Shown here: piece after piece, positions 1-64,000 of the stretch
Layout of the letters: every line of letters starts with the position of its first letter
Position numbering within the stretch: the first letter of the stretch is position 1
NCBI GenBank assembly: GCA_965218295.1
Contig: CBDCKN010000012.1
Span: 32,001-96,000 of the forward strand
Length of the DNA stretch: 64,000 bases
Origin: Longimicrobiales bacterium
GTDB taxonomy: Bacteria; Gemmatimonadota; Gemmatimonadetes; Longimicrobiales; Gaopeijiaceae
Direction of reading: 5' to 3'
The notes under the pieces: generated by a model
Databases searched by the model: none
Told to the model about the DNA's origin: nothing
Seen by the model: the letters and a program-made list of their open reading frames with translations, nothing else
Program-made: the position numbers and the translations under genes

Positions 1-1379
1 TCGCCCTTCAAGACTCCTCCCTCGTTTTCCAGCAGTCGCCGGGCCACCTCGCCTACGATGAGGGTCGCGGGCGAGCGGAGCTCCGACGTGCGGATTCTCT
101 CGGCTAGCGTAGCGAGGGTTCCGACGACCATCCGTTCGTCGCTGCGGGAGGCGCGGCTCACGGCCACCGCAGGGGTGTCGGGTGCGCGCCCCTCCGAAGC
201 GAGCCCCTCCAACACGTCTTCGGCCGATGCGAGTCCCATCAACACGATCACGGTTTCCTCTTCGGGAGGAAGCTCACCACGCGTGCGGCCACCGGCGTCG
301 TGCCCGGTTCGCACCGTGAACCCCTTCGCGAGGCCGCGCTGGGTCAGGGGTGTTCCCGCAGCGGCGGGCGCGGCGACCACGGCACTCAAGCCTGGCACAA
401 CCTCCCAGGAGATCCCGGCTGCAGTGAGGGCCTCCACTTCCTCGCCCCCCCGCCCGAAGACGAACGGGTCACCTCCGTGGAGGCGTACCACGCGTCTTCC
501 GGACCTCGCCTCTCGGATCATGAGCGGAACCCTCCGATCCGAGGGTGAGACAACGCGCTGCGACGCCCCCCGCGAGCGGTGCCCTACGTCGACGACCCTC
601 GTTCCTGGAAGCGCGAGCTCCAACACCTCATCCTCCACGAGGGCATCGTGGAGGATGACGTCGGCCCGCTGGATCCGGTCCAGAGCACGCAACGTCAGAA
701 GCTGCCGACTGCCCGGTCCCGCACCCACGATCGCCACGGTCCCCGGGTCGAACGGCTCCTCCTCCTCCCGATATATGGCCTCCAGGCGGCGCGCGGCCGT
801 CTCCGTGTCACCCCGGTCCACCAGCTTGGTGATGGTCGGATCGAAGAGCGCCCTGAGGAGGTGGCCGCGTTGCCTGAGGCCCTTGAGGCCTCGAGAGCGA
901 AGGCGGATGAGTAAGTCCGCCACCGACGTCAGGCTCCGGGGAATGGCCGCCTCCAGCAGTCGGCGAAGCTGCCCCGCCAGGAGCGGCGAGCCGCCGTCGG
1001 TGCTGATGGTCATCACCACAGGACCCCGGCGGACGATGGCCGGCGAGTAGAAGTCGCAGAAGGCCGGGTCATCCGCCGCGTTCACGAGGATGCCCCGAGC
1101 CCGGGCCGCCTCCGCCAGTCGGCGATTCACGGCGGGATCGTCCGTGGCGGCCACCACCACCTTGGCTCCCGAGACATCGTCGTCCCGGACCGGCCGCCGG
1201 TCGAAGCGCCACACCTCGGGCAGCCACGCCCGCATTTCCGGCGACACGCCCGGAGAGACGAGGTGGATCCTGGCGCCCGCGTGGATCAGCGGCACGATCT
1301 TCTCCGCCGCGACCCCGCCGCCCCCGGCCAGGAGGACGCGCTGGCCTTCCAACCCCACGAGCTGAATCGGATATCCCAT
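1..1379 (-). CDS. cysG: Siroheme synthase (precorrin-2 dehydrogenase/ferrochelatase + uroporphyrinogen-III C-methyltransferase); 3' end runs off the window
   Basis: Absent from the ORF track because it has no stop in the window. Manual translation from ATG 1379 gives MGYPIQLVGLEGQRVLLAGGGGVAAEK...VNAADDPAFCDFYSP...VGAGPG...RLHGGDPFVFGRGGEE...VVPGLSA, which are CysG(B) and CysG(A) motifs. Confidence 0.93.
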   Translation of the reverse strand, partial: MGYPIQLVGLEGQRVLLAGGGGVAAEKIVPLIHAGARIHLVSPGVSPEMRAWLPEVWRFDRRPVRDDDVSGAKVVVAATDDPAVNRRLAEAARARGILVNAADDPAFCDFYSPAIVRRGPVVMTISTDGGSPLLAGQLRRLLEAAIPRSLTSVADLLIRLRSRGLKGLRQRGHLLRALFDPTITKLVDRGDTETAARRLEAIYREEEEPFDPGTVAIVGAGPGSRQLLTLRALDRIQRADVILHDALVEDEVLELALPGTRVVDVGHRSRGASQRVVSPSDRRVPLMIREARSGRRVVRLHGGDPFVFGRGGEEVEALTAAGISWEVVPGLSAVVAAPAAAGTPLTQRGLAKGFTVRTGHDAGGRTRGELPPEEETVIVLMGLASAEDVLEGLASEGRAPDTPAVAVSRASRSDERMVVGTLATLAERIRTSELRSPATLIVGEVARRLLENEGGVLKG

Positions 1380-1414
1380 ATGACAGCTCCAAGAGCTCCG
1401 AAGCTTCAGGAACG

Positions 1415-1450
1415 AAAAAAAACCCCGACCTCCTCAGGGAAGCCGGGGTT
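1415..1450 (-). terminator. Intrinsic terminator (attenuator) between the leader peptide and cysG
   Basis: Minus strand CCCCGGCUUCC-CUGA-GGAGGUCGGGG stem-loop followed by 8 U, ending about 35 nt before the cysG ATG. Confidence 0.88.
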
Positions 1451-1470
1451 CGGGAGACTCGCCGCGTCCG

Positions 1471-1554
1471 TTAGGCGCAGCCGGCTCCGGACCCGCCCTC
1501 CCGGGGCAAAGTCATGCGACAACAGCAACAAGCGCAGTGATCAAAGCGACTCAT
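1471..1554 (-). CDS. Cys-rich leader peptide, 27 aa (MSRFDHCACCCCRMTLPREGGSGAGCA)
   Basis: ATG 1554 to TAA 1471. Five Cys codons in a six-codon run. GGAAGGGA upstream as a possible RBS. Followed by the terminator and cysG. Confidence 0.82.
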   Translation of the reverse strand: MSRFDHCACCCCRMTLPREGGSGAGCA

Positions 1555-1610
1555 GTTTGGGATGTTTCCCTTCCGGTCGTACGCCGATACGTACTGAACT
1601 CCACGCTATC

Positions 1611-1640
1611 AGAGTAAAAGGACACCCCCGGCCGAGTCAA
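1611..1640 (-). promoter_or_regulatory. Putative sigma70 promoter of the leader-cysG transcript
   Basis: TTGACT-18 nt-TACTCT on the minus strand, about 55 nt upstream of the leader ATG. Confidence 0.45.
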
Positions 1641-1737
1641 CGCCGCCCGCTCCGGATGGCGGCGGTCTCAATCGTGGAAAGGGTCGAAACGACCCGGGAA
1701 GAGGTGGTGGAGAAGAATGCTTACTGAGGTGACACGT

Positions 1738-1830
1738 ATGACGCGAGCCAGGAAGGCGGTCCGCATGGGACTGATCGTTACGTCCTGGGCATTCGTAGTA
1801 CTCGGCTTCATGCTGATGCACAACGCATGA
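1738..1830 (+). CDS. Putative 30-aa single-TM small protein (MTRARKAVRMGLIVTSWAFVVLGFMLMHNA)
   Basis: GAGGTG RBS upstream of ATG 1738. Basic N-terminus then a hydrophobic helix. Below the ORF-track size cutoff. Confidence 0.45.
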   Translation: MTRARKAVRMGLIVTSWAFVVLGFMLMHNA

Positions 1831-1954
1831 CCACTCGGGTGTCCGCCTGACGGACGCCCTTACACTCTGCCAATATGGCATGCTACGAGCAGATCGGTGG
1901 CCCGAGAGGTAGCCGCCGGGAACTATGTAGGGGCTCGACCCTCAGGGGTGGTTG

Positions 1955-2317
1955 TCATGGGCTGTCAGGCCTGCAGACGCCCCCTGCGAGTCGATCCGTC
2001 TTGGCCGCCGCGATGAAGTCGTTCTGGTGGAGACCGCGAATCTTGTGCGTCCACCAAGTGATCCTCACCCTCCCCCATTCGGTCAGCAAGGCCGGGTGAT
2101 GCCCCTCGGCCTCCGCAAGCTCTCCCACCTTGTTGGTGAACGCGAGGGCTTCGGCGAAGTCGGGAAACGTGAACGTTCTCTCCAGGCGCTGGATCTCTTC
2201 CCGCTCGACGATGCTCCAGTCGGGGATCTGGACGCGAAGCCTTTGTGTCTCCTCGGCTGTGACCCTGGGAGCATCGCGGCGACACGCTTCACACTTCATC
2301 TGAATGAGCTCACCCAC
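1955..2317 (-). CDS. phhB: Pterin-4-alpha-carbinolamine dehydratase
   Basis: [16 protein letters not shown]...[10 protein letters not shown]...[19 protein letters not shown] motifs. GTG 2317 preceded by GGAGG. Confidence 0.9.
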
Positions 2318-2500
2318 TTGCTTGCACCTCCGTCGATCTGTTCCTCTGTCGATCTGTTTCCCTCTGTCGATCTGTCTTACACCGCTCGACTCCACCCGCT
2401 TCCGCCCGTAGAGTGTGGAAACAATCCCTATGCGTTGGATGGCGCAGAGTTGAAGGGTCTTGTGGGTCGCCATCCCCGCGGCGGCTGATGAGCAAGCGAC

Positions 2501-4258
2501 ATGACGGACCAGAAGCGCAGACTAGCGGCAATCCTGAGCGCCGACGTTGTCGGGTATTCCCGGCTGATGGGCGATGACGAGGAAGCGACGATCGAAGTCC
2601 TCGTGGACTGTCGGGATGTGTTCAGCAAGCGTGTAGAGAACCACGACGGCAGGGTGGTCGACACGGCCGGTGACAGTGTTCTCAGCGTCTTCGATAGCGT
2701 GGTCGAGGCCGTCCGCTGTGCGATGGAGATTCAGATCGCGCTGTCTGAGCGGAACGAGGAACTCAGCGAGGATCGCAGAATGCGATTCCGCATCGGCATC
2801 AACCTGGGCGACATCATCGAAAAGGAAGACGGGACGGTCTATGGCGACGGCGTGAACGTCGCTGCTCGAATGGAGGCGTTGGCCGAACCCGGGGGCGTGA
2901 CCCTGTCGGACGACGCATACCGCCAGGTTCGCGCCAAGCTCGAGGTGACGTTCGAGGACATGGGTGATCAGGAGGTCAAGAACATCGCGGAGCGGATCCG
3001 CGCCTTCCGCCTAGTGGACTTCGACCGCACGCGAGCTGGGCCGGTCTCTCAGGCTCGGTTGGAGCTGCCGGACAAGCCGTCGATCGCGGTGCTGCCGTTT
3101 CAGAATCTGAGTGGCGACCCCGAGCAGGAGTACTTCTCGGACGGACTCACCGAGGACATCATCACGGATCTCTCGAAGCTATCCGGCCTATTCGTGATCG
3201 GTCGCAACTCGTCCTTCGCGTACAAGGGGAAGGCGGCGGACCTGACGAGGGTCGGAAGGGAGCTCGGCGTTCACTACGCGCTGGAGGGAAGTGTGCAAAA
3301 GGCCGGCAACCGCGTGCGCATCAACGCCAAGCTCGCCGATACCAGGAGCTCCCGCTATACGTCTGGGCCGAACGGTACGACGGGACCTCCGACGACATCT
3401 TCGCCCTGCAGGACGACATCACGGGAAAGATCGTGTCGGCCCTCTCCGTCCAGCTGACCGCAGCAGAGGAGAAACAGAGGGGAAGCGAGTACACGAGCAG
3501 CGTCGAAGCTTCATGATCTTTTCCTCAGAGCTCGAGTTCTGTACCGTCAACCCAGTCCGGTGACCAACGCCGAGGCACTCGCGATGTTCGATGCGGCCCT
3601 AGCCCTGGATCCAGGCTTCGCGCTGGCCTTGGCGTATCGCAGCTACGTGAAGCTCCATGCGTGGTTATTCGGCTGGAATACCGATCCTGACGCCTTGGAC
3701 TTGGCGATTCGGGACGCCGAAGCTTCCATCGCCCAGGATCCGAACCTGGCCATCGGGCACTCCTTCCTGGGCTGGATGCACATGTGGAAGGACGGGCATC
3801 AGCGCAGCCTCTCCGAACATGAACTGGCGCTAGCTCTCGACCCGAATTCCTCGGATGCCCAACTCTTCTATTCCTCAAGCCTCATCTTCAGCGGGCAGCC
3901 GGAGCTGGCGGAAGCGCCTATGATACATGCGCACCGCCTGGATCCGCACCTCTCGGCTCCGGCCCTGCTCAACTACGTCCACCTGTACCTCCAGACGGGG
4001 CGGTACGCGGAAGCCGAGCGTCATAGGGATGAGCTACTGGAAAAGGCGCCCGACTATCCCGCCGCTCATGTGTACGACGCAATGCTCCGAAACGCTTGCG
4101 GCGACCAGGAGGGCGTCCGGAGGTCCGGGGAAGAGATTGTCAGGTTGATGCCCGGGGCCACTGTGACCGCTCTCAGCCGGCAGTACCCTTACGCCAAGCC
4201 CGAGCAACAGGCCCGATTGCTTGAGGGTCTGCGGGCGGCCGGGCTACCCGAGTCCTAA
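2501..4258 (+). pseudogene. Class III adenylate/guanylate cyclase + TolB-N-like + TPR protein, split by two frameshifts (about 3350 and 3511)
   Basis: [27 protein letters not shown] and PSIAVLPFQNLSGDPEQEYFSDG motifs. WAERYD...DIFALQD lies in a second frame and the TPR region in ORF 3560-4258. The indels may be assembly errors. Confidence 0.85.
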
Positions 4259-4286
4259 CCCCCTCTCATGAGCCGAAGGGCGTGAT

Positions 4287-7200
4287 TTACGCTCCGGAGA
4301 CCACATCCGTCGCCACCCGCACCAGCCCCGGATTCGCCCGGCGCTCCTCCTCGAACATGTTCCGGACGCAGACGGCGAAGTGCTGGCCTCCGGGAGCGGT
4401 CCCCGTGACCGCGAGTGGGATACGGATCTCGTCCCGCCCCTCGAAGTCCACGCTGAATCGCTTCACGAGCCCGCCGCCTCGCATCCAGGAGAGGCAAGCC
4501 GGCAGGTCGACGTGGACGAGGTCTCCGACCCGGTACCCGTCCTCGAGTCCGACCACCAGATCGACGCGCCACCCGGGCTGAAGGAGGCTCGGTCGCCGAT
4601 CCCCGTTCTCACGAAGGCCCACCCGGACCTCGAATCCAGCCCCGTACTCCTCCCAATCCTCCTCCCGAATGGCCAGCACCTGCACGGCGACGGTGCCTTC
4701 GATGGACTCGACCGACTCCGCACGATCTCCGAGGGCGATCGCTTCCCCTAGGTCCATCTCCTCACCGTTCACCCGCAGGCGCGCCTTGCTTGAGATCACG
4801 GACCGGATGCGCAGCTGGATCAGGAGGGCGATGGCCCCCACGGAGTCGACCGTCGAATAGAGGGCCCCGTTCTCCCCGAACTCTCCCACCACGACGTTGG
4901 CAGCCCTCAGCCCCCGGTCCACATCCCCGGCCGCGAGGAGACCCGCGGCGACGTATGCGAGCCCTGCGCGATTCGCCACCGCATGCCCACCACTCCGGAG
5001 GCGCACCTCGTTCCCAGAGAAATCCACGAAACGGTCGATAACGGTAAGCGCGTCTGAGCGATTTCCGCCGCCTACCAGAGCGGCGTAGGCGTCGTCCAGG
5101 GTGGCCGGCTTAGACGGGATCTTCTCGATACCGTGGAACGCGCCGGCGTCGTCCGCCATCTCGCTGCCTCTCTTCACCGCATCCCTGAGACCCGGCGAAA
5201 GGTCAGGGATCTCCGCGAGGCGATCGAGCTTCCATAGGTACCGGGCCGTGAGTTGGCTGTAGTGATCGCTCACCTGGCCGGACTCGGGGTACATGAGGAA
5301 CCCTGCTCCCGGCCGGAACATGCTCTCTTCCCGGGCGATGCCCTTACGGATGATGCCCTCGGCCTTGGACCTCCGCCCGTCGTCTCCGGAGGCGAGATAC
5401 ATCGCTACTGCCGACAGGATCTTGGCGGCTGTCTGCTCGCAGCAAAGGGGAGTATATGTGGCGGTGGTCTCGATCAGGAGGTCGAACGGCTCGTCCAGCC
5501 CGGGGAGGACCCGCAAGCTCACTGCGCCTGCGTCCTCCAGGGTGATGGACTCGCCCTCCGAAAGGAGAACGAGCTCCCGAGCGTGCGACCGGAGGCGGCC
5601 GGGCTCGGAAACCACGGCTTCCATCGAGTCGATCTCGCCCGACTCCGGATCCTCGACGCGTACCTCGTATGCCCCAGGAGCGACAGCGAACGTCAGGGCG
5701 GCCGGAGCCGAGATCTCTCCCTGCACCGTGGCGCCGTCTGCCGATCGAAGCTCGACTGCATCACCGTCACGAGTCAGGCTCACGAGCGCTCGCCCCGACG
5801 CCGTCGTCACACGGAGCCGACCGGTGACATCGTCGCCGGCGCGCACCATGGGTGGAATCTCCAGGTCTGCGCGCACGGGCAGGTCGATGACCAGATCACG
5901 GACTACGGCCCGCCAATCACCGGCATCGTAGGCGAAGGCCTCGATCAGGAAACTTCCCGTTCCGTCGCCCGTCCACACGGGGACCTCTGCGCGGCCCTCG
6001 ACCTCGACGAGGCCGACGAAGAGAACCGGCGGAAACTCGGCACGGGGCGGAGGCGCCTCCGCGTCCACCGGGATTCCCACGTCTTCCGTGTCCACGAACT
6101 CAAGGGCTTCGGCGGCCATTTCCTCGTGGAGCTCGGCCATCCCCCCCGCGGTTGGCTCTACGGCTGCCACGTAGACCACGGCGGGCTCGTCCGCACCCAG
6201 CTCGATCTCCAATCCGTCCTCCAGGTCCAAGAGGACGTCCATCATCTCGCCCTCGAAGATCCCGGATGGCATCGCCGAGGGAAAGAGCTGCTCCTGGAGA
6301 TCCAGCGGCTCGATCCCCCACTCCGCCATCCCCTCCGTGGCGGACTCGACCCCCCGCTTCAGAGAAGCCGCGAGGCCCGACGACGGCGTGTCGGTCCGCG
6401 TCAGGCGGCGATCCCGCACCGTAAGCAGCACCGGAACGGCTCGCTCCGCGTTCGTCTCGATCTCGAGCGTCACTTCCTCCCTGGGCCGGACCGTCTCGGG
6501 CGCCGACACCTCGACCTCCAGACGGCTCGGCCGCATGAAGGTCGTGAAGCCTTCGAAGGGCTTCCCGCCGACGATGCCTGCCGCCACGACCAGCATGAGG
6601 CCGGAAGGGTTGTCGAGAGGAATCGAATCACCGGCGGCGGCGTCGCCGTGCTCGATTACGTGAGCCTCGTCCCCGACGAGGTCGAACACGAGGAGATGGA
6701 GCTGAGAGGTATCCGCATGGACCTCGATCGCGGGCTCCTCGGTGAGAACCGACTCGACGGTGAGTGGAGTGGTGAGCCGATCTCCCTCCGTGAGGTGGCC
6801 ACCCCGCACGGGCATGGAAGAGGGCTCGGGAAGCAGAGAGAACATGAACTCCAACCCGAGCTCGTTGAGGACCGTGAGCTCACGCTCAGCCTGGCGGGTC
6901 CCCGGGATGGACACGGTGGCGATCCGACCGGGATCCGTCTCGACCCGGGCTTCGAGTCGGAAGGGCCCTTCGCCCTCCATCTTGAGGACACCCCGGTACC
7001 GACCTGGCGCTTCCGGACGCAGCACGGCCGAATCGACCGGACGATCGTCATCGAGCAGTGAGACCTCCAGACTCTCACCGCAGGGCTGCTGCCAGCTCTC
7101 CACCGAGAGTGCGAAGGAGAGCTGCCCGGCCTCACGGTCGGCCGCATGCTCGAGCAATCGAGCGCTCAGGGGGGCGAGTGAGAACTCGGCCACCGTGAAT

Positions 7201-7700
7201 TCCGCGCGAGCCCCAAGGCGGGCTCCGGCGACTTCCACGTAGGCGCAGTATTGCCCCGCAAGGAGCGCCGCGAGAGGGACGAGCTCCATCCCTTGATCGA
7301 GGGCGAGCTCCCGCTCCGCGAACGGCTGACCGTCGCACTCGACCACGAGCCTGGCGTCCGCAGGGGCGGAGGGCAGAACGACCAGGAGCTGGGCCGTGTC
7401 TTCCTCGGCCCGGTAGAGATCTCGATCCGCGACGACCGCGGCCAGCGGCTCCAGGTCCGCGCTCGAGGAGGTCAGCGTCATCCCCGGGAGGTGGACGGGT
7501 CCTGTGGAAATGGGGTACACGCGAAGGCGCTCCCCCGCCTCCGCGAGCTGAAGCCTCTTCTTTCGGGCGGAGGGCCAAATGCCGCTTCCCTTCATAGGCA
7601 TCTCCCTCACAAAGAGGAAGTGCCAGCCGGCCCAGACGTGGCCGTCGAATTTCTCGACGAGCTTCCGGTTCGTGATCTCGATTTCGATGGGGTACTTCAT
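4287..7700 (-). CDS. Alpha-2-macroglobulin-like thioester protein without signal peptide
   Basis: 1137-aa ORF with beta-rich MG-like segments, an acidic bait-like region before 'PRAEFPPVLF', a TYTPLCCEQT (CxEQ) motif at 5433-5444, then a helical TED-like region. Confidence 0.7.
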   Translation of the reverse strand: MKYPIEIEITNRKLVEKFDGHVWAGWHFLFVREMPMKGSGIWPSARKKRLQLAEAGERLRVYPISTGPVHLPGMTLTSSSADLEPLAAVVADRDLYRAEEDTAQLLVVLPSAPADARLVVECDGQPFAERELALDQGMELVPLAALLAGQYCAYVEVAGARLGARAEFTVAEFSLAPLSARLLEHAADREAGQLSFALSVESWQQPCGESLEVSLLDDDRPVDSAVLRPEAPGRYRGVLKMEGEGPFRLEARVETDPGRIATVSIPGTRQAERELTVLNELGLEFMFSLLPEPSSMPVRGGHLTEGDRLTTPLTVESVLTEEPAIEVHADTSQLHLLVFDLVGDEAHVIEHGDAAAGDSIPLDNPSGLMLVVAAGIVGGKPFEGFTTFMRPSRLEVEVSAPETVRPREEVTLEIETNAERAVPVLLTVRDRRLTRTDTPSSGLAASLKRGVESATEGMAEWGIEPLDLQEQLFPSAMPSGIFEGEMMDVLLDLEDGLEIELGADEPAVVYVAAVEPTAGGMAELHEEMAAEALEFVDTEDVGIPVDAEAPPPRAEFPPVLFVGLVEVEGRAEVPVWTGDGTGSFLIEAFAYDAGDWRAVVRDLVIDLPVRADLEIPPMVRAGDDVTGRLRVTTASGRALVSLTRDGDAVELRSADGATVQGEISAPAALTFAVAPGAYEVRVEDPESGEIDSMEAVVSEPGRLRSHARELVLLSEGESITLEDAGAVSLRVLPGLDEPFDLLIETTATYTPLCCEQTAAKILSAVAMYLASGDDGRRSKAEGIIRKGIAREESMFRPGAGFLMYPESGQVSDHYSQLTARYLWKLDRLAEIPDLSPGLRDAVKRGSEMADDAGAFHGIEKIPSKPATLDDAYAALVGGGNRSDALTVIDRFVDFSGNEVRLRSGGHAVANRAGLAYVAAGLLAAGDVDRGLRAANVVVGEFGENGALYSTVDSVGAIALLIQLRIRSVISSKARLRVNGEEMDLGEAIALGDRAESVESIEGTVAVQVLAIREEDWEEYGAGFEVRVGLRENGDRRPSLLQPGWRVDLVVGLEDGYRVGDLVHVDLPACLSWMRGGGLVKRFSVDFEGRDEIRIPLAVTGTAPGGQHFAVCVRNMFEEERRANPGLVRVATDVVSGA

Positions 7701-8371
7701 GGTATATCTCCCTGGTCTTGGCTCTCTATTTCCTGTTCGTTTTCCTGTTTGTCTTCCTGTTCGTTTTCCTGTTCGCTCCTGAGTGTCGCGGCCACCTCCT
7801 CGAGCGCTCGAGCGAGCGCTTCCCGTGCGGCCGGGTTCGCGACCGTCTCCGGTGGGACGTCCAGACTCGCCCCGCCGGGAAGCTCGACCCGCCGGACCGT
7901 CCGGCCCGCTAAGGGTCCCGGCGCCGGGGCGCCCATCGAGGCACGTGGCGGAGCTTCACTCGGCTCGGGCGGCAGGGTGATACCCTCCGCCCCGCCCTCA
8001 CTGGTCCGCGAGGGGTCCGAATCCTGACCGAGGAGGAGCCGGAGGACGGACCCATCGTCTGCACCCTCGAGCGTGCTGCTGATCCGCGTGAGCGTGTGAT
8101 GCTCCGTCTGGAGCTTCTTGATGAGAAGCAGCCTCATGAGGTGGGCGCCCCCGTAGCGGGCTCGCCCTCCCTCGTAGCCGCTCGCCCGGGGCAGAAGCCC
8201 TCGGGTGACGTAGTACCGGATCGTCCGGACGTCTGGACGGTCTGTGACCTTGTAGCGCGTTTGGCGGTCGGCGACTACGGGCAGCAGCCGATCAGCCTCG
8301 TCCACGAGGTCGTCGATCGTCATTCCCTGGCGGGACTGAAGCTCCTGAAGCACGTCGCGCAGCTCGTTCAT
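7697..8371 (-). CDS. MerR-like HTH transcriptional regulator
   Basis: MTIDDL...VRTIRYYVTRGLLP...ARYG..HL..L..IK.LQ pattern. ATGA overlap with the downstream gene. Confidence 0.82.
   Translation of the reverse strand: MNELRDVLQELQSRQGMTIDDLVDEADRLLPVVADRQTRYKVTDRPDVRTIRYYVTRGLLPRASGYEGGRARYGGAHLMRLLLIKKLQTEHHTLTRISSTLEGADDGSVLRLLLGQDSDPSRTSEGGAEGITLPPEPSEAPPRASMGAPAPGPLAGRTVRRVELPGGASLDVPPETVANPAAREALARALEEVAATLRSEQENEQEDKQENEQEIESQDQGDIP
7729..7774. repeat. 12-bp in-frame tandem repeat encoding QENE/QEDK at the regulator C-terminus
   Basis: ttcctgttcgtt / ttcctgtttgtc / ttcctgttcgtt / ttcctgttcg. Confidence 0.7.
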
Positions 8372-8377
8372 GCTTCG

Positions 8378-8406
8378 ATTATAGTATATAGTGTGAATAC
8401 TGTCAA
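8378..8406 (-). promoter_or_regulatory. Perfect-consensus sigma70 promoter, probably giving a leaderless mRNA
   Basis: TTGACA (8406-8401), 17 nt, TATAAT (8383-8378). ATG only 6 nt downstream with no RBS. Confidence 0.8.
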
Positions 8407-8547
8407 CCGTAAGGCGTGGCGAGGTGACCCTAACAGCGTCGTAGTCAGAGGAGCCCCGGATGTGACAGGGGGGACGAGACAGGGTCGGCGACGCCGTAAT
8501 GCTCGGCCTGGTGCGAAACCCGTGACCGGGCGAATCCGGGGGTCTCG

Positions 8548-10833
8548 CTAGCGCCCTGCCCGGTCGGCCTCCTCCTCGGTCTCCACGAGTCGACCCGTGG
8601 TAAGCTCCAGCACCAACCTGTCGCTGTCGTAGATCTCGTCGAGGGCCTCCAGGATGGCACGCACGTCGACCGCGACGGACCGGTTCAGCTCCGGAAGGTA
8701 GATGTAGTCGCCCGGCAGGCTCTCGATGTTGCCGTCGAAGACCACGCCGACCACCTCGAGCTCCTGGTCCAGAACCGGCGCACCGGAGTTGCCGCCGATG
8801 ATGTCGGCGGTCGAGACGAAGTTGATCGGCGTCGAGAGATCGAGCGTCTCCCGCGTGTCCAGCCAGCGGTCCGGGAGTGCCCAGTCATCGTCACCCGCGT
8901 GCGAGTAGTGGCGGTCGTACAGGCCGTAGATCGTGGTGAACGCCGGCGCCCGGGTGCCGTTGTAGTCGTATCCGGTCACGACCCCGTCGGCGATCCTGAG
9001 CGAGAAGGTCGCGTCGGGCGGCTCATCGGTCCCGTAGATCTCGAAGCGGGCCCGACCCAGCTCGGCAGCGATCTCCTCCTCCTGCGGGAAGACAGACGCG
9101 ACGATCTGCTGGAACTGGGCGAAGGTAGGCAGATAGGCGCGCACGATCCCGAGCGCGGGGTCGGCCATGGTCAACGTGTTGTTCTCGATCGCGGCGGCCG
9201 CGGCCGCCGAGTCTTGGAGCTGCGACCCACTGACCACGGCAGCGGCCCGGGCCTCGACGCTCATGCCCTGCAGCACTGCCGTGGAGAGCGGTGAGCGGTC
9301 ACCGTAGGAGTGCGTGAAGTCGTGGAACCGTGCCTCGACGAAGGCCTGGTCGAGCTGGGGAGCCTGATCTGGGACGCCTTGCAGCCGCTCCATGAGGCTT
9401 TCGATCGCCTCGGCGGGAGCGCCCCTCTGTCGTGCGCTCAGGATCTGAAAGGCGATGAGGGCGCGATGCAGCGTGGACGACGCCATATCGGGACTCGACA
9501 GCGCGAGGAAGGCGCCGAAGCCGGGCGCCTGTGCGCGCTTCTGATCCTGTTGCTCGGCCATATCGGCGATCAGCGATCCGTAACGGCCAGAGAGCGCCGG
9601 ATCGGCGTCGATCGCCGCCTGGAAGTCCCGTTCGGTGTCCTTGCGGCGCGCAATGATGATCGGGTCCTCGAGGCCGCGCACTTGCCCCGTATACGCCTTC
9701 AAGGAGTTCGACAAGCTGAAATACGTATTCCTGAGATCTCGCTCCTCGGCGTCCTCCGGAAACTCCTTGATGTATGAGTCGAGGGCCTCCATCCGGGAGC
9801 GCAGCAGGTCGAGGATCGCGCGGTCGTTCACGTCTCGGCGGAACTCGAGCTCGGCCACGGTTTGGAGTCGGCTGGTCGAGCCGGGATTGCCGACGATGAA
9901 GATGGGATCGCCCTCCTCCAGACCGTCGTCGTCGAATTGGAAGTAGTTCTCGGTCGACAGCGGCTGCCCGTCGTCGTCATAAATGCGGAAGAAGGAGAAG
10001 TCGAGGTTGTAGCGGGGGTAGGTGAAGTTGTCGAGGTCGCCACCGAAGAATCCGATCTGCAGTTCGGGCACGATGACGAGCTTCGCGTTCGTGTAGCGGC
10101 GGAAGACATACGCGGACGTGCGCCCGCCGTTGTACAGCGAGATCATCTCGACCACGTGCCCGGAGTCCTCACCACCCCGCTCCTCCAAGATACGCGCCTC
10201 GATCTCTTCGAGGAGGCTCTCGCGCCGCTCCACCCGCTGCGCGGCAGGAAGCGCGTCCAGCGTCGAGTTCACCTCGTCGGTGGCGTCGACGATGTCGACG
10301 AGCTGGTCGGCCTGGAAGTCTTCCAGGAACCGCTCGTCGGCGAGATCCCGCGTCACCAGGCCGTCGTCGAGAAGCGACTCCCCGTCGCCCGAGACCTGCG
10401 AGACGAACTCGCGCGCGCAGTGGTGGTTGGACAGGACGAGTCCGTTCGGAGAGACGAAGGAAGCCGAGCAGTTCGAGAGACGCAGCGAGCCGAGTCGGGC
10501 CTTCTCGAACCATGCGTCGTCCGGACGGAATCCGTACGTCTCCTCGAGGTAGTCGACCGGGGGAAGCTCGAAGGTCCACATCTTCCCCTGGTCGAAGCGG
10601 CTGGCCTGGACCGTGTCGAGGTCGACCCCGTACACGAAGGGCTGAGGCTTGGCGGTCTGAGGCGGAGCTTCGGCAACCACCTCCGCCGATCGGTCCGCAG
10701 GATCGGGGTCGACTACCGGTGCCGGCGGGGGAGCCGGTGTGGCGGCCCCACCGCAGGCGGCCATGAAGAGAACTCCGCCGAGGCAGGTCAGGACACGCGA
10801 ACGCTCACCCAAAGTACCCATCGACTCCATCAT
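8548..10833 (-). CDS. S46 family dipeptidyl peptidase, probable lipoprotein
   Basis: GKMWTF, CSASFVSPNGLVLSNHHC, FFGGDLDNFTYPRY and DIIGGNSG motifs. Lipobox MAAC. Confidence 0.93.
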   Translation of the reverse strand: MMESMGTLGERSRVLTCLGGVLFMAACGGAATPAPPPAPVVDPDPADRSAEVVAEAPPQTAKPQPFVYGVDLDTVQASRFDQGKMWTFELPPVDYLEETYGFRPDDAWFEKARLGSLRLSNCSASFVSPNGLVLSNHHCAREFVSQVSGDGESLLDDGLVTRDLADERFLEDFQADQLVDIVDATDEVNSTLDALPAAQRVERRESLLEEIEARILEERGGEDSGHVVEMISLYNGGRTSAYVFRRYTNAKLVIVPELQIGFFGGDLDNFTYPRYNLDFSFFRIYDDDGQPLSTENYFQFDDDGLEEGDPIFIVGNPGSTSRLQTVAELEFRRDVNDRAILDLLRSRMEALDSYIKEFPEDAEERDLRNTYFSLSNSLKAYTGQVRGLEDPIIIARRKDTERDFQAAIDADPALSGRYGSLIADMAEQQDQKRAQAPGFGAFLALSSPDMASSTLHRALIAFQILSARQRGAPAEAIESLMERLQGVPDQAPQLDQAFVEARFHDFTHSYGDRSPLSTAVLQGMSVEARAAAVVSGSQLQDSAAAAAAIENNTLTMADPALGIVRAYLPTFAQFQQIVASVFPQEEEIAAELGRARFEIYGTDEPPDATFSLRIADGVVTGYDYNGTRAPAFTTIYGLYDRHYSHAGDDDWALPDRWLDTRETLDLSTPINFVSTADIIGGNSGAPVLDQELEVVGVVFDGNIESLPGDYIYLPELNRSVAVDVRAILEALDEIYDSDRLVLELTTGRLVETEEEADRAGR

Positions 10834-11076
10834 GCACCTCGTCGGATTCTACAGGAAGGCAAACCAATACCCTTTGACGGGTCGGGATAACGTGAGGGCC
10901 ATGACCAACCCGGTCAACATGAGGTCTCGCCTGGCGTTCGGGGGTCAAGCGGGCGCTGATACCGAAGCCTACACCGCCTCGCCCAACCGCGCCGACAGTC
11001 GAGGAGATCAACCTTCTACTTGCGTGTTGGGCTGCGCGAACGGGATGTTGAGCCCGTAAGCATTCAGGAGGTGACG

Positions 11077-12579
11077 ATGGAACGAAGGCGATTCCTCGGC
11101 CTGGGGGGCGTGGCCGCGCTCGGCGCAGGCCATCCTGCACTGGGCGCGATCCTTTCCGGCCCCGTGTCGGGCGGCCACGGAGCGTCGTCGGTCACCCGCT
11201 CGAGACAACCCGACCCCCGCTTCGACGAGATCAGCAATCTGATCGAAGCCAAGATGGCCGAGTACCGGATCACTGGCGTCGCCTTCGGTCTCTCGAAGAA
11301 GGGCGCGTCGCAGCTGCGCGGCTTCGGGCTCACGAACATCGACAATCCGCAGCCGGTCACGCCCGACACCGTCTTCCCGATCGCGTCGATCTCGAAGACG
11401 GTCGTGGGCACGGCGATGATGCGACTGCACGATCAGGGTTTGGTCGATGTCGAGGCGCCCGTGCGGGAGTACATCACCGACTTCCAGGTCGGCGACGCGG
11501 CGGCGACGCGTGACGTACGCATCTGGCACCTGCTGACGCACACGCCGGGCTGGGAGGGCCAGCTCGACACGCCCGATCGCGGCTCAGCCACGCTGGCGAA
11601 CCTCACAGAAGGGCTCCGGGACCTTCCGCAGCTCGCCAGACCGGGGGAGGTGTGGAGTTACAACAACGCCGGGTGGGGCGTGGCCGGGCGCGTGATCGAG
11701 GTCGTGACGGACAGCACGATCAGCGACGCATTGTACGCCCTCGTCTTCGAGCCGCTAGCGCTCGACCGGGCCTTCTCGCAGACCGGCGAAGCGATGTCGT
11801 ACCGCTTCGCAGCCCCGCATCGAGAACAAGGTGGCCGGACGGTCGCTACCCACGCATTCCAGCTGTACCCGAACGTCGCGGCAGGTGGCTGCGCGATGAG
11901 CCTCGAGAACATGATCCGCTACCTGGAGTTCCACCTCGGCGACGGAACAACCCCGGACGGCGCACGCCTCCTCTCCCGGCCATCGCTAGAAGCGATGCGG
12001 ACGGCGCGCATCCAGAAGAACAGCTCGACGGACGAGATGGGCCTCGGTTGGCATCTGCGCACGCTCAACGGTGTGCTGACGGGACAGCACGGAGGCACGC
12101 TCGGTGGCCACTGTCTCCATGCGCAGCTCGTGCCGGAGCGGAATCTCTGCTTCTCGATCCTCACGAACCACCGGGACGGGTGGCGGCTCAACGAGGACGT
12201 AGCGACGGTCATCCTCGACACGTACGAGGGGCTCGCGCTCGCTCCGGGTCAGATGACCGGCGGGAACCGGGGCGGAAACGAGCGGATGACGTACCATGCC
12301 GAGCCGGTGTCCCCGCAGCCGGAGCTCGGCGAATACGTCGGCCTCTACCGAAGGCCTCCGATCGGTGAGGTCGACATCCGCGTCGAGGGCGGACGCCTCA
12401 TGGTCGGCCAGAGACCGAGCCACTACCCCCTCGTCTTCTGGGGACCCGACGTGACGTACGCGACCGGTCCCGGCGCCTTCGTGGGCATGGCCGTCGAGTT
12501 CATCCGAGACGAGAGCGGCGCCGTGACGTGGGTGCGAGTGAACGGACGGATCGCGAGGAAGGAAGGGCTAGGAGGATGA
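11077..12579 (+). CDS. Serine hydrolase (beta-lactamase class C-like), Tat-exported
   Basis: RRRFLG twin-arginine signal. SISK, LLTHTPG, YNN and HGG motifs. GGAGG RBS before ATG 11077. Confidence 0.88.
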   Translation: MERRRFLGLGGVAALGAGHPALGAILSGPVSGGHGASSVTRSRQPDPRFDEISNLIEAKMAEYRITGVAFGLSKKGASQLRGFGLTNIDNPQPVTPDTVFPIASISKTVVGTAMMRLHDQGLVDVEAPVREYITDFQVGDAAATRDVRIWHLLTHTPGWEGQLDTPDRGSATLANLTEGLRDLPQLARPGEVWSYNNAGWGVAGRVIEVVTDSTISDALYALVFEPLALDRAFSQTGEAMSYRFAAPHREQGGRTVATHAFQLYPNVAAGGCAMSLENMIRYLEFHLGDGTTPDGARLLSRPSLEAMRTARIQKNSSTDEMGLGWHLRTLNGVLTGQHGGTLGGHCLHAQLVPERNLCFSILTNHRDGWRLNEDVATVILDTYEGLALAPGQMTGGNRGGNERMTYHAEPVSPQPELGEYVGLYRRPPIGEVDIRVEGGRLMVGQRPSHYPLVFWGPDVTYATGPGAFVGMAVEFIRDESGAVTWVRVNGRIARKEGLGG

Positions 12580-12676
12580 GCGCAGCTCCTGTGACCCGAC
12601 CCTCATCCGCCTTGCCGGCGTTACTTCTTGATCTTAGGCCGCGGACTGTGGGGTCATAAAGTCAGATCTTCCGTGC

Positions 12677-13912
12677 TCACCATACATGGTTCCACATTCG
12701 TTCAGAGATGGGGCTGGCCCCCCCACGACCGAGCATTCCCCCGCAACTGTAGGTCAGCGTGAGATCACCGCTGATCTTGTTCCCGACCACCCAATTCTCA
12801 CTACCAAAAGGATTGGGGTCGTCTCGGCAGATCAGTTGGCCGAACATCACGGGCTTGCCGGAGACTTCGCATTGGGAGCCGGCGTAGACCAGCCCCTCGA
12901 AGTTCTGCTCGCCTCCCGACGGGCTTCCGTTCAGCTTCACGTCTCCCTCGGCCACGATGAGAATGCTGTCCGAGTGGGCCGGGACCATGTAGGGATCCCC
13001 CGGAATCGTTACCGACTTGGTCGTCAGGATCGTGATGGCCAGGGGAGTGCTGGGCGAGCCGAGTTGGCTCGTCATCTCTGCGTTGCCGTCCATGCAATAG
13101 ACGCCGGGCGCGACGTTGTCGTTGTCCGTCGTGTACGTGCCTCCGCTCCACTTCCAACCCCACCAAGTTCCGGTCGCGAGGTTTCTGGTGGTCATGGTGG
13201 CGACCTGGGTACCCAAATTGCCGGCGAAGATGTAATCCGCTTCGCCGCAATAGTCGTCGGGATCGAGATCGGGGATGGGCAGCTCGGGCGCGTCGGACGT
13301 TGGAGTGACCGGGTTCCATAGCATGTCCTGCAATGTGCCCCCAACCGATGCCGTGCCGGAGCTACTCACGTTGCCGTCTACGGCTACCGTCGAGGTCCCG
13401 CTAATATCGAGGTCGCCGTTGGAGTGGATATTCGGGCACTGCCCTTTGATGGTCGGGTTGCTTGACAGCGCCGCGTCACCTCCGAAGACGAGGGCGGCAG
13501 CGAGCCCGACCCTGCTCCTTACGATGATGCCGATCCGGCGCCTTCCCCCGTTGAGCCCAGGGCTCCGAGCTGTGGACTCGACGGTGTAGAGCTTGTCGGA
13601 CGCGTCACCACCGTCGATGCGGCGGTATACGAGCTGGTAGCTACAGCGGTTCTCGATCGTCGTCCACGACCCCACGAGGCTGTCTCCCGGGCCGGCCATC
13701 AACGTGTCCATGGCCGGCTGGTCCCAGTTCGAAACAGCGCTGTGGATGCCCGCTTCGGCGGCGTAGAACGCCTGATTGGAGTGGGTCACGGCCTCTGCCG
13801 AGAGGATCTCGTCGCGGGAGCTCTGGAGCGCCGCGCCGCCAATCATGCCCAGCAGCACCAGCGCGAAGACCGCAATCGGCAGGGCGAAACCCGCGTCGCG
13901 GGTCCGGACCAT
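12677..13912 (-). CDS. PilX-like type IV pilus minor pilin
   Basis: GFALPIAVFALVLL...AFYAAEAG PilX N-terminal signature. Confidence 0.8.
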   Translation of the reverse strand: MVRTRDAGFALPIAVFALVLLGMIGGAALQSSRDEILSAEAVTHSNQAFYAAEAGIHSAVSNWDQPAMDTLMAGPGDSLVGSWTTIENRCSYQLVYRRIDGGDASDKLYTVESTARSPGLNGGRRRIGIIVRSRVGLAAALVFGGDAALSSNPTIKGQCPNIHSNGDLDISGTSTVAVDGNVSSSGTASVGGTLQDMLWNPVTPTSDAPELPIPDLDPDDYCGEADYIFAGNLGTQVATMTTRNLATGTWWGWKWSGGTYTTDNDNVAPGVYCMDGNAEMTSQLGSPSTPLAITILTTKSVTIPGDPYMVPAHSDSILIVAEGDVKLNGSPSGGEQNFEGLVYAGSQCEVSGKPVMFGQLICRDDPNPFGSENWVVGNKISGDLTLTYSCGGMLGRGGASPISERMWNHVW

Positions 13913-14034
13913 CGGGGTGTCCGTGAGGCCGGCGGCCGGCTCGCCGCCGCTCTTGGAGGAGGCTCTGTGAGGAGGCTCTGTAATGTATCCACGTGGTGCG
14001 GGGTCTCGGCATCTGCTCTATTCTCCTGAACACT

Positions 14035-14898
14035 CTAGTTGTTGCGCAGGCTCACCGTGAGGCGGAGCGTGTCCGCGAGGTTACCCGAGCTCACGTAGGC
14101 GGACAGGTCCTCACGGCTCTCGGCCTTGAGGAGGATCTCGACGGTGGCGACGTCCGACGGCGTGGCGGTCACGGCGCCATTCACGTCGTAGTAGTGGAAG
14201 ACCAACCCGCTGTCGGCGGGACTCATGAGCGGGCCGGCCAGCCTCTCCGGATCGATGGCTCCCGAGACTCTCTGCACCAGCCAGTATCTCCCGCTCACCT
14301 CCTCGAGACCGAACTGGACCGGGTGGAAGGCGCGGATGGGCGAGCCCACCAAGAGGCTGTCGATGATGGTTGGCGCGCCCGCCAGGTCGATGGCGACCTC
14401 AGGGTTGGGCGCGCTGGTCGTGTCGCTCCAGAAGCAGTCTGGAGTCTTGGTGGCCAATCCCGATGTCGTGGTATCCGTGGCCGCCACCGTTACGATGTTC
14501 CAATCGTCGTTCTGAATGGAGTAGATCAGCACACTGTCGCTTGCGGTGAACTGTCCGGATACGTCGTGAATGCCCAGCCACTGGGTGCTCGTGGAGCAGA
14601 TGATCCCGCCGGCGTGGACCGCCCTCATGGTTACACTGTTCGTACCGAGGGTCGTCAGGTCGCCCCCCGTGGCGGACACTTCCTGGATGGCCCACGACAG
14701 CATGCTGGCTCCCGTACGTAGGCTTACCTGAGTTCCCAGCTTGGCGCTTTGCACGGTATACAGGGCCACCTGAGAACTGAGGATCGCGAACGCCCCGGCC
14801 GCGAGCAGACTGGCCACCGCTAGTGTGACTAGCAACTCCACCAATGTGAATCCTCCAACGCCGGCGGGGATCACTGAACGATGTCGGGTGGCGCTCAT
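14035..14898 (-). CDS. PilW-like prepilin
   Basis: GFTLVELLV class III signal peptide. Confidence 0.8.
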   Translation of the reverse strand: MSATRHRSVIPAGVGGFTLVELLVTLAVASLLAAGAFAILSSQVALYTVQSAKLGTQVSLRTGASMLSWAIQEVSATGGDLTTLGTNSVTMRAVHAGGIICSTSTQWLGIHDVSGQFTASDSVLIYSIQNDDWNIVTVAATDTTTSGLATKTPDCFWSDTTSAPNPEVAIDLAGAPTIIDSLLVGSPIRAFHPVQFGLEEVSGRYWLVQRVSGAIDPERLAGPLMSPADSGLVFHYYDVNGAVTATPSDVATVEILLKAESREDLSAYVSSGNLADTLRLTVSLRNN

Positions 14899-15269
14899 TA
14901 GTTCTCAATATCAGCGGCGTAGGTTACGAAGGTGTCCACCGTCATGCCGCCGAGAACGGAGGGACGTTCTATGGCGAGGACGACGACCTTGGGCGCCGTA
15001 CCCGAGACCGTCCAGCTGATCGGAAATCCCCACACCGTGTCCGAGCCCGAATCGACGCTGTCGTACGGAAGCGAGCGCAGCGTCTCCATCTGGTACTGCG
15101 CCACCGCCGCCGCCTCGGTGATGATCTCTCCGGCCTTGGCCTGTTGCCTGGCCACGAGCGTGTACTGGGCGGCGGCAAGGGCTCCGATCGTGAAAACGAG
15201 CAAGGCGATCAGCACCTCCACGATGGAGACACCAGCCTCGGGCCCCGACGTCCTCGTGCGGGTACTCAT
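14898..15269 (-). CDS. PilV-like prepilin
   Basis: GVSIVEVLIALLVF signal. ATG 15269 overlaps the upstream stop (ATGA). Confidence 0.8.
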   Translation of the reverse strand: MSTRTRTSGPEAGVSIVEVLIALLVFTIGALAAAQYTLVARQQAKAGEIITEAAAVAQYQMETLRSLPYDSVDSGSDTVWGFPISWTVSGTAPKVVVLAIERPSVLGGMTVDTFVTYAADIEN

Positions 15270-15757
15270 GGAGAGGCCTTGAACAGCAGCCCCGACGCGG
15301 TTGCGCTCATCGAGTCCGACGAGCTTCCACGGGAGAATGCGATAGCGAGAGATCCCTGAGTCGGACATCCAGCAGCGGCGGCGATGAGTCCCCGCGGGTC
15401 GAAGCAAAGCAAAGACCTGGTGGCCCTCAAGTCCACCTGGTTCTCGCTCAAGTCGACAACGCGGCCTATGGTATCCATGATGCCGGAGCCGGAGGCCGTC
15501 GTATCGATCTGGACCCAGAACCGATCCGTGGAAGCGTCGATATGAAGTTCGGCTACAGCGCCGAATCGCACCGCCGTAGTGCGCGCCTTCTGATGCGCCG
15601 ACGTGAACTGATCGGCAGCCCCCCTTGTCGCAAACTGGTCCCAGGCATCCGTCCGACGAAGGGTGATTCCAGCCAGGAGCCCGACAACACTGATCACGAT
15701 CATCAACTCCAGGAGGGTGAATCCAGACTGCTTCATGCGCTTCTGCCGCCTTTTCAT
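15266..15757 (-). CDS. FimT/GspH-like prepilin
   Basis: MKRRQKRMKQSGFTLLELMIV signal and C-terminal FDPRG motif. Start uncertain. Confidence 0.8.
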   Translation of the reverse strand: MKRRQKRMKQSGFTLLELMIVISVVGLLAGITLRRTDAWDQFATRGAADQFTSAHQKARTTAVRFGAVAELHIDASTDRFWVQIDTTASGSGIMDTIGRVVDLSENQVDLRATRSLLCFDPRGLIAAAAGCPTQGSLAIAFSRGSSSDSMSATASGLLFKASP

Positions 15758-16023
15758 CTTCGTCCTACTTTTTTTGGACCGATCGGATGTCGAGTTGAAC
15801 TCCTTACCGAGATCGACACTCATATCCGTTCGTTCGCAGAGCCGATGGGGGGGCTCGGCGGACTATTCGCGAGATCCGTGCCATGTGGAAAACTCGATCC
15901 CTACGGCCTTTTGCCCTGGAATCGCCCCATTATCGAGCAAACTTTTCCCCGGCACCGGGAAAAGTATCCCGTCAAGAGAGATCATCTTCGGCCTCCGAAC
16001 CTCGCCGAGCTGCTCGCCGGAGA

Positions 16024-16061
16024 GGCGTACGTATCTTTACATCGTGAACATACGTACGAGG
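16024..16061. repeat. 38-bp palindromic element, copy 1 (inverted copy at 28366-28403)
   Basis: GGCGTACGTATCTTTACATCGTGAACATACGTACGAGG, 35/38 identical to the second copy. Confidence 0.8.
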
Positions 16062-16158
16062 GTTTCGGCCTCAATGATGTGCCGCGATCGGGGGTGGCTT
16101 ATTGAGACCCTTTTGTCACCGTGAGTGTCACCGCGACCTCCGCAGACCCACAACGACA

Positions 16159-16372
16159 GAGGTCCCACAGGGCTGGAAAGCCTTACGGGACCTCATCTTC
16201 TTCTAGTACGCCCGACAGGATTGACGTCGCTACGCTCCGTCGTCTCGGCGATTCACATCTGGGTCGCATAGCGAAGAACCATCCTGACGCCTCGGCTCGA
16301 ACCTGAGGACCCGAATCCGCACCAGGTCCTATTGAAGAGGGCCCCAGGGCTTTGCCCCGGGACCCTCTTCAA
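16159..16372 (-). repeat. tRNA-linked repeat: second copy of the tRNA-Arg 3' end with a T-loop insertion, plus hairpins
   Basis: tacgcccgacaggatt at 16207 repeats 16373. cgaacctg resumes at 16298. Hairpins at 16159-16194 and 16331-16373. Confidence 0.65.
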
Positions 16373-16446
<74 letters not shown>

Positions 16447-16454
16447 GACAACGG

Positions 16455-16831
<377 letters not shown>

Positions 16832-16944
16832 CCTACGAGCCAGTGCGGACGAAAGAGCCGGCGCCGAAGCGTCGGATCTCGAACCGCGTAGGCACGTTCT
16901 AACTCTAAACGCAACCGCGATTTGGAACAACGACCGACCAGTGA

Positions 16945-17556
16945 TCAGAAGGTCCAGAACAACCCCACGGTCGCCTCGTTATTGGAGTAGGTGACGACCT
17001 CGTGGTTGTCCTCACGGAACCGGTATTCACCTCTGATCCCCAGGTGGTCAGTAATCCAAATACGAAGGCCGAACGGGAACGAGAAGGTGTTCCGGGAGAA
17101 TCGCCTTCCTTCGGAGTCGTCGTCGACCCGCGCGAACAGGCCCGCGGAGATACCGCCGTACGGCTCCACTCGGCCCATGGTGTGGCGCGCCTGGAAGCCC
17201 GCCGTGAGGGTGAAGAGATTGGCGCTCTTGGTGGGCAGCGACGGGTCGAAGACGAATCCCTCATCCTGCTGCACGTCAGGACGGCTGTAGGACGTCTCGA
17301 TTTCGAGCCGGATATACTCGCTCATAGAGTGATCGGCCCTGACCGAGAAGATGGGGAAGCTCTCGTCATCGGACGGCTCGTAGCTCAGGATTCCCCCGAC
17401 GACCGAAATAGTCCAGCTCTCACTGAGGGGTCCCGGGTCCAACGTTTGAGCCGAAAGTGGTGATCCGAAGAGCAGGATCGCCGCTGCGGCGAATCCGGTG
17501 GCGGACCGGCCAGGGACCTGAAACGGAGTACGTAGGGAGACGGTCACAGCGTTCAC
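16945..17556 (-). CDS. Small outer-membrane beta-barrel protein
   Basis: Signal peptide (AAAAILLFGSPLSAQ), amphipathic strands, C-terminal ...VGLFWTF. Start uncertain. Confidence 0.7.
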   Translation of the reverse strand: MNAVTVSLRTPFQVPGRSATGFAAAAILLFGSPLSAQTLDPGPLSESWTISVVGGILSYEPSDDESFPIFSVRADHSMSEYIRLEIETSYSRPDVQQDEGFVFDPSLPTKSANLFTLTAGFQARHTMGRVEPYGGISAGLFARVDDDSEGRRFSRNTFSFPFGLRIWITDHLGIRGEYRFREDNHEVVTYSNNEATVGLFWTF

Positions 17557-17624
17557 GTTGGACGTTCTGATGAGGGATCGTTTCGTTCGCGGAGCTAGGA
17601 GCGGAGCGTTCAGACTCCGGGCGG

Positions 17625-18503
17625 CTACCCCCCGGCCATCCAGCGGTAGATCGCCCGCACGTTCAGCGGGAACCAGGCGTCGTACTGGCCCCAGTCGCTG
17701 AACTCCGGCAGTCGGATCTCCGCCGCCGCCCGGTCTTCCGACCATCCCGCGTCGAGCGCCTTCCCCACCTCGGACCGGATCTGGTCGTAGTAGCGGATCT
17801 GCCGGTGTATGGAGCTCCGGTCCCCCGCCGGCCCGTACCCGAAGACCATGGTCTCGAAGTCGATCTCCAGGAGGCGGGGCATGGACTCGAAGAAGTCTGG
17901 GAACTGCCAGCCGGGAAGGCCCTGATAGCCGACGCGGTCGTGGTTTACGAAGTCTACGGCGAACGCCACCTTCACGTCCGGGACGTAGACCACCGTGGAG
18001 TTGTCGGTGTGGTTCGCGCCCACGTAGTGGAGCTCGATGTCACGGCCGCCCTGGTTCATGGACATGAACTCCTGGTAGGTGACGGTCGGCACGGGTAGAT
18101 CCGCGCTGCCGACCGCCGCGATGGCCGCTACCGAGTTGCGATGCGCCAGGATGGGCACCGACTGGCCCATCTCGCTCATGAGCGCCGGAGCACCCGTGGC
18201 GTGGTCGGCGTCCTGGTGGCTGTAGATGATGGCCAAGAGAGGAGCGGCCGGGGCCACCTTCCTGATCTCCCGGGCGTACTGCATGGCCGCCTCCGGCGAG
18301 ATCGGGTCCACGGCCACGACTCCGGCGGGTGTGACCACGAAGAACCCGTTGTGCGCCTGCCAGCGGAACTGAAAGACCCCGTCGGCAATACGGGTCGTCT
18401 CGTAGTCGGGGGTCTGGGCCTCGGCCATGACGGGGCCGAGAACGACGACGACCGTCGACAACAAAACGGCCACCAGCAGCGGAATATGTCTCGCTCGCAC
18501 CAT
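17625..18503 (-). CDS. Secreted MBL-fold metallo-hydrolase
   Basis: Signal peptide. YSHQDADH and HT motifs. Confidence 0.8.
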   Translation of the reverse strand: MVRARHIPLLVAVLLSTVVVVLGPVMAEAQTPDYETTRIADGVFQFRWQAHNGFFVVTPAGVVAVDPISPEAAMQYAREIRKVAPAAPLLAIIYSHQDADHATGAPALMSEMGQSVPILAHRNSVAAIAAVGSADLPVPTVTYQEFMSMNQGGRDIELHYVGANHTDNSTVVYVPDVKVAFAVDFVNHDRVGYQGLPGWQFPDFFESMPRLLEIDFETMVFGYGPAGDRSSIHRQIRYYDQIRSEVGKALDAGWSEDRAAAEIRLPEFSDWGQYDAWFPLNVRAIYRWMAGG

Positions 18504-18564
18504 GGGATCCTCCTGGCCGATCCGTCCCGCGGCCGGCCGTTGGCTGAGTCTTCTGAGGTGAGAC

Positions 18565-19374
18565 CTAAGGAATGACGGGCAGCAGGGCGCCGGAGTCCAG
18601 CAGGTCCTGGGCTATCGTCGCGTCGAGGGCGAAGACGACCACGAACCCTCCGACGCCAATGATCAAGGCGAACATGAATACGGTGTAGGATATCCGTAGG
18701 AGGTTGAACTTCTTCTTGAGCACCTGACCGAGCCCGTACAGATCCCTCACCATGTTGATGTAGAGGTGGTCCGGCGTCATCATCAGGTCACGCATTCCCT
18801 CCACAAAGTCTTCTTCCGACAGGTTCACGAAGTTCCCGAAGAACAGGATATTGGCGTCGTTTCGCTCGATGTCGTCCAGCGTCAGCGGCTGGTTGCTCAC
18901 CCCGGGGCGTGCGGCCAGAACCGCGTAGACGAGCGCTATGAGGCACCCCACGAGCAGGATGCTGACAGGCAGGACGAGGAGCGGCAGGCCTCCCATGCGG
19001 GGCGCCAAGGCCGCGAGCGTGATGGAGATGATCAGTCCGTTCACGCTGATCATGATGTTCGCCTTGGCGTCGGCCAGGCCGACCAGATCCTGGTGGACGC
19101 GGTAGCTGGTCCGGAACATCGTCTCGATGCCACGGGACGTGCCGAGGCCCGTGGGCTTCTTTTTCTTCTTCTTGCCCTTCTTGCCGTCGTCGGCCTCGCC
19201 CGCCCCCGCGTCGGCGTCAGCTTCCTGTGCCTCGCCCGTCGCTGAGACTTCGGCTTCGGTGACCCCGAGATGGGGGTCATCGGCTCCCGCCACGGACCCG
19301 GTGCCGCCAACCTCAGCCGTCTCGTCGTCTACGGCTTCCGCAACGTCTCTCGGTTCGTTCTGGTCTACGTCCAT
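18565..19374 (-). CDS. DUF5706 ('Pycsar effector family') membrane protein with acidic N-terminal tail
   Basis: RGIETMFRT...LADAKANIMISVN...LFFGNF...DLYGLGQVL.KK..LLRISY pattern. Three TM segments. Confidence 0.82.
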   Translation of the reverse strand: MDVDQNEPRDVAEAVDDETAEVGGTGSVAGADDPHLGVTEAEVSATGEAQEADADAGAGEADDGKKGKKKKKKPTGLGTSRGIETMFRTSYRVHQDLVGLADAKANIMISVNGLIISITLAALAPRMGGLPLLVLPVSILLVGCLIALVYAVLAARPGVSNQPLTLDDIERNDANILFFGNFVNLSEEDFVEGMRDLMMTPDHLYINMVRDLYGLGQVLKKKFNLLRISYTVFMFALIIGVGGFVVVFALDATIAQDLLDSGALLPVIP

Positions 19375-19390
19375 GCGCTCTCACCCTGGG

Positions 19391-21538
19391 TCAACTGGCC
19401 CGGACCTTTCCCAACAGTTCTTCCAAGTACCGGTACGTGTCAATCTGGCTGCGCACGGAGGGGTTATCGTCGGCCGTCACGAACCGGTTGCTCTGGTCTC
19501 CGTCAAGGATGCGGGCCTTGGTGTTGTCGGCGAGCTGGAGCACCAGAACATGCCGAAGCTCGGCCCTGAGGTCGGGATCGTAGATGGGAAACGCCACCTC
19601 CACCCTTCGGTTCAGGTTCCGAGTCATCCAGTCGGCCGATGCCAGGTACAACGCCTCGGCCCCTCCCGCGTGGAAGAGGTACATCCGCGAGTGCTCCAGG
19701 AATCGGTCCAGGATGCTTCGGCCCTCTATGGTCTCGCTCAGCTCGTGTACCCCCGGCCGGAGGCAGCAGATGCCTCGTATCACGAGTTGAATCGGGACAC
19801 CGGCGGCGCTGGCTTCGTAGAGCCGGTCGATGATCCCGCGGTCCTGGAGGCTGTTCATCTTGGCTGTGATCCCAGAGGCCCGCCCCGCTCGGGCCGCCTC
19901 GATCTCGGCATCGATGAGCGAGTTGAAGCGGTCCCTGAGGTCGGAGGGGGCCACCAGCAAATGCTCGAAGGCCGGCTCGACCTCCTCTCCACCGAGGATG
20001 CGGAACACCCGGTACACCTCTTCGGTGAGCCTCTCGTCGGCGGTTAGCAGACCGTGATCGGCGTAGATCCGGGCCGTCTTCTCGTTGAAGTTGCCCGTGG
20101 CCAGGAAGGCGTAAAGCCTGCTCGCGTCGCCTTCGCGCCGACGGATGAGCGCGAGCTTGGCGTGCACCTTGATCCCCTTCCGGCCGTAGAGCGTGCGCAC
20201 GCCGGCCCGCTCCATCTGCTCGGCCCACTCCAGGTTCAGCTCTTCGTCGAAGCGGGCCTGCACCTCCACGAAGGCCGACACCTCCTTTCCGTTCCGGGCT
20301 GCCTCGATGAGGGCTTTGACGACGGCCGAGTCCTGTGCGACCCGATACAGCGAGATCCAGATGGCGTCCACGTCGGGGTCGCCGGCGGCCTCCTCGAGGA
20401 GGCGCACCACGTAGCCGTACGACTGGTAGGGAAAGTGGAGCAGCCGGTCCTTCTCCGAGACCACGTCGAAGAGATCCGGGGCGCCCTCGAGCGCCGGGTG
20501 TGCCAGGGGCTGGAGCGGGGGATCCTGGTGCTCGGGGGCCTCGCCCACAGGGAGCCCGAACAGGTCGTGCAGGTTGTGGTAACGCCCGCCCAGGATCAGG
20601 TCCTCTTCCTGGAGGCCGAGGCAGGCCTTCAGGCGGTTCACCATGACGTGAGGCGATCGCATGTCGTAGAGGAAGCGGATCGGGATCCCTGTATCGCGCT
20701 TCTTCAGGCTCTTCTTTATGGCCTGCTTGAGTCCGTGGTCGAACTCGTCGTCGAGGTAGAGGTCGGCGTCCCTGGAGACCTTGACCGCATACGCGCCCGC
20801 CGCGACCTGGCCGGGGAAGACGCGCGGAAGGTTATGCCGGATGACGTCGTCCAGGAATACGACGTAACGCCGGTCACCTGGGGCCGGGATGTCGATGAAC
20901 CGTGAGAGGGGCGGGCTGGGAACCTTCACCAGTCCCAACCTCGGCCCAGCGGACCCCACGGCGATGTCCTGGACCGGCTGGAGCTCCACCACCAGATAGA
21001 CCGTCTGATCCTTCAGGAACATCGGCTCTCCGACGTCCTCCAGATAGCTAGGCTCCAGGAGTGGCTCGACGTGCTCGATGAAGTAGTCCTCCAGAGTCGA
21101 GCGGTACTCATCGGGCACTGCGAGCTCATCGACGAGGTCGATCCCGGCCTCGCTCAGCCCCGGGAGGATCTGCTCGCGGAAGACGCGCCCGAATCGCTCC
21201 TGATGCGCAAGCGCGACCTCGGGGATCTCACGGAGCAGCCTGGTGGGATCCAAGCGGCGTTTCTTGCCCTTCTTCTTCTTGAGCGAAAGGAGGCTCCGGA
21301 GGGACGCCACACGCACTCGGAAGAACTCGTCCAGGTTGGACGAGAAGATGGCGAGGAACTTGAGGCGCTCGAAGAGAGGCACCGCCGGGCTTTCGGCCTC
21401 CTGAAGCACCCGTTCGTTGAAGGACAGCCAGCTCAGCCCCCGGTTGACGTAGCGCACCTCGGTGGAGGAGACGCCCAGCGCGGCCTCACTAGGATCCTCC
21501 TGCGCCTCGATGACGACAGGACTCGTGCTCTCAGCCAC
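19391..21538 (-). CDS. ppk1: Polyphosphate kinase 1
   Basis: NRGLSWLSFNERVL, SNLDEFFRVRVA, LLHFPY, ARFDEE, KVHAK, TGNFN, RFLEH and SADWMTRNL motifs. GTG 21538 taken as the likely start. Confidence 0.95.
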   Translation of the reverse strand: MAESTSPVVIEAQEDPSEAALGVSSTEVRYVNRGLSWLSFNERVLQEAESPAVPLFERLKFLAIFSSNLDEFFRVRVASLRSLLSLKKKKGKKRRLDPTRLLREIPEVALAHQERFGRVFREQILPGLSEAGIDLVDELAVPDEYRSTLEDYFIEHVEPLLEPSYLEDVGEPMFLKDQTVYLVVELQPVQDIAVGSAGPRLGLVKVPSPPLSRFIDIPAPGDRRYVVFLDDVIRHNLPRVFPGQVAAGAYAVKVSRDADLYLDDEFDHGLKQAIKKSLKKRDTGIPIRFLYDMRSPHVMVNRLKACLGLQEEDLILGGRYHNLHDLFGLPVGEAPEHQDPPLQPLAHPALEGAPDLFDVVSEKDRLLHFPYQSYGYVVRLLEEAAGDPDVDAIWISLYRVAQDSAVVKALIEAARNGKEVSAFVEVQARFDEELNLEWAEQMERAGVRTLYGRKGIKVHAKLALIRRREGDASRLYAFLATGNFNEKTARIYADHGLLTADERLTEEVYRVFRILGGEEVEPAFEHLLVAPSDLRDRFNSLIDAEIEAARAGRASGITAKMNSLQDRGIIDRLYEASAAGVPIQLVIRGICCLRPGVHELSETIEGRSILDRFLEHSRMYLFHAGGAEALYLASADWMTRNLNRRVEVAFPIYDPDLRAELRHVLVLQLADNTKARILDGDQSNRFVTADDNPSVRSQIDTYRYLEELLGKVRAS

Positions 21539-21540
21539 GG

Positions 21541-24231
21541 TCAGAATGAGAAGCCGAGGCCGACGAGCAGTCTCGTCGAGTCGTCGGAGTCCGCAAAGGT
21601 CACCGAGATCAACGGTGTGTGCTGCCTGAGGAAGGAGAACCAGAGACCTCCACCGTACGCCCAATGCCACAGGTCCGAGTCCTCGCCCTCCAGGTACACC
21701 CGTCCCACGTCGGTCATGGCATGGACTCCGAACTGGCCCGGCAGGACACTGCTCAGCGCCCCCAGACGGAGCCGTAGCTCGCTCTTCGCGAAGATCATGG
21801 CGTCGCCGGCGTAACGGTCGTCGTGCGTGCCCCGGAAGGTCTCGGCCCCGCCCAGATAGGCGGCACTGAGGTAGGGATAGTCTCCCCACACCTTCTTACC
21901 CCCGACCTTGAGAGCGAGCACGGGAGACATGGGCATGGGCGCCTGGAGGAAGACCTCCACCGAACCGGCCAGCGTCCCGTAGTCCGACCTGAGCTCCGTG
22001 AACTCAGGGAAGTATGTGGCCTCGATCTCGATCCGGGCGCCTCTCGTCGGGAACCAGTCGTGGTCTCGGCCATCCCACTCCATCCCCGTCTTGATTCCGA
22101 ACTGGAAGAGGTCGGAGAAGCCGTAGGGGTTCTCCTGGGCGATGAGGCGTCCCCTGTTCTTCGACTGCGAGTGCAGATCCAGCTCGAACAACGCGCCGCT
22201 GGTGATGACGAAGTCGTCGCCGGACATCCACTGAAGCTCCGACTCCAGCGTCAAGATCTGGCGATCGACCCGGAAGAAGTCGAGCCCGAAATCCGACCTC
22301 GTCGTCTCGTTCCCGAAGCCGAAAAAGCGGTAGCGGTCGGCCCCTGGTACCGAGCCCTCACCTCCCCCCTGAGACGACCCAGGGGGAAGTTCGTCCGGAG
22401 CTCGAGGAGCGGGAGCTGGGTTGCCGTCCCGATTCCCGCAGTGAATCCAAAGGCGGTGCGGTACGGGTAGTGACGGAAGCCGAACCCGTGCCGGGTGGCG
22501 CCCATCTGGACGTAGGCGCCCTTCCTTCCGCCGACCTCGAAGATGGGGAAGTAGGCCCAGACATGACCCCAATCCTGCGGGCGAGCCCCATAGCTCTCGA
22601 CCACGTCGGGGGCCCGGTAGTCGTACTCGTGGACCTTAGTGTTGCGCCCCTTGGTGATCTCGTTGTTGCCGCGGTCGTCGTGGAAGTGCACGCGGCCCGA
22701 GCCGGTGGTCTCGTCGATGAGGACGTCGGCGCGGCCACCCCCGATGATGCGCACGGTCACCCGGCCCGACGCGTCTCCTCGTACGACGGCCCGATCCTGC
22801 TCTCCCAGCAGGTAGACGCGAACGTCGTCGGTCTCCGAGCCGAGGAAGGTGCGGTCGTACCGGGCCTCGCCCCTGGGCTCCTCCTCGCTGTTCTTCTCCC
22901 AGAGCCGAACCCTTACCCGGTCACCCTCCAGCCATTCGACCAGGGCGTACTCCTCCTCGTCGGTCCCGAAAACGTCCACGTTCCGGGCCAGGAGGTCGTA
23001 GAAGTCCCGGGCCTGGACCATGAGGTTGTCACGCCGCAGGGTGAGGGCCCGCGTCATGAAGTCTCCGACCCGATCGTAGTAGGCCGGTGGGAGTCGCCCC
23101 ACGGCGTCCCGGATGACCGCGTCGCTCAAACGGCGCTGGAGGTCTGAGGCGATGGCTTCCCAGGTGCTCCACTCGAGACCGGTGAGGAACTGCCGGTCCA
23201 GCGCCCGGCCCGACCACGTGATCGCCAGGGCCGAAGGGTACTCCTCCTCGAAGCCCACCAGGTGCGGAGCGACGCCGGGGGCGACACTCCGGAACCAGCG
23301 CAGTATAAGACCGTCCAGCTTGGTCAGGGCCCAGTCCCGGTCTCGCGGGACCGGCCTGAAGACCAGGAAGTCACCATCATCGAACCCGGCCCACCGCCAC
23401 TGATCGGGATGCCTGTCCCAATCTCCCACGAACATGTCCATCAACCGGGCCCGCAGGAAATCCTCCGCGTCGACCCGGTCGTCCGGATCTTCTTCGAGGC
23501 GCTCGAAGAGCCGCTCCGAGCCGATGACCCGGGTGGAGCCAGCGAAGCCGGGCTCGCCGTCGGGCCCCTCGTCGGGCCGCTCTTCGATGAATCCCAGGAG
23601 TCCGGCGAACTCATCCTGGAACTCGCCGAGTCGGGGATCGTCGGGCATGACAACTAGCGTGGGATCGGGATGAAGGAGGTCTGCGGCCCCGAGGAGGGGG
23701 GCCACCACGATGGCCGCCATGGGAAAGATGGCCGAGATCTGGTCTTGCTGTGCCCAGGCCACGAAGGTCTCCCGCAACAGTGGGTCCACCCCGGGCCGCG
23801 TCCTTGTCGATGGAGCGGAAGTTGTAAAGGACGCCATCCTCTCCCCTCATCCTCAAAGACGACGTCTGCTTGCCGCCGCCCCGCCGCACCACGGTGAGCC
23901 CCCCGGCGTACTGGTCGAGGTCGAGCACCTGCGTCTTCACCTGGACCCGCCAGAGCTCCCGCCAGCCCCGACCCATCATGGCCGCGCGCAACGGATGCGC
24001 GTCGTAGCTCATCCGCGGTCCGGCGAGGACCGAGTCGCCCCCCTGGGGAGTCTGCGCCGACCCGACCGTCGGCGAAGCGAGGGCGGCCATGCAAAGCAGC
24101 CCGAGCCCCACCACCTCCCTCCGAAGCCCTTGCCCCGAAGGCGTCCAAGACCCATCGCGGCGACGGCGATGTCGCGCACACGAGGGCCGCGCGGGCTCCA
24201 CCCGGATGCGGGCCGACGGCGGATCGATCAT
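21541..24231 (-). CDS. Outer-membrane protein with a kinase-like passenger (GGGKQT...DWDRHPDQW) and BamA/TamA-type C-terminal barrel; two frameshifts (about 23790 and 22342)
   Basis: Three overlapping ORFs (23611-24360, 22251-23837, 21541-22572) join at G-runs. The barrel has an FRG...RY.G motif and ends in GLGFSF. Start uncertain. Confidence 0.75.
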
Positions 24232-24536
24232 GGATGGCTCCGTTGGTATGCGCAGAGAGAGGTCGGTGCCGGTCAAGTATTGACGCCCCATGTTGCACGG
24301 GGCAAGGCGTCCTCGATGTGTGCCCGCCCCAGGCTGATCTTCGTTCGATCCGGCGACCACCTCTCAGAAAGCACAGCCCATGCGCGTTGTCCCCAGGCCC
24401 ACATGATCTACCGGGTGAGTTACACGGGAAGCTGACGGGGCGACCCCATGAGCCCCCCTGGGATCCTGGGGAAGGAACCGCCATCTTGTCTCGTAGTGTA
24501 GGTTAGTCTATTCGAAGGATCCTCAACGAGACGCAC

Positions 24537-26129
24537 TTGGCCAGCATCGCCGTAGCAGAAGCCCAACCCGACGTCCTCAAGGCCCTTCGGTCCCTGGGGG
24601 GACGGGGCACGGTGGGAGACGTCGTATCCGATGCAGGACTCCCCCGCGACCAGGTGGAGGCCTCCCTCAAGGGCCTCCTGGAGACCCACCAGGGACACCT
24701 GGAGGTCTCGGAGTCGGGAGAGCTCGTCTACCTCTTCGACCGGAAGCTGATCCGGCGCGACCGCGTCTCGACGCTGGAGCGCATCAAGAAGGCGACCAAG
24801 ACGTTCCTCACCGGTGCGTTCAAGGCATGGATCGTCACCATGCTCGTCGTCTATTTCGTGGTGTTCGTGGCTCTGGTCATCGCGGCTCTCCTGGCGATGA
24901 TGTCGAGAGGCGGCGACCGAAGGAGCGGCGGAGGGATCCTTGGACGCGGTGCCGGGAGACATCATGGCCACTTCCACTTCCCGAGCTTCTGGCTGTGGTA
25001 CTACATCTGGACGCCGCGCTGGCGCTTGGGTCGGCCGTACTACGGCCACCGCTGGGAGAGGACGCTGGAGAAGGACAACCGTCCTCCCTTCTACAAGAAG
25101 GTCTTCGCGTTCGTTTTCGGCCCGGACCGGCCCGAGCCCACGCAACAGCAGCTCGACCGCTCGACGATAAGGCTGATCCGGGCGCGGAAGGGCGTTCTGA
25201 CCACGGCTGAGCTCATGGAGCACAACGCTCTCCCGCGTCCCGACGCCGAGGAGGAGATGGGGCGGCTGCTGGGATCGTACGCCGGTGAGCCCACCGTGTC
25301 CCGCGACGGAGAGCTGGTCTACACCTTCCCTGAGCTCATGGTAAGCGCTCACGGACCGGTGACGGCCAAGGAGCCCAATCCGGCCTGGCTGCGGCTGCAG
25401 TACCCGCTAGATCTGACGGGCAACGAGAAGAAGCACGACGCCATCATCATCGGCATGAACGGCTTCACCCTGTTGGCTGGGGCGACGGCGCCCTGGTTCA
25501 TCTTTCCGCAGCTCGGCATCAGCGGGACTGCCGCTTTCGTCGGACTCGTCCTGATACCGGTGGTGTTCAGCGTGCTCTTCTTCGGCGTGCCCCTCCTGCG
25601 CGTGATGGGAGTGCGCCGTGAGAACAAGGCACGGAAAGCCCGGAACGTGAGACGCCTGGTCCTGGGGATGGTCTATCGCGAGGCCCTGGCCGGGAGAGGG
25701 GCAGTGACGGTGGAGGGAGCCGTGGGCTACGTCCGCAACCGGCTGAAGGACCAGCCAGTGGATCATTCTGCGGTTGAAGCCGCGCTCCACGACCTGGCGG
25801 CCGAGCTGGACGCCGACGTGTCCTCCGCGGTCGATGGGGCGCTGGTCTTCACTTTCCCGGCGATCCGAGGGGAGTTCGTGGCCAGCGAGACGATCCGTCG
25901 GGAGCTGACGCTCGAGGACCGCGAGCTGGGCGACGTCGTCTACTCGAGCGCAGACACGCCACAGGAGGCCGCCGAGCGCGACATGGCCGACTTCGACCGC
26001 CAGCTCGCCGCCGCAGAAATGGACCTGAGCGCTTACCTTCCCTCCCCTGACCGCACGGGGTTCGAGGACGATTACGAGATCGTCGCGTTCGATGAGGAGT
26101 TGAGAGGCCGCGGCATCAACCAGGGCTAG
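24537..26129 (+). CDS. Conserved membrane protein resembling the cyanobacterial/plastid At5g03900-type family
   Basis: TVGDVV..AGL...GHLEVSESGELVYLF motif, repeated as 'GELVYTFPEL' and 'GALVFTFP'. Several TM helices. Confidence 0.6.
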   Translation: MASIAVAEAQPDVLKALRSLGGRGTVGDVVSDAGLPRDQVEASLKGLLETHQGHLEVSESGELVYLFDRKLIRRDRVSTLERIKKATKTFLTGAFKAWIVTMLVVYFVVFVALVIAALLAMMSRGGDRRSGGGILGRGAGRHHGHFHFPSFWLWYYIWTPRWRLGRPYYGHRWERTLEKDNRPPFYKKVFAFVFGPDRPEPTQQQLDRSTIRLIRARKGVLTTAELMEHNALPRPDAEEEMGRLLGSYAGEPTVSRDGELVYTFPELMVSAHGPVTAKEPNPAWLRLQYPLDLTGNEKKHDAIIIGMNGFTLLAGATAPWFIFPQLGISGTAAFVGLVLIPVVFSVLFFGVPLLRVMGVRRENKARKARNVRRLVLGMVYREALAGRGAVTVEGAVGYVRNRLKDQPVDHSAVEAALHDLAAELDADVSSAVDGALVFTFPAIRGEFVASETIRRELTLEDRELGDVVYSSADTPQEAAERDMADFDRQLAAAEMDLSAYLPSPDRTGFEDDYEIVAFDEELRGRGINQG

Positions 26130-26263
26130 TGTCAAGGCCGTCTACGAGATGGACTACGGCGCTGAGGCCAGTCGCCGTCGCTTGCGGCGGAGGACGGGGT
26201 CCCGCAGGTTGACGCTGACCCCCCACCGGCCGCCCATGCTAGTCCAAAGAGGAGATACGTTCC

Positions 26264-26779
26264 ATGATTCGATCACTCTTGTTTCTGTTGGCCGTGCTCC
26301 TCCTTCCGGCATGCACGGCCGAGGACGCAATCCGTAGCGCCAGGTCGGCGGCCCCGGCATCCATATCCGCCGAGGCTACCGTCATGGATTGGTCCTTCGA
26401 CGTGCTGCGTGAGGGCAGCAATGGCTGGACGTGCCTGCCCGATCGCCAGGACACGCCTGGAAACGACCCGTGGTGCATCACCGACGCGTGGATGAACTTC
26501 CTCAACGCATACGTCGGACAGACGGAGCCCACGTACGAGGACATCGGCTTCGCGTACATGCTCCGGGGCGACACACCGGTGAGCAATTCGGACCCCTACG
26601 CCACTGAAGCCACGGGACCGGAGGACTGGGTCACGGACCTCGGTGCCCACCTCATGATGCTGGTGCCCGACCTCGACCTGCTCGAGGGGATCTCCACCGA
26701 TCATCTGAATGGCGGGCCCTGGATCATGTGGCCAGACACTCCCTACGCACACATCATGATCCCCGTCGACGACAGGTAG
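26264..26779 (+). CDS. Hypothetical exported (lipo)protein
   Basis: GAGGAG RBS, lipobox LPAC, SARSAAP...GSNGWTC...PYAHIMIP. Confidence 0.75.
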   Translation: MIRSLLFLLAVLLLPACTAEDAIRSARSAAPASISAEATVMDWSFDVLREGSNGWTCLPDRQDTPGNDPWCITDAWMNFLNAYVGQTEPTYEDIGFAYMLRGDTPVSNSDPYATEATGPEDWVTDLGAHLMMLVPDLDLLEGISTDHLNGGPWIMWPDTPYAHIMIPVDDR

Positions 26780-27196
26780 CACGCCGAAGGACCGATACAA
26801 CTCCGGCCTCCAGAACCCCTGGCGAAGGCCTTCATGGCGTTGGCCGAGAAGGAGCTGGGGAACGAGGAGGAAGCGAGCCGTTGGGAGCAGGCCGTCATGA
26901 CGCACAACCAGCACAGCGCGTTCAACCTGGGTGTGGCCTTTGCCCGCCTGATCGTGTCCGACTAGGGCAGTTCGTCCTTCCTGGAGGGCATGAGGGCCCC
27001 GACCCCCCACGCGGGTCGGGGCCCTCCTCATGCATAGTAGCGGGACAGCCCCTTCGACCTGAGGACTTCCTGGTCCTTCGTCACGATCATAGCCTCGGCG
27101 TCTTCTGAGGCGGCCTCCCGGTTGCAGCCCGGATTCCGGGAGGGTATCGTCGGCGGTCCGTCCCTGCCACGGGCTCACTGATCCCTCGGAGCGATC

Positions 27197-28132
27197 TTGG
27201 ACCTCGTCCTCCTCATCCTCGCACTTCTGGCCCTCTGGCAGGGGACCGATTTCGCTATCGAAGGCGCCCTCCGGATCAGCGACCGCTTCGGCGTCTCACA
27301 GGGATTCATCGGGCTGACCGTTTTGGCCATCGGGACCGGGCTGCCCGAGCTCGTCGTGGGTGTCGTGGGCGGCATGGAGCAGCTGCGCGGGATCGAGGCG
27401 TCCGGGGTCGTCGTCGGCAACGTCACCGGCAGTGTCGTTGCGCAGGGCGCCCTGGTGCTCGGGTTGTCGGGTCTCTTCACCTACCTGCGCCTCGCTCCCC
27501 GCATGGTCCGCCGGGACGGGATCATCCTGCTACTTGCCATAGGACTCTTTACGCTGGTGAGCATCGACGGACGCATCATTCGCGCTGAGGGGGCGGTCCT
27601 CATCCTCGCGTATGCCATCTATCTGGTCGCTCTCGTCCAGTCCGAGCGAAACGGGGAGTACACCCCGAAGCCATCGCAGCGGCGGGCCATCGTCGACTTC
27701 GCCACCGTAGCCCTCGGCATGGCGACCGTCGTCGTCGCGGCGCACGTGGTGGTCACCCGGGCCGTCTCCATCGCCGAGGCCTGGAACGTCAGCCAGACCG
27801 TGATCGGCATCTTCCTCGTGGGGGCCGGCACCAGCCTGCCCGAGATGGCCGTCTCCGTCCGCGCCGCTTTGAAGGGGCAGGCCAGCATCTCGGTGGGAAA
27901 CGTGATCGGGAGCAACACCTTCGATCTGATGGTCCCGTTGGGCGCGAGCGCCGCGCTCTTTCCGCTCGCCGTCAACCGGGACTCGCTGGTAATCGACGTA
28001 CCCGTCATGGCGCTGGTCACCGTGGCGATGCTGATCTTCTTCCTCCGGAGGAAGGGTCTCCAGAGGGGCGAGGCGGCGTCACTCGTCCTCATGTACGTGG
28101 GCTACCTTGTCCTCCGGGTCTTCATCGTCTGA
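27197..28132 (+). CDS. Ca2+/Na+ antiporter (YrbG-like)
   Basis: Two repeats of G(T/G)xLPE...GNVxGS. About 10 TM helices. Confidence 0.88.
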   Translation: MDLVLLILALLALWQGTDFAIEGALRISDRFGVSQGFIGLTVLAIGTGLPELVVGVVGGMEQLRGIEASGVVVGNVTGSVVAQGALVLGLSGLFTYLRLAPRMVRRDGIILLLAIGLFTLVSIDGRIIRAEGAVLILAYAIYLVALVQSERNGEYTPKPSQRRAIVDFATVALGMATVVVAAHVVVTRAVSIAEAWNVSQTVIGIFLVGAGTSLPEMAVSVRAALKGQASISVGNVIGSNTFDLMVPLGASAALFPLAVNRDSLVIDVPVMALVTVAMLIFFLRRKGLQRGEAASLVLMYVGYLVLRVFIV

Positions 28133-28164
28133 CCTGGGGGGGGATCGAAGCTAGGGCGTCCGGT

Positions 28165-28360
28165 TCAGACGTAGGCCGCGTCCACGTAATACCAGCGCCA
28201 GGTCTCGCCAGGCTCGGCGGACTGCATAACGGGATGTCCCGTGTCGTGGTGGTGGGCAGTGGCATGCTCTCCTGGTGACGAGTCGCAGCAGTCCACGTGC
28301 CCACGGCTCAGGCACATCCGCAGCTGCACCCAGCGGCCGCCGGAGCACAGGAGAGAGGGT
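28165..28360 (-). pseudogene. Degenerate UBP-type zinc-finger gene
   Basis: Manual translation gives GRWVQLRMCLSRGHVDCCDSSPGEHATAHHHDTGHPVMQSAEPGETWRWYYVD. N-terminus and some Cys residues lost. Confidence 0.65.
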
Positions 28361-28365
28361 CAGGG

Positions 28366-28403
28366 CCTCGTACGTATACTCACGATATAAAGATACGTAC
28401 GCC
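28366..28403. repeat. 38-bp palindromic element, copy 2
   Basis: Reverse complement is GGCGTACGTATCTTTATATCGTGAGTATACGTACGAGG. Confidence 0.8.
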
Positions 28404-28602
28404 ACTCCGAAGAGCCGCGGCTTTCCTCTACACCAGTGCGGAAACCGGGTTTACCGTCTCACTACGAAAAGGCACCGGCCACTCCCCAGGCTCATCAGAT
28501 GCTCCAGCGGTGGGGGGCGGTGCTCAAGGGCGCCGATTGCCACCGTGATTGTCACAGCGCTCGGACCCACGACCAGGCTCCAGTGCGAAGAAGTGACCGT
28601 GC

Positions 28603-28986
28603 TCAACTCTCAACGCCCAGGCAAACATCACTACTTGCTAGGCAGTCCACGAAGATGATGATTCCGATGACCAGGACGACCGCTACGACGATGAGCACAA
28701 CCTTGACCGGCGTGGAAAGTGGCGTTTCATCCACTCGGGGATTGAGCGCCACGGCGAGGCCCAGGTCCGGTGTGGGAAGGACCGCGTCCGCTGGGTTCGT
28801 CATGGGCAGAGCGAGAAAGTCGGGCACCGGCGACTGCTCTTGTGTCGCATCTGGTGTGACGGACTGTGCAGGTGGGAAGGCACGGCGGGCGGGAACGTCA
28901 TGCTGCTGAGGAGCTTGTGCGAGCACCTGAGTGGCAGGTGTCGCGACCATGATGACTGTGAGCACGAAGACTACAGCACCTCTCAT
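28603..28986 (-). CDS. Hypothetical protein with signal peptide and C-terminal TM helix
   Basis: AGGAGG RBS, hydrophobic N- and C-termini. Confidence 0.55.
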   Translation of the reverse strand: MRGAVVFVLTVIMVATPATQVLAQAPQQHDVPARRAFPPAQSVTPDATQEQSPVPDFLALPMTNPADAVLPTPDLGLAVALNPRVDETPLSTPVKVVLIVVAVVLVIGIIIFVDCLASSDVCLGVES

Positions 28987-28997
28987 GGTGGCCTCCT

Positions 28998-30193
28998 GAG
29001 GGAAGTGACGGCGAAGGTAGCGGTGCCGAAGTCCGAGATCGTAACGGTGTAGTCGCCGGCCCGCAGACCGGTGAACTCGAAGTCACCGTTCGTGTCCGAG
29101 CTGCCAGTGGCAGACACACCGGCCAGCATACCGGTACCGGCGACGGTCACCGTCGCCACGATCCCGGTGGTTCCGGCCGTGATGCGACCCCGGATGCTCG
29201 ACGTGCGGATGTAGTTACCGCCGAAGTCCGCGGTGACCGTTTGACGGTCACGCCGGGAAGCCCAGTGCCCTCGACGGAAACCCTACCACTCACGGTGCCG
29301 ACGATGGGGACAGACGCCTCGAGCGAGAGCTGATACGATTCGCTTTCACCTGGGTCGAAGCTCGTGGCCCAGATCAGGTAGTCCCCTGCCTCGAGCGTGA
29401 TGTTGATCTGCGAGTTCACCCCTCCGCCCCCGTCGTCGTCCGAGTCTAAAGTGACGATCATGTCGTCGGTGAGGATCAGGAACGCGTCGAACTCGCTGCT
29501 CGTCAGATTGATCTGCACGGCCGTGGAGGAGCCCAAAGAGAAGCTCCACACGTCGACGAACTCCCCGCTCGTGAGCGAGCAGTTACCGGATGCGAGGGTC
29601 CCGTCCACCGTCTGGTTCATGGAGATCGAACCGACGAGGCACGTGAGACCCTCGAAGTTGACCGTGGCCGACTGCCCGGCGGCTAGCGTGACGCTCTGGG
29701 ACGTTGTCGTAAACAAGTACAGGCCCTCGCTGAAGCCGCTGATCATCACGGTATAGGCGCCCGCCAATAACGATGTGAAAGAGAACTGGCCGTTGGCGTC
29801 GGTCATCGCCGTCGCCGGACTGGGTCCTGACAGCACGACCTCGACATTCGGGACGCTGAACCCTTCAGCGGTCACCGCACCCGAGATCGACGCGTTTGCG
29901 GCGGGCACGCACGTGAAGTGGGCGGTCGCCTGAAGTGCCGAACTTGAAATCGTGACCGACAGGCTGGTCGTGCCGCAGGTCACTTCTGAAGAGACGTTCC
30001 TGATTGTTACGGTGTAGGAGCCGACCGGAACGCCCGAGAACGAATAGTTCCCGCTCGCCCCCGTCGTGGTGGCGGAGCCGTTCGAGAGCGTCACCGTCAC
30101 ACTGGAGATACCCGTTCCACCGACCGTGACCCTACCGCTGATGGTTCCCGTGACCGGCGGCGGCGAAGCTGAGACCGCCAGTGGCGGAACCAC
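28998..30193 (-). pseudogene. Fragment of a surface protein with carboxypeptidase-regulatory-like repeats and a PPC-like domain
   Basis: Repeats of ISGRVT...TGASGNYSF..V..G.YTV, FDAFLIL...DDDGGGG. The frame breaks near 29245 and another repeat continues to about 28998. Confidence 0.65.
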
Positions 30194-30273
30194 GACGCGG
30201 AGGACGATGATGTGCCGGGGCCGGCAGCCGCAGATGTCACCGTGCCGCGTGTCACCAACACCTTCGGCGCTCC

Positions 30274-30309
30274 TAGGGCCTCATTCAAGCGGATAACTGG
30301 ATCGGACAT
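30274..30309 (-). pseudogene. 5' stub of a Ser/Thr kinase gene (MSDPVIRLNEAL)
   Basis: Near-identical to the stub at 35417. Confidence 0.55.
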
Positions 30310-30630
30310 GGCCGCACTCCGGGATCAGATGTGGTCAATGTCCTATGAGGGGGCCGGTAGGCGCAAGGAGAGCCCGTTCAGACGCCTGCAAACACGTCCT
30401 GAGCGTCTTCGGACTTCTTCGGGTTTCGTGCCCACGTGTGGCGCGGAGGCGACTGCGCAACGCCACGGCTTCAGTCTGCGGGTGGCGCGCCACCTCTGGT
30501 TTGCTTACGACGTTGAAGCAGGTAGCTCGCGAAAGAACCCAGTCCGCTGAACTTGTATTGGCCATCGACGTATTTCTCGATGACATAGAACGGAACCTGT
30601 CAACGCCAGTGAGACACTCTTGGAAATCAA

Positions 30631-31638
30631 TTAGAGAGCAATCTCCTGTGTAGTGAGGGATGGGGTGGGAGGATTGATCCAGACGGCCTCCGGGAGTGGT
30701 TTAGGCTTCGGCTCACCGGAGACGAAGCGCTCGGGATGAGCGGCCCATGCCTCACGGAGCACGGCCTTCCTGCAGGCGATGATCCGATCGGCGTGACCGA
30801 AGTGGACCTGTTCGGGGGTCAGCATCGAGATGCCGCCATGGCGGTGCTCGGCATTATACCAACGGAAGAACGAGCGACAGAAGGTCTTGGCTTGCCCCTG
30901 ATCCCCGAACCGGCCGGGAAACGAGGGATGGTACTTCAAGGTCTTGAACTGAGCCTCGGAGAACGGATTGTCATCCGAGACCTGGGGTCGGCCCAACGAG
31001 CGGGTCACGCCGAGATCGGCGAGTAGTTGAGCCGTGCATTGGCTCGTCATCGGAGCCCCTCGATCGGAATGCAGGGTCAGGAGGTGGGGCTGGACGCCAT
31101 GCTTCAAGCAACTCTGCTGGATCAGCCGGCTGGCCAGGGCAGAGTTCTCCCGATCCGCCACCATCCATCCCACGACGTAGCGGCTGAAGATGTCCAGGAT
31201 CACGTAGAGGTAGAAGTAACTCCACTTCTTCGGCCCCAGCAGCCGGGTGATATCCCAGGACCAGACCTGGTTCGGGCCCCTCGCCATCAACTCGGGCTTC
31301 TGGTATTTGGGATGACTCCGCTGCGCTCGACGCTCCTGAACCGGCACCTGGGAAGCCAGAACGCGATACATCGTACGCTCGCTGCACAGGTAGACGTCCT
31401 CGTCGAGCAGCGTCGCCACCACCTCGGCTGGGGACCGGTCCACGAACCGCTCCGAACACAGCGTGTCGAAGACCTTGTCTCGTTCCTTCTCGCTTAAGGC
31501 CCGGGCGGGGGTCGGGCGGGGCTGCTGATGCCCGGTCGATGCACTCCGACGACGGTAGAACGTGGCTCGCGGCACCCTGAGCGCATCGCACGCGGGCTTC
31601 ACCCCTACGTGCTTGGCTAGCTCCTGGGTCGCCTTCAT
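30631..31638 (-). CDS. IS3-family DDE transposase OrfB
   Basis: WSWDIT, DIFSRY, HSDRG and DNPFSEAQFKTLK motifs. Confidence 0.92.
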   Translation of the reverse strand: MKATQELAKHVGVKPACDALRVPRATFYRRRSASTGHQQPRPTPARALSEKERDKVFDTLCSERFVDRSPAEVVATLLDEDVYLCSERTMYRVLASQVPVQERRAQRSHPKYQKPELMARGPNQVWSWDITRLLGPKKWSYFYLYVILDIFSRYVVGWMVADRENSALASRLIQQSCLKHGVQPHLLTLHSDRGAPMTSQCTAQLLADLGVTRSLGRPQVSDDNPFSEAQFKTLKYHPSFPGRFGDQGQAKTFCRSFFRWYNAEHRHGGISMLTPEQVHFGHADRIIACRKAVLREAWAAHPERFVSGEPKPKPLPEAVWINPPTPSLTTQEIAL

Positions 31639-32084
31639 GAGTTCGTCCCGTCCTCGAGGCTCAATCCCAGCAGCCCTGCAACTTTTCCCTGGACGTCGAT
31701 GATCAAGTGCGCCTTCTGGAGCTCCTTCTCGAGGCGAGTGTTCTCGCGCTCCAGCTTGCGCACCTTCTCCTCCAGCGGATTGCGCTCGCGCTTACGGCCT
31801 CGTTTCTTCGACAGCGCTTTCAGGGACCCGCTATGCGCCGCCTTGCGCCATGTCGTCAGGTGCGACGAGTACAAGCCCTCCCGCCGTAGGAGTCGGCCAA
31901 CCTCTCCGGGCTCCGTGCACCGGTCCGCTTCTTCGACGATCCGCAGCTTGTACGACGGAGCGAACCGCCGGCGCAGCGGCCTATCTACCACCTCCGAGTC
32001 CGCAGGAGCTGCCGCGCTTCGCTTACCGTCCCAGGTTGGTGGGGCTATTCCATTCTCTTTCATTCTCTCTCGGTGTCTCAGCAT
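31635..32084 (-). CDS. IS3-family OrfA (HTH + coiled coil)
   Basis: RRRF..YK.RIVEEA...LLRREGLYSSHLTTWR. ATGA overlap with orfB. Confidence 0.88.
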   Translation of the reverse strand: MLRHRERMKENGIAPPTWDGKRSAAAPADSEVVDRPLRRRFAPSYKLRIVEEADRCTEPGEVGRLLRREGLYSSHLTTWRKAAHSGSLKALSKKRGRKRERNPLEEKVRKLERENTRLEKELQKAHLIIDVQGKVAGLLGLSLEDGTNS

Positions 32085-32863
32085 CCTCGGTTTCTCTGCC
32101 TTCGCCCTACTCTAATTCCTTAGCTGCTCCGTGTCTCACGTAAGTTGGCAGAGAGGGGAACGCGAAGTAATAGAACCGCATGAATCCCCAGAGGGCGACG
32201 CCCAGAAGCAGCGCCACGCGGAGACTCGGGTTTTCCCAGACGAGTATGGCGGAGGCGGACAGCCCGATGAGGAGCATGAGAATGCCTTTGAGAATAATCA
32301 GGCGGAAGCTGGTGAGATCTTTCATAGCGTTCATGGCGCGGGCGGGATTCGTCGAGGTTGCCTGAATGTCGCATTGAATGTCCGGGTTCACCAGTCGATT
32401 TGGACTCAGTGGGGCGACGGATAGGAAAGTGAACCGCCCTCTGGGGCCAGGAAGCAAAGAAGCGAAAAACAAAGGCCATTTGACACCCGATTACGCCTAT
32501 GCTCCTGTCCAGCGGTACCTATGTGGTACCTACAGCGCGAAAACGGCAAGCTCCTCATCCCCCTCCTCAAATCCCGCCCATGCCCCCCATTGGGTCCCAT
32601 TACGCACCCTTTAGATATGAACGCAGCTTGAGCGGCTCATGATCGAGGTGGAGGGCTCGTGTGTGCGCGTTATTGAGCGGCGGAAGCTGGTTGTGCTGTT
32701 GCGTGGATTGAGCGGTTGAGGTGGCACGGTTGGCGCTTCCTATGCACGATGCCCCACTACGTAGTCCTAGTCCGCCTGCTACGTAATCTGCCGTACGGAT
32801 GCGACTCCTCTGAAACGGCATTGTTGTCTTGCACGAAGACAACGACTCGATTTGGAGGGAGAG

Positions 32864-33240
32864 ATGATTAGAGCCGCGCGGATTCTCGGACTTATTGCGG
32901 CGGTCACGATTCTGGGTGGCTGCGATCTGATCACGAACTCGGATGAATCCAGCGTGACGCTGTCGGGCACGGTGACTCGCGGGGGTGAGCCAATTTCGTT
33001 CGTCCGGGTCACGCTCTGGCCGCCCGCAAGAGGGTATTGTGGTCTCCTCTGTGGAGCCAGAGTGCTTTACGAGGGACGGTCACTAATCAGGACGGTTTTT
33101 AGGCTATCAACGCGGTCATCCCCCCTGACGAGTGTCGAGACGCCTTCGTTAGCATTTCTGGCCTTGATACGCCCACCGTGAGCGTGCCCCTTCGCGGATG
33201 CGGAGTGCGCACCATCGACTACGATTTCCCACCGGGCTAG
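32864..33240 (+). pseudogene. Degraded lipoprotein gene
   Basis: MIRAARILGLIAAVTILGGC lipobox. The apparent continuation is in another frame near 33070 and contains an internal stop. Confidence 0.5.
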
Positions 33241-33253
33241 CGTGGGAGGCACC

Positions 33254-33643
33254 ATGTCAGCGACGAGTAACAGGCTACCCAAGGTGAGGTTATTCAGAAG
33301 GACGCGTGGTCTGACGATCGTCGGGCTGTGGGCGTTCGCACCGCCGGTCTTCCTCCAATCAGATGGGAGGGGCGGGCTGGAGGTTTCGATAGGCGCGAGC
33401 GCCGGGCAGTATGAGGTAGTCACACGCAGTTGCACCGGTGCCGTCCTCTCCTCACGCCCGGTGCCAGTGCGCACGGGTGGAGTCCTCCTCGAGTTCGAGC
33501 CGGCGGAGTCCCCCTTCCGAATAGCGGGATTTGGCGGGACAACCTCGGTGTCTGGGGAGCCCTCCGAACAGGGAGGACTGTACGCGGGGGCTCTGGTAGC
33601 CTACGAGGGTGGCTGGATCGGCCTCGGTGCAGGCCCGGTTCGA
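33254..33643 (+). pseudogene. Exported protein gene truncated by IS copy 2
   Basis: ORF 33242-33706 runs into the IS end at ...GPVR. Confidence 0.5.
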
Positions 33644-33683
33644 CGGAACCTGTCAACGCCAGTGAGACACTCTTGGAAATCAA

Positions 33684-34691
33684 TTAGAGAGCAATCTCCT
33701 GTGTAGTGAGGGATGGGGTGGGAGGATTGATCCAGACGGCCTCCGGGAGTGGTTTAGGCTTCGGCTCACCGGAGACGAAGCGCTCGGGATGAGCGGCCCA
33801 TGCCTCACGGAGCACGGCCTTCCTGCAGGCGATGATCCGATCGGCGTGACCGAAGTGGACCTGTTCGGGGGTCAGCATCGAGATGCCGCCATGGCGGTGC
33901 TCGGCATTATACCAACGGAAGAACGAGCGACAGAAGGTCTTGGCTTGCCCCTGATCCCCGAACCGGCCGGGAAACGAGGGATGGTACTTCAAGGTCTTGA
34001 ACTGAGCCTCGGAGAACGGATTGTCATCCGAGACCTGGGGTCGGCCCAACGAGCGGGTCACGCCGAGATCGGCGAGTAGTTGAGCCGTGCATTGGCTCGT
34101 CATCGGAGCCCCTCGATCGGAATGCAGGGTCAGGAGGTGGGGCTGGACGCCATGCTTCAAGCAACTCTGCTGGATCAGCCGGCTGGCCAGGGCAGAGTTC
34201 TCCCGATCCGCCACCATCCATCCCACGACGTAGCGGCTGAAGATGTCCAGGATCACGTAGAGGTAGAAGTAACTCCACTTCTTCGGCCCCAGCAGCCGGG
34301 TGATATCCCAGGACCAGACCTGGTTCGGGCCCCTCGCCATCAACTCGGGCTTCTGGTATTTGGGATGACTCCGCTGCGCTCGACGCTCCTGAACCGGCAC
34401 CTGGGAAGCCAGAACGCGATACATCGTACGCTCGCTGCACAGGTAGACGTCCTCGTCGAGCAGCGTCGCCACCACCTCGGCTGGGGACCGGTCCACGAAC
34501 CGCTCCGAACACAGGGTGTCGAAAATCTTGTCCCGCTCCCTCTCGCTTAAGGCCCGGGCGGGGGTCGGGCGGGGCTGCTGATGCCCGGTCGATGCACTCC
34601 GACGACGGTAGAACGTGGCTCGCGGCACCCTGAGCGCATCGCACGCGGGCTTCACCCCTACGTGCTTGGCTAGCTCCTGGGTCGCCTTCAT
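33684..34691 (-). CDS. IS3-family transposase OrfB
   Basis: Two amino-acid differences from copy 1. Confidence 0.92.
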   Translation of the reverse strand: MKATQELAKHVGVKPACDALRVPRATFYRRRSASTGHQQPRPTPARALSERERDKIFDTLCSERFVDRSPAEVVATLLDEDVYLCSERTMYRVLASQVPVQERRAQRSHPKYQKPELMARGPNQVWSWDITRLLGPKKWSYFYLYVILDIFSRYVVGWMVADRENSALASRLIQQSCLKHGVQPHLLTLHSDRGAPMTSQCTAQLLADLGVTRSLGRPQVSDDNPFSEAQFKTLKYHPSFPGRFGDQGQAKTFCRSFFRWYNAEHRHGGISMLTPEQVHFGHADRIIACRKAVLREAWAAHPERFVSGEPKPKPLPEAVWINPPTPSLTTQEIAL

Positions 34692-35137
34692 GAGTTCGTC
34701 CCGTCCTCGAGGCTCAATCCCAGCAGCCCTGCAACTTTTCCCTGGACGTCGATGATCAAGTGCGCCTTCTGGAGCTCCTTTTCGAGGCGAGTGTTCTCGC
34801 GCTCCAGCTTGCGCACCTTCTCCTCCAGCGGATTGCGCTCGCGCTTACGGCCTCGTTTCTTCGACAGCGCTTTCAGGGACCCGCTATGCGCCGCCTTGCG
34901 CCATGTCGTCAGGTGCGACGAGTACAAGCCCTCCCGCCGTAGGAGTCGGCCAACCTCTCCGGGCTCCGTGCACCGGTCCGCTTCTTCGACGATCCGCAGC
35001 TTGTACGACGGAGCGAACCGCCGGCGCAGCGGCCTATCTACCACCTCCGAGTCCGCAGGAGCTGCCGCGCTTCGCTTACCGTCCCAGGTTGGTGGGGCTA
35101 TTCCATTCTCTTTCATTCTCTCTCGGTGTCTCAGCAT
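34688..35137 (-). CDS. IS3-family OrfA
   Basis: Protein identical to copy 1. Confidence 0.88.
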   Translation of the reverse strand: MLRHRERMKENGIAPPTWDGKRSAAAPADSEVVDRPLRRRFAPSYKLRIVEEADRCTEPGEVGRLLRREGLYSSHLTTWRKAAHSGSLKALSKKRGRKRERNPLEEKVRKLERENTRLEKELQKAHLIIDVQGKVAGLLGLSLEDGTNS

Positions 35138-35416
35138 CCTCGGTTTCTCTGCCTTCGCCCTACTCTAATTCCTTAGCTGCTCCGTGTCTCACGTAAGTTG
35201 GCAGAGAGGGCGAGTACCCGGGAATCAGACGGTGCCCTGTCGGAGCCGGAGCGAGCCGATAACGGCCCCCCAAGCCACGAGAACGCTCCAGCCGAACCCG
35301 GAATTCCGAAAGCCCTCAGAACGTCTCTAAGGGCAACTCTCCGGCCTTCTGCTTGCGCCACCCGGCCCGCCCTCGGATGTTGCTCAGGTCTATCTGCCGT
35401 AGCCGAGGACATTCAG

Positions 35417-35514
35417 ATGTCCGATCCAGTTGTCCGCCTGAACGCGGCCCTAGAAGGCCGCTACACCATCGAGCGCGAGCTCGGTGAAGGCGGGGACGGC
35501 GACCGTGTATCTGG
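35417..35514 (+). pseudogene. 5' stub of a Ser/Thr kinase gene
   Basis: MSDPVVRLNAALEGRYTIERELGEGG then ATVYL in a shifted frame (Hanks subdomain I). Truncated. Confidence 0.75.
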
Positions 35515-35568
35515 TGGAGTGGAATCGCAAGGATAGGTTTTGGTGACACGAATTGAAGGGAGTACGCT

Positions 35569-36243
35569 ATGAGGATTTGGGTCGACAGCGCGGACATTGA
35601 TTTCGTTAAGAAGGCGGCAGCCACGGGAGTCGTTGCTGGAATAACGACCTATCCTCCTGCCTGGGTGGAAGAGTGCGGTGGAGACTTCACACAGAGGCTC
35701 AAGGAACTGGTAGAGGCGGTGCCCGGGTCAGTGTGCGGTCATGTGGTCAGTACTGAGGTCGACGTGATCGTCGAAGAAGGTCGGGCGATGGCGAAGCTCG
35801 GCGACCGGGTGTACGTGAAGGTTCCAGCGGATGCCGTGGGCGTGACGGCGATGACTCGGTTGTGCAAGGAAGGTATCAATGTGGCAGCAACTGCGGTAAA
35901 CAGTATCGACAAGGCCCTTTGTGCGATGGCTACCGGAGCGCGTTACCTGATGCCCTATACGGCGTACCTCGATGGCATAGGCGTTGACGGGGCAGGATTT
36001 GTTGCCGAGTTAAGGCGCATCATCGACCTCAGTGGCAGTTCGGTGGAAATTGTCTCTTGCGTCGATACGGCCGAGCAATTTGCCGCCTCCGCCCGTGCCG
36101 GCGCACATGCCGCCACGATCGTTCCCACCGGTTTCTGGGGGATATTTCAGCATGAACCCACGGACAACCTGGTGGCAACATTCTACAAAGTTTGGCACGA
36201 TCATTACGGCAAGCAGAACTGGGCAACCGGGTACCAAAAGTAA
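35569..36243 (+). CDS. Transaldolase/fructose-6-phosphate aldolase family, atypical
   Basis: WVDSAD, GITTYP and VYVKVP (Schiff-base Lys). 224-aa FSA/TalC-like length. Confidence 0.82.
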   Translation: MRIWVDSADIDFVKKAAATGVVAGITTYPPAWVEECGGDFTQRLKELVEAVPGSVCGHVVSTEVDVIVEEGRAMAKLGDRVYVKVPADAVGVTAMTRLCKEGINVAATAVNSIDKALCAMATGARYLMPYTAYLDGIGVDGAGFVAELRRIIDLSGSSVEIVSCVDTAEQFAASARAGAHAATIVPTGFWGIFQHEPTDNLVATFYKVWHDHYGKQNWATGYQK

Positions 36244-36309
36244 AGTCAATCGGCGTCCTGCGGACGCCCCAACCATTCCAAGAGATTCTTGGTGATGAAA
36301 GGAACAATC

Positions 36310-36444
36310 ATGCTGCAAAGTGATATGCCTCCTGGGCTGCTTGAAGCGGCCCAGCAGGGCGTTGACTGGGTCTTGGCGCAGCAGCGCCCCGACGGATCGT
36401 TCAGTGATGCCGCGGACGGTACCCAAGCCTATTACAAAGCTTGA
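36310..36444 (+). pseudogene. 5' stub of a prenyltransferase/squalene-cyclase-repeat protein
   Basis: MLQSDMPPGLLEAAQQGVDWVLAQQRPDGSF...YYKA* with a QxxDGSF repeat. AAGGA RBS. Confidence 0.55.
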
Positions 36445-36543
36445 CTTCAACTTTGAAGTGCAACGCGGACTGGGTCTCTCAAGGCCGATCGGGCCGCCAG
36501 GGACAACCAACCGTGCGCGAGAGTAGCTATCCGGTCGTCTGAG

Positions 36544-36621
36544 TCCCCTCCCATCCGCTGAGTTCCCGCCAGGCAACCCGAGTTTTTGGGGTCCCACTTG
36601 GGGTCCCATAGGCCCCTTTTC
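36544..36621. repeat. att-arm-like repeat, copy A
   Basis: gagttcccgccaggcaacccgagtttttggggtcccacttggggtccca. Also present at about 49060 and 51580. Confidence 0.75.
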
Positions 36622-36835
36622 GAGTGACCCTGACCCCCTGAACCCCATTAAACACATCTTATACGCTAAACCACGGGAGATCCCCGGTTTCATTCGGGTT
36701 TCGGAGGAAATTTCCTGGAGTCGGAATCGCCGTTTCCAGGCATCCAGGGGGGTTACGGATTGGAGAAGGTATTGGAGGAGCGGTCATTCAACTGATGGTG
36801 AAAGTTTGGTGCACGAGGCGGCAAAGTTGAGGACG

Positions 36836-36895
36836 TTGACACACGGGATGGCCAGCTTTAGGTTTGCCTAAATCCTATTTTTAGTCGCGCCTAAC
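36836..36895 (+). promoter_or_regulatory. Sigma70 promoter overlapped by two DtxR/MntR-like boxes
   Basis: TTGACA (36836), 17 nt, TAGGTT (36859). Boxes TTTAGGTTTGCCTAAA (36857-36872) and TTTAGTCGCGCCTAAC (36880-36895). Confidence 0.72.
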
Positions 36896-36911
36896 TTTAA
36901 GGCGGAATTAT

Positions 36912-38168
36912 GTGAGTGAATTGAGGATCGCTCTCGTGCTGCTTGGTGGCCTGGCGATGGCCGGGTGTGATGCCCTCACGCCCAGCGCCCCGGCCGAGGA
37001 AGAGGTACTGGACGGGACCATCGAAGGGATGACCGGATCGCAGGTCGGGCAGCACCTGGCAGGCGACAAAGAGTTCGGTCGTGTCTTCGCCGAAGAGGAC
37101 GGCCTGGGCCCAATCTTCGTTGCATCGTCGTGCGAGCAGTGCCACGCCGGTGACGGGAAGGGCCACCCGGTCTTCAACCTCGTCCGTTTCGGGCGTCCCG
37201 GCCCGTCGGGCTTCGATCCGATGATCGAGTTCGGTGGTCCGCAGCTCCAGCATCGCTCGATCTCGGGCTATCCGGCGGAGGTCGTGCCCGTGGAGGCCGT
37301 GGGCGTATCGACGTTCAACCCACCTGCCGTCACCGGTCTCGGTTTCCTCGATGCGGTAGAGGACGCCACGTTGATCGCACTCGCCGATCCGGCGGACGCC
37401 GACAACGACGGGATCTCGGGTCGACTCCAGCTCCACGACCCGAGCGAGCTCATCGAAGAGGCGCTCGAGCTCGAGCGCCGTGGCTCGCCCGATCCGGACG
37501 CGCGTGGGACACTGGTCAACGGCCAGTACATCGGCCGCTTCGGGAAGAAGGCCCTCACCGTGAACCTGCTTCACCAGACGGTCGGGGCGTACCAGCAGGA
37601 CATGGGGGTGACCAGCGACCTGCTCCTCGAGGATCTCTTCAACCCCGCCGCCGGCAGCCGTGCATCCGACGAAGCACCCGACCCGGAAGTCTCCAGCGCC
37701 ACCGTCTCGAACGTCGTCTTCTACCTGAAGACGCTCCGCGCACCGTCACGGCGCGACGAAGGACATTCCGAGGTCTTCGCCGGCGAACAGCTCTTCTCCG
37801 CCATCGGCTGCGCGGCGTGCCACGTGCCTACGCTCCAAACGGGAGCCTCGGAGATCGAGGTTCTCGATCGGGCGCAGTTCCATCCGTACACCGATCTGCT
37901 GCTCCACGACATGGGCCCGGAGCTCGACGACGGGTACACGGAGGGCATCGCGCTCACGTCGGAGTGGCGGACGCCGCCGCTCTGGGGCATCGGCATCCAG
38001 GACGCGTTCCAGGGTGGCGAGACCTTCTTCCTGCACGACGGCCGGGCGCAGACGCTGGCGGAAGCGATTGGGCTGCACGGCGGTGAGGGAGCGGCGGCGC
38101 GGACCGGGTTCCAGGCCCTGTCGGCCGACGATCAGGCACGCTTGATCCGTTTCCTCGAATCGTTGTAG
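36912..38168 (+). CDS. Di-heme oxidoreductase (DHOR) family lipoprotein
   Basis: Lipobox MAGC. GLGP...CEQCH, GRFG.K, CAACH, LLHDMG, WRTPPLWG and FLHDGRA motifs. Confidence 0.9.
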   Translation: MSELRIALVLLGGLAMAGCDALTPSAPAEEEVLDGTIEGMTGSQVGQHLAGDKEFGRVFAEEDGLGPIFVASSCEQCHAGDGKGHPVFNLVRFGRPGPSGFDPMIEFGGPQLQHRSISGYPAEVVPVEAVGVSTFNPPAVTGLGFLDAVEDATLIALADPADADNDGISGRLQLHDPSELIEEALELERRGSPDPDARGTLVNGQYIGRFGKKALTVNLLHQTVGAYQQDMGVTSDLLLEDLFNPAAGSRASDEAPDPEVSSATVSNVVFYLKTLRAPSRRDEGHSEVFAGEQLFSAIGCAACHVPTLQTGASEIEVLDRAQFHPYTDLLLHDMGPELDDGYTEGIALTSEWRTPPLWGIGIQDAFQGGETFFLHDGRAQTLAEAIGLHGGEGAAARTGFQALSADDQARLIRFLESL

Positions 38169-38179
38169 GGGGCGCGACG

Positions 38180-38614
38180 ATGAAGCGACGAGGTTTCGTC
38201 CAGCGACTGCCCGTTCTCACGGTCGGGCTGGCCGCGGGCGCCTCCGCCGCGATGATCGGCGGATGTGCCTCGGTGCCCTACCTGGTGCCCCAACTGACCC
38301 CGCGTGGTCTGTCGCTGCCGGCGTCCGAGCTGGGTCCGGAAGGAGAGGCCTTCGTGCAGGCTCCGGACATGGAACGACCCGTCTACGTCCGGCGACACGC
38401 GTCGGGTTCGTTGACCGCGGTGCTCGCCGCATGCACGCACCGCGGATGCCAGCCTGAACCGGTGGGCGATCGACTCGAATGTCCGTGCCACGGAAGCCAA
38501 TTCAGCTTCGAGGGCGAGGTGCTCGCCGGGCCGGCGGACCGACCCCTGACCCGCTACGAAATCGTAGAAACGGATGGGGAGATCGTGGTGCGACTCCCGG
38601 GAGGCGCACGATGA
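38180..38614 (+). CDS. Rieske [2Fe-2S] protein with Tat/lipoprotein signal
   Basis: MKRRGF...GGC signal. CTHRGC and CPCHGS motifs. Confidence 0.92.
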   Translation: MKRRGFVQRLPVLTVGLAAGASAAMIGGCASVPYLVPQLTPRGLSLPASELGPEGEAFVQAPDMERPVYVRRHASGSLTAVLAACTHRGCQPEPVGDRLECPCHGSQFSFEGEVLAGPADRPLTRYEIVETDGEIVVRLPGGAR

Positions 38615-39813
38615 CAGCCACGACGATCACCCGCATCCTGACCACGCTCGTGGCGATGACGGCGATCTCGGCAGGGGTCGAGCCGGTGTCAGCTCAGGTG
38701 GACTCGACGCTGGCGCAGGACGGCATTTACAACCGTCCGTTCATCGGCTCGATCTCTTCGACATCGATCGGAGGCTACGTCGAGGGCAACACGAACTACT
38801 TCGTCGAGGACGGGGTCTCGGAAGGCTTCTCGATGGAGCTCCGGCGATTCAACATCTTTCTCTTCTCGCAGGTATCGCAGCGGATCCGCTTCCTGTCAGA
38901 GCTGGAGTTCGAGCACGGCACGGAGGAGATCGCGCTCGAGACCGCGCTCGTCGACTTCCAGCTCGGACCGGGACTCGTGCTGCGCGGCGGCGTCATCCTC
39001 GCACCACTCGGCTACCTGAACCAGAACCACGACAGCCCGCAGTGGGACTTCGTCGAACGCCCGCTGGTCACGACCGACATCATCCCGTCGACGCTCTCCG
39101 AGGTCGGCTTCGGAGCGTACGGCAAGTTCGCAAGCGGTGAGCTCGTCTTCTCGTACGATGCGTACCTGACGAACGGCCTCGGCGCCGCGATTCTGACCAA
39201 CGAGACCGGCCGCACGGACATCCCATCCGGCAAGGACGAGGAGCTCTTCGGCGAGGACAACAACGGCTCCCCCGCCCTCTCGGGACGACTCGCTCTTCGG
39301 CATACGGGGCTCGGCGAGGTCGGCGTCTCGTACTACGGCGGCTACTACAACGACTTCCAGGTCGAGGGCGAGCAGGTCGACGAGAAGCGCTGGATGGGCA
39401 TCGCCGCGCTCGACTTCCGCGGCGACATCGGCCCCACCTCGATACGAGGAGAGGTCGTGTACGCATCCGTCGACGTGCCCGAGAGCCTCTCCGAAGTCCA
39501 CGGCGACACTCAGTGGGGTGCGTACCTGGACGTCCTGATGCCCGTATGGCGACCACGCTTCCTCGGCTACACGGATGCGGTCGTCACCGCCGGACTTCGA
39601 CTCGAGACGGTCGACTACAACGTCGGCACTTTCTCTTCCACGGGCTCGAAGATCGGCGACCAGGTGACGGGGATCGTTCCGTCGATCACCTTCCGGCCGA
39701 CCTCCGTTACGGTGTTCCGGGCGAACTACCGGTATCACTGGGCCACGGACTTCCAGGGCAACGACCCGGCGCGCATCGCAGGCTTCCAGCTCGGGTTCGC
39801 GACGTACTTCTGA
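38611..39813 (+). CDS. Porin-like outer-membrane beta-barrel
   Basis: Signal peptide, GGY..., F.SELEFEH, G.LN..H and C-terminal GFATYF. ATGA overlap with the Rieske gene. Confidence 0.75.
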   Translation: MTATTITRILTTLVAMTAISAGVEPVSAQVDSTLAQDGIYNRPFIGSISSTSIGGYVEGNTNYFVEDGVSEGFSMELRRFNIFLFSQVSQRIRFLSELEFEHGTEEIALETALVDFQLGPGLVLRGGVILAPLGYLNQNHDSPQWDFVERPLVTTDIIPSTLSEVGFGAYGKFASGELVFSYDAYLTNGLGAAILTNETGRTDIPSGKDEELFGEDNNGSPALSGRLALRHTGLGEVGVSYYGGYYNDFQVEGEQVDEKRWMGIAALDFRGDIGPTSIRGEVVYASVDVPESLSEVHGDTQWGAYLDVLMPVWRPRFLGYTDAVVTAGLRLETVDYNVGTFSSTGSKIGDQVTGIVPSITFRPTSVTVFRANYRYHWATDFQGNDPARIAGFQLGFATYF

Positions 39814-39869
39814 GGAACGCGGTCTCGGGGGGCTTCGGCAAGAGGTAGCCGGAGCGCCCCGGGGGAGAC

Positions 39870-40243
39870 TGACCTGACCCCCTGAAACGAGACCAGGTGC
39901 AATGTTAGGATCGACCTGGTCTGAAGCTTTTCAGCGAGGAGGTCAGGATGGGAAGGAAGCGACACACTCCGGAGCAGATCATCACTGCACTGCGGGAGGC
40001 AGAGGTGGGTCTGGCCCGCGGCAAATCCGTGAAGCTGATCAGCCGGGAGCTGGGCATCACCGAGCAGACGTACTACCGGTGGAGGCGGGAGTACGGCGGG
40101 ATGAAGGTGAGCCAGGCACGGCGCCTGAAGGAGCTCGAGCGCGAGAACGGGCGCCTGAAGCGAGCAGTGGCGGACTTGACACTGGACAAGCTGATCCTGG
40201 AGGAAGCGGCCGAGGGAAACTTCTGAGCCCCGAGCGCCGCGCA
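39870..40243 (+). mobile_element. Truncated IS3-family (IS407-group-like) element: left IR + orfA
   Basis: TGACCTGACCCCCTG end. orfA 39948-40226 (TYYRWRREYGG...EGNF). orfB lost after a few codons. Confidence 0.88.
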
Positions 40244-40265
40244 CCTGACGTTCGAGTTCAGAGCG

Positions 40266-41108
40266 GTGAAGGGAACCGAGGATGTGTTCGTGCCTCCCGA
40301 ATCATCTCAAGGGCCTTTTCCAGGCCTCGATGGGATGCGCTTTGACGAGTCCCAATGCGACACCGTGCCGGGCGATCATACGTCCATGGTCAAGCCCCTG
40401 AACGAGGGGGATGACTGCGTTGCATTCGTGATCGCACGGATACAGGGGGAGGCGGCTCTAACCGGGATCTGGTCGGCTTCCTGGGAGGCCATTGGGACAG
40501 GAGAGGCCCAAGCCACAGTCCAGAAGTACGGTGCGAATCCGGCCGATCTCGATAAGAAGACCCGTGTAGCCCTCGCGCTCGCCTACGATGTTCTGGGCGA
40601 TCGGGACAAGGCGATCGAAGTTATCAAGACGAGCGCGGAGGGCGACGCGGACGCGATGGGAACGCTCGCGGGTCGATACAAGCGCTCATGGCGGGACACC
40701 CGAAGTGAAACACAGGCCAAGCAGGCGCTGGACCTCTATCAGGCCGCATATGAAGTCGCCACGGAGGACGCCGCCGCGAAGATGGCCTACTACAACGGCG
40801 TCAACGTCGCCTACATGAAGCTCGCGGCTCTTGACGATGCCGGGGGCGCACGGGACATGGCGAACGACGTGCTGCACTGGCTCGCGGAGTCCCATGAGGA
40901 GGATCCTCCGTGGAAGGAGGCGACGGAAGGCGAGGCGTTGTTGTACGTTGGGAAGAAAGACGAGGCGATCCAGCGGTACCGTGCAGCTATCGAGTCGCGC
41001 CCTGCGGGTGAGCCACCTAAGCCCTGGATGCTCGCATCAATGTACCAGCAAGCGATCAGCATCGGCCGGTCCCTCAACGACCAGGACCTCATCGAAGCGA
41101 TCGAATAA
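40266..41108 (+). pseudogene. 5'-truncated protein: hydrolase-like tail + MAP3K-TRAF-binding/TPR-S-type repeats
   Basis: GDHTSMVKP, then DAMGTLAGRYKR...ALDLY..AY...YY.G.NVA...W..AT.GEA. Confidence 0.65.
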
Positions 41109-41159
41109 CTCTTCCGCGGAGAATAACGTGCAGCGTGAGGGGGGCGGGGACATACGATC

Positions 41160-41408
41160 ATGAGCAATCTACGAGAGTACCGGCGACGGGATGGTACGCC
41201 GGTGACCGCTACCCAGCTAAATCTCGACACAGACGGCTTCACGTACCGGAAGTGGGGCGGCGTTCAAACCGCGTCGCCTGGGGACTGGCTTGTGAACCGA
41301 GAAGACGAGGCGTATACGGTGGAACGCGAGGTCTTCGAACGCACCTACCGGATGATCAGTCCCGGCTTGTATGAAAAAGCGACCCCGGTATGGGCGCGCG
41401 TCGCGGAG
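41160..41408 (+). pseudogene. PGDYG-like domain gene truncated by an IS end
   Basis: KWGGVQTASPGDWLV...Y.V....FERTY. Runs into the IS end at 41409. Confidence 0.6.
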
Positions 41409-41478
41409 CCCTCTCTGCCAACTTACGTGAGACACGGAGCAGCTAAGGAATTAGAGTAGGGCGAAGGCAGAGAAACCG
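41409..41478 (+). mobile_element. Solo end (orfA side) of the IS3-like element, inverted relative to the full copies
   Basis: ccctctctgccaacttacgtgagacac...gagaaaccg is the reverse complement of 32088-32157. Confidence 0.85.
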
Positions 41479-41795
41479 GGTAGACTGGGAGATCAGAGAA
41501 TCGCGGCGGCTGAACAAAGGGGTTGTGGCCATGCACAAGGGCGATACCCCTCCAGCGACGCTCCCGAAGGCTGTGAGGGACGAGAACGTGAAGGTGGTTC
41601 CATGGTCCCAACTCGCTGACGCGATCGAACAAGCCTCGAAGAATCGGTCATAGTAAAGCCAGGCCATTCGGTACGGTGCCTGTCAGATAACCCTGACCCG
41701 AGCTTCGGGCCCATGTCGCTTCCGCGAGTAGTGCTGCGATGCTCAATGCGGGTGGAGGACTCGTACTCGAAGAGCATCTCAGGTGGGGGGTCGAG

Positions 41796-43036
41796 CGGAG
41801 CCTGTCAACGCCAGTGAGACACTCTTGGGAATTAATTAGAGAGCAATCTCCTGTGTCGTGAGGGAGGGGGTTGGAGGATTGATCCAGACGGCCTCCGGGA
41901 GCGGTTTGGGCTTCGGCTCACCGGAGACGAAGCGGTCGGGATGAGCGGCCCAGGCCTCGCGTAGCACGGCCTCCCTGCCGGCGATGACCTGATCGGCGTG
42001 ACCGAAGTGGACCTGTTCGGGGGTCAGCATCGAGATGCCGCCATGGCGGTGCTCGGCATTGTACCAGCGGAAGAACGAGCGACAGAACATTTTGGCCTGG
42101 CCCTGATCCTCGAACCGTCCAGGAAACGAGGGATGGTACTTCAAGGTCTTGAACTGGGCCTCGGAGAACGGATTGTCATCCGACACCTGAGGTCGGCTCA
42201 GCGAGCGGGTCACCCCGAGATCGGCGAGGAGCTGAGCCGTGCATTGGCTCGTCATCGGAGCTCCTCGATCCGAGTGCAAGGTCAGGACCTGGGGCTGGAC
42301 GCCATGCTTCAGGCAACTCTGCTGGATCAGGCGCCCGGCCAAGGCCGAGCTCTCCCGATCCGCCACCATCCATCCCACGATGTAGCGGCTGAAGATGTCC
42401 ATGATGACGTAGAGGTAGAAGTAGCTCCACTTCCTCGGCCCCAGCAGCCGTGTGATATCCCAGGACCAGACCTGGCCCGGGCCCGTCGCCATCAACTCGG
42501 GTTTCTGGTATTCGGGATGACTCCGCTGCGCTCGGCGCTCTCGAACTGGCACTTGGGAGGCCAGAACGCGATACATCGTACGTTCGCTGCACAGGTAGAC
42601 GTCTTCGTCGAGCAGGGTCGCCACAACCTCGGCCGGGGACCGGTCCACGAATCGCTCCGAACACAGCGTGTCGAAGACCTTGTCTCGTTCCTTCTCGCTC
42701 AAGGCCCGGGCTGGGGTCGGGCGGGGCTGCTGATGCCCGGTCGATGGCCTCCGACGACGATAGAACGTGGCTCGGGCGACCCTGAGCGCATCGCACGTGG
42801 GCTTTACCCCTACGTACGTGGCCAGCGCCTCGGCCGCCTTCACGAGTTCGTCCCGTCCTCGAGGCTCAATCCCAGCAGCCCTGCAACTTTTCCCTGGACG
42901 TCGATGATCAGGCGCGCCTTCTCGAGTTCCTTCTCCAGGCGAGTGTTCTCGCGCTCCAGCTTGCGCACTTTCCCCTCCAGCGGATTCCGTTCGCTCGGCT
43001 TTCGACCTCGTCTCTTCGACAGCACTCTCAGCGACC
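41796..43036 (-). mobile_element. Diverged isoform of the IS3-like element; orfA truncated by the IS at 43037
   Basis: cggagcctgtcaacgccagtgagacac end, intact orfB, partial orfA. Confidence 0.88.
41836..42843 (-). CDS. IS3-family transposase OrfB (isoform)
   Basis: Same DDE motifs as copies 1 and 2. Confidence 0.9.
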   Translation of the reverse strand: MKAAEALATYVGVKPTCDALRVARATFYRRRRPSTGHQQPRPTPARALSEKERDKVFDTLCSERFVDRSPAEVVATLLDEDVYLCSERTMYRVLASQVPVRERRAQRSHPEYQKPELMATGPGQVWSWDITRLLGPRKWSYFYLYVIMDIFSRYIVGWMVADRESSALAGRLIQQSCLKHGVQPQVLTLHSDRGAPMTSQCTAQLLADLGVTRSLSRPQVSDDNPFSEAQFKTLKYHPSFPGRFEDQGQAKMFCRSFFRWYNAEHRHGGISMLTPEQVHFGHADQVIAGREAVLREAWAAHPDRFVSGEPKPKPLPEAVWINPPTPSLTTQEIAL

Positions 43037-43543
43037 TGACCTAGCCCCCTGAAACGAGACCAGGTCCAGTGTTAGAATCTGGGCGGGTCGAGACCGGGAG
43101 GAGGTCGAGATGGCAGCACGGAAGAACTACACGGCAGCGCAGATCATCAACGGGCTACGGCGGGCGGAAGTGGGGCTCGCCAACGGGAAGTCGCTGAAAG
43201 AGGTGATCCGGGATCTAGGGGTGAGCGAGCAGACGTACTACCGGTGGCGGAGGGAGTACGGGGGGATGAAGACGAGTCAGGCGAAGCGTCTGAAGGAGCT
43301 CGAGAAGGAGAACCATCGACTGAAGCGGGCGGTGGCCGATCTGACGGTGGACAAGATGATCCTGAAGGAAGCGTCAAAGGGAAACTTCTAAGCCCCGAGC
43401 GGCGGAGGCGCTGTGTGGTGCGGGTCCAGCAGCGGCTCGGGGTGAGCGAGAGGCGAGCGTGCGAGGTGTTGGGCCAGGCTCGATCGACACAACGGAGGAG
43501 TCGGAAGAGAGGGGCTGATGAAGCGGCGCTACGAGCGGACGTG

Positions 43544-45000
43544 GATGGTGTCCCGCTGACAGTTGAAGGTGGTGGCTCCGGAGAGTCTCCTTGTTAGCCT
43601 GCCTTTCTCATTTCGGCAACCGGTTCATGGTCGTCGAGGTGGGCCCTGAGCATCCAGAGCTGGTCGTAGCCGATGATCCTCCGGTAGCTCTTCTCGGTCT
43701 CCACGAACGAGGCCGCAGCCCAGCGCAAGGCCATCGCTCCGTTCTTCCAGTTGGTCACCCTGCGGGTCTTCTGTCTTACGCCCGAGTGGGTGCTGTCGAT
43801 CAGGTTGGTCGAGCCCAGGCACTTCCTCAGCCGCGGCGGGAGGCCGAGCCGGTTGATCGTGAACATCTCGCTGAGGCCTTCGCGTAGGCTGGCCGAGGCC
43901 GAGGGGTGGTCGCGCTCGAGCCATCGGGCGAGCTGCTCGAGCTTCTGCTCGCCCTGCTTCGCGTCCAGCTTCATCGCCGCCCGGAACGCCGCCTTCACCT
44001 GAGGATGCTGATCCTTCGGCAGATGACCCAGCACGTTGCGGAGCTTGTGGTTGCGGCAGCGCTGGATGGGGTGACGTTGGCCGAACACCTTCTCGATCGC
44101 CTTCCTGAGCGCTTTCGAGCCATCGATCACGAACAGCCGCCGCCTGCCCGGGTCCAGGCCGCGCTCGACCAGATCCTCTAGGAGCGCCCCGGTCACCTCG
44201 GCGTTCTCACTCGCTCCTTCCCTCACGCCCAGCACGTGCTTCTTTCCGTCTGAGTCCACGCCTACCGCAGCAAGCACGTGGTGCGAGCCCATCTGGATCC
44301 CGTCCAGGTAGATCACCAGGAGGTCCCACGCATCCAGCCGGCGCTCCATCAGCTCCTTCAGCACGCGCTCCGAGGCCTCGACCGTCTCACGGCTCACCGC
44401 CGACTTGCTCACCCCGACCGTGTCGGCCATCTCACCGATCACACGGCCGTACTTCCGCGTGCTCACCCCCGCCATCAGGACCTCGAGCATCCGATCCGCC
44501 ACGGCGCCCGGTCTCCGCATCGCTGCGTACGCCGGCACCTCGACCTCGCCACCCTCCCCGGCGCCCCGGCGCCTGAGCCGTGGCCGCTCCACACGCACCT
44601 TCCGGTCCGACAGGTAAACCACACCACCCTGCCGGCCATACCACACCGTGTCGTCTTCCGCTCGTGACCGACCTGCCTGCTTCACGCCTGCCACACCCTC
44701 GGCGCTCATCTCCAGCACCGCTTCGATCGTCGCTCGTCCCATCACCTGGATGACTTCGTCGATCGCGACCTCCGTCTGCTCCACGAGCTCAAGCATCGGA
44801 AGCAGAAACTGCCCCTCCCGCTTCAGGAACTCCCTGATCGCGCGCTTGTCCGCCCGATCCCTTACCTCGTACGTTCTCTTCATCGTGGTGGCTCCGTGTT
44901 GGGGTTTTTGCCTACCCGAGCCTATCGGCCCGGGACCCCCGGAGCCACCACTTTTCTTTCTCCCCTATCAGGAACCTTCAACTACGGTTGGGACAGCTTC
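43544..45000 (-). mobile_element. IS256-family element, copy 1 (1457 bp)
   Basis: IRs GATGGTGTCCC / GGGACAGCTTC. 8-bp TSD CGGACGTG. Confidence 0.93.
43594..44883 (-). CDS. IS256-family transposase
   Basis: GVSTRK, YLDG, G.K..LG...G..E, DG.KAL, QRC..HK.RN and STNLID motifs. Confidence 0.93.
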   Translation of the reverse strand: MKRTYEVRDRADKRAIREFLKREGQFLLPMLELVEQTEVAIDEVIQVMGRATIEAVLEMSAEGVAGVKQAGRSRAEDDTVWYGRQGGVVYLSDRKVRVERPRLRRRGAGEGGEVEVPAYAAMRRPGAVADRMLEVLMAGVSTRKYGRVIGEMADTVGVSKSAVSRETVEASERVLKELMERRLDAWDLLVIYLDGIQMGSHHVLAAVGVDSDGKKHVLGVREGASENAEVTGALLEDLVERGLDPGRRRLFVIDGSKALRKAIEKVFGQRHPIQRCRNHKLRNVLGHLPKDQHPQVKAAFRAAMKLDAKQGEQKLEQLARWLERDHPSASASLREGLSEMFTINRLGLPPRLRKCLGSTNLIDSTHSGVRQKTRRVTNWKNGAMALRWAAASFVETEKSYRRIIGYDQLWMLRAHLDDHEPVAEMRKAG

Positions 45001-45955
45001 CGGACGTGGTCAAGGTGGCGGGTCGGTTCGGTCGCTACGGGTACCGGATGGTTACAGGGATGTTGAGGGCGGAGGGCTGGGTGGTGAACCACAAGCGGGT
45101 GGAGCGGATCTGGAGAGAGGAGGGCCTGAAAGTGCCCAAGAAACAGCCCAAACGGGGCCGGCTCTGGTTTACGGACGGCTCATGCATCCGGCTTCGACCC
45201 TTGTACCGCCATCACGTCTGGGCGTATGACTTCGTGGCGGATCGGACGCACGACGGTCGGCCGCTGAAGATGCTGACGGTGTTGGATGAATACAGCCGGG
45301 AGTGTCTGGCGATCGTAGTGGCCCGAAGGCTCAGGGCGGACGATGTGTTGCAGACGCTCAGTGAGCTCTTTGTCGAGCATGGTCCACCGGCCAATCTCCG
45401 GTCCGACAACGGTCCGGAGTTCACGGCCAAGGTGGTTCGTGAGTGGCTCGAGCGGGTCGAGGTGAAGACGCTGTATATCGAGCCGGGTAGCCCGTGGGAG
45501 AATGGCTACAACGAAAGCTTCAACGGGACGCTGGGCGAAGAAGTCCTGAAGCGGGAGATCTTCTACTCGTTGGAGGAGGCGAAAGTGCTCATCGAACAGT
45601 GGCGGCGGGAGTACAACACCATCCGACCCCACAGCTCGCTCCGCTACCGACCACCGGCCCCCGAAGCGCTACGGCCCGATCCCTTCTTCTTGAATCTGCC
45701 CAAGCTTAACGGCCCTCACCCCAGGCTGCAGGAGGCCGTTGGACTAACACAGTAGGTGGTACCACTATTGGGGGCCGGTCAGTGACGAGCCTCTAGTTCG
45801 TCGTTTTCTCCTTTGCTTTAGCCGTCCTTCTCCGGAGGGTCGAGGAGCTCGGCTCCGCAGGAGGCGAGTGGAGCGCTTTGGAGAGCTCCGTATGGTGACG
45901 CATGCGGTAGCTGTTGCCGCGGATGTTGACGATGTGGCAGTGGTGCAGGAGCCGG

Positions 45956-47412
45956 GATGGTGTCCCGCTGACAGTTGAAGGTGGTGGCTCCGGAGAGTCT
46001 CCTTGTTAGCCTGCCTTTCTCATTTCGGCAACCGGTTCATGGTCGTCGAGGTGGGCCCTGAGCATCCAGAGCTGGTCGTAGCCGATGATCCTCCGGTAGC
46101 TCTTCTCGGTCTCCACGAACGAGGCCGCAGCCCAGCGCAAGGCCATCGCTCCGTTCTTCCAGTTGGTCACCCTGCGGGTCTTCTGTCTTACGCCCGAGTG
46201 GGTGCTGTCGATCAGGTTGGTCGAGCCCAGGCACTTCCTCAGCCGCGGCGGGAGGCCGAGCCGGTTGATCGTGAACATCTCGCTGAGGCCTTCGCGTAGG
46301 CTGGCCGAGGCCGAGGGGTGGTCGCGCTCGAGCCATCGGGCGAGCTGCTCGAGCTTCTGCTCGCCCTGCTTCGCGTCCAGCTTCATCGCCGCCCGGAACG
46401 CCGCCTTCACCTGAGGATGCTGATCCTTCGGCAGATGACCCAGCACGTTGCGGAGCTTGTGGTTGCGGCAGCGCTGGATGGGGTGACGTTGGCCGAACAC
46501 CTTCTCGATCGCCTTCCTGAGCGCTTTCGAGCCATCGATCACGAACAGCCGCCGCCTGCCCGGGTCCAGGCCGCGCTCGACCAGATCCTCTAGGAGCGCC
46601 CCGGTCACCTCGGCGTTCTCACTCGCTCCTTCCCTCACGCCCAGCACGTGCTTCTTTCCGTCTGAGTCCACGCCTACCGCAGCAAGCACGTGGTGCGAGC
46701 CCATCTGGATCCCGTCCAGGTAGATCACCAGGAGGTCCCACGCATCCAGCCGGCGCTCCATCAGCTCCTTCAGCACGCGCTCCGAGGCCTCGACCGTCTC
46801 ACGGCTCACCGCCGACTTGCTCACCCCGACCGTGTCGGCCATCTCACCGATCACACGGCCGTACTTCCGCGTGCTCACCCCCGCCATCAGGACCTCGAGC
46901 ATCCGATCCGCCACGGCGCCCGGTCTCCGCATCGCTGCGTACGCCGGCACCTCGACCTCGCCACCCTCCCCGGCGCCCCGGCGCCTGAGCCGTGGCCGCT
47001 CCACACGCACCTTCCGGTCCGACAGGTAAACCACACCACCCTGCCGGCCATACCACACCGTGTCGTCTTCCGCTCGTGACCGACCTGCCTGCTTCACGCC
47101 TGCCACACCCTCGGCGCTCATCTCCAGCACCGCTTCGATCGTCGCTCGTCCCATCACCTGGATGACTTCGTCGATCGCGACCTCCGTCTGCTCCACGAGC
47201 TCAAGCATCGGAAGCAGAAACTGCCCCTCCCGCTTCAGGAACTCCCTGATCGCGCGCTTGTCCGCCCGATCCCTTACCTCGTACGTTCTCTTCATCGTGG
47301 TGGCTCCGTGTTGGGGTTTTTGCCTACCCGAGCCTATCGGCCCGGGACCCCCGGAGCCACCACTTTTCTTTCTCCCCTATCAGGAACCTTCAACTACGGT
47401 TGGGACAGCTTC
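45956..47412 (-). mobile_element. IS256-family element, copy 2
   Basis: Matches copy 1. Flanks GGAGCCGG / GAAGCCGG. Confidence 0.93.
46006..47295 (-). CDS. IS256-family transposase
   Basis: Protein identical to copy 1. Confidence 0.93.
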   Translation of the reverse strand: MKRTYEVRDRADKRAIREFLKREGQFLLPMLELVEQTEVAIDEVIQVMGRATIEAVLEMSAEGVAGVKQAGRSRAEDDTVWYGRQGGVVYLSDRKVRVERPRLRRRGAGEGGEVEVPAYAAMRRPGAVADRMLEVLMAGVSTRKYGRVIGEMADTVGVSKSAVSRETVEASERVLKELMERRLDAWDLLVIYLDGIQMGSHHVLAAVGVDSDGKKHVLGVREGASENAEVTGALLEDLVERGLDPGRRRLFVIDGSKALRKAIEKVFGQRHPIQRCRNHKLRNVLGHLPKDQHPQVKAAFRAAMKLDAKQGEQKLEQLARWLERDHPSASASLREGLSEMFTINRLGLPPRLRKCLGSTNLIDSTHSGVRQKTRRVTNWKNGAMALRWAAASFVETEKSYRRIIGYDQLWMLRAHLDDHEPVAEMRKAG

Positions 47413-48096
47413 GAAGCCGGTCGATGAGCGCCGCAGCCATGACCTCGTCGCCCAGGATCTGGCCCCACTCCTCGAAGCCCTTATTGGACGTGAGCACAGT
47501 GGATGCGTGCTCGTAGCGCCGGTTGATCAGCTGGAAGAAGAACATCGCGCCGGTCTGGCTGACCGGTAGGTAGCCGATCTCGTCGACGACCAGGAGCGAA
47601 GGGTAGGTCAGGATCTTGAGGCGGTGTCCCAGCCGGCCCGCGGCTTTGGCTTCTTCCAGCGAGGTGATGAGGTCGGCCAGGGCGCCGTAGTAGACCCTGC
47701 GGCCACTCTGGGCTGCGGCGATGGCCAGGCTGATCGCCAGATGCGTTTTGCCGACGCCCGGAGGGCCGAGGAAGATCACGTTCTCCTTCCGCTCCAGGAA
47801 GCCGAGCTCGTGGAGACTGTCGATCTGCTCGCGCTTGATCGAGGGCTGGAAGGTGAAGTCGAAGTCCTCGAGCAACTTGATGGCCGGCAGCCGGCTGGAG
47901 CGCATGGCGACTTGGAGGCGCCGGTTGTTGCGCAGCGTGATCTGGGCACCGAGGAGTTGCTCGATCGCCTCTGAGGCCGTGACCCCTCCGCCATCGACTC
48001 CGGTGAGGACCTCGTCCAGTGCCTCCAGCGCACCGGGCATCTTGAGATCGGCGAGCTGGGCCCGGATCCGGTCGCGGCGTGAGCGAGCGCCGGCCT

Positions 48097-48625
48097 TCAT
48101 CGTCCACCTCCCGTCACCTGGGCGTAGGCCTCCAGCGACCGACGCTCTACGGCGATGCGGGGAAGGACAGCCTTGGCCCGCCTCTTCGCCTCGGGCGGCA
48201 AGACGAAGGACCGGTACGGGCGCGAGGCCAGGGGCCCCAACACGTCTTGCTCACGCTCGAGGCGATCGACGGGTCGCTCCTTCAGCGTGCCATGGACGCG
48301 GACGTTGGCCACGTGATCGAGCCAGTGGCGGGCCTGACGGTTGAGATCCTCGTCCGACGTGAAGGTCCGACCGTAGAAGAAGCTCGAACGGACGTAACTC
48401 ACCGGTCGCTCGACCTTGCCTTTGGTCCGGGCCCGGTAGGGCCTGCATGCCCGGATCCGGAAGCCATGATGGTTCGCGAAGCGCAGGAACTCGGTGTTCT
48501 CAGTGAGGCGACCTCCGTCGTCTCGCTCACCCCTGATGATGACGGCCTTCATCTGGTCGAACAGCAACTCTCGGGGCACGCCGCCGAAGAAGGCGAACGC
48601 CCCCTCCAGACCCTCGAAGACCTCC
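48097..48625 (-). pseudogene. istA: C-terminal half of IS21 transposase IstA
   Basis: AFAFFGGVPRELLFDQMK...CRPYRARTKGKVERPV...RVHGT motifs. Confidence 0.85.
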
Positions 48626-48972
48626 CCACCCGTAGCGCTGACGCAGATCCACGACGTGTTCCACGACACCTTCCGCTACGGCATGCGGGCAGTGGTGGGG
48701 CCGGTGAGAGCGGTCGTGGAGTCCCTCGAATCCCTCCGCGAGGAACCGTGTCCACCACTTGTATCCGGCGGCCCTGCTGATGCTGTAGCGCCTACAGGAC
48801 TCGGCGAAACCGAAGGTGCGTTGCTGAACTTCGAGGATGAAACGTACTCTTTGCTCGTACATGGTCGACTGGTTCCAGTCCATCGGGCTCTCCTTGTTGC
48901 AGAACCCTGGTTGATAGGAACCTGTCAACCATCAGTGTAGGCCATTGTGTAAACCATCAGGGGTAGGCTGTA
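48626..48972 (-). mobile_element. IS481-like remnant: end repeats + N-terminal HTH
   Basis: MDWNQSTMYEQRVRFI...CRRYSISRAAGYKWW.RF...GL.DRS.RPH.CP. Tandem GCCTAC..CTGATGGTT repeats upstream. Confidence 0.7.
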
Positions 48973-49059
48973 CCACCGCTCCGTCTAACCCCCGATTGCT
49001 ACTAGCGCGATACCGGGCGGGTCACGCTTCGATCTGTTCGTGCGTCCGGAGACTCGGAA

Positions 49060-49225
49060 TTCCCCTCCAATCCGCCGAGTTCCCGCCAGGCAACCCGAGT
49101 TTTTGGGGCCCCGCTTGGGGTCCCGTAGGGCCCTTTTCGGCCCCAGCTCACCGACACAAAAAAAGGCAGGAAGCCCAGGCAGTACTGGGCTTCCGCCCAA
49201 TGAGCCGGGTGGGTCTCGAGCCCTA
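49060..49225. repeat. att-arm-like repeat, copy B, followed by a degenerate tRNA-3'-like segment
   Basis: About 115-bp match to 51578-51695, then tgagccgggtgggtctcgagccc at the position where copy C has tRNA-Lys. Confidence 0.7.
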
Positions 49226-49312
49226 TTCGACATGCGTGGCGGACATGAGGGAAACTTCCCTACGCTTATCCTCGCACTATCTCTGACCCCGCCGAGAGGC
49301 GGCAACCGCATT

Positions 49313-49899
49313 GTTATGTGCCGTTCGTGGCCACTGCTCATCTCGCCGCTTCCGCCGACCCTCGGACACTGTCGAGCCCTCGCCATACAGTGATTACGAT
49401 CCAGGGGACCCGGTCCGTAATGCGGTTTCGCACGACGATCTCCCTCCACGGACCCAGGGACGGCTCACCGCCCTTTTCGGTCAGGTCCACGACGAGCGCG
49501 TGATCTTCGTCCGCTGGCAAGTCGCTCTCCGGTATCTCGAATACTTGGTCGAATTCCTCAGCTACGCATGGAACTGGAGATGAAGCCTGTGCCGGCGGAA
49601 GAGCCAACGCGAAGATGGTCTCGACTCCGCGGAACGAAGCATCTGGTCGTTGAAGTTGAGCGGCAAAGTGCTTCCAGCCATAACTGCGTAGATGCCTCTC
49701 CCCACTCTCGTGATAACTCGCATGAACGTCCCGAGTCGTCTCCGCCGTCTGAATCAGGAAGTAGACGTCACCGCTCCGAGATCTACGAACACGGGCAAGA
49801 AGCCATAAGCCGATGTCGTTCCGCACCGCGATGCCATACATCTCACCGTCGGTTCCCTTCATGGCTCAACTCCAGTCAGCCAGGCGAATGGCACATAAC
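49313..49899 (-). mobile_element. Probable solo integron-type gene cassette
   Basis: Single ORF bracketed on the minus strand by GTTATGTGCC (49899) and GGCACATAAC (49313), which are complementary core-like sites. Confidence 0.45.
49338..49862 (-). CDS. Hypothetical protein
   Basis: 174-aa ORF with GGAG RBS. No recognised family. Confidence 0.6.
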   Translation of the reverse strand: MKGTDGEMYGIAVRNDIGLWLLARVRRSRSGDVYFLIQTAETTRDVHASYHESGERHLRSYGWKHFAAQLQRPDASFRGVETIFALALPPAQASSPVPCVAEEFDQVFEIPESDLPADEDHALVVDLTEKGGEPSLGPWREIVVRNRITDRVPWIVITVWRGLDSVRGSAEAAR

Positions 49900-50149
49900 G
49901 GGCCCGGGCTTCCGAACCGGCAACCGAATGCTCCTGGGTCAGCTCTCTTCGATGATTGCTCCACCGTTCGTCACCACCCGACCGCTCGAGCCGGTTTCTC
50001 CGGAGCGGCCGAAGGCCGCGCAGGCGGAACCCGTTTCGTTATCTGACGGCGCCACCATGACCCGTCTTTAAGTCACCTTTCACCGGTGGCTGTGGCGGGT
50101 ACGGACGCCTCTCCCCTTTGGGCCCTTGCCTCTCCAAGCCGACGGATCG

Positions 50150-51177
50150 CTACAAGAAAGCGACGATCTCTATGGGCGCTCCTACACCTCGCAGAGCGAC
50201 CGCGCCCATGGGTTCCGGAGTCAGCTCAGCGGGGAGATCGAGGCCGTCGAGCAGGGAGCGGGACGCCAGAAATCGTCGACCAAGACGACTACATTCCCCT
50301 TGAATCCGCGCGGTCACGTTCAACACCTCACCGTTGAACGCGATCTCCTTCTTCAGATCCACCATTTGTGCCGCGATCACCTCACCGGAGTGCAAAGCTG
50401 CCTTGAAATCGGGGACGGCCCCGTACCGCTTCAGGTACCGGTCGGCGTTCGCGCGGACCGCTTCATCGATCTGGAAGAACGCCCGGACGCAGTTGGCGTC
50501 TTCTACTCCCCGGTCGAGTTTCCACGTGATTACGACTTGGTCTCCCACGTATTCGTAGATCTCTCGCCGCGCGTATCCAACACGGGCCCTGACACGTCGT
50601 GGAAGAAGTCGTTGACTAGCCCGTAATAAGCCTCAAGCGAGAGACGCTCGGAGAGTTCGGTAGAACTCGTGATGTCGACGAACATGAAGACCCGCTGCTC
50701 TCGCCGCGGACGGTGGTACCGACCGATGACATAGCGCAGCAACACGCCGGGTCCGAGAAGGCGGTCCAGCTGCCGTAGAAAGATGATCACCATGTATAAC
50801 AGGAACGCCGTAGCCATCGTGGCGAGATTCCGGGGCAAGAACTCGACAAACTGGTCGAACGTGCGGCCTTCGAGCATGCCGAAGATCATTCCTAGGCCCA
50901 GGACGATTGCGGCCAGTGCGGCGACGTAGGTCACGGTCTTGAGAAGGACCGCGGCCCCGAACGGGAGGCGACGGAAACGCTCTGACAGGGCCGAAGACTC
51001 GAGGACGATCAGCGGTAGGGCCAGGAGCACCCCGAAGAACGTGACGGTCAGGGGCTCACGCGGCGCGATCTCGGGTGCTAGGTACCACCTGACGTTGTCC
51101 CACGTGAGCGCCACAATCACAAAGAAGACGATGACAGGGACAGCGTCCCGCAGGTGACGTGCCAATCTTGGACTCAT
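50150..51177 (-). pseudogene. Membrane-anchored class III adenylate/guanylate cyclase, frameshift at about 50562
   Basis: Four TM helices, FMFVDITSST, then IYEYVGDQ...GEVLNVTARI in the next frame. Extra AG in a GAGAG run. Confidence 0.82.
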
Positions 51178-51577
51178 GGTCGGTATCCCTCCAGCTTCAC
51201 CCAAGCGGCAAGAAGACAGAACGAGTCTTGGGTTCAATAGTTGTTGGAGTAGACCGTGAATTAGGTCCCAACCAACTCCAAAGACGACGCCCTTGACTAG
51301 CACTGCCGAAGTCCGGCGTCAATCAGACGTACTCCAGGCGCTCCGCGCCCAGGACGAACCCGCGCGCGTTCGCGCTGTCGGATAACTCGTTGTTTGCGTA
51401 GCCTCATGTCGCCTTCCGCTCCCACCATAAGGGGTTTCGCGACGGAGGTGTCTGTTCAGCGTCGTCCCCGTGGGAAGGCCCGCGTGTGCTCCCGCCCGCG
51501 ACCTCAGACATGGCAGGACGTCCCCAGGGCGTCTTGTGCCGAGACTGGTCGCCCCTTTCCCGCCGCCAGAAACGCGC

Positions 51578-51695
51578 AGTTCCTCTCACATCGCGTGAGT
51601 TCCCGTCAGCCAATCCGAGTTTTTGGGGTCCCGCTTTGGGTCCCATAGGCCCGTTTTCGCCCCTAGCTCACCGACATAAGAAAGCCGGAAGCCCA
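51578..51695. repeat. att-arm-like repeat, copy C, next to the tRNA-Lys 3' end
   Basis: gagttcccgtcagccaatccgagtttttggggtcccgctttgggtcccata...agctcaccgaca...ggaagccca. Confidence 0.75.
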
Positions 51696-51719
51696 GATAA
51701 CTCCTAGACTCCCGGCCAG

Positions 51720-51793
51720 TACCCCGCCAGGGACTCGAACCCCGAACCTACTGATTAAGAGTCAGTTGCTCTAGCCAGTTGAGCTAGCGGGGC
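51720..51793 (-). tRNA. tRNA-Lys(CTT)
   Basis: GCCCCGCTAGCTCAACTGGCTAGAGCA-ACTGA-CTCTTAA-TCAGT...GGTTCGAGTCCC...GCGGGGTA. Confidence 0.97.
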
Positions 51794-51905
51794 GGGCACA
51801 CTCCGTTAAACGGACGAGCATTCAAAGCTATTTGGCTGCCACACGCGGTCAAGGTGGGGCAACCGCCGGTTCCCCGTGGGTGCGGCCACCGCTGAAGCCC
51901 GGCTA

Positions 51906-53090
51906 CTAAAAGGCCGAAAGGCCAGTCACGGCCTGACCCAGGATCAGCCCGTGGATGTCGTGGGTCCCTTCGTAGGTATACACGGACTCGAGATTCGCCA
52001 TGTGCCGCATGGAGTGGTACTCCACCAGAATCCCGTTGGCGCCCAGAAGCCGGCGGGCCTCCCGCGCGATGTCGCACGCCATGTCGCAATTCGCCCGCTT
52101 CGCCAGCGATACCTGTTGCGGGGTCACCGTTCCGGCGTCCTTCAGCCGTCCGAGCTGAAGGCACAGCAGCTGGCCCTGCGTGATCTTGGTCAGCATGTCG
52201 GCGAGCCGGACCTGCTGGATCTGCTTGCCCCCGATGGGCCCTCCGAACATCACCCGCTCGGTAGCGTAGCTCCGGGCTTCGTCGAAGCAGGCCATGGCGG
52301 CCCCCACGGCTCCGAAGGCGATGCTGTAGCGGGCCTGGGTGAGGCACTTGAGGGGGTTCTTGAGCCCCGTGGTCTCGGGCAGGAGTGCGCTGTCCGGAAG
52401 ATGGACTTCCTCCATGTGTAGCTCGCTGGTGTCGGACGCCAGGAGCGAGAGCTTGCCCTTCTGGTCGCGGGCCGAGAAGCCGGGCGTGTCCGTGGGGACG
52501 ACGAACCCTCGAATTCCATCGAGATCGCCGATCTCGCCGATCTGGGCCCAGACGATGGCCACGTCGGCCATGGAGCCGTTGGTGATCCACATCTTGGTGC
52601 CGTTCAGGAGCCACCCGTCGTCGGTCCTCTTGGCCGTGGTGATCATTCCACCCGGGTTCGACCCGTAGTCGGGCTCGGTGAGGCCGAAGCACCCGATCTT
52701 CTCCGCCGACGCCAGCTTGGGAAGCCACTCCCGCTTCTGCTCCTCGCTTCCGAACGCGTAGATCGGGTACATGACCAGGGCGCCCTGCACGGACGCGAAG
52801 GAGCGGATGCCCGAGTCGCCCCGCTCGAGCTCCTGATTGATGAGCCCGTAGGCCACGTTGTTGAGTCCGGCACAGCCGTACTCCTCCGGAAGGTTGGCGC
52901 CGAGAATCCCCAGCTCGGCGAGCTCGGGGATGATCTCCTTCGGGAAGCGGCGCTCGATGTACGCTTCACCGATGAGGGGGATGACCCGGTCTTCCACCCA
53001 CTCCCGCACGGTGTCCCGGATCATGCGCTCCTCCTCACTGAGGAGGCTGTCGACGTCGTAGAAATCTATCCCCTGGTACTTGCCTGCCAT
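51906..53090 (-). CDS. Acyl-CoA dehydrogenase, glutaryl-CoA dehydrogenase-like
   Basis: ELERGDSG.RS..SVQ, GCFGLTEPDYGSNP, KMWITNG and TYEGTHDIH.LILG motifs. Start at MAGKY. Confidence 0.9.
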   Translation of the reverse strand: MAGKYQGIDFYDVDSLLSEEERMIRDTVREWVEDRVIPLIGEAYIERRFPKEIIPELAELGILGANLPEEYGCAGLNNVAYGLINQELERGDSGIRSFASVQGALVMYPIYAFGSEEQKREWLPKLASAEKIGCFGLTEPDYGSNPGGMITTAKRTDDGWLLNGTKMWITNGSMADVAIVWAQIGEIGDLDGIRGFVVPTDTPGFSARDQKGKLSLLASDTSELHMEEVHLPDSALLPETTGLKNPLKCLTQARYSIAFGAVGAAMACFDEARSYATERVMFGGPIGGKQIQQVRLADMLTKITQGQLLCLQLGRLKDAGTVTPQQVSLAKRANCDMACDIAREARRLLGANGILVEYHSMRHMANLESVYTYEGTHDIHGLILGQAVTGLSAF

Positions 53091-53140
53091 GGGTTTGCCT
53101 CGCAGCTGCGTTTGGTCGGTGCGGGACCGCAGGCTGAAAC

Positions 53141-53305
53141 TAGTGTGGTGTCCCAGCAGTTCGCGAGCCACCGAGAGTGCCGAGGCGCCGGATCCTGCAA
53201 GGCGCGACGACGAGGAATAGCAACGCTATTTCGAGGAGGAGGAACGCCGCAGGGCCGGATGCATCGGTGCTCGAATGGCCGAGACACTGCTGGGACACCA
53301 CACTA
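53141..53305. mobile_element. 165-bp MITE-like element with perfect 20-bp terminal inverted repeats
   Basis: TAGTGTGGTGTCCCAGCAGT ... ACTGCTGGGACACCACACTA. TA at both ends, structured interior. Confidence 0.8.
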
Positions 53306-53653
53306 TTGTGGATCCTGCCCTGGTGGAACGGCCTCAACAGCATGGCGGGTGCCAATGCGCGCCGTGGCGTAGAGAACCTCCCGCGCCACCCGTGCGCCGA
53401 CGTAGAAGGCGGCCAAGACCGTCCCGACCCATCCGCCGATCACTAGGTCGGACGGCTGGATGTAAAGCCAGATCCAGAGGGAGAGGATGACGGCGATGAC
53501 CAACCCCACGACCCAGCTCTGTGAGGTGGCCTGGGCCTGGGCGGCTTCGCGGCAAGCCTCGCACCACAGCATTCGGTCGAGATCCGGCCGTCGCTTCATC
53601 TCGAGGCAGCGGACACAGGCCACCTCGTCCGGGTCACTCGTTCCCCAGGTCAC
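53303..53653 (-). CDS. Small membrane protein with N-terminal CxxC...CxxC
   Basis: CVRC...CEAC then two TM helices. Overlaps the stop of the upstream gene. Confidence 0.7.
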   Translation of the reverse strand: MTWGTSDPDEVACVRCLEMKRRPDLDRMLWCEACREAAQAQATSQSWVVGLVIAVILSLWIWLYIQPSDLVIGGWVGTVLAAFYVGARVAREVLYATARIGTRHAVEAVPPGQDPQ

Positions 53654-54663
53654 GCCAGAGCCCGCACTACGGCGTCGGTGAACTCAGCGGTGGAGGACTC
53701 CCCGCCCATGTCGCGGGTCCGGGCCTCGCCCGAGCGCACCACGCCGTCGAGGGCGGCTCGGATACGTTCGGACACCTCCGTCTGCCCCACGTGGTCCAGG
53801 AGCAGGCACGCCGACAGGAGCAGCCCGGTCGGGTTCGCGACGCCCTGCCCGGCGATGTCCGGAGCGGAGCCGTGCACCGCCTCGAACATGGCGGCGTCCT
53901 CGCCGATGTTGCCGGCGGGAGCGAATCCGAGGCCACCCACGAGCCCCGCCATCAGATCGCTCAGGATGTCGCCGAACATGTTCTCCATGACCAGGACGTC
54001 GAAGCGGTACGGATCCAGCACCAGCGCCATGGCCGTGGCGTCGATGATGCGGTCCTCCCACTCGATCTCGGGATGGTCGGCGGCCATCTCGCGCCCGACG
54101 TCGAGGAAGAGCCCCTGGGTGTACTTCAGGATGTTGGCCTTGTGGGCAAGGGTCACCTTCTTGCGACCGTGCTTCCGAGCGTATTCGAAGGCGTAGCGGA
54201 GGATGCGCTCTGCACCGAAGCGCGTCACGATCATCACGGACTCGGCTGCCGCTTTGGGATCTCCCTCCATACCGATGTAGTGCTCGACACCTACGTAGAG
54301 GCCTTCCGTGTTCTCACGGATGAGGACGAGGTCGATGTCCTCGTAACGGCCGCCCGGCACGATGGTGAGGGCCGGGCGCACGTTGGCGTAGAGGTCGAAC
54401 TCCTTGCGGAGCGCCACGTTGATGGAGCGGAAGCCCGAGCCCGAAGGAGTCGTGAGCGGGCCCTTGAGCGCCAACCCGCTCTGGCGCATGGAGTCCAGGG
54501 TGGCCTCCGGGAGAGGGGTGTGCGCGACGTCGAGAGCGGCGATCCCCGCCAGCTGCATGTCGTACTCGAGGTCCGCGTCGGCGGCTCGCAGGATATCGAG
54601 GGTGGCGTCGGTGACCTCCGGCCCGATCCCATCTCCGGGGATGACGGTGACGGCCTTGGTCAT
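53650..54663 (-). CDS. Isocitrate/isopropylmalate dehydrogenase family (NAD-IDH-like)
   Basis: IPGDGIGPE, LKGP, SINVALR, RENTEGLY, HKANI, NMFGDILSD and FEAVHGSAPDIAG motifs. Confidence 0.92.
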   Translation of the reverse strand: MTKAVTVIPGDGIGPEVTDATLDILRAADADLEYDMQLAGIAALDVAHTPLPEATLDSMRQSGLALKGPLTTPSGSGFRSINVALRKEFDLYANVRPALTIVPGGRYEDIDLVLIRENTEGLYVGVEHYIGMEGDPKAAAESVMIVTRFGAERILRYAFEYARKHGRKKVTLAHKANILKYTQGLFLDVGREMAADHPEIEWEDRIIDATAMALVLDPYRFDVLVMENMFGDILSDLMAGLVGGLGFAPAGNIGEDAAMFEAVHGSAPDIAGQGVANPTGLLLSACLLLDHVGQTEVSERIRAALDGVVRSGEARTRDMGGESSTAEFTDAVVRALA

Positions 54664-54740
54664 GCGACGGATCGTCCTTCAAGCAGAGGCATGCCGCAAT
54701 GTAATGTGAAGTCGCAGGGCGGGCGCGCTACTCCGGGCGA

Positions 54741-55262
54741 TCAGGGTCCCACGAACTCGCTGCTGTATTCGAACTCGGTGTGACCCTCACCCCACTCGAC
54801 GAGATCCTCGAGGAACGACGGGCGCTTGGTGCCGTCTAGTCGAGCCTTGCCCGAGATGTTCTTGGCCCGCCGCCAGGTCAACTGGTTGAGCTGGTTCCGG
54901 CGCAGTAAGGCGCGTGCGACCTCGGTGTCCCGGCGGCTGGTCTGGGTGATGACACGCACGCCCGCGAGACCGGGATAGGCCCGCAGCAGGGACTCGGTCT
55001 CTTGGGTGAAGAGGTAGATGTAGGGCCCGACCTTGGCCCAAAGGGTGCCTCCGCGACGAACCTGCTGGAGCGGCTGGTTCACGGTGATCTCCAACACGTT
55101 GCCGCTCACGCGGAAGCTCAACGCCGACGACGATTCGTAATGGGCTCGTGCCTCGGCCTCGGAGGGCACCGGGAGGTCCGAGACCTCGCAGGCTGCACCA
55201 CCGAGGAGCCCGATGGAGGTCAAGGCCAGGCCGACTTTCGAGAGTCTATTCACAAGCATCAC
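54741..55262 (-). CDS. Hypothetical lipoprotein
   Basis: Lipobox GAAC, gene-like codon pattern. Confidence 0.65.
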   Translation of the reverse strand: MMLVNRLSKVGLALTSIGLLGGAACEVSDLPVPSEAEARAHYESSSALSFRVSGNVLEITVNQPLQQVRRGGTLWAKVGPYIYLFTQETESLLRAYPGLAGVRVITQTSRRDTEVARALLRRNQLNQLTWRRAKNISGKARLDGTKRPSFLEDLVEWGEGHTEFEYSSEFVGP

Positions 55263-55272
55263 TGTCGTTTCA

Positions 55273-55983
55273 CTATCGCATGTACCAAAACAGCGTCTCC
55301 GCCAGACTCTCTACGGCTGACGCCACGGACCCGAAGTCCGCGACGGGCCCGGGCTGCCCGGCGACGACGCCGAACCAGATCACCCGTCCGGTCCTCACGT
55401 CCATTAGCGTGGAGACGATCTCCACCACCGAAACCCCTCCCGTCCCTTCCGCTCCACGGCGCACTGCCACTGGGATGAACGCCACATCGGCGTTGGCCAG
55501 CTCCGCCAGACGGCGAATCTGCCCGTAGAGCGGATCACCCACCCGGTCCACCTCGGCACCGAGGAACACGGTCACTGCCAGTCGATCCACCGTGCTCCGG
55601 ATGGCAGGGGCACGCTCGAGCGTCGCTCGGAGCTCTTCCGGAAAAACCCAATCGACCTCCCTACCCTGAGCCCGGAAGGCGAAGGCGATCTCCGGATCCA
55701 CTGCTCCCGGTACACCCTGCCGGATCTGTATCGGGTACACCATGACGCGTCTGCCCCGAAGATCCGGCACGAAGCCGCGGCTGCTTCCAGCCTCGGGAGG
55801 CGCCCCTGTGCCCCGTCCTCCGCACCCCTGTACGAGCAGAGCTGCAAGCACCGTGCCCACCACAGCTACGACGAGAGGGAAGCGAGCGATGTGCCCGAAG
55901 GTCTTTTGCGAATCCATCGGCCTCCCTGTCACGGTCACGAGGGGCGTGAGCACCTCGCTGGCTGAACCGTGAAAAATATCCAA
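55273..55983 (-). CDS. Hypothetical lipoprotein (start probably further downstream)
   Basis: Lipobox VQGC, C-terminal D.RTG.VIW. Confidence 0.65.
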   Translation of the reverse strand: MDIFHGSASEVLTPLVTVTGRPMDSQKTFGHIARFPLVVAVVGTVLAALLVQGCGGRGTGAPPEAGSSRGFVPDLRGRRVMVYPIQIRQGVPGAVDPEIAFAFRAQGREVDWVFPEELRATLERAPAIRSTVDRLAVTVFLGAEVDRVGDPLYGQIRRLAELANADVAFIPVAVRRGAEGTGGVSVVEIVSTLMDVRTGRVIWFGVVAGQPGPVADFGSVASAVESLAETLFWYMR

Positions 55984-56037
55984 AGCGCGGAAGGCGGTAC
56001 ACCCCGCCCGCCTGAGGAGAATACGGGAGGGGTGCCG

Positions 56038-56484
56038 TCAGGATTTCGGCTCGGTTGCAGGATTACCGGGCTCCCCGGACTCCCCATCCTCTTCAGGCTC
56101 CAGAATCAGGGCAGCGGAGTTGATGCAGTAGCGGAGGCCCGTGGGCTCCGGGCCATCGGGGAATACGTGACCGAGGTGACCGTCACACGAGGCGCACAAG
56201 ACCTCTGTGCGACGCGTGAAGAGGCTCCGGTCCTCCTCTGTGCCCACGGACTCGCCCTCCACGACGTCGTAGAAGCTCGGCCAGCCGGTGCCCGAGTCGA
56301 ACTTGGTGTCGGAGTGGAAGAGGGGGGTGCCGCAGCCGGCACACACGTACGTTCCAGATTCCTTGCTGTCCCAGTACTCACCGGTGAAGGCCCGTTCGGT
56401 CCCCTTCTTTCTCAGAATCTGGAACTGTTCGGGAGTGAGGGCCTCCCGCCACTCGGTTTCGGTCTTCTCCGGCTTGTCTGACAC
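56038..56484 (-). CDS. msrB: Peptide-methionine (R)-S-oxide reductase
   Basis: [26 protein letters not shown] and RYCINS motifs. Confidence 0.96.
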
Positions 56485-56548
56485 GATCGTCTCCTGGACG
56501 ACGGGGGTCGTGACGCGCTCCGTAAACTAGTGTCGTGCCCGGCCTCGG

Positions 56549-57712
56549 CTATTTCCCGCGCCAAATCTCGGTGTCGGGGCGGAACACGCCCCACGCGAAC
56601 CAGAAGTGGTTACCGTGAACGATCTCGGCGAGCTGCGTGCCCTCCAGCTCACCCTTGACGGCCCGGCCCGAGAGATTCCACTCCGATCCGGTCTCCCGGT
56701 CCCGGAATCGACCGTTGCCGCTGGGTTCGAAGGTCAGCACGCGCCCGTCGACCCGCGGGGAGAACGACGTGGACGACCCCACGTCGCGCCCTCTCGCGAT
56801 GGTGGAGTTGTCGACGGCGCTCGCGGTGCCGGAGGCCCAGAAGACCACCACGTCCAGGCTCCCGACTCTCACCTGGGCCACCCGCTGGTCCTTCAGGACG
56901 GAGAACGGCAGGGCCAGATACTCCCCGTCGCTCTCAAGGGCGACCACGCGCTCCATGGCCGGGAGTCGATCGTCTTTGCGCCCATGCCGGAAGAACCGAT
57001 CCCAGGGCCCGCCTCCCCGGTCATACCCCTGATACGGATTGTTCCCGTACCGCTTCCTCAAGTCGGCCGGGAAGCCCGTGTCCCTGGAAAGAACCAGGGC
57101 ATCCTCCAACTGCTCCTTCACGCTCCGCCAATTCATGACCGTGGCGGGGATGAGGGTCAGCCGGTCTCCCGCGTACTGCCCTACCAGCCCCTCACCCGTC
57201 GCCTGCTGCCACCACGTCTCCGACTGCCGGTCGTACATGACCAGGTCCGAGTGCCGAAGCCGACCCGTGGTTCCGAACTCGAGCACCTGGCCGTCGAAGT
57301 TGCGGTCGAAGGCGATGGTGGTGTTGCAGAGAGGGCAGTAGGTGACGGTCACCGGCTCGCCCCCGATCTCGTCATTCACGATCTCGTGCCAGATGAGGAT
57401 CGAGAGCGGGTACGCCTTGGTCACCCCGTTCACCCTCACTACGGCGATGGGCTCGCGGTCCTTCAGCCAGTCGTCGGCCTCCCGCACCGTCACGAAGCTC
57501 GGGCGATCGATGGAGCGAATCCCATCCTTGGGCGGTCCGCCCGACGTGAACTCCTCCAGGGGGACCGTGTGCTTGCTGAAGTCCGTGGACCAGTCGTCCC
57601 GCCCGGCGATGGCCGGCCACTGCTGGCCGGATGCCTCAAGTGGCGGCGACGTGAATGCCGCGAGCATGCTCAGCAACAGGATCTGGAGGGGATGGGCGCG
57701 GGCGCGGATCAT
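56549..57712 (-). CDS. DUF3179 family exported protein
   Basis: GGPPKDGI, AYP..IL.WHEIVND, TYCPLC, MYDRQ.E.WWQQ and FWFAW motifs. Confidence 0.88.
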   Translation of the reverse strand: MIRARAHPLQILLLSMLAAFTSPPLEASGQQWPAIAGRDDWSTDFSKHTVPLEEFTSGGPPKDGIRSIDRPSFVTVREADDWLKDREPIAVVRVNGVTKAYPLSILIWHEIVNDEIGGEPVTVTYCPLCNTTIAFDRNFDGQVLEFGTTGRLRHSDLVMYDRQSETWWQQATGEGLVGQYAGDRLTLIPATVMNWRSVKEQLEDALVLSRDTGFPADLRKRYGNNPYQGYDRGGGPWDRFFRHGRKDDRLPAMERVVALESDGEYLALPFSVLKDQRVAQVRVGSLDVVVFWASGTASAVDNSTIARGRDVGSSTSFSPRVDGRVLTFEPSGNGRFRDRETGSEWNLSGRAVKGELEGTQLAEIVHGNHFWFAWGVFRPDTEIWRGK

Positions 57713-57872
57713 GGGTCTTCCTTGGATCTGGGGAGGCCTCTCTGGTACTCAACCCACCGGGACGGACGGACGTTCCCACCGGCGACCAACCGCCATCTTG
57801 CTCGCCTGGGGTCCGCATGGTCTCTTGCAGCGTCCTGCAAGTCACACCGCACCCGAGATCGAGCCCAGACCG

Positions 57873-58244
57873 ATGAACGATGCCTCCGTTCGACATATCC
57901 CTTGGGACAGCATTCCCGAGGAGGAGCTGAATCCCCTCCTGCGCCGGCGCCTCATCACCGGCGAGAAGGGCATGCTGGCCCACGTATACCTCGACAAGGG
58001 CGCCGTCGTCCCACTCCACTCACACCATAACGAGCAGTTCACGTACGTCCTCGAGGGAGCGTTGCACTTCTGGATCGGGGACGACGAGTCGGAAGAGATC
58101 GTCGTGCACGCCGGCGAGGTGCTCCACATCCCGGCCCATGTGCCACACAAAGCCGAGGCACTGGAGGACACGCTGGACCTGGACATCTTCGTTCCGCCCC
58201 GGGAGAACTGGCTGTCGGGGACCGACGACTATCTCCGTGGGTAG
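57873..58244 (+). CDS. Cupin domain protein
   Basis: HSHHNEQ...IP..VPH...LDIF.PPRE motifs. Confidence 0.88.
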   Translation: MNDASVRHIPWDSIPEEELNPLLRRRLITGEKGMLAHVYLDKGAVVPLHSHHNEQFTYVLEGALHFWIGDDESEEIVVHAGEVLHIPAHVPHKAEALEDTLDLDIFVPPRENWLSGTDDYLRG

Positions 58245-58249
58245 CGGGG

Positions 58250-58806
58250 ATGGATCTGGGATTGAGGGGGAAGACCGCCCTGGTGGCGGCATCGAGCAAG
58301 GGCCTCGGACGAGCCGTCGCCGACGAGCTGGCGAGGGAAGGCGCCAACCTGATCATCTGCGGCCGCAGCGTCCAGCCCCTGGAACTGGCCCGGCAGGCGA
58401 TCTTCGACGAGACAGGGGCCGCGGTGGTGGCAGTCCCGGCGGACCTGAGCGAGCCCGGCGACATCGACCGCCTCATGGCGGCGGCGACGGCCGAGTTCGG
58501 CCGCGTCGACATCCTGGTCACGAACACGGGCGGGCCACCCCCCCTTTCGGCATCACCGTAAACAATGCCATGCCGGGGTATACGAAGACGGAGCGGCTGG
58601 AGCAGCTGGCGGCCGACGCGGCGGATCGCTCCGGGCTGATGTTGGAGGAGGCGTACGCGCGCTGGGAGAGCCAGATCCCCATGGGGCGTATAGGCTCGCC
58701 GGACGAGTTCGCCGCACTCGTGGCGTTCCTGGCCTCCGAGCGAGCCAGCTACATCACGGGAGTCTCCATTCCCATCGACGGAGGCGCCATCCGCTCCCTT
58801 CTGTAG
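58250..58806 (+). pseudogene. SDR oxidoreductase with a central deletion
   Basis: ASSKGLG...DILVTNTGGPP joined out of frame to PFGITVNN.MPG...YITG..I.IDGG. The catalytic core is missing. Confidence 0.8.
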
Positions 58807-58910
58807 CGGGGCCGATGGCACACCGGGAAGTGGGCAATGGTATCAGCGGAGCGCTCGGCCGCAATCGATAGGGCGCTCGGCACGATCGAAAAAGACAACT
58901 GGAGATCAGC

Positions 58911-59849
58911 ATGTCGGCGAAGCTGTTACAATCCGAATTCATATGGCGAGATGGGGAGTTCATCCGTTGGGAGGACGCCACGGTCCATCTCCTGAGCACG
59001 GCGGTCCAATTCGGGACCTCCATGTTCGAGGGCATTCGGTGCTATGACACGCCCAAGGGGCCCTGCGTCTTCAGGTTGGACGCACACATCCTGAGACTCG
59101 TCCACTCGTGTAGGATCTACCGGATGGAGCCGTCGTACTCCGAGCAGGAGCTCATCGATGCGTGCCGAGCCACGGTAGAGCGCAACGGGCTCAAGGACTG
59201 CTATATCCGGCCCATGGTCCTGCGGGGATACGGCTCGGCCGGCCTGGATCCCTCCGGCAGCCCGATCGAGACCTACGTTGCCACGTGGCCGTGGGGCGCC
59301 TACCTGGGTGAAGGAGCTCTGGAGAACGGCGTCGACGTCGGCGTCTCATCGTGGAACCGGCCGGCGCCCAACACCTTTCCGGTCCAGGCCAAGGCTGCCG
59401 GGCACTACAACAACGCCCAGCTCATCAAGATGGAGGCCGTCGCCAACGGCTATGCGGAAGGGCTGGTGTTGTCGCCCGACGGTCGTCTGAGCGAAGGCGG
59501 CGGACAGAACGTGTTCCTGGTGCGGGGTGGAATCCTGGTGACGCCCCAGCTCGACGGGACGCTTCTGCGGGGAGTCACCCGGGACGCGGTCATGATCGTG
59601 GCCGCCGACCTCGGCTTGGAGGTGCAGGAACGACCCGTCCCCCGCGAGGATATCTACACGTCCGACGAGCTGTTCTTCACGGGCACCGCCACCGAGGTCA
59701 CACCCATCCGGAGCGTGGACCGCATCACCATCGGTGATGGGCAGGCGGGTCCGCTCACCCTGGCTGTCCAGAGGCGCTTTCTGGCGGTCGCCAAGGGCGA
59801 GGAGGAGGACCTACACGGGTGGCTCACACCCGTGTGCCAGGACGGCTGA
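58911..59849 (+). CDS. ilvE: Branched-chain amino acid aminotransferase
   Basis: FEGIRCY, YIRP, AKAAGHY, EG.G.N.F, L.GVTR and FFTGTA motifs. Confidence 0.92.
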   Translation: MSAKLLQSEFIWRDGEFIRWEDATVHLLSTAVQFGTSMFEGIRCYDTPKGPCVFRLDAHILRLVHSCRIYRMEPSYSEQELIDACRATVERNGLKDCYIRPMVLRGYGSAGLDPSGSPIETYVATWPWGAYLGEGALENGVDVGVSSWNRPAPNTFPVQAKAAGHYNNAQLIKMEAVANGYAEGLVLSPDGRLSEGGGQNVFLVRGGILVTPQLDGTLLRGVTRDAVMIVAADLGLEVQERPVPREDIYTSDELFFTGTATEVTPIRSVDRITIGDGQAGPLTLAVQRRFLAVAKGEEEDLHGWLTPVCQDG

Positions 59850-59882
59850 CCGCCCCTTTCCGGCGCGGCTGACCCTGCGCCG

Positions 59883-61628
59883 TCAGTTCCCCACCGCCCC
59901 CGCGTCGACGTTCCTGGGATCGGCGGCCCCCATGCGGTCACCGCTCCCGGGATCGATCATGATGGAGTGAGCGAGTCCCTGCCCTTCTCGGACCGACAGC
60001 GTGTAGCCCCGCCGCTCGAGCTCGGCGACGGTGGCTGGGGACAGCCCATCCCGCTCGATGCGGACGTTGTCGGGGAGCCACTGGTGGTGTAGCCGAGGCG
60101 CGTTCACGGCCTCCTGGATGTTCATCTCGAACTCGACGAAGTTCAGGATCACCTGCATGACGGTGTTGATGATCGTCCGGCCTCCCGGGCTCCCCACCAC
60201 CGCAACCAGCTCTCCGTCCTTGGTCACGATGCTCGGCGTCATGCTGGAGAGCATGCGCTGCTCCGGACGCGCGAGATTCGGCCGGGTACCGATGAGCCCA
60301 CCGTCGTCGGTGAGGCCGGGCCCCGCGTTGAAGTCGCCCATCTCGTTATTGAGCAGAAAGCCCGCCCTGGGAACGGTGATCGCAGAGCCGTAGCCGGATT
60401 CGAGGGTATAGGTGACGGAGACCGCCATGCCGTTCCGGTCCACCACGGAGTAGTGCGTGGTCTCGGGACTCTCGTAGGGCTCCGTGACGTCCGACGGCGC
60501 CGACACGCTGGCGTTCAGCGGGTCGATGTCCGCACGGAGGTGTTCGGCATATGCCTTGCTGGTCAGCCGGTGGACAGGCACGTCCACGAAGTCGATGTCG
60601 GCGACGAAACGGGCCCGGTCACGGTAGGCTCTCCGCATGGCCTCCGTCAGGTGGTGTATATAGTCCGCCGAGTTGTGACCCATGGAGGCGAGGTCGTAGC
60701 CCTCGAGGATGTTGAGCATCTGGACCATGGCGACGCCCCCGCTGGACGGAGGCGGCATGGAGATGATGTCGTAACCTCTGTACGTGCCCTTGATGGGGGT
60801 ACGCTCCTTGGCCTGGTAGCGGGCGAGATCCTCCAGGGTGATGATGCCGCCGCCGCGCTCCATCTCCGCCGCCAGCAGGCGGGCGGTCTCTCCCTTATAG
60901 AACCCGTCGCGCCCGCCGTTGGCGATGCGCTCCAGGGTCTGCGCCAGGTCGGTTTGCACGAGCCGGTAGCCGGGCTCGAAGGGACGGCCGTCCATGGAGA
61001 ACGACGCCACGGTGCCCACGTAGGCGGCCCCCCGGCCTTCCACGAGACGCTGCAGCCCCCGGGCCAGCCGCTCGCTGATCTCGAAGCCGTCGCGGGCCAG
61101 GCCCACTGCCGGGCTCACCAGCCGCCGCCACTCCTGACCGCCGTACAGCCGGTGCGCCTTCCAGAATCCGGCTATGGTGCCGGGCACGCCCACGGCCATG
61201 TGGCTGTCGTGATGCTTGGTGCGCGAATACTCGCCGGACTCGTCGAGCCACATCTCGGGATGGGACGCCAGCGGCGCCTTCTCCCGGAAGTCGAGGGCCG
61301 TGGTGGCCCCGTCGGGGAAGCGGATCACCATGAAGCCGCCGCCGCCGATGTTGCCGGCCGACGGATGCGTCACGGCCAGCGCGAGGCCCGTTGCGATGGC
61401 AGCGTCCACGGCGTTGCCACCGGCAGCCAGCACGTCGGCGCCCGCCTTGCTGGCGTGGACGCTCTCGGACACCACCATGCCATGGGGGGCCCGAACCGGC
61501 TGAACCGTGTCGGCCTGGACGCTCGCCGGAGCGAGCGGGGCGAGGGGCTGGGGGGCGGTAAGTCCCGTCGTACCCAGCCACAGTACGGCCAAGGCCGAGA
61601 ACGTGAAGAAATGACGGCGGTCGATCAT
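59883..61628 (-). CDS. ggt: Gamma-glutamyltransferase
   Basis: GGNAVDAA, DFRE.AP, ETTHYSVVD, LNNEMGDF, LSSMTP and GSPGG motifs. Confidence 0.95.
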   Translation of the reverse strand: MIDRRHFFTFSALAVLWLGTTGLTAPQPLAPLAPASVQADTVQPVRAPHGMVVSESVHASKAGADVLAAGGNAVDAAIATGLALAVTHPSAGNIGGGGFMVIRFPDGATTALDFREKAPLASHPEMWLDESGEYSRTKHHDSHMAVGVPGTIAGFWKAHRLYGGQEWRRLVSPAVGLARDGFEISERLARGLQRLVEGRGAAYVGTVASFSMDGRPFEPGYRLVQTDLAQTLERIANGGRDGFYKGETARLLAAEMERGGGIITLEDLARYQAKERTPIKGTYRGYDIISMPPPSSGGVAMVQMLNILEGYDLASMGHNSADYIHHLTEAMRRAYRDRARFVADIDFVDVPVHRLTSKAYAEHLRADIDPLNASVSAPSDVTEPYESPETTHYSVVDRNGMAVSVTYTLESGYGSAITVPRAGFLLNNEMGDFNAGPGLTDDGGLIGTRPNLARPEQRMLSSMTPSIVTKDGELVAVVGSPGGRTIINTVMQVILNFVEFEMNIQEAVNAPRLHHQWLPDNVRIERDGLSPATVAELERRGYTLSVREGQGLAHSIMIDPGSGDRMGAADPRNVDAGAVGN

Positions 61629-61695
61629 GTAGCTCTTCCCACCTATTGGCTCGTGCCTCGGAGCTGGGCGCGCCGTTCACCGGTGACACACATCG

Positions 61696-62400
61696 TCAGC
61701 TCGATTCCACTTCCTTCACAAAGAGATCGGCCAGGACGGGACCCGCGCCCTCATCCTCGTGCTTGAAGAACACGAAGACATCGTCCCAGCCCTGATCCTT
61801 GAAGGTCCCGGCCCAGCGGGTCAGCTCTCCGGGCTCGTACGCCTCCTTGCGGAGACGAGCATATCCGTAGGAAGCCGTCGCCACCACCGGGGGATCGTCG
61901 TCCTTCCCCGTATCGGCCGTCACCAGGGCTGCACCGGCATCAACTAGAACCTGGTAGACCGCGTCGTCGAACCACGAGGAGTTACGGAACTCGAAGGCGG
62001 CTCGGAAGCCCTGGGGAAAGAGGGCCACGAAGTCCCGCAAACGCTCCACGTCCTTCTTCAGATACGGTGGAAGCTGAAAGAGGATGGGTCCCCGCCGCCC
62101 GCCGAGCTCCTCCGAGACGTCGAGGAGGTAGCCGAGCTCGTCCTCGGCCTCCTTGAGCCTCTTATGGTGCGTGATCTTGCGGGAGGCCTTGAGCACGAAC
62201 GAGAAGGCGTCTGGCACCTTCCCGGACCAGTCGGTCAACACCTTCCGCGACGGCATGCGATAGAAGGTGTTGTTGATCTCCACGGCGTTGAGCCGCTCGC
62301 CGTAGTACGAGAGCATCTGATCGTTGGGCAGATCCTCCGGATAGAAGCTTCCCTTCCACTCCTTGTACGAGAATCCGCTGGTGCCGACCCAAAACGTCAT
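61696..62400 (-). CDS. DUF72 domain protein
   Basis: GTSGFSY..W...FYP, VEINNTFY, LFQLPP and EFR..SW motifs. Confidence 0.9.
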   Translation of the reverse strand: MTFWVGTSGFSYKEWKGSFYPEDLPNDQMLSYYGERLNAVEINNTFYRMPSRKVLTDWSGKVPDAFSFVLKASRKITHHKRLKEAEDELGYLLDVSEELGGRRGPILFQLPPYLKKDVERLRDFVALFPQGFRAAFEFRNSSWFDDAVYQVLVDAGAALVTADTGKDDDPPVVATASYGYARLRKEAYEPGELTRWAGTFKDQGWDDVFVFFKHEDEGAGPVLADLFVKEVESS

Positions 62401-62456
62401 CGTCTCACCCTCCCCGGCAGGGGTCTGAACCTCCATGAACATTGGCCCGAGAGGGC

Positions 62457-63377
62457 CTACAGTAGATAGCCGCCGTCGATGGGAATCACGGTCCCCGTGA
62501 TATGCCTCGCCGCCTCAGAGCAGAGGAAGAGGACCACGCTGGCCACGTCCTGTGGATCTCCCAGCCTGCCTAGCACGCTGCGCTCACGAGCCATGTCCAG
62601 AATCTCGGCAGGCACCCCCGCCGTGAGCCGCGTGGTTCGGATGTAGCCGGGGGCGACGGCGTTTACGTTGATGTTCTTGGGGCCGAGCTCCACGGCGGCG
62701 CTTCGCGTGAAACCGATGATCCCCGCCTTGGATGCAGCGTAGTTGGCGATCCCGAACTCGCTTCGAAGCCCGTGGACGGACGTAATGTTGACAATCTTGC
62801 CCCACTCCTGCGCTCGGAGATACGGAGCCACCGCCCGGGTGAAGTAAAAAGCGCCCGTAAGATTCGTGTTCAGGACCGTGGACCACTGCTCGTCGTCCAT
62901 CCGCCAGAGCGCCCGATCGCGTCCCACCCCTGCGTTGCTCACCAGGATATGGACTCCCCCGAGACGCTCCACGGTCTTCTCGACGAATGCGTTGACCTGT
63001 TCAGCCTCCCGAACGTCGCATGCCTCGCAAAAAACCCTGACCTCCAACTCCCGGATGACGCTCGCCACCTCCTGGGCCTCGGCCCTGGACTCCTCGCCGG
63101 TGTCCAGGAAGCAGAACGCCACATCGGCGCCTGCCCGGGCGAAGTCCATGGCGATGGCCCGGCCGATTCCGCTCGATCCGCCACTGACGACGGCCACCTT
63201 GCTCCTGAGGCCCTCGAGGTTGAGGAGCGGTCGGGGCTGGGTCTGGATCCCCACCTCGTCGAGAAGCTGCTCCACAACGTCCTCCACAGCCGTGGGCTCC
63301 GCCGTGCCGATCCGCTCCGGCTCGGACGGCTCGTCACCCAGGGATGACACGGTCTTCTCGGGTCGTTGGTCGGACAT
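62457..63377 (-). CDS. SDR oxidoreductase (FabG-like)
   Basis: GGSSGIG, SNAG, YAASK and VNAVAPG motifs. Confidence 0.9.
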   Translation of the reverse strand: MSDQRPEKTVSSLGDEPSEPERIGTAEPTAVEDVVEQLLDEVGIQTQPRPLLNLEGLRSKVAVVSGGSSGIGRAIAMDFARAGADVAFCFLDTGEESRAEAQEVASVIRELEVRVFCEACDVREAEQVNAFVEKTVERLGGVHILVSNAGVGRDRALWRMDDEQWSTVLNTNLTGAFYFTRAVAPYLRAQEWGKIVNITSVHGLRSEFGIANYAASKAGIIGFTRSAAVELGPKNINVNAVAPGYIRTTRLTAGVPAEILDMARERSVLGRLGDPQDVASVVLFLCSEAARHITGTVIPIDGGYLL

Positions 63378-63494
63378 GCGTCGAGGGGAATGCTACACGG
63401 CCACGCCATCCGGGATCGGAAGGTCTCGACGTGGCAGGTAAACGCCCGTTTGCGCCATGTTACCGATCGAACCGTGTGTTTCGCAACGGAAGGC

Positions 63495-64000
63495 TCAGGA
63501 TCCGTTGAGGAGTCCCACGATCTCCCCCTCGGTCAGTGTATGGTCCGTGGCCTTGGCGGCGTCGAAGAGGATACGGCAGGCCTTCTCATCGTCGGGATCG
63601 TACCCGTGGGCGGCGAGCCAGGCTTTGACGTTCGAGAGCCCGGACATGGGGCCTATCTCGAACTCCTGGACCCTCCCCACCATGGAGGCGGGCACGCCCG
63701 AGTAGATGCGGTCGGCGAGCCAGGCGTCCCCTTTGGCCGCGGCCTTCACGATGGCGGCGGCATGCACCCCCGTACCGGTGCGGAACGCGTCGCGACCCAC
63801 CACGGGGTAGCTGCTGGCGAGGGGCACCTGACAGGCCTCGGCCGCCGCGCTGCAGTACTCGGGCAATCGCGTGAGATCGGCTTCATGGAGCCCGAGTAGC
63901 TTGAAGTTCACCAGAAGGAGATCTATCTCAACGTTGCCCACGCGCTCGCCGATGCCGAGGGCCGTGCCGTGAATGCGGGTGGCGCCGGCCTCAATGGCCG
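63495..64000 (-). CDS. LeuA-family (2-isopropylmalate synthase-like) protein; 5' part outside the window
   Basis: AGATRIHGTALGIGERVGN, VGRDAF...GVHAAAI.K and IGPMSG.SNV motifs. Confidence 0.85.
   Translation of the reverse strand, partial: AIEAGATRIHGTALGIGERVGNVEIDLLLVNFKLLGLHEADLTRLPEYCSAAAEACQVPLASSYPVVGRDAFRTGTGVHAAAIVKAAAKGDAWLADRIYSGVPASMVGRVQEFEIGPMSGLSNVKAWLAAHGYDPDDEKACRILFDAAKATDHTLTEGEIVGLLNGS

Follow-up and report, generated by a model that had tools for sequence, protein, structure and literature searches.

Introduction

Bacterial cysteine genes are mostly known to be controlled by protein regulators or structured RNAs such as CysB, CymR, the T-box (Cys) and the S-box, all of which reach the same physiological output, and the terminator-type attenuators of the textbooks have a gap at cysteine. 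Classical attenuators include those of E. coli trp and Salmonella his, as presented in the parts of two reports that we draw on (10.1101/834739, PMC4007540). For cysteine, the available text of Canestrari et al. 2020 states that uORF-mediated attenuation had not previously been described (10.1101/834739), and the control shown there for the mycobacterial polycysteine leaderless sORF Ms5788A is translational, acting through occlusion of the Shine-Dalgarno sequence and not through termination, a mode of control echoed in the accessible portion of PMC13236596. Cysteine leaders in Actinobacteria were predicted without terminators in the covered part of Seliverstov et al. 2005 (PMC1262725), which agrees with the statement on these leaders in an earlier, sequence-only reading of the DNA studied here. 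Attenuation leaders have also been predicted upstream of cysS, which codes for cysteinyl-tRNA synthetase, namely uORFC-8-2 of Rhodobacterales, a Cys-Cys leader with a terminator-like stem and U run (Brewer et al. 2021, PMC8632094, in part), and a two-Cys leader in Deinococcus deserti (PMC4007540, in part). The portion of Naville and Gautheret 2010 covered here (PMC2965389) yielded no Cys leader, and we found no terminator-type Cys leader in print on sulfate-assimilation genes, or in Gemmatimonadota or Acidobacteriota, in a search that covered the supplementary candidate lists in part.

Here, we describe such a leader upstream of cysG in a 64,000-nucleotide stretch of DNA from an uncultured Longimicrobiales bacterium of the Gemmatimonadota, positions 32001-96000 of contig C12 of its genome (G000), which we refer to as the window. 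Comparative tests and folding with ribosome-masked segments support the proposal of the sequence-only reading that attenuation sensing Cys-tRNA controls a sulfate-assimilation operon, and on this evidence we consider it highly probable that the cysG leader is a classical ribosome-controlled transcription attenuator responding to charged tRNA-Cys.

Results

The cysG locus and its leader

The minus strand of the window between 1640 and 1377 carries, in order, a promoter-like site, a leader ORF, a hairpin followed by U8, a GGAG and the ATG of cysG. The features are as follows, with the three alternative helices being predictions from folding.

1635..1640, minus strand: promoter-like -35 hexamer, TTGACT, from the sequence
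1611..1616, minus strand: promoter-like -10 hexamer, TACTCT, 18-nt spacer to the -35 hexamer
1471..1554, minus strand: leader ORF, 27 aa, MSRFDHCACCCCRMTLPREGGSGAGCA, Cys at codons 7, 9, 10, 11, 12 and 26
1519..1536, minus strand: control codons, Cys 7, 9, 10, 11 and 12 (five Cys in six codons)
1468..1531, minus strand: predicted protector hairpin (1:2), Cys-codon strand 1531-1504 with 1498-1468, from an RNAalifold consensus
1437..1502, minus strand: predicted antiterminator (2:3), a rod of 25 bp with interruptions at -40.8 kcal/mol, from masked folding
1481..1488, minus strand: GGAGCCGG, antiterminator strand of the sequence-only reading, inside the rod and pairing mainly with other partners
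1415..1450, minus strand: intrinsic terminator (3:4), 11-13 bp hairpin plus U8 (1422-1415)
1387..1390, minus strand: GGAG, likely Shine-Dalgarno site of cysG from the sequence, outside the terminator and antiterminator helices
1..1379, minus strand: cysG, siroheme synthase, 479 aa, start at 1379, continuing 60 nt beyond the window edge

The hexamers at 1640-1635 and 1616-1611, as well as the 27-aa ORF with its five Cys in six codons and the 11-bp hairpin with U8 ahead of the cysG start, are all present as first read from the sequence. The promoter-like site scores 8 of 12 and hence was not called by a consensus promoter scan, and a best-site scan returned a TTG-N16-18-TAnnnT site upstream of 17/17 leaders examined. 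Judged by the position of the hexamers, transcription probably starts near 1604. The leader ATG is 56 nt past the -10 box in the window, and only 3/17 leaders, all in relatives, are near-leaderless with an ATG 6-9 nt past the -10 box, their start sites being deduced from the putative promoters. The Shine-Dalgarno site of the leader ORF itself is weak or distant. Upstream of the promoter-like site lies a pterin-4a-carbinolamine dehydratase gene (window 1955-2293, minus strand), and the DNA between this gene and approximately 1650 varies among close relatives. Further along, the plus strand of the window contains an adenylate/guanylate-cyclase-domain ORF (2501-3457) and a TPR ORF (3560-4258), which resemble pieces of one gene of the cyclase-TolB-TPR type, possibly frameshifted.

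CysG is above the NCBIfam CysG cut-off in a profile search, and 3' of its gene, to the left of the window, are the genes for a 772-aa NIR_SIR reductase, a 204-aa protein and a DUF4202 protein. The sequence-only reading had asked whether cys genes lie to the left of the window; this holds for the reductase, but not for cysH, which is found elsewhere, nor for cysD, for which there is no match in the genome and in place of which a sat-cysC fusion is present. The reductase passes no NCBIfam cut-off and scores highest with NirA; by analogy with relatives in which it is linked to cysH, it is probably specific for sulfite as opposed to nitrite. The genome has one cysH outside the cysG operon, preceded by a Cys leader of its own, and the sat-cysC fusion and two cysteine-synthase-like genes lie elsewhere, so the cysG operon has a pathway to feed. 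A cysteinyl-tRNA synthetase gene was not found in this genome, which is 90.67% complete, and is present in 4/4 relatives; its absence is taken as an assembly gap.

The 204-aa protein (L001:15039-15653, minus strand) belongs to no Pfam or NCBIfam family. Its gene follows that of the reductase in 20/21 loci, with the contig ending first in the remaining one, and in Atlas the protein falls only among unnamed clusters from Myxococcota, Chloroflexota and Acidobacteriota, with recognition just below threshold. Its position is compatible with a possible role as accessory or electron-transfer partner of the reductase. The DUF4202 gene (L001:14383-14994, minus strand) is last in the cysG-reductase operon of cysG-first loci, a placement that hints at some function in the metabolism of sulfur or siroheme.

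Conservation of the leader in Gemmatimonadota

This CysG is encoded in 17/314 genomes of the family, the terminators of which were read by eye, and a Cys leader together with a hairpin and U tract precedes it in 16/17, the contig of the 17th ending 49 nt upstream; the Cys run that the sequence-only reading had proposed to look for in relatives is thus conserved. At the level of the order, the reductase is present in 28/301 genomes, and we examined 21 loci (G005 and 20 others). In 15 of these, the sulfur gene at the front (cysG, cysH or the reductase) is preceded by a Cys leader plus terminator, including one leader with only two Cys, one locus with tandem leaders and two with separate cysH and cysG leaders. 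The other six loci have no Cys leader, and in them the reductase has neither cysG nor cysH before it. Across the phylum, cysH is present in 39/401 genomes, and 25 of the 30 loci examined, our own genome included, have a leader with a terminator; two more have a leader without a scored terminator and three have none, the operon start of two of these being outside the locus. The leader therefore occupies a position that follows whichever sulfur gene comes first. Because related genomes are not independent of one another, these counts overstate conservation.

Several loci differ in detail. In G046, two different Cys leaders, each with a terminator, are arranged in tandem before the reductase (L102, ~6790-6500, minus strand), and two further members of this genus lack a Cys leader before the reductase. 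A more distant cysG (59% identity) in L108 is preceded by a GTG/TTG-started Cys leader without a scored U-tract terminator (4861-4930, plus strand), and this leader may use another mechanism. The upstream region of L097 looked by eye like a SAM riboswitch, a candidate that we dropped because it has no Rfam match.

In order to examine the leader codon by codon, we aligned 15 leaders, 14 of them from genomes and one from a metagenome locus, leaving out the divergent leaders of G242 and G332, the truncated G440, the duplicate L107 and L108. Codon 9 is Cys (UGU) in 15/15 aligned leaders, and codons 11 and 12 are Cys in 14/15. Codons 2-6 vary freely, and codons 17, 18 and 21 keep the same third base although the residues change. 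Fixed Cys codons, a free N-terminus and invariant third positions together indicate selection on Cys decoding and RNA pairing, and not on the peptide. Among the Cys control codons of the alignment there are 42 UGU and 25 UGC, compared with 1093 and 3220 in the long reading frames of the genome; this excess of UGU may reflect protector pairing or slower wobble decoding.

A rival explanation is a ribosome-stalling switch that answers to a broader signal, for example cysteine plus methionine, or arrest by a Cys-rich nascent peptide together with a thiol, an oxidant or a metal. In its favor, residues P17, R18, E19, G20 and G23 after the Cys run are fairly conserved. The available text of Canestrari et al. 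likewise describes conserved non-Cys residues in mycobacterial leaders (10.1101/834739). Moreover, the cysH leaders of another Gemmatimonadota family, f4 (L214, L215, L219, L220, L223, L226, L228, L231, L234 and L236), mostly read CCCM, which suggests joint Cys/Met sensing in that family. In the cysG leaders, however, the Met said by the sequence-only reading to come directly after the Cys run is in fact two codons further on (Cys-Arg-Met), and this Met14 is kept in only 3/15 leaders, so that we rejected Met sensing at codon 14. The conserved residues after the run overlap the antiterminator strand, where third positions stay invariant while residues change, and the Cys run is the only element common to the leaders of cysG, cysH and the acidobacterial reductase. 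A broader signal is therefore improbable in our estimation, and charged tRNA-Cys is the preferred signal.

Folding of the leader RNA

The core of the terminator is an 11-bp helix between 1448-1438 and 1433-1423 with two G-U pairs, and the segment 1450-1421 folds at -22.7 kcal/mol. Over the 15 leaders, 98.5% of the cells of this pairing are paired, with 5 two-sided changes at 3 pairs, a covarying stem of the kind that the sequence-only reading had proposed to look for. In the predicted antiterminator rod, GGGAGG at 1502-1497 contacts CUUCCC at 1442-1437, and 1495-1492 contacts 1444-1447, burying the 5' arm of the terminator. The rod is the minimum-energy fold in 15/15 aligned leaders. In its majority register 87.5% of cells are paired with 5 two-sided changes, a modest level of covariation matched by 9/500 shuffles, for a GGGAGG-type register that was picked after viewing the alignment. 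The protector has 89.2% of cells paired and 16 two-sided changes, matched by 0/500 shuffles, the alignment scored being also the source of the structure. When the window sequence is folded by itself, the protector does not dominate: with no ribosome present, the rod is predicted to form when the RNA is exposed to 1437-1426. As untranslated window RNA would also form the rod transiently, a clear dominance of the protector, the role of which would be to allow termination without translation, is not seen in this leader.

The sequence-only reading had assigned the antiterminator to GGAGCCGG. Its complementarity to the 5' arm of the terminator is real, but it is not the predicted antiterminator, the best-supported strand of which starts with GGGAGG at 1502-1497. 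As the main antiterminator the GGAGCCGG helix was rejected: a forced fold reaches -16.6 kcal/mol, and with a ribosome placed on the Cys codons its probability is 0.00. Its 89.2% paired cells come with one two-sided change, and 158/500 shuffles are as good. With a ribosome at codons 16-20 its modelled probability rises to as much as 0.48, and it could serve there as a fallback pairing.

Masked folding gives the outcome that the attenuation proposal anticipated, a switch that depends on ribosome position. With three footprint sizes and RNA exposed to 1426, the antiterminator has a probability of 0.86-0.96 for an A site at Cys7-12, and from codon 14-16 on the terminator has one of at least 0.96. 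This switch at codon 14-16 takes place only before the 3' arm is fully exposed. When the exposed RNA extends as far as 1423 or further, the terminator wins at equilibrium at any ribosome position; read-through therefore requires that the earlier-forming rod be kinetically trapped during transcription. Of the 15 aligned leaders, 6 show a clean switch, 8 a mixed one and one (G443) none. Pairing of the terminator arm with upstream RNA beats the shuffle mean in 15/15 leaders, with only 2 reaching 1/60 and the window leader standing at 7/60; for most leaders, taken one by one, this pairing lacks significance against shuffles.

Based on these folds, we propose the following sequence of events. When Cys-tRNA is scarce, the ribosome would stall on codons 7-12 and cover region 1, leaving GGGAGG (codons 18-20) free to pair with the 5' arm of the terminator once that arm emerges. 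With the rod formed, RNA polymerase would read into cysG, the reductase and the two further genes. When cysteine is plentiful, the ribosome would pass codon 14-16 and melt or cover the antiterminator strand, and the RNA would end at U8.

Seven RNA runs contained small shares of window 1-2500, and the four that we examined were all assembled contigs. Metatranscriptome contig X4 (depth 2.8, 12 differences) covers 1415-1579 and runs ~15 nt past the U tract; X4, the sole assembled contig over the leader, shows no RNA end at the U tract and no levels. A search of Rfam with window 1200-2000 gave 8 sub-threshold hits only, with no T-box or SAM riboswitch match, and there were 0 hits in 10 related loci.

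Other leaders in the same genome

There are 893 hairpin-plus-U sites genome-wide, and a short ORF in which Cys takes five of six codons lies upstream at two loci only, which are the cysG leader and the cysH leader. Short ORFs that start with ATG and have at least four Cys within six codons number five in the genome, and a terminator follows only those same two. One weaker three-Cys match has a TTG start and no recognised sulfur gene downstream. The cysH leader (L043; G000:C3:419052-418822, minus strand) encodes 23 aa with seven Cys before a stand-alone cysH, and comprises a promoter-like site (TTGACA/TAGTGT) as well as a tandem pair of terminators. Folding puts its predicted switch at its final Cys or shortly past it. 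As in the cysG leader, its terminator also prevails at full exposure, which the His leader described below partly resists. This second, unrelated leader would act on cysH in the same way as the first acts on cysG. With Cys leaders on both the cysG operon and cysH, two steps of sulfate reduction would be tied to cysteine supply.

A His-rich leader with a terminator is located before hisG (L044; G000:C3:474880-475066, plus strand), with seven His in eight codons and a predicted switch two to three codons past the last His. The same switch behavior ahead of hisG suggests that this lineage uses classical attenuation. A Thr-rich candidate at G000:C13:589112 was rejected as it sits inside a long coding frame, and no leader was found in this genome before the likely thrA, sat-cysC or the cysteine-synthase-like gene on C9.

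Acidobacteriota-type loci

We scanned metagenomes and retrieved 80 cysG loci, in 27 of which the operon begins with an acidobacterial-type reductase and the flanking sequence is long enough. A Cys leader plus terminator was detected in 22/27, compared with 0/162 shuffles and 3/122 other ORFs in the same loci, two of these three preceding thrC- and thrB-like genes. Leu passes the same loose test in 13/27 loci, and the specificity of the test is therefore limited to rare residues. Where cysG comes first or a non-sulfur gene lies upstream, 5/21 loci pass. We set aside 16 loci without a usable cysG N-terminal match, 11 with a truncated reductase, one with a short flank and four with another sulfur gene upstream (0/4 passed). 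Several of the acidobacterial-type loci are near-duplicates, and kin among them are not independent. Proteins of four loci carry or cluster with the names Terriglobales, Acidobacteriaceae or Angelobacter, and close relatives of the proteins of a fifth are named Terracidiphilus. Masked folding of six acidobacterial leaders predicted a switch in L112 and L129, a weak one in L169 and L184, and none in L113 and L147.

A second, divergent Cys leader is frequent at these loci (L119, L120, L137, L138, L140, L143, L149 and L177, ~2900-3030, minus strand), and that of L138 precedes a gene with a sub-threshold YeiH-type transporter match. Further divergent Cys leaders are found in L154 (8353, minus strand) before a threonine-synthase-like gene and in L162 (2642, minus strand) before a homoserine kinase gene.

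Two further accounts of the hairpin and the peptide are each less probable again than a broader signal. In one, the ORF would be a stand-alone gene for a tiny Cys-rich, metal-binding peptide with an ordinary terminator, and cysG would be expressed by constant leak-through or from its own promoter. The CXCCCC of the leader resembles metal-binding motifs, and the terminator dominates at equilibrium. Against this, the N-terminus of the peptide is not conserved, and in two phyla unrelated Cys leaders are located at the corresponding place ahead of different sulfur genes. The 32 nt between U8 and the cysG start also leave little room for a promoter downstream of the terminator, an arrangement that the sequence-only reading had recognized would undermine attenuation, and no promoter-like site was called in 1000-2400. 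We hold this account to be very unlikely, and just as unlikely is translational or Rho-dependent control with an incidental hairpin, which is the only poly-Cys mechanism for which we found experimental proof (mycobacterial leaders, in the available text of 10.1101/834739) and would suit a leader such as that of L108, but which stands against a cysG Shine-Dalgarno site (1390-1387) outside all predicted helices and a hairpin and U tract that are conserved and covarying.

Discussion

At the sequence level, the cysG leader has all the elements of a classical attenuator, apart from a protector that clearly dominates. The control codons are those of the end product, in that the Cys run precedes CysG and the NIR_SIR reductase, and cysH lies behind the second leader. 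Taking the loci together, we lean towards the view that Gemmatimonadota and Acidobacteriota have an undescribed sulfur regulon of several loci, made up of cysteine attenuators of the terminator type. Sequence-unrelated leaders would have arisen or been swapped repeatedly before the genes that head sulfur operons (cysG, cysH, the reductase, a YeiH-type transporter and thrB-/thrC-like genes), some in tandem, and the ribosome would be the main cysteine sensor in two phyla abundant in soil and sea. This wider proposal is more likely true than false, and we hold it with distinctly less assurance than attenuation at cysG itself.

If true, a conserved terminator-type Cys leader on sulfate-assimilation genes would fill the cysteine gap among the textbook attenuators, and would reveal how costly sulfate reduction is rationed in phyla that are abundant yet little studied. 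The leader may also be of use as an annotation tag, as it suggests a part in sulfur metabolism for an ambiguous 'nitrite/sulfite reductase', the 204-aa protein and DUF4202.

The mechanism is a textbook one and is known for cysS as a prediction; it is its use on sulfate-assimilation genes that we did not find in print, in the portions of the literature covered. The predicted cysS leaders, uORFC-8-2 and that of D. deserti, resemble the cysG leader as far as their partly covered sources describe them, in that both are Cys-codon leader peptides proposed to act by transcription attenuation. They differ in having two Cys codons, in targeting cysteinyl-tRNA synthetase and not sulfate assimilation, in belonging to other phyla and in being predictions only. 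With the mycobacterial Ms5788A, as presented in the available text, the cysG leader shares a first short ORF that contains a Cys run and lies ahead of cysteine or sulfur genes. Some of the relatives' cysG leaders are near-leaderless as in mycobacteria, whereas the window leader is not leaderless, and unlike Ms5788A the cysG leader has a conserved intrinsic terminator and a free Shine-Dalgarno site. With the trp and his attenuators, in the parts of the reports covered, it has in common a promoter, an ORF with codons for the end product, a protector, an antiterminator, a terminator and biosynthetic genes, in addition to the same predicted logic. It departs from them in that it senses Cys and would control siroheme synthesis together with sulfur reduction, that it extends 15 codons past the control codons, and that its antiterminator is a long rod with the stop codon of the leader in its loop.

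Follow-up and report, generated by a model that had tools for sequence, protein, structure and literature searches.

Bacterial alpha-2-macroglobulins (A2Ms) characterised in the literature consulted are periplasmic and fall into two types, and the characterised A2Ms described there are in general periplasmic or extracellular. The locus described here raises the question of whether a thioester protein of this superfamily could act inside the bacterial cell. It lies in a window of 64,000 nucleotides from a contig of a Longimicrobiales bacterium and consists of two genes, one for a predicted compact A2M-superfamily thioester protein of 1137 aa without evident export signal (P0001; 4287..7700; indicated by the ORF, the profile and the structure model) and one for a MerR-like HTH protein of 224 aa (P0002; 7697..8371); these and all features below are on the minus strand.

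Results

The ATG of the large ORF follows an RBS-like GGGAGA (7707..7712) at a distance of 6 nt. No stop codon interrupts the frame over the 85 codons upstream of M1, which contain neither ATG/GTG/TTG nor a hydrophobic run; therefore no upstream start could add a signal peptide, and this candidate was rejected. Public contigs from two studies match the gene sequence at the thioester motif, and thus the gene is not an assembly artefact.

Single-sequence searches of Pfam, NCBIfam and PDB gave no significant match for P0001, so that its assignment to the A2Ms depends on the family profile and the structure model. The family, a divergent branch of the A2M superfamily, comprises 516 representatives and 80 genome loci from at least 11 phyla. 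The ESM Atlas related the whole protein to A2M families at 0.94-0.96, and residues 1-90 gave leads under 0.9 only. Residues 1-447 (6360..7700) correspond to an N-terminal module and macroglobulin (MG) domains, the profile-profile match to canonical A2M starting from residue 48, and residues 558-735 (5496..6029) to the MG domains after the bait (the Pfam A2M region in homologues) and the first part of a CUB-like connector. The MG ring with its variable bait is seen by profile evidence only, with Pfam A2M above the cut-off in several homologues. The canonical A2M profile spans 1861 positions, and the family aligns to it from position 567 onwards: about 560 N-terminal positions, which carry the anchor in canonical bacterial A2Ms, are missing, and with them the N-terminal anchoring MG domains of the ten found in Type I A2Ms.

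The thioester domain (TED; residues about 736-965; 4806..5495) is a predicted alpha/alpha barrel of 11 helices, shorter than C3d, with a family-conserved Arg at residue 790. By sequence alone it is weak (TED_complement in 7 of 66 homologues at E 0.1), and the C-terminal domain does not reach significance by profile alone. The AlphaFold model of residues 732-1137 (pLDDT 93.6) contains the thioester barrel, the CUB and the C-terminal domain, and the second CUB part and C-terminal MG domain (4314..4805) are predicted to pack against the TED in the manner of native thioester proteins. The modelled 406 residues align end to end with native CD109, C3 and A2M (361-377 of 406 residues) and fit C3/C5/TEP1 equally well as A2M, in a model that covers the C-terminal part and whose closed pose may echo training structures. 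Model, structural matches and family profile agree with the initial annotation as an A2M-like thioester protein and point to a TED barrel around CCEQ; the large gene is predicted to encode a compact member of the superfamily with TED, CUB and C-terminal MG in the native, closed arrangement.

The thioester motif YTPLCCEQT (residues 749-757; 5430..5456), which has the form YxHxCCEQT in the family, is in register with YPYGCLEQT of E. coli. Its CCEQ (residues 753-756) had been described as a variant of CxEQ; it aligns with the E. coli A2M (ECAM), and of 150 homologues 141 keep CxEQ intact and 9 do not. The second Cys is almost invariant (146/150), and Cys1111 is also conserved (113/150). RNMF (residues 1113-1116; 4353..4364; M in 144/150, F/Y in 147/150) is the likely counterpart of the thioester-protecting ExMY, matched to EAMY only by forced alignment. 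Type I bacterial A2Ms have a Tyr/Tyr/Met/Tyr pocket with ExMY and RDDR motifs (PMC4498604); among these pocket residues Y749, M1115 and F/Y1116 are conserved and RDDR is not recognisable, the residue-level alignment being forced. A buried Cys753-Gln756 thioester is predicted for P0001. The second Tyr of the pocket has its counterpart at -2 from the Cys, where the family has a conserved His (134/150) and this genome has Pro751, a strain allele. The contigs of runs X1, X2 (another study) and X4 have Pro and that of X5 has His, therefore a sequencing error was rejected as the source of this residue. Pro751 may weaken thioester protection in this strain.

The bait-like region (residues 448-557; 6030..6359), directly followed by PRAEFPPVLF, is the variable part of the protein: its conservation is 0.19 compared with 0.44-0.55 in core segments, its dN/dS is 0.66 compared with 0.16-0.19, and its length across the family ranges from 72 to 347 aa. 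It is also the site where FHA or MshEN domains, both of cytoplasmic type, are inserted in 30 of 150 homologues; the other 120 baits, that of P0001 included, have no such folded domain, and among MshEN-type baits a canonical c-di-GMP motif was found by pattern in P0097 only. The acidic bait noted initially holds for P0001 itself (D+E 25% versus 16% in the rest of the protein), but acidity was rejected as a family feature, given a median of 15% and only 8 of 149 baits at 25% or more.

A hydrophobicity heuristic, which is crude and not SignalP but detected 12/12 positive controls, gave no evident export signal for the P0001 family. In its first version 22 of 69 loci were flagged, with a conserved GxxFxF strand responsible in 21 cases, and a stricter version flagged 7 loci. 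Together with the upstream-frame check this supports the initial claim that P0001 has no signal peptide. The three outcomes named beforehand as refuting the initial annotation, namely no TED barrel around CCEQ, a motif lacking conservation, and homologues with signal peptides from an upstream start, were not seen. Further family members carry cytoplasmic-type domains in their baits and N-termini, namely FHA, MshEN, a kinase (P0106) and, in five proteins, a DNA-binding HTH. These homologues point indirectly to the cytoplasmic location proposed initially, where P0001 likely resides judging from the sequences.

P0002 has a MerR_1 HTH (residues 48-102; 40.6 bits, cut-off 21.6) joined through a variable linker to a small C-terminal domain (155-200) that is conserved, and its ORF overlaps that of P0001 by ATGA, in agreement with the translational coupling noted before. 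A consensus sigma-70 promoter, TTGACA-17-TATAAT (8378..8406; 12/12 matches; 1 found versus 0.3 expected in shuffles), ends 6 nt 5' of the ATG, which predicts a leaderless mRNA. Classical MerR activators act on promoters with an over-long spacer of 19-20 bp; P0002 shares their HTH but not the long spacer, which is 17 bp here and in relatives. An operator-like site (8387..8406) covers the -35 box and corresponds to the family palindrome TTGACAGTANNTACTGTCAA, a consensus built from the same loci in which it was counted, several of them near-duplicates. The position of the conserved palindrome, across the -35 box of a promoter with a 17-bp spacer, suggests autorepression, and P0002 likely represses the shared promoter of both genes. 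The left half of the site is intact and the right half is degenerate (5 mismatches), which may weaken repression in this strain. No full palindrome was found in the genome at up to 4 mismatches, which gives no sign of a wider regulon. BldC-type regulators, according to PMC5859096, share the MerR-type HTH and repeated sites over the promoter; the inverted repeat over the -35 box, the long variable linker and the small C-terminal domain set P0002 apart.

The link to a regulator is supported indirectly by this palindrome and holds for part of the family. In 12 cases, all of one clade, the MerR-like gene lies next to the large gene; in Chloroflexota it is nearby, and in five proteins it is fused to the large protein. 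It does not hold for the rest, as no MerR-like gene was found at 62 of 80 loci. A sister clade of the regulator family precedes VIT-vWA (ITIH-like) genes at 20/20 loci with room for them, 4 confirmed by Pfam, and ITIH4 is a bait-type inhibitor (PMC7793589). The sister family shows direct repeats before these genes. Of 28 homologues that come from the host phylum and are more distant, only 5 have vWA genes downstream, the others preceding serA-like, lemA-like and other genes. Because the VIT-vWA loci look like one lineage and only 5/28 distant homologues agree, a regulator family dedicated to bait-and-trap inhibitors was kept as no more than a weak lead.

No pbpC gene was found near any of the 80 family loci (in 74 of which the downstream sequence extends for 1 kb or more), compared with 12/12 canonical A2M controls, and the host genome (90.7% complete) has no PBP1c over the cut-off and no PF00207 match; the reported absence of pbpC beside P0001 thus extends to the family. 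Neither a six-gene mag-type operon nor a secretion gene recurs near the family loci, whose neighbours are mostly housekeeping genes. Protease genes beside the module are isolated cases with none recurring: among 95 neighbours scanned, Lon, ClpP, a C1 peptidase and a caspase-like gene that stays under the cut-off were each seen once. Eight Ser/Thr kinases are adjacent at 7 loci, 5 of these in Obscuribacterales. Hosts of the 80 loci include Myxococcota (22) and Thiotrichales (10). Within the bacterial family of the host the module is present in 3 of 24 genomes, one of them with merely a remnant, and its spread across phyla looks horizontal.

Discussion

An intracellular, bait-triggered covalent protease trap is the best reading of this locus, and one towards which we lean with reserve. 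By analogy with A2M biochemistry (PMC4498604, PMC5764988), the target of P0001 would be a protease that cuts the variable bait; cleavage would free the TED from the C-terminal domain and expose the thioester, which would acylate a lysine of the protease and capture it covalently. Meanwhile, the P0002 HTH protein would bind the palindrome and block RNA polymerase at the shared promoter. FHA, MshEN or TPR inserts may serve as decoys or localisers tuning which protease is met, and a folded domain in the bait might respond to binding just as well as lure a protease.

A rival reading is a complement-like covalent tag in place of a protease trap. Here binding or cleavage of the bait (phospho-Thr via FHA; via MshEN, c-di-GMP or a partner) would set off the thioester, which would attach to proteins or surfaces close by, and its reactivity could be tuned by the His at -2 from the Cys. 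The 30 baits with signalling domains, the kinase fusion and adjacent kinases, the equal fit to C3/C5/TEP1 and a smaller MG ring that may cage a protease poorly speak for it. However, 120 baits lack such a domain, the c-di-GMP motif is confined to P0097, and kinases are common in those lineages, their counts standing without a baseline; we regard this explanation as unlikely. Less likely still is that P0001 acts outside the cytoplasm after lysis, in vesicles or by signal-independent secretion, serving biofilms or filaments as a public-good inhibitor of proteases. The location of all characterised A2Ms and the many social or filamentous hosts would fit, and the thiols and amines of the cytosol would endanger a thioester bond; against this stand the HTH, FHA, kinase and MshEN fusions and the lack of any recurring secretion gene.

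An anti-phage function was among the roles suggested initially. A module dedicated to it, whose target would be a protease of the phage or a virion protein, is favoured by patchy presence, horizontal-looking spread, fast bait evolution and a T5orf172-like domain in two fused members. However, neither P0001 nor P0002 matches in PADLOC 2.0 at E 1e-20, and among 89 immediate neighbours PADLOC found only one AbiEii, one HEAT-repeat protein, generic kinases and a GlgB-like match. No relative was found in IMG/VR, INPHARED (query P0182) or PLSDB (query P0001), and the module is just one to two genes among housekeeping neighbours. Anti-phage function therefore found no support in these searches, and we consider it improbable to a high degree. 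The least probable explanation dispenses with the thioester: the vicinal Cys pair, the His at -2 and Cys1111 would give the A2M scaffold a redox, metal or electrophile site under stress-type regulation, as the near-invariant second Cys and the 9 homologues without intact CxEQ might suggest. However, conservation as high as that of the Cys is also seen for Tyr749, for the Met-aromatic pair and for Glu and Gln in the motif, and the closed domain arrangement is kept.

Compared with Type I A2Ms (E. coli YfhM/ECAM, Salmonella SaA2M), the family shares the colinear order MG-bait-MG-CUB-TED-C-terminal MG, the Y-x-x-x-C-x-E-Q-T context of CxEQ and likely the Met-aromatic pocket pair. It differs in length (about 1100-1350 aa; the PDB chains from E. 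coli and Salmonella have about 1600 aa, and 12 controls of the same phylum have 1811-1977 aa), in having a shorter TED and no signal, anchor or pbpC, and in the His and second Cys of the motif, the folded cytoplasmic bait domains and its own MerR-like regulator. The Type II A2M MagD of Pseudomonas shares the A2M fold with bait and has no pbpC alongside, but, as described in PMC5764988, is periplasmic, lacks CxEQ and belongs to a six-gene operon, whereas CxEQ is retained in the P0001 family and an operon of this kind does not recur. Animal thioester proteins (CD109, A2ML1, A2M, TEP1, C3/C4/C5), in native conformation, are the best structural matches of the modelled 406 residues and similar in overall length, but they are secreted or surface-bound and show 10-16% identity to P0001. 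The motif context is nearer to bacterial A2Ms, and the fold match shows no closer kinship to the animal proteins.

The broadest interpretation is an intracellular bacterial "complement", a third thioester class in which host signalling domains (FHA, MshEN, a secretion-ATPase N-terminal part) would be integrated bait decoys and an attacking protease (injected, phage or runaway host) would be captured covalently. A MerR-like HTH, docked or fused, would report the capture to the module's own promoter, which would make a single module sensor, trap and switch. We think it doubtful as a whole. Our literature search found no report of a signal-less bacterial A2M or of an A2M-MerR pair, and a mention in older A2M papers or supplements is possible.

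As a soluble protein of about 120 kDa, P0001 suits standard thioester assays, and mass spectrometry of what a self-labelling trap has captured could reveal its natural targets. For protease capture tools, the compact scaffold and the naturally occurring baits into which folded domains have been exchanged would be useful. If the reading as an intracellular trap is true, the family would be a widespread third type of bacterial A2M, cytoplasmic and with the thioester motif kept, which would place thioester-trap chemistry in a new compartment and bear on the origin of the A2M/complement superfamily.

The gene pair and its family

Two minus-strand genes form the module: a 224-aa ORF (7697-8371) whose product carries a MerR_1 HTH, and a 1137-aa A2M-like ORF (4287-7700), the stop codon of the first overlapping the ATG of the second as ATGA, in agreement with the coupling described in the initial annotation. 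The CCEQ variant of the CxEQ motif noticed there is indeed found at residues 753-756 of the large protein, and the gene sequence across it recurs in contigs from public sequencing runs of two studies. Motif, profile and predicted fold together place the protein in the A2M superfamily, as had been supposed; its closest named relative (93% identity) comes from a Longimicrobiales bacterium. It shows neither the export signal nor the pbpC partner nor the ten MG domains that define Type I A2Ms, and it departs from the definition of Type II as well. Automatic database labels call a few members A2M-domain proteins, and a literature search, incomplete in its coverage of earlier A2M work, yielded no description of the family.

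A word-based search recovered 42 homologues, and a phmmer search of representatives at 50% identity yielded 516 matches at E 0.001, the best 150 of which were retrieved; the family alignment comprises 150 mostly full-length proteins picked from 184. The genome scan found 83 relatives, and 80 loci were retained: Myxococcota (22), Pseudomonadota (15, including 10 Thiotrichales), Obscuribacterales (12), Chloroflexota (7), Acidobacteriota (5) and others. Three of 40 relatives of the host match, all within the host family (3/24), and one match is a 30-codon remnant. In a congener, G002, no more is left of the module than the tail of the regulator gene and 30 initial codons of the large gene, with an insertion of ~1.3 kb between the two (L119, 5591-7147).

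Compared with the nearest ortholog, core segments show dN/dS of 0.16-0.19, which indicates purifying selection, while the bait (residues 448-557) evolves far faster, at 0.66, a value sensitive to alignment. An intact CxEQ is missing in 9 of the 150 aligned members (e.g. CCVQ, CCQQ, CCHQ), which may be forms without a thioester. The same alignment shows conservation of Cys754 and Cys1111.

The predicted regulator and its promoter

Apart from generic kinases, the MerR-like gene is the sole neighbour that recurs across phyla. It stands directly upstream of the A2M-like gene at 12 of the 80 loci and 0.1-2.5 kb upstream at 6 Chloroflexota loci, and was not found at the remaining 62; at least 700 bp of upstream DNA was available at 62 of the 80. 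A FastTree phylogeny built from 78 sequences places the query together with all 12 adjacent cases in a single clade of 24 tips (support 1.0), which also contains members without an adjacent MerR-like gene; the Chloroflexota cases and five proteins in which a MerR HTH and an A2M-like protein are fused sit on other branches. The fused proteins (P0148, P0174, P0176, P0180, P0182) form a separate clade on contigs of 21-131 kb and have no match in IMG/VR or INPHARED; two also bear a T5orf172/MUG113-like domain. In the reverse direction, an A2M-like gene follows 17 of 20 close metagenomic MerR homologues with downstream DNA, some of these loci being near-duplicates and two of the downstream genes truncated.

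The palindrome TTGACAGTANNTACTGTCAA lies upstream of the MerR-like/A2M-like genes, with at most 4 mismatches at 10 of 12 genome loci, in the family relative L120 and, among metagenome loci that include upstream DNA, at 17 of 19; outside these positions the loci scanned have just three sites, each with 4 mismatches. The palindrome's left arm forms the -35 box; 17 bp further on comes a -10-like hexamer, and the start codon mostly follows 6-10 nt after that. The window promoter is a perfect TTGACA-17-TATAAT, and the right half-site of its palindrome is degenerate. Classical MerR proteins activate by twisting the promoter. Since the site overlies the -35 box and the promoter has normal spacing, the sequence points to autorepression by the MerR-like protein, unlike the classical mechanism.

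Among metagenome loci L144-L164, 20 of 20 with room have a VIT-vWA (ITIH-like) gene overlapped by a MerR-like gene of a sister group, whose predicted leaderless promoter has ACACTGT direct repeats over the spacer and -10 box. More distant homologues (L171-L198) abound in two families of the host phylum (108/125 and 69/69) and precede lemA-like, serA-like, vWA and other genes. The association of the sister regulators with VIT-vWA genes of the ITIH type is suggestive (PMC7793589) but not specific. In a tally of 301 genomes, one of them unpublished (G192), 202 had some match and only G000 and G005 a high score; no other claim made here depends on G192.

Surroundings of the module

An adenylate/guanylate cyclase-TPR gene (2501-4258, plus strand) is broken and reads as two ORFs. 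Near position 3356, 2 bases of the window are missing from run X2, and runs X1 and X4 agree with the window, so the break differs between strains. An S46 family peptidase gene (8548-10833, minus) directly upstream of the module's promoter is absent from that place in the nearest relative (L001), and gene content is unlike L001 from the module to the RNase P RNA with its adjacent tRNA (16373-16833, minus). A pilin-like cluster (12677-15823, minus) shows, by eye, candidate N-terminal methylation-type motifs; a polyphosphate kinase gene and then one for a membrane protein bearing the Pycsar effector domain PycTM occupy 18565-21889 (minus), and a second tRNA lies at 51720-51793 (minus). The IS-rich stretch 30588-47295 holds an integrase-core element in three copies, a pair of identical Mutator transposases and, at 40266-41108, a gene with a TPR-S domain.

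Probable location and proposed function

The large protein had been described as free of signal peptide and lipobox, and this holds: a lipobox, a Tat motif and a hydrophobic N-terminus were looked for and none is present, and the reading frame 5' of the ORF offers no possible earlier start. Neither lipobox nor Tat motif was found in the 150 homologues. Of 69 loci with a 5' end, a signal-peptide heuristic that considered every possible start picked out 7, 6 of them via a conserved internal strand; it picked out 12 of 12 controls. The PBP1c profile matched 0 of 80 family loci versus 12 of 12 control loci, which bears out the claimed absence of pbpC. The stronger argument, beyond these absences, is the domain content of baits and N-termini. 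The bait contains MshEN in 22 of 150 homologues and FHA in 8; in P0097 it houses both MshEN and the beginning of a secretion ATPase. The window protein's own bait has no insert. The N-termini carry FHA (4), MshEN (1), kinase, ankyrin repeats, Cys-pair ribbons or MerR HTH, and 46 homologues have an insert of at least 80 aa near residue 345, with a TPR-like score in the members scanned. Such fused domains are known from cytoplasmic proteins. The family protein is thus placed, as initially proposed, probably in the cytoplasm, and export by a route without a signal appears quite improbable.

On the architecture, motif and genomic context observed, we lean slightly towards an intracellular, bait-triggered thioester trap for proteases, whose chemistry, target and signal we infer. 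The protein would fold in the cytoplasm, its Cys753-Gln756 thioester buried; once a protease had cut the exposed bait, the released TED would acylate that protease. A repressor would hold the operon low until a signal arrives. The likeness to Type I A2Ms would lie in this mode of action: for them it has been shown that bait cutting frees the TED, which acylates the protease (PMC5764988, PMC4498604). It is unlikely that the protein acts instead as a complement-like tag that signalling ligands set off, and we would be surprised if no thioester formed at all. Against the trap reading, no protease gene recurs among the neighbours surveyed. Single genes adjoin family members on the same strand: caspase-like, below cut-off (L068, 6326-7534), C1-like peptidase (L032, 6073-7722), Lon (L029, 5051-7459) and ClpP (L061, 11783-12463).

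The anti-phage function once suggested is unsupported, and a dedicated system of this kind is very doubtful: PADLOC gave no match, the 89 neighbours scanned yielded only 8 kinases and single AbiEii, HEAT-repeat and GlgB-like matches, and a search for phage and plasmid copies found none.

The window strain has Pro in place of the conserved His751, in common with one other cluster member. Given this substitution and the congener's loss of most of the module, the window's copy is perhaps an impaired one, so that a relative bearing His would be the better test object. As for the intracellular trap, the MerR HTH fusions suggest that it could itself be the sensor.
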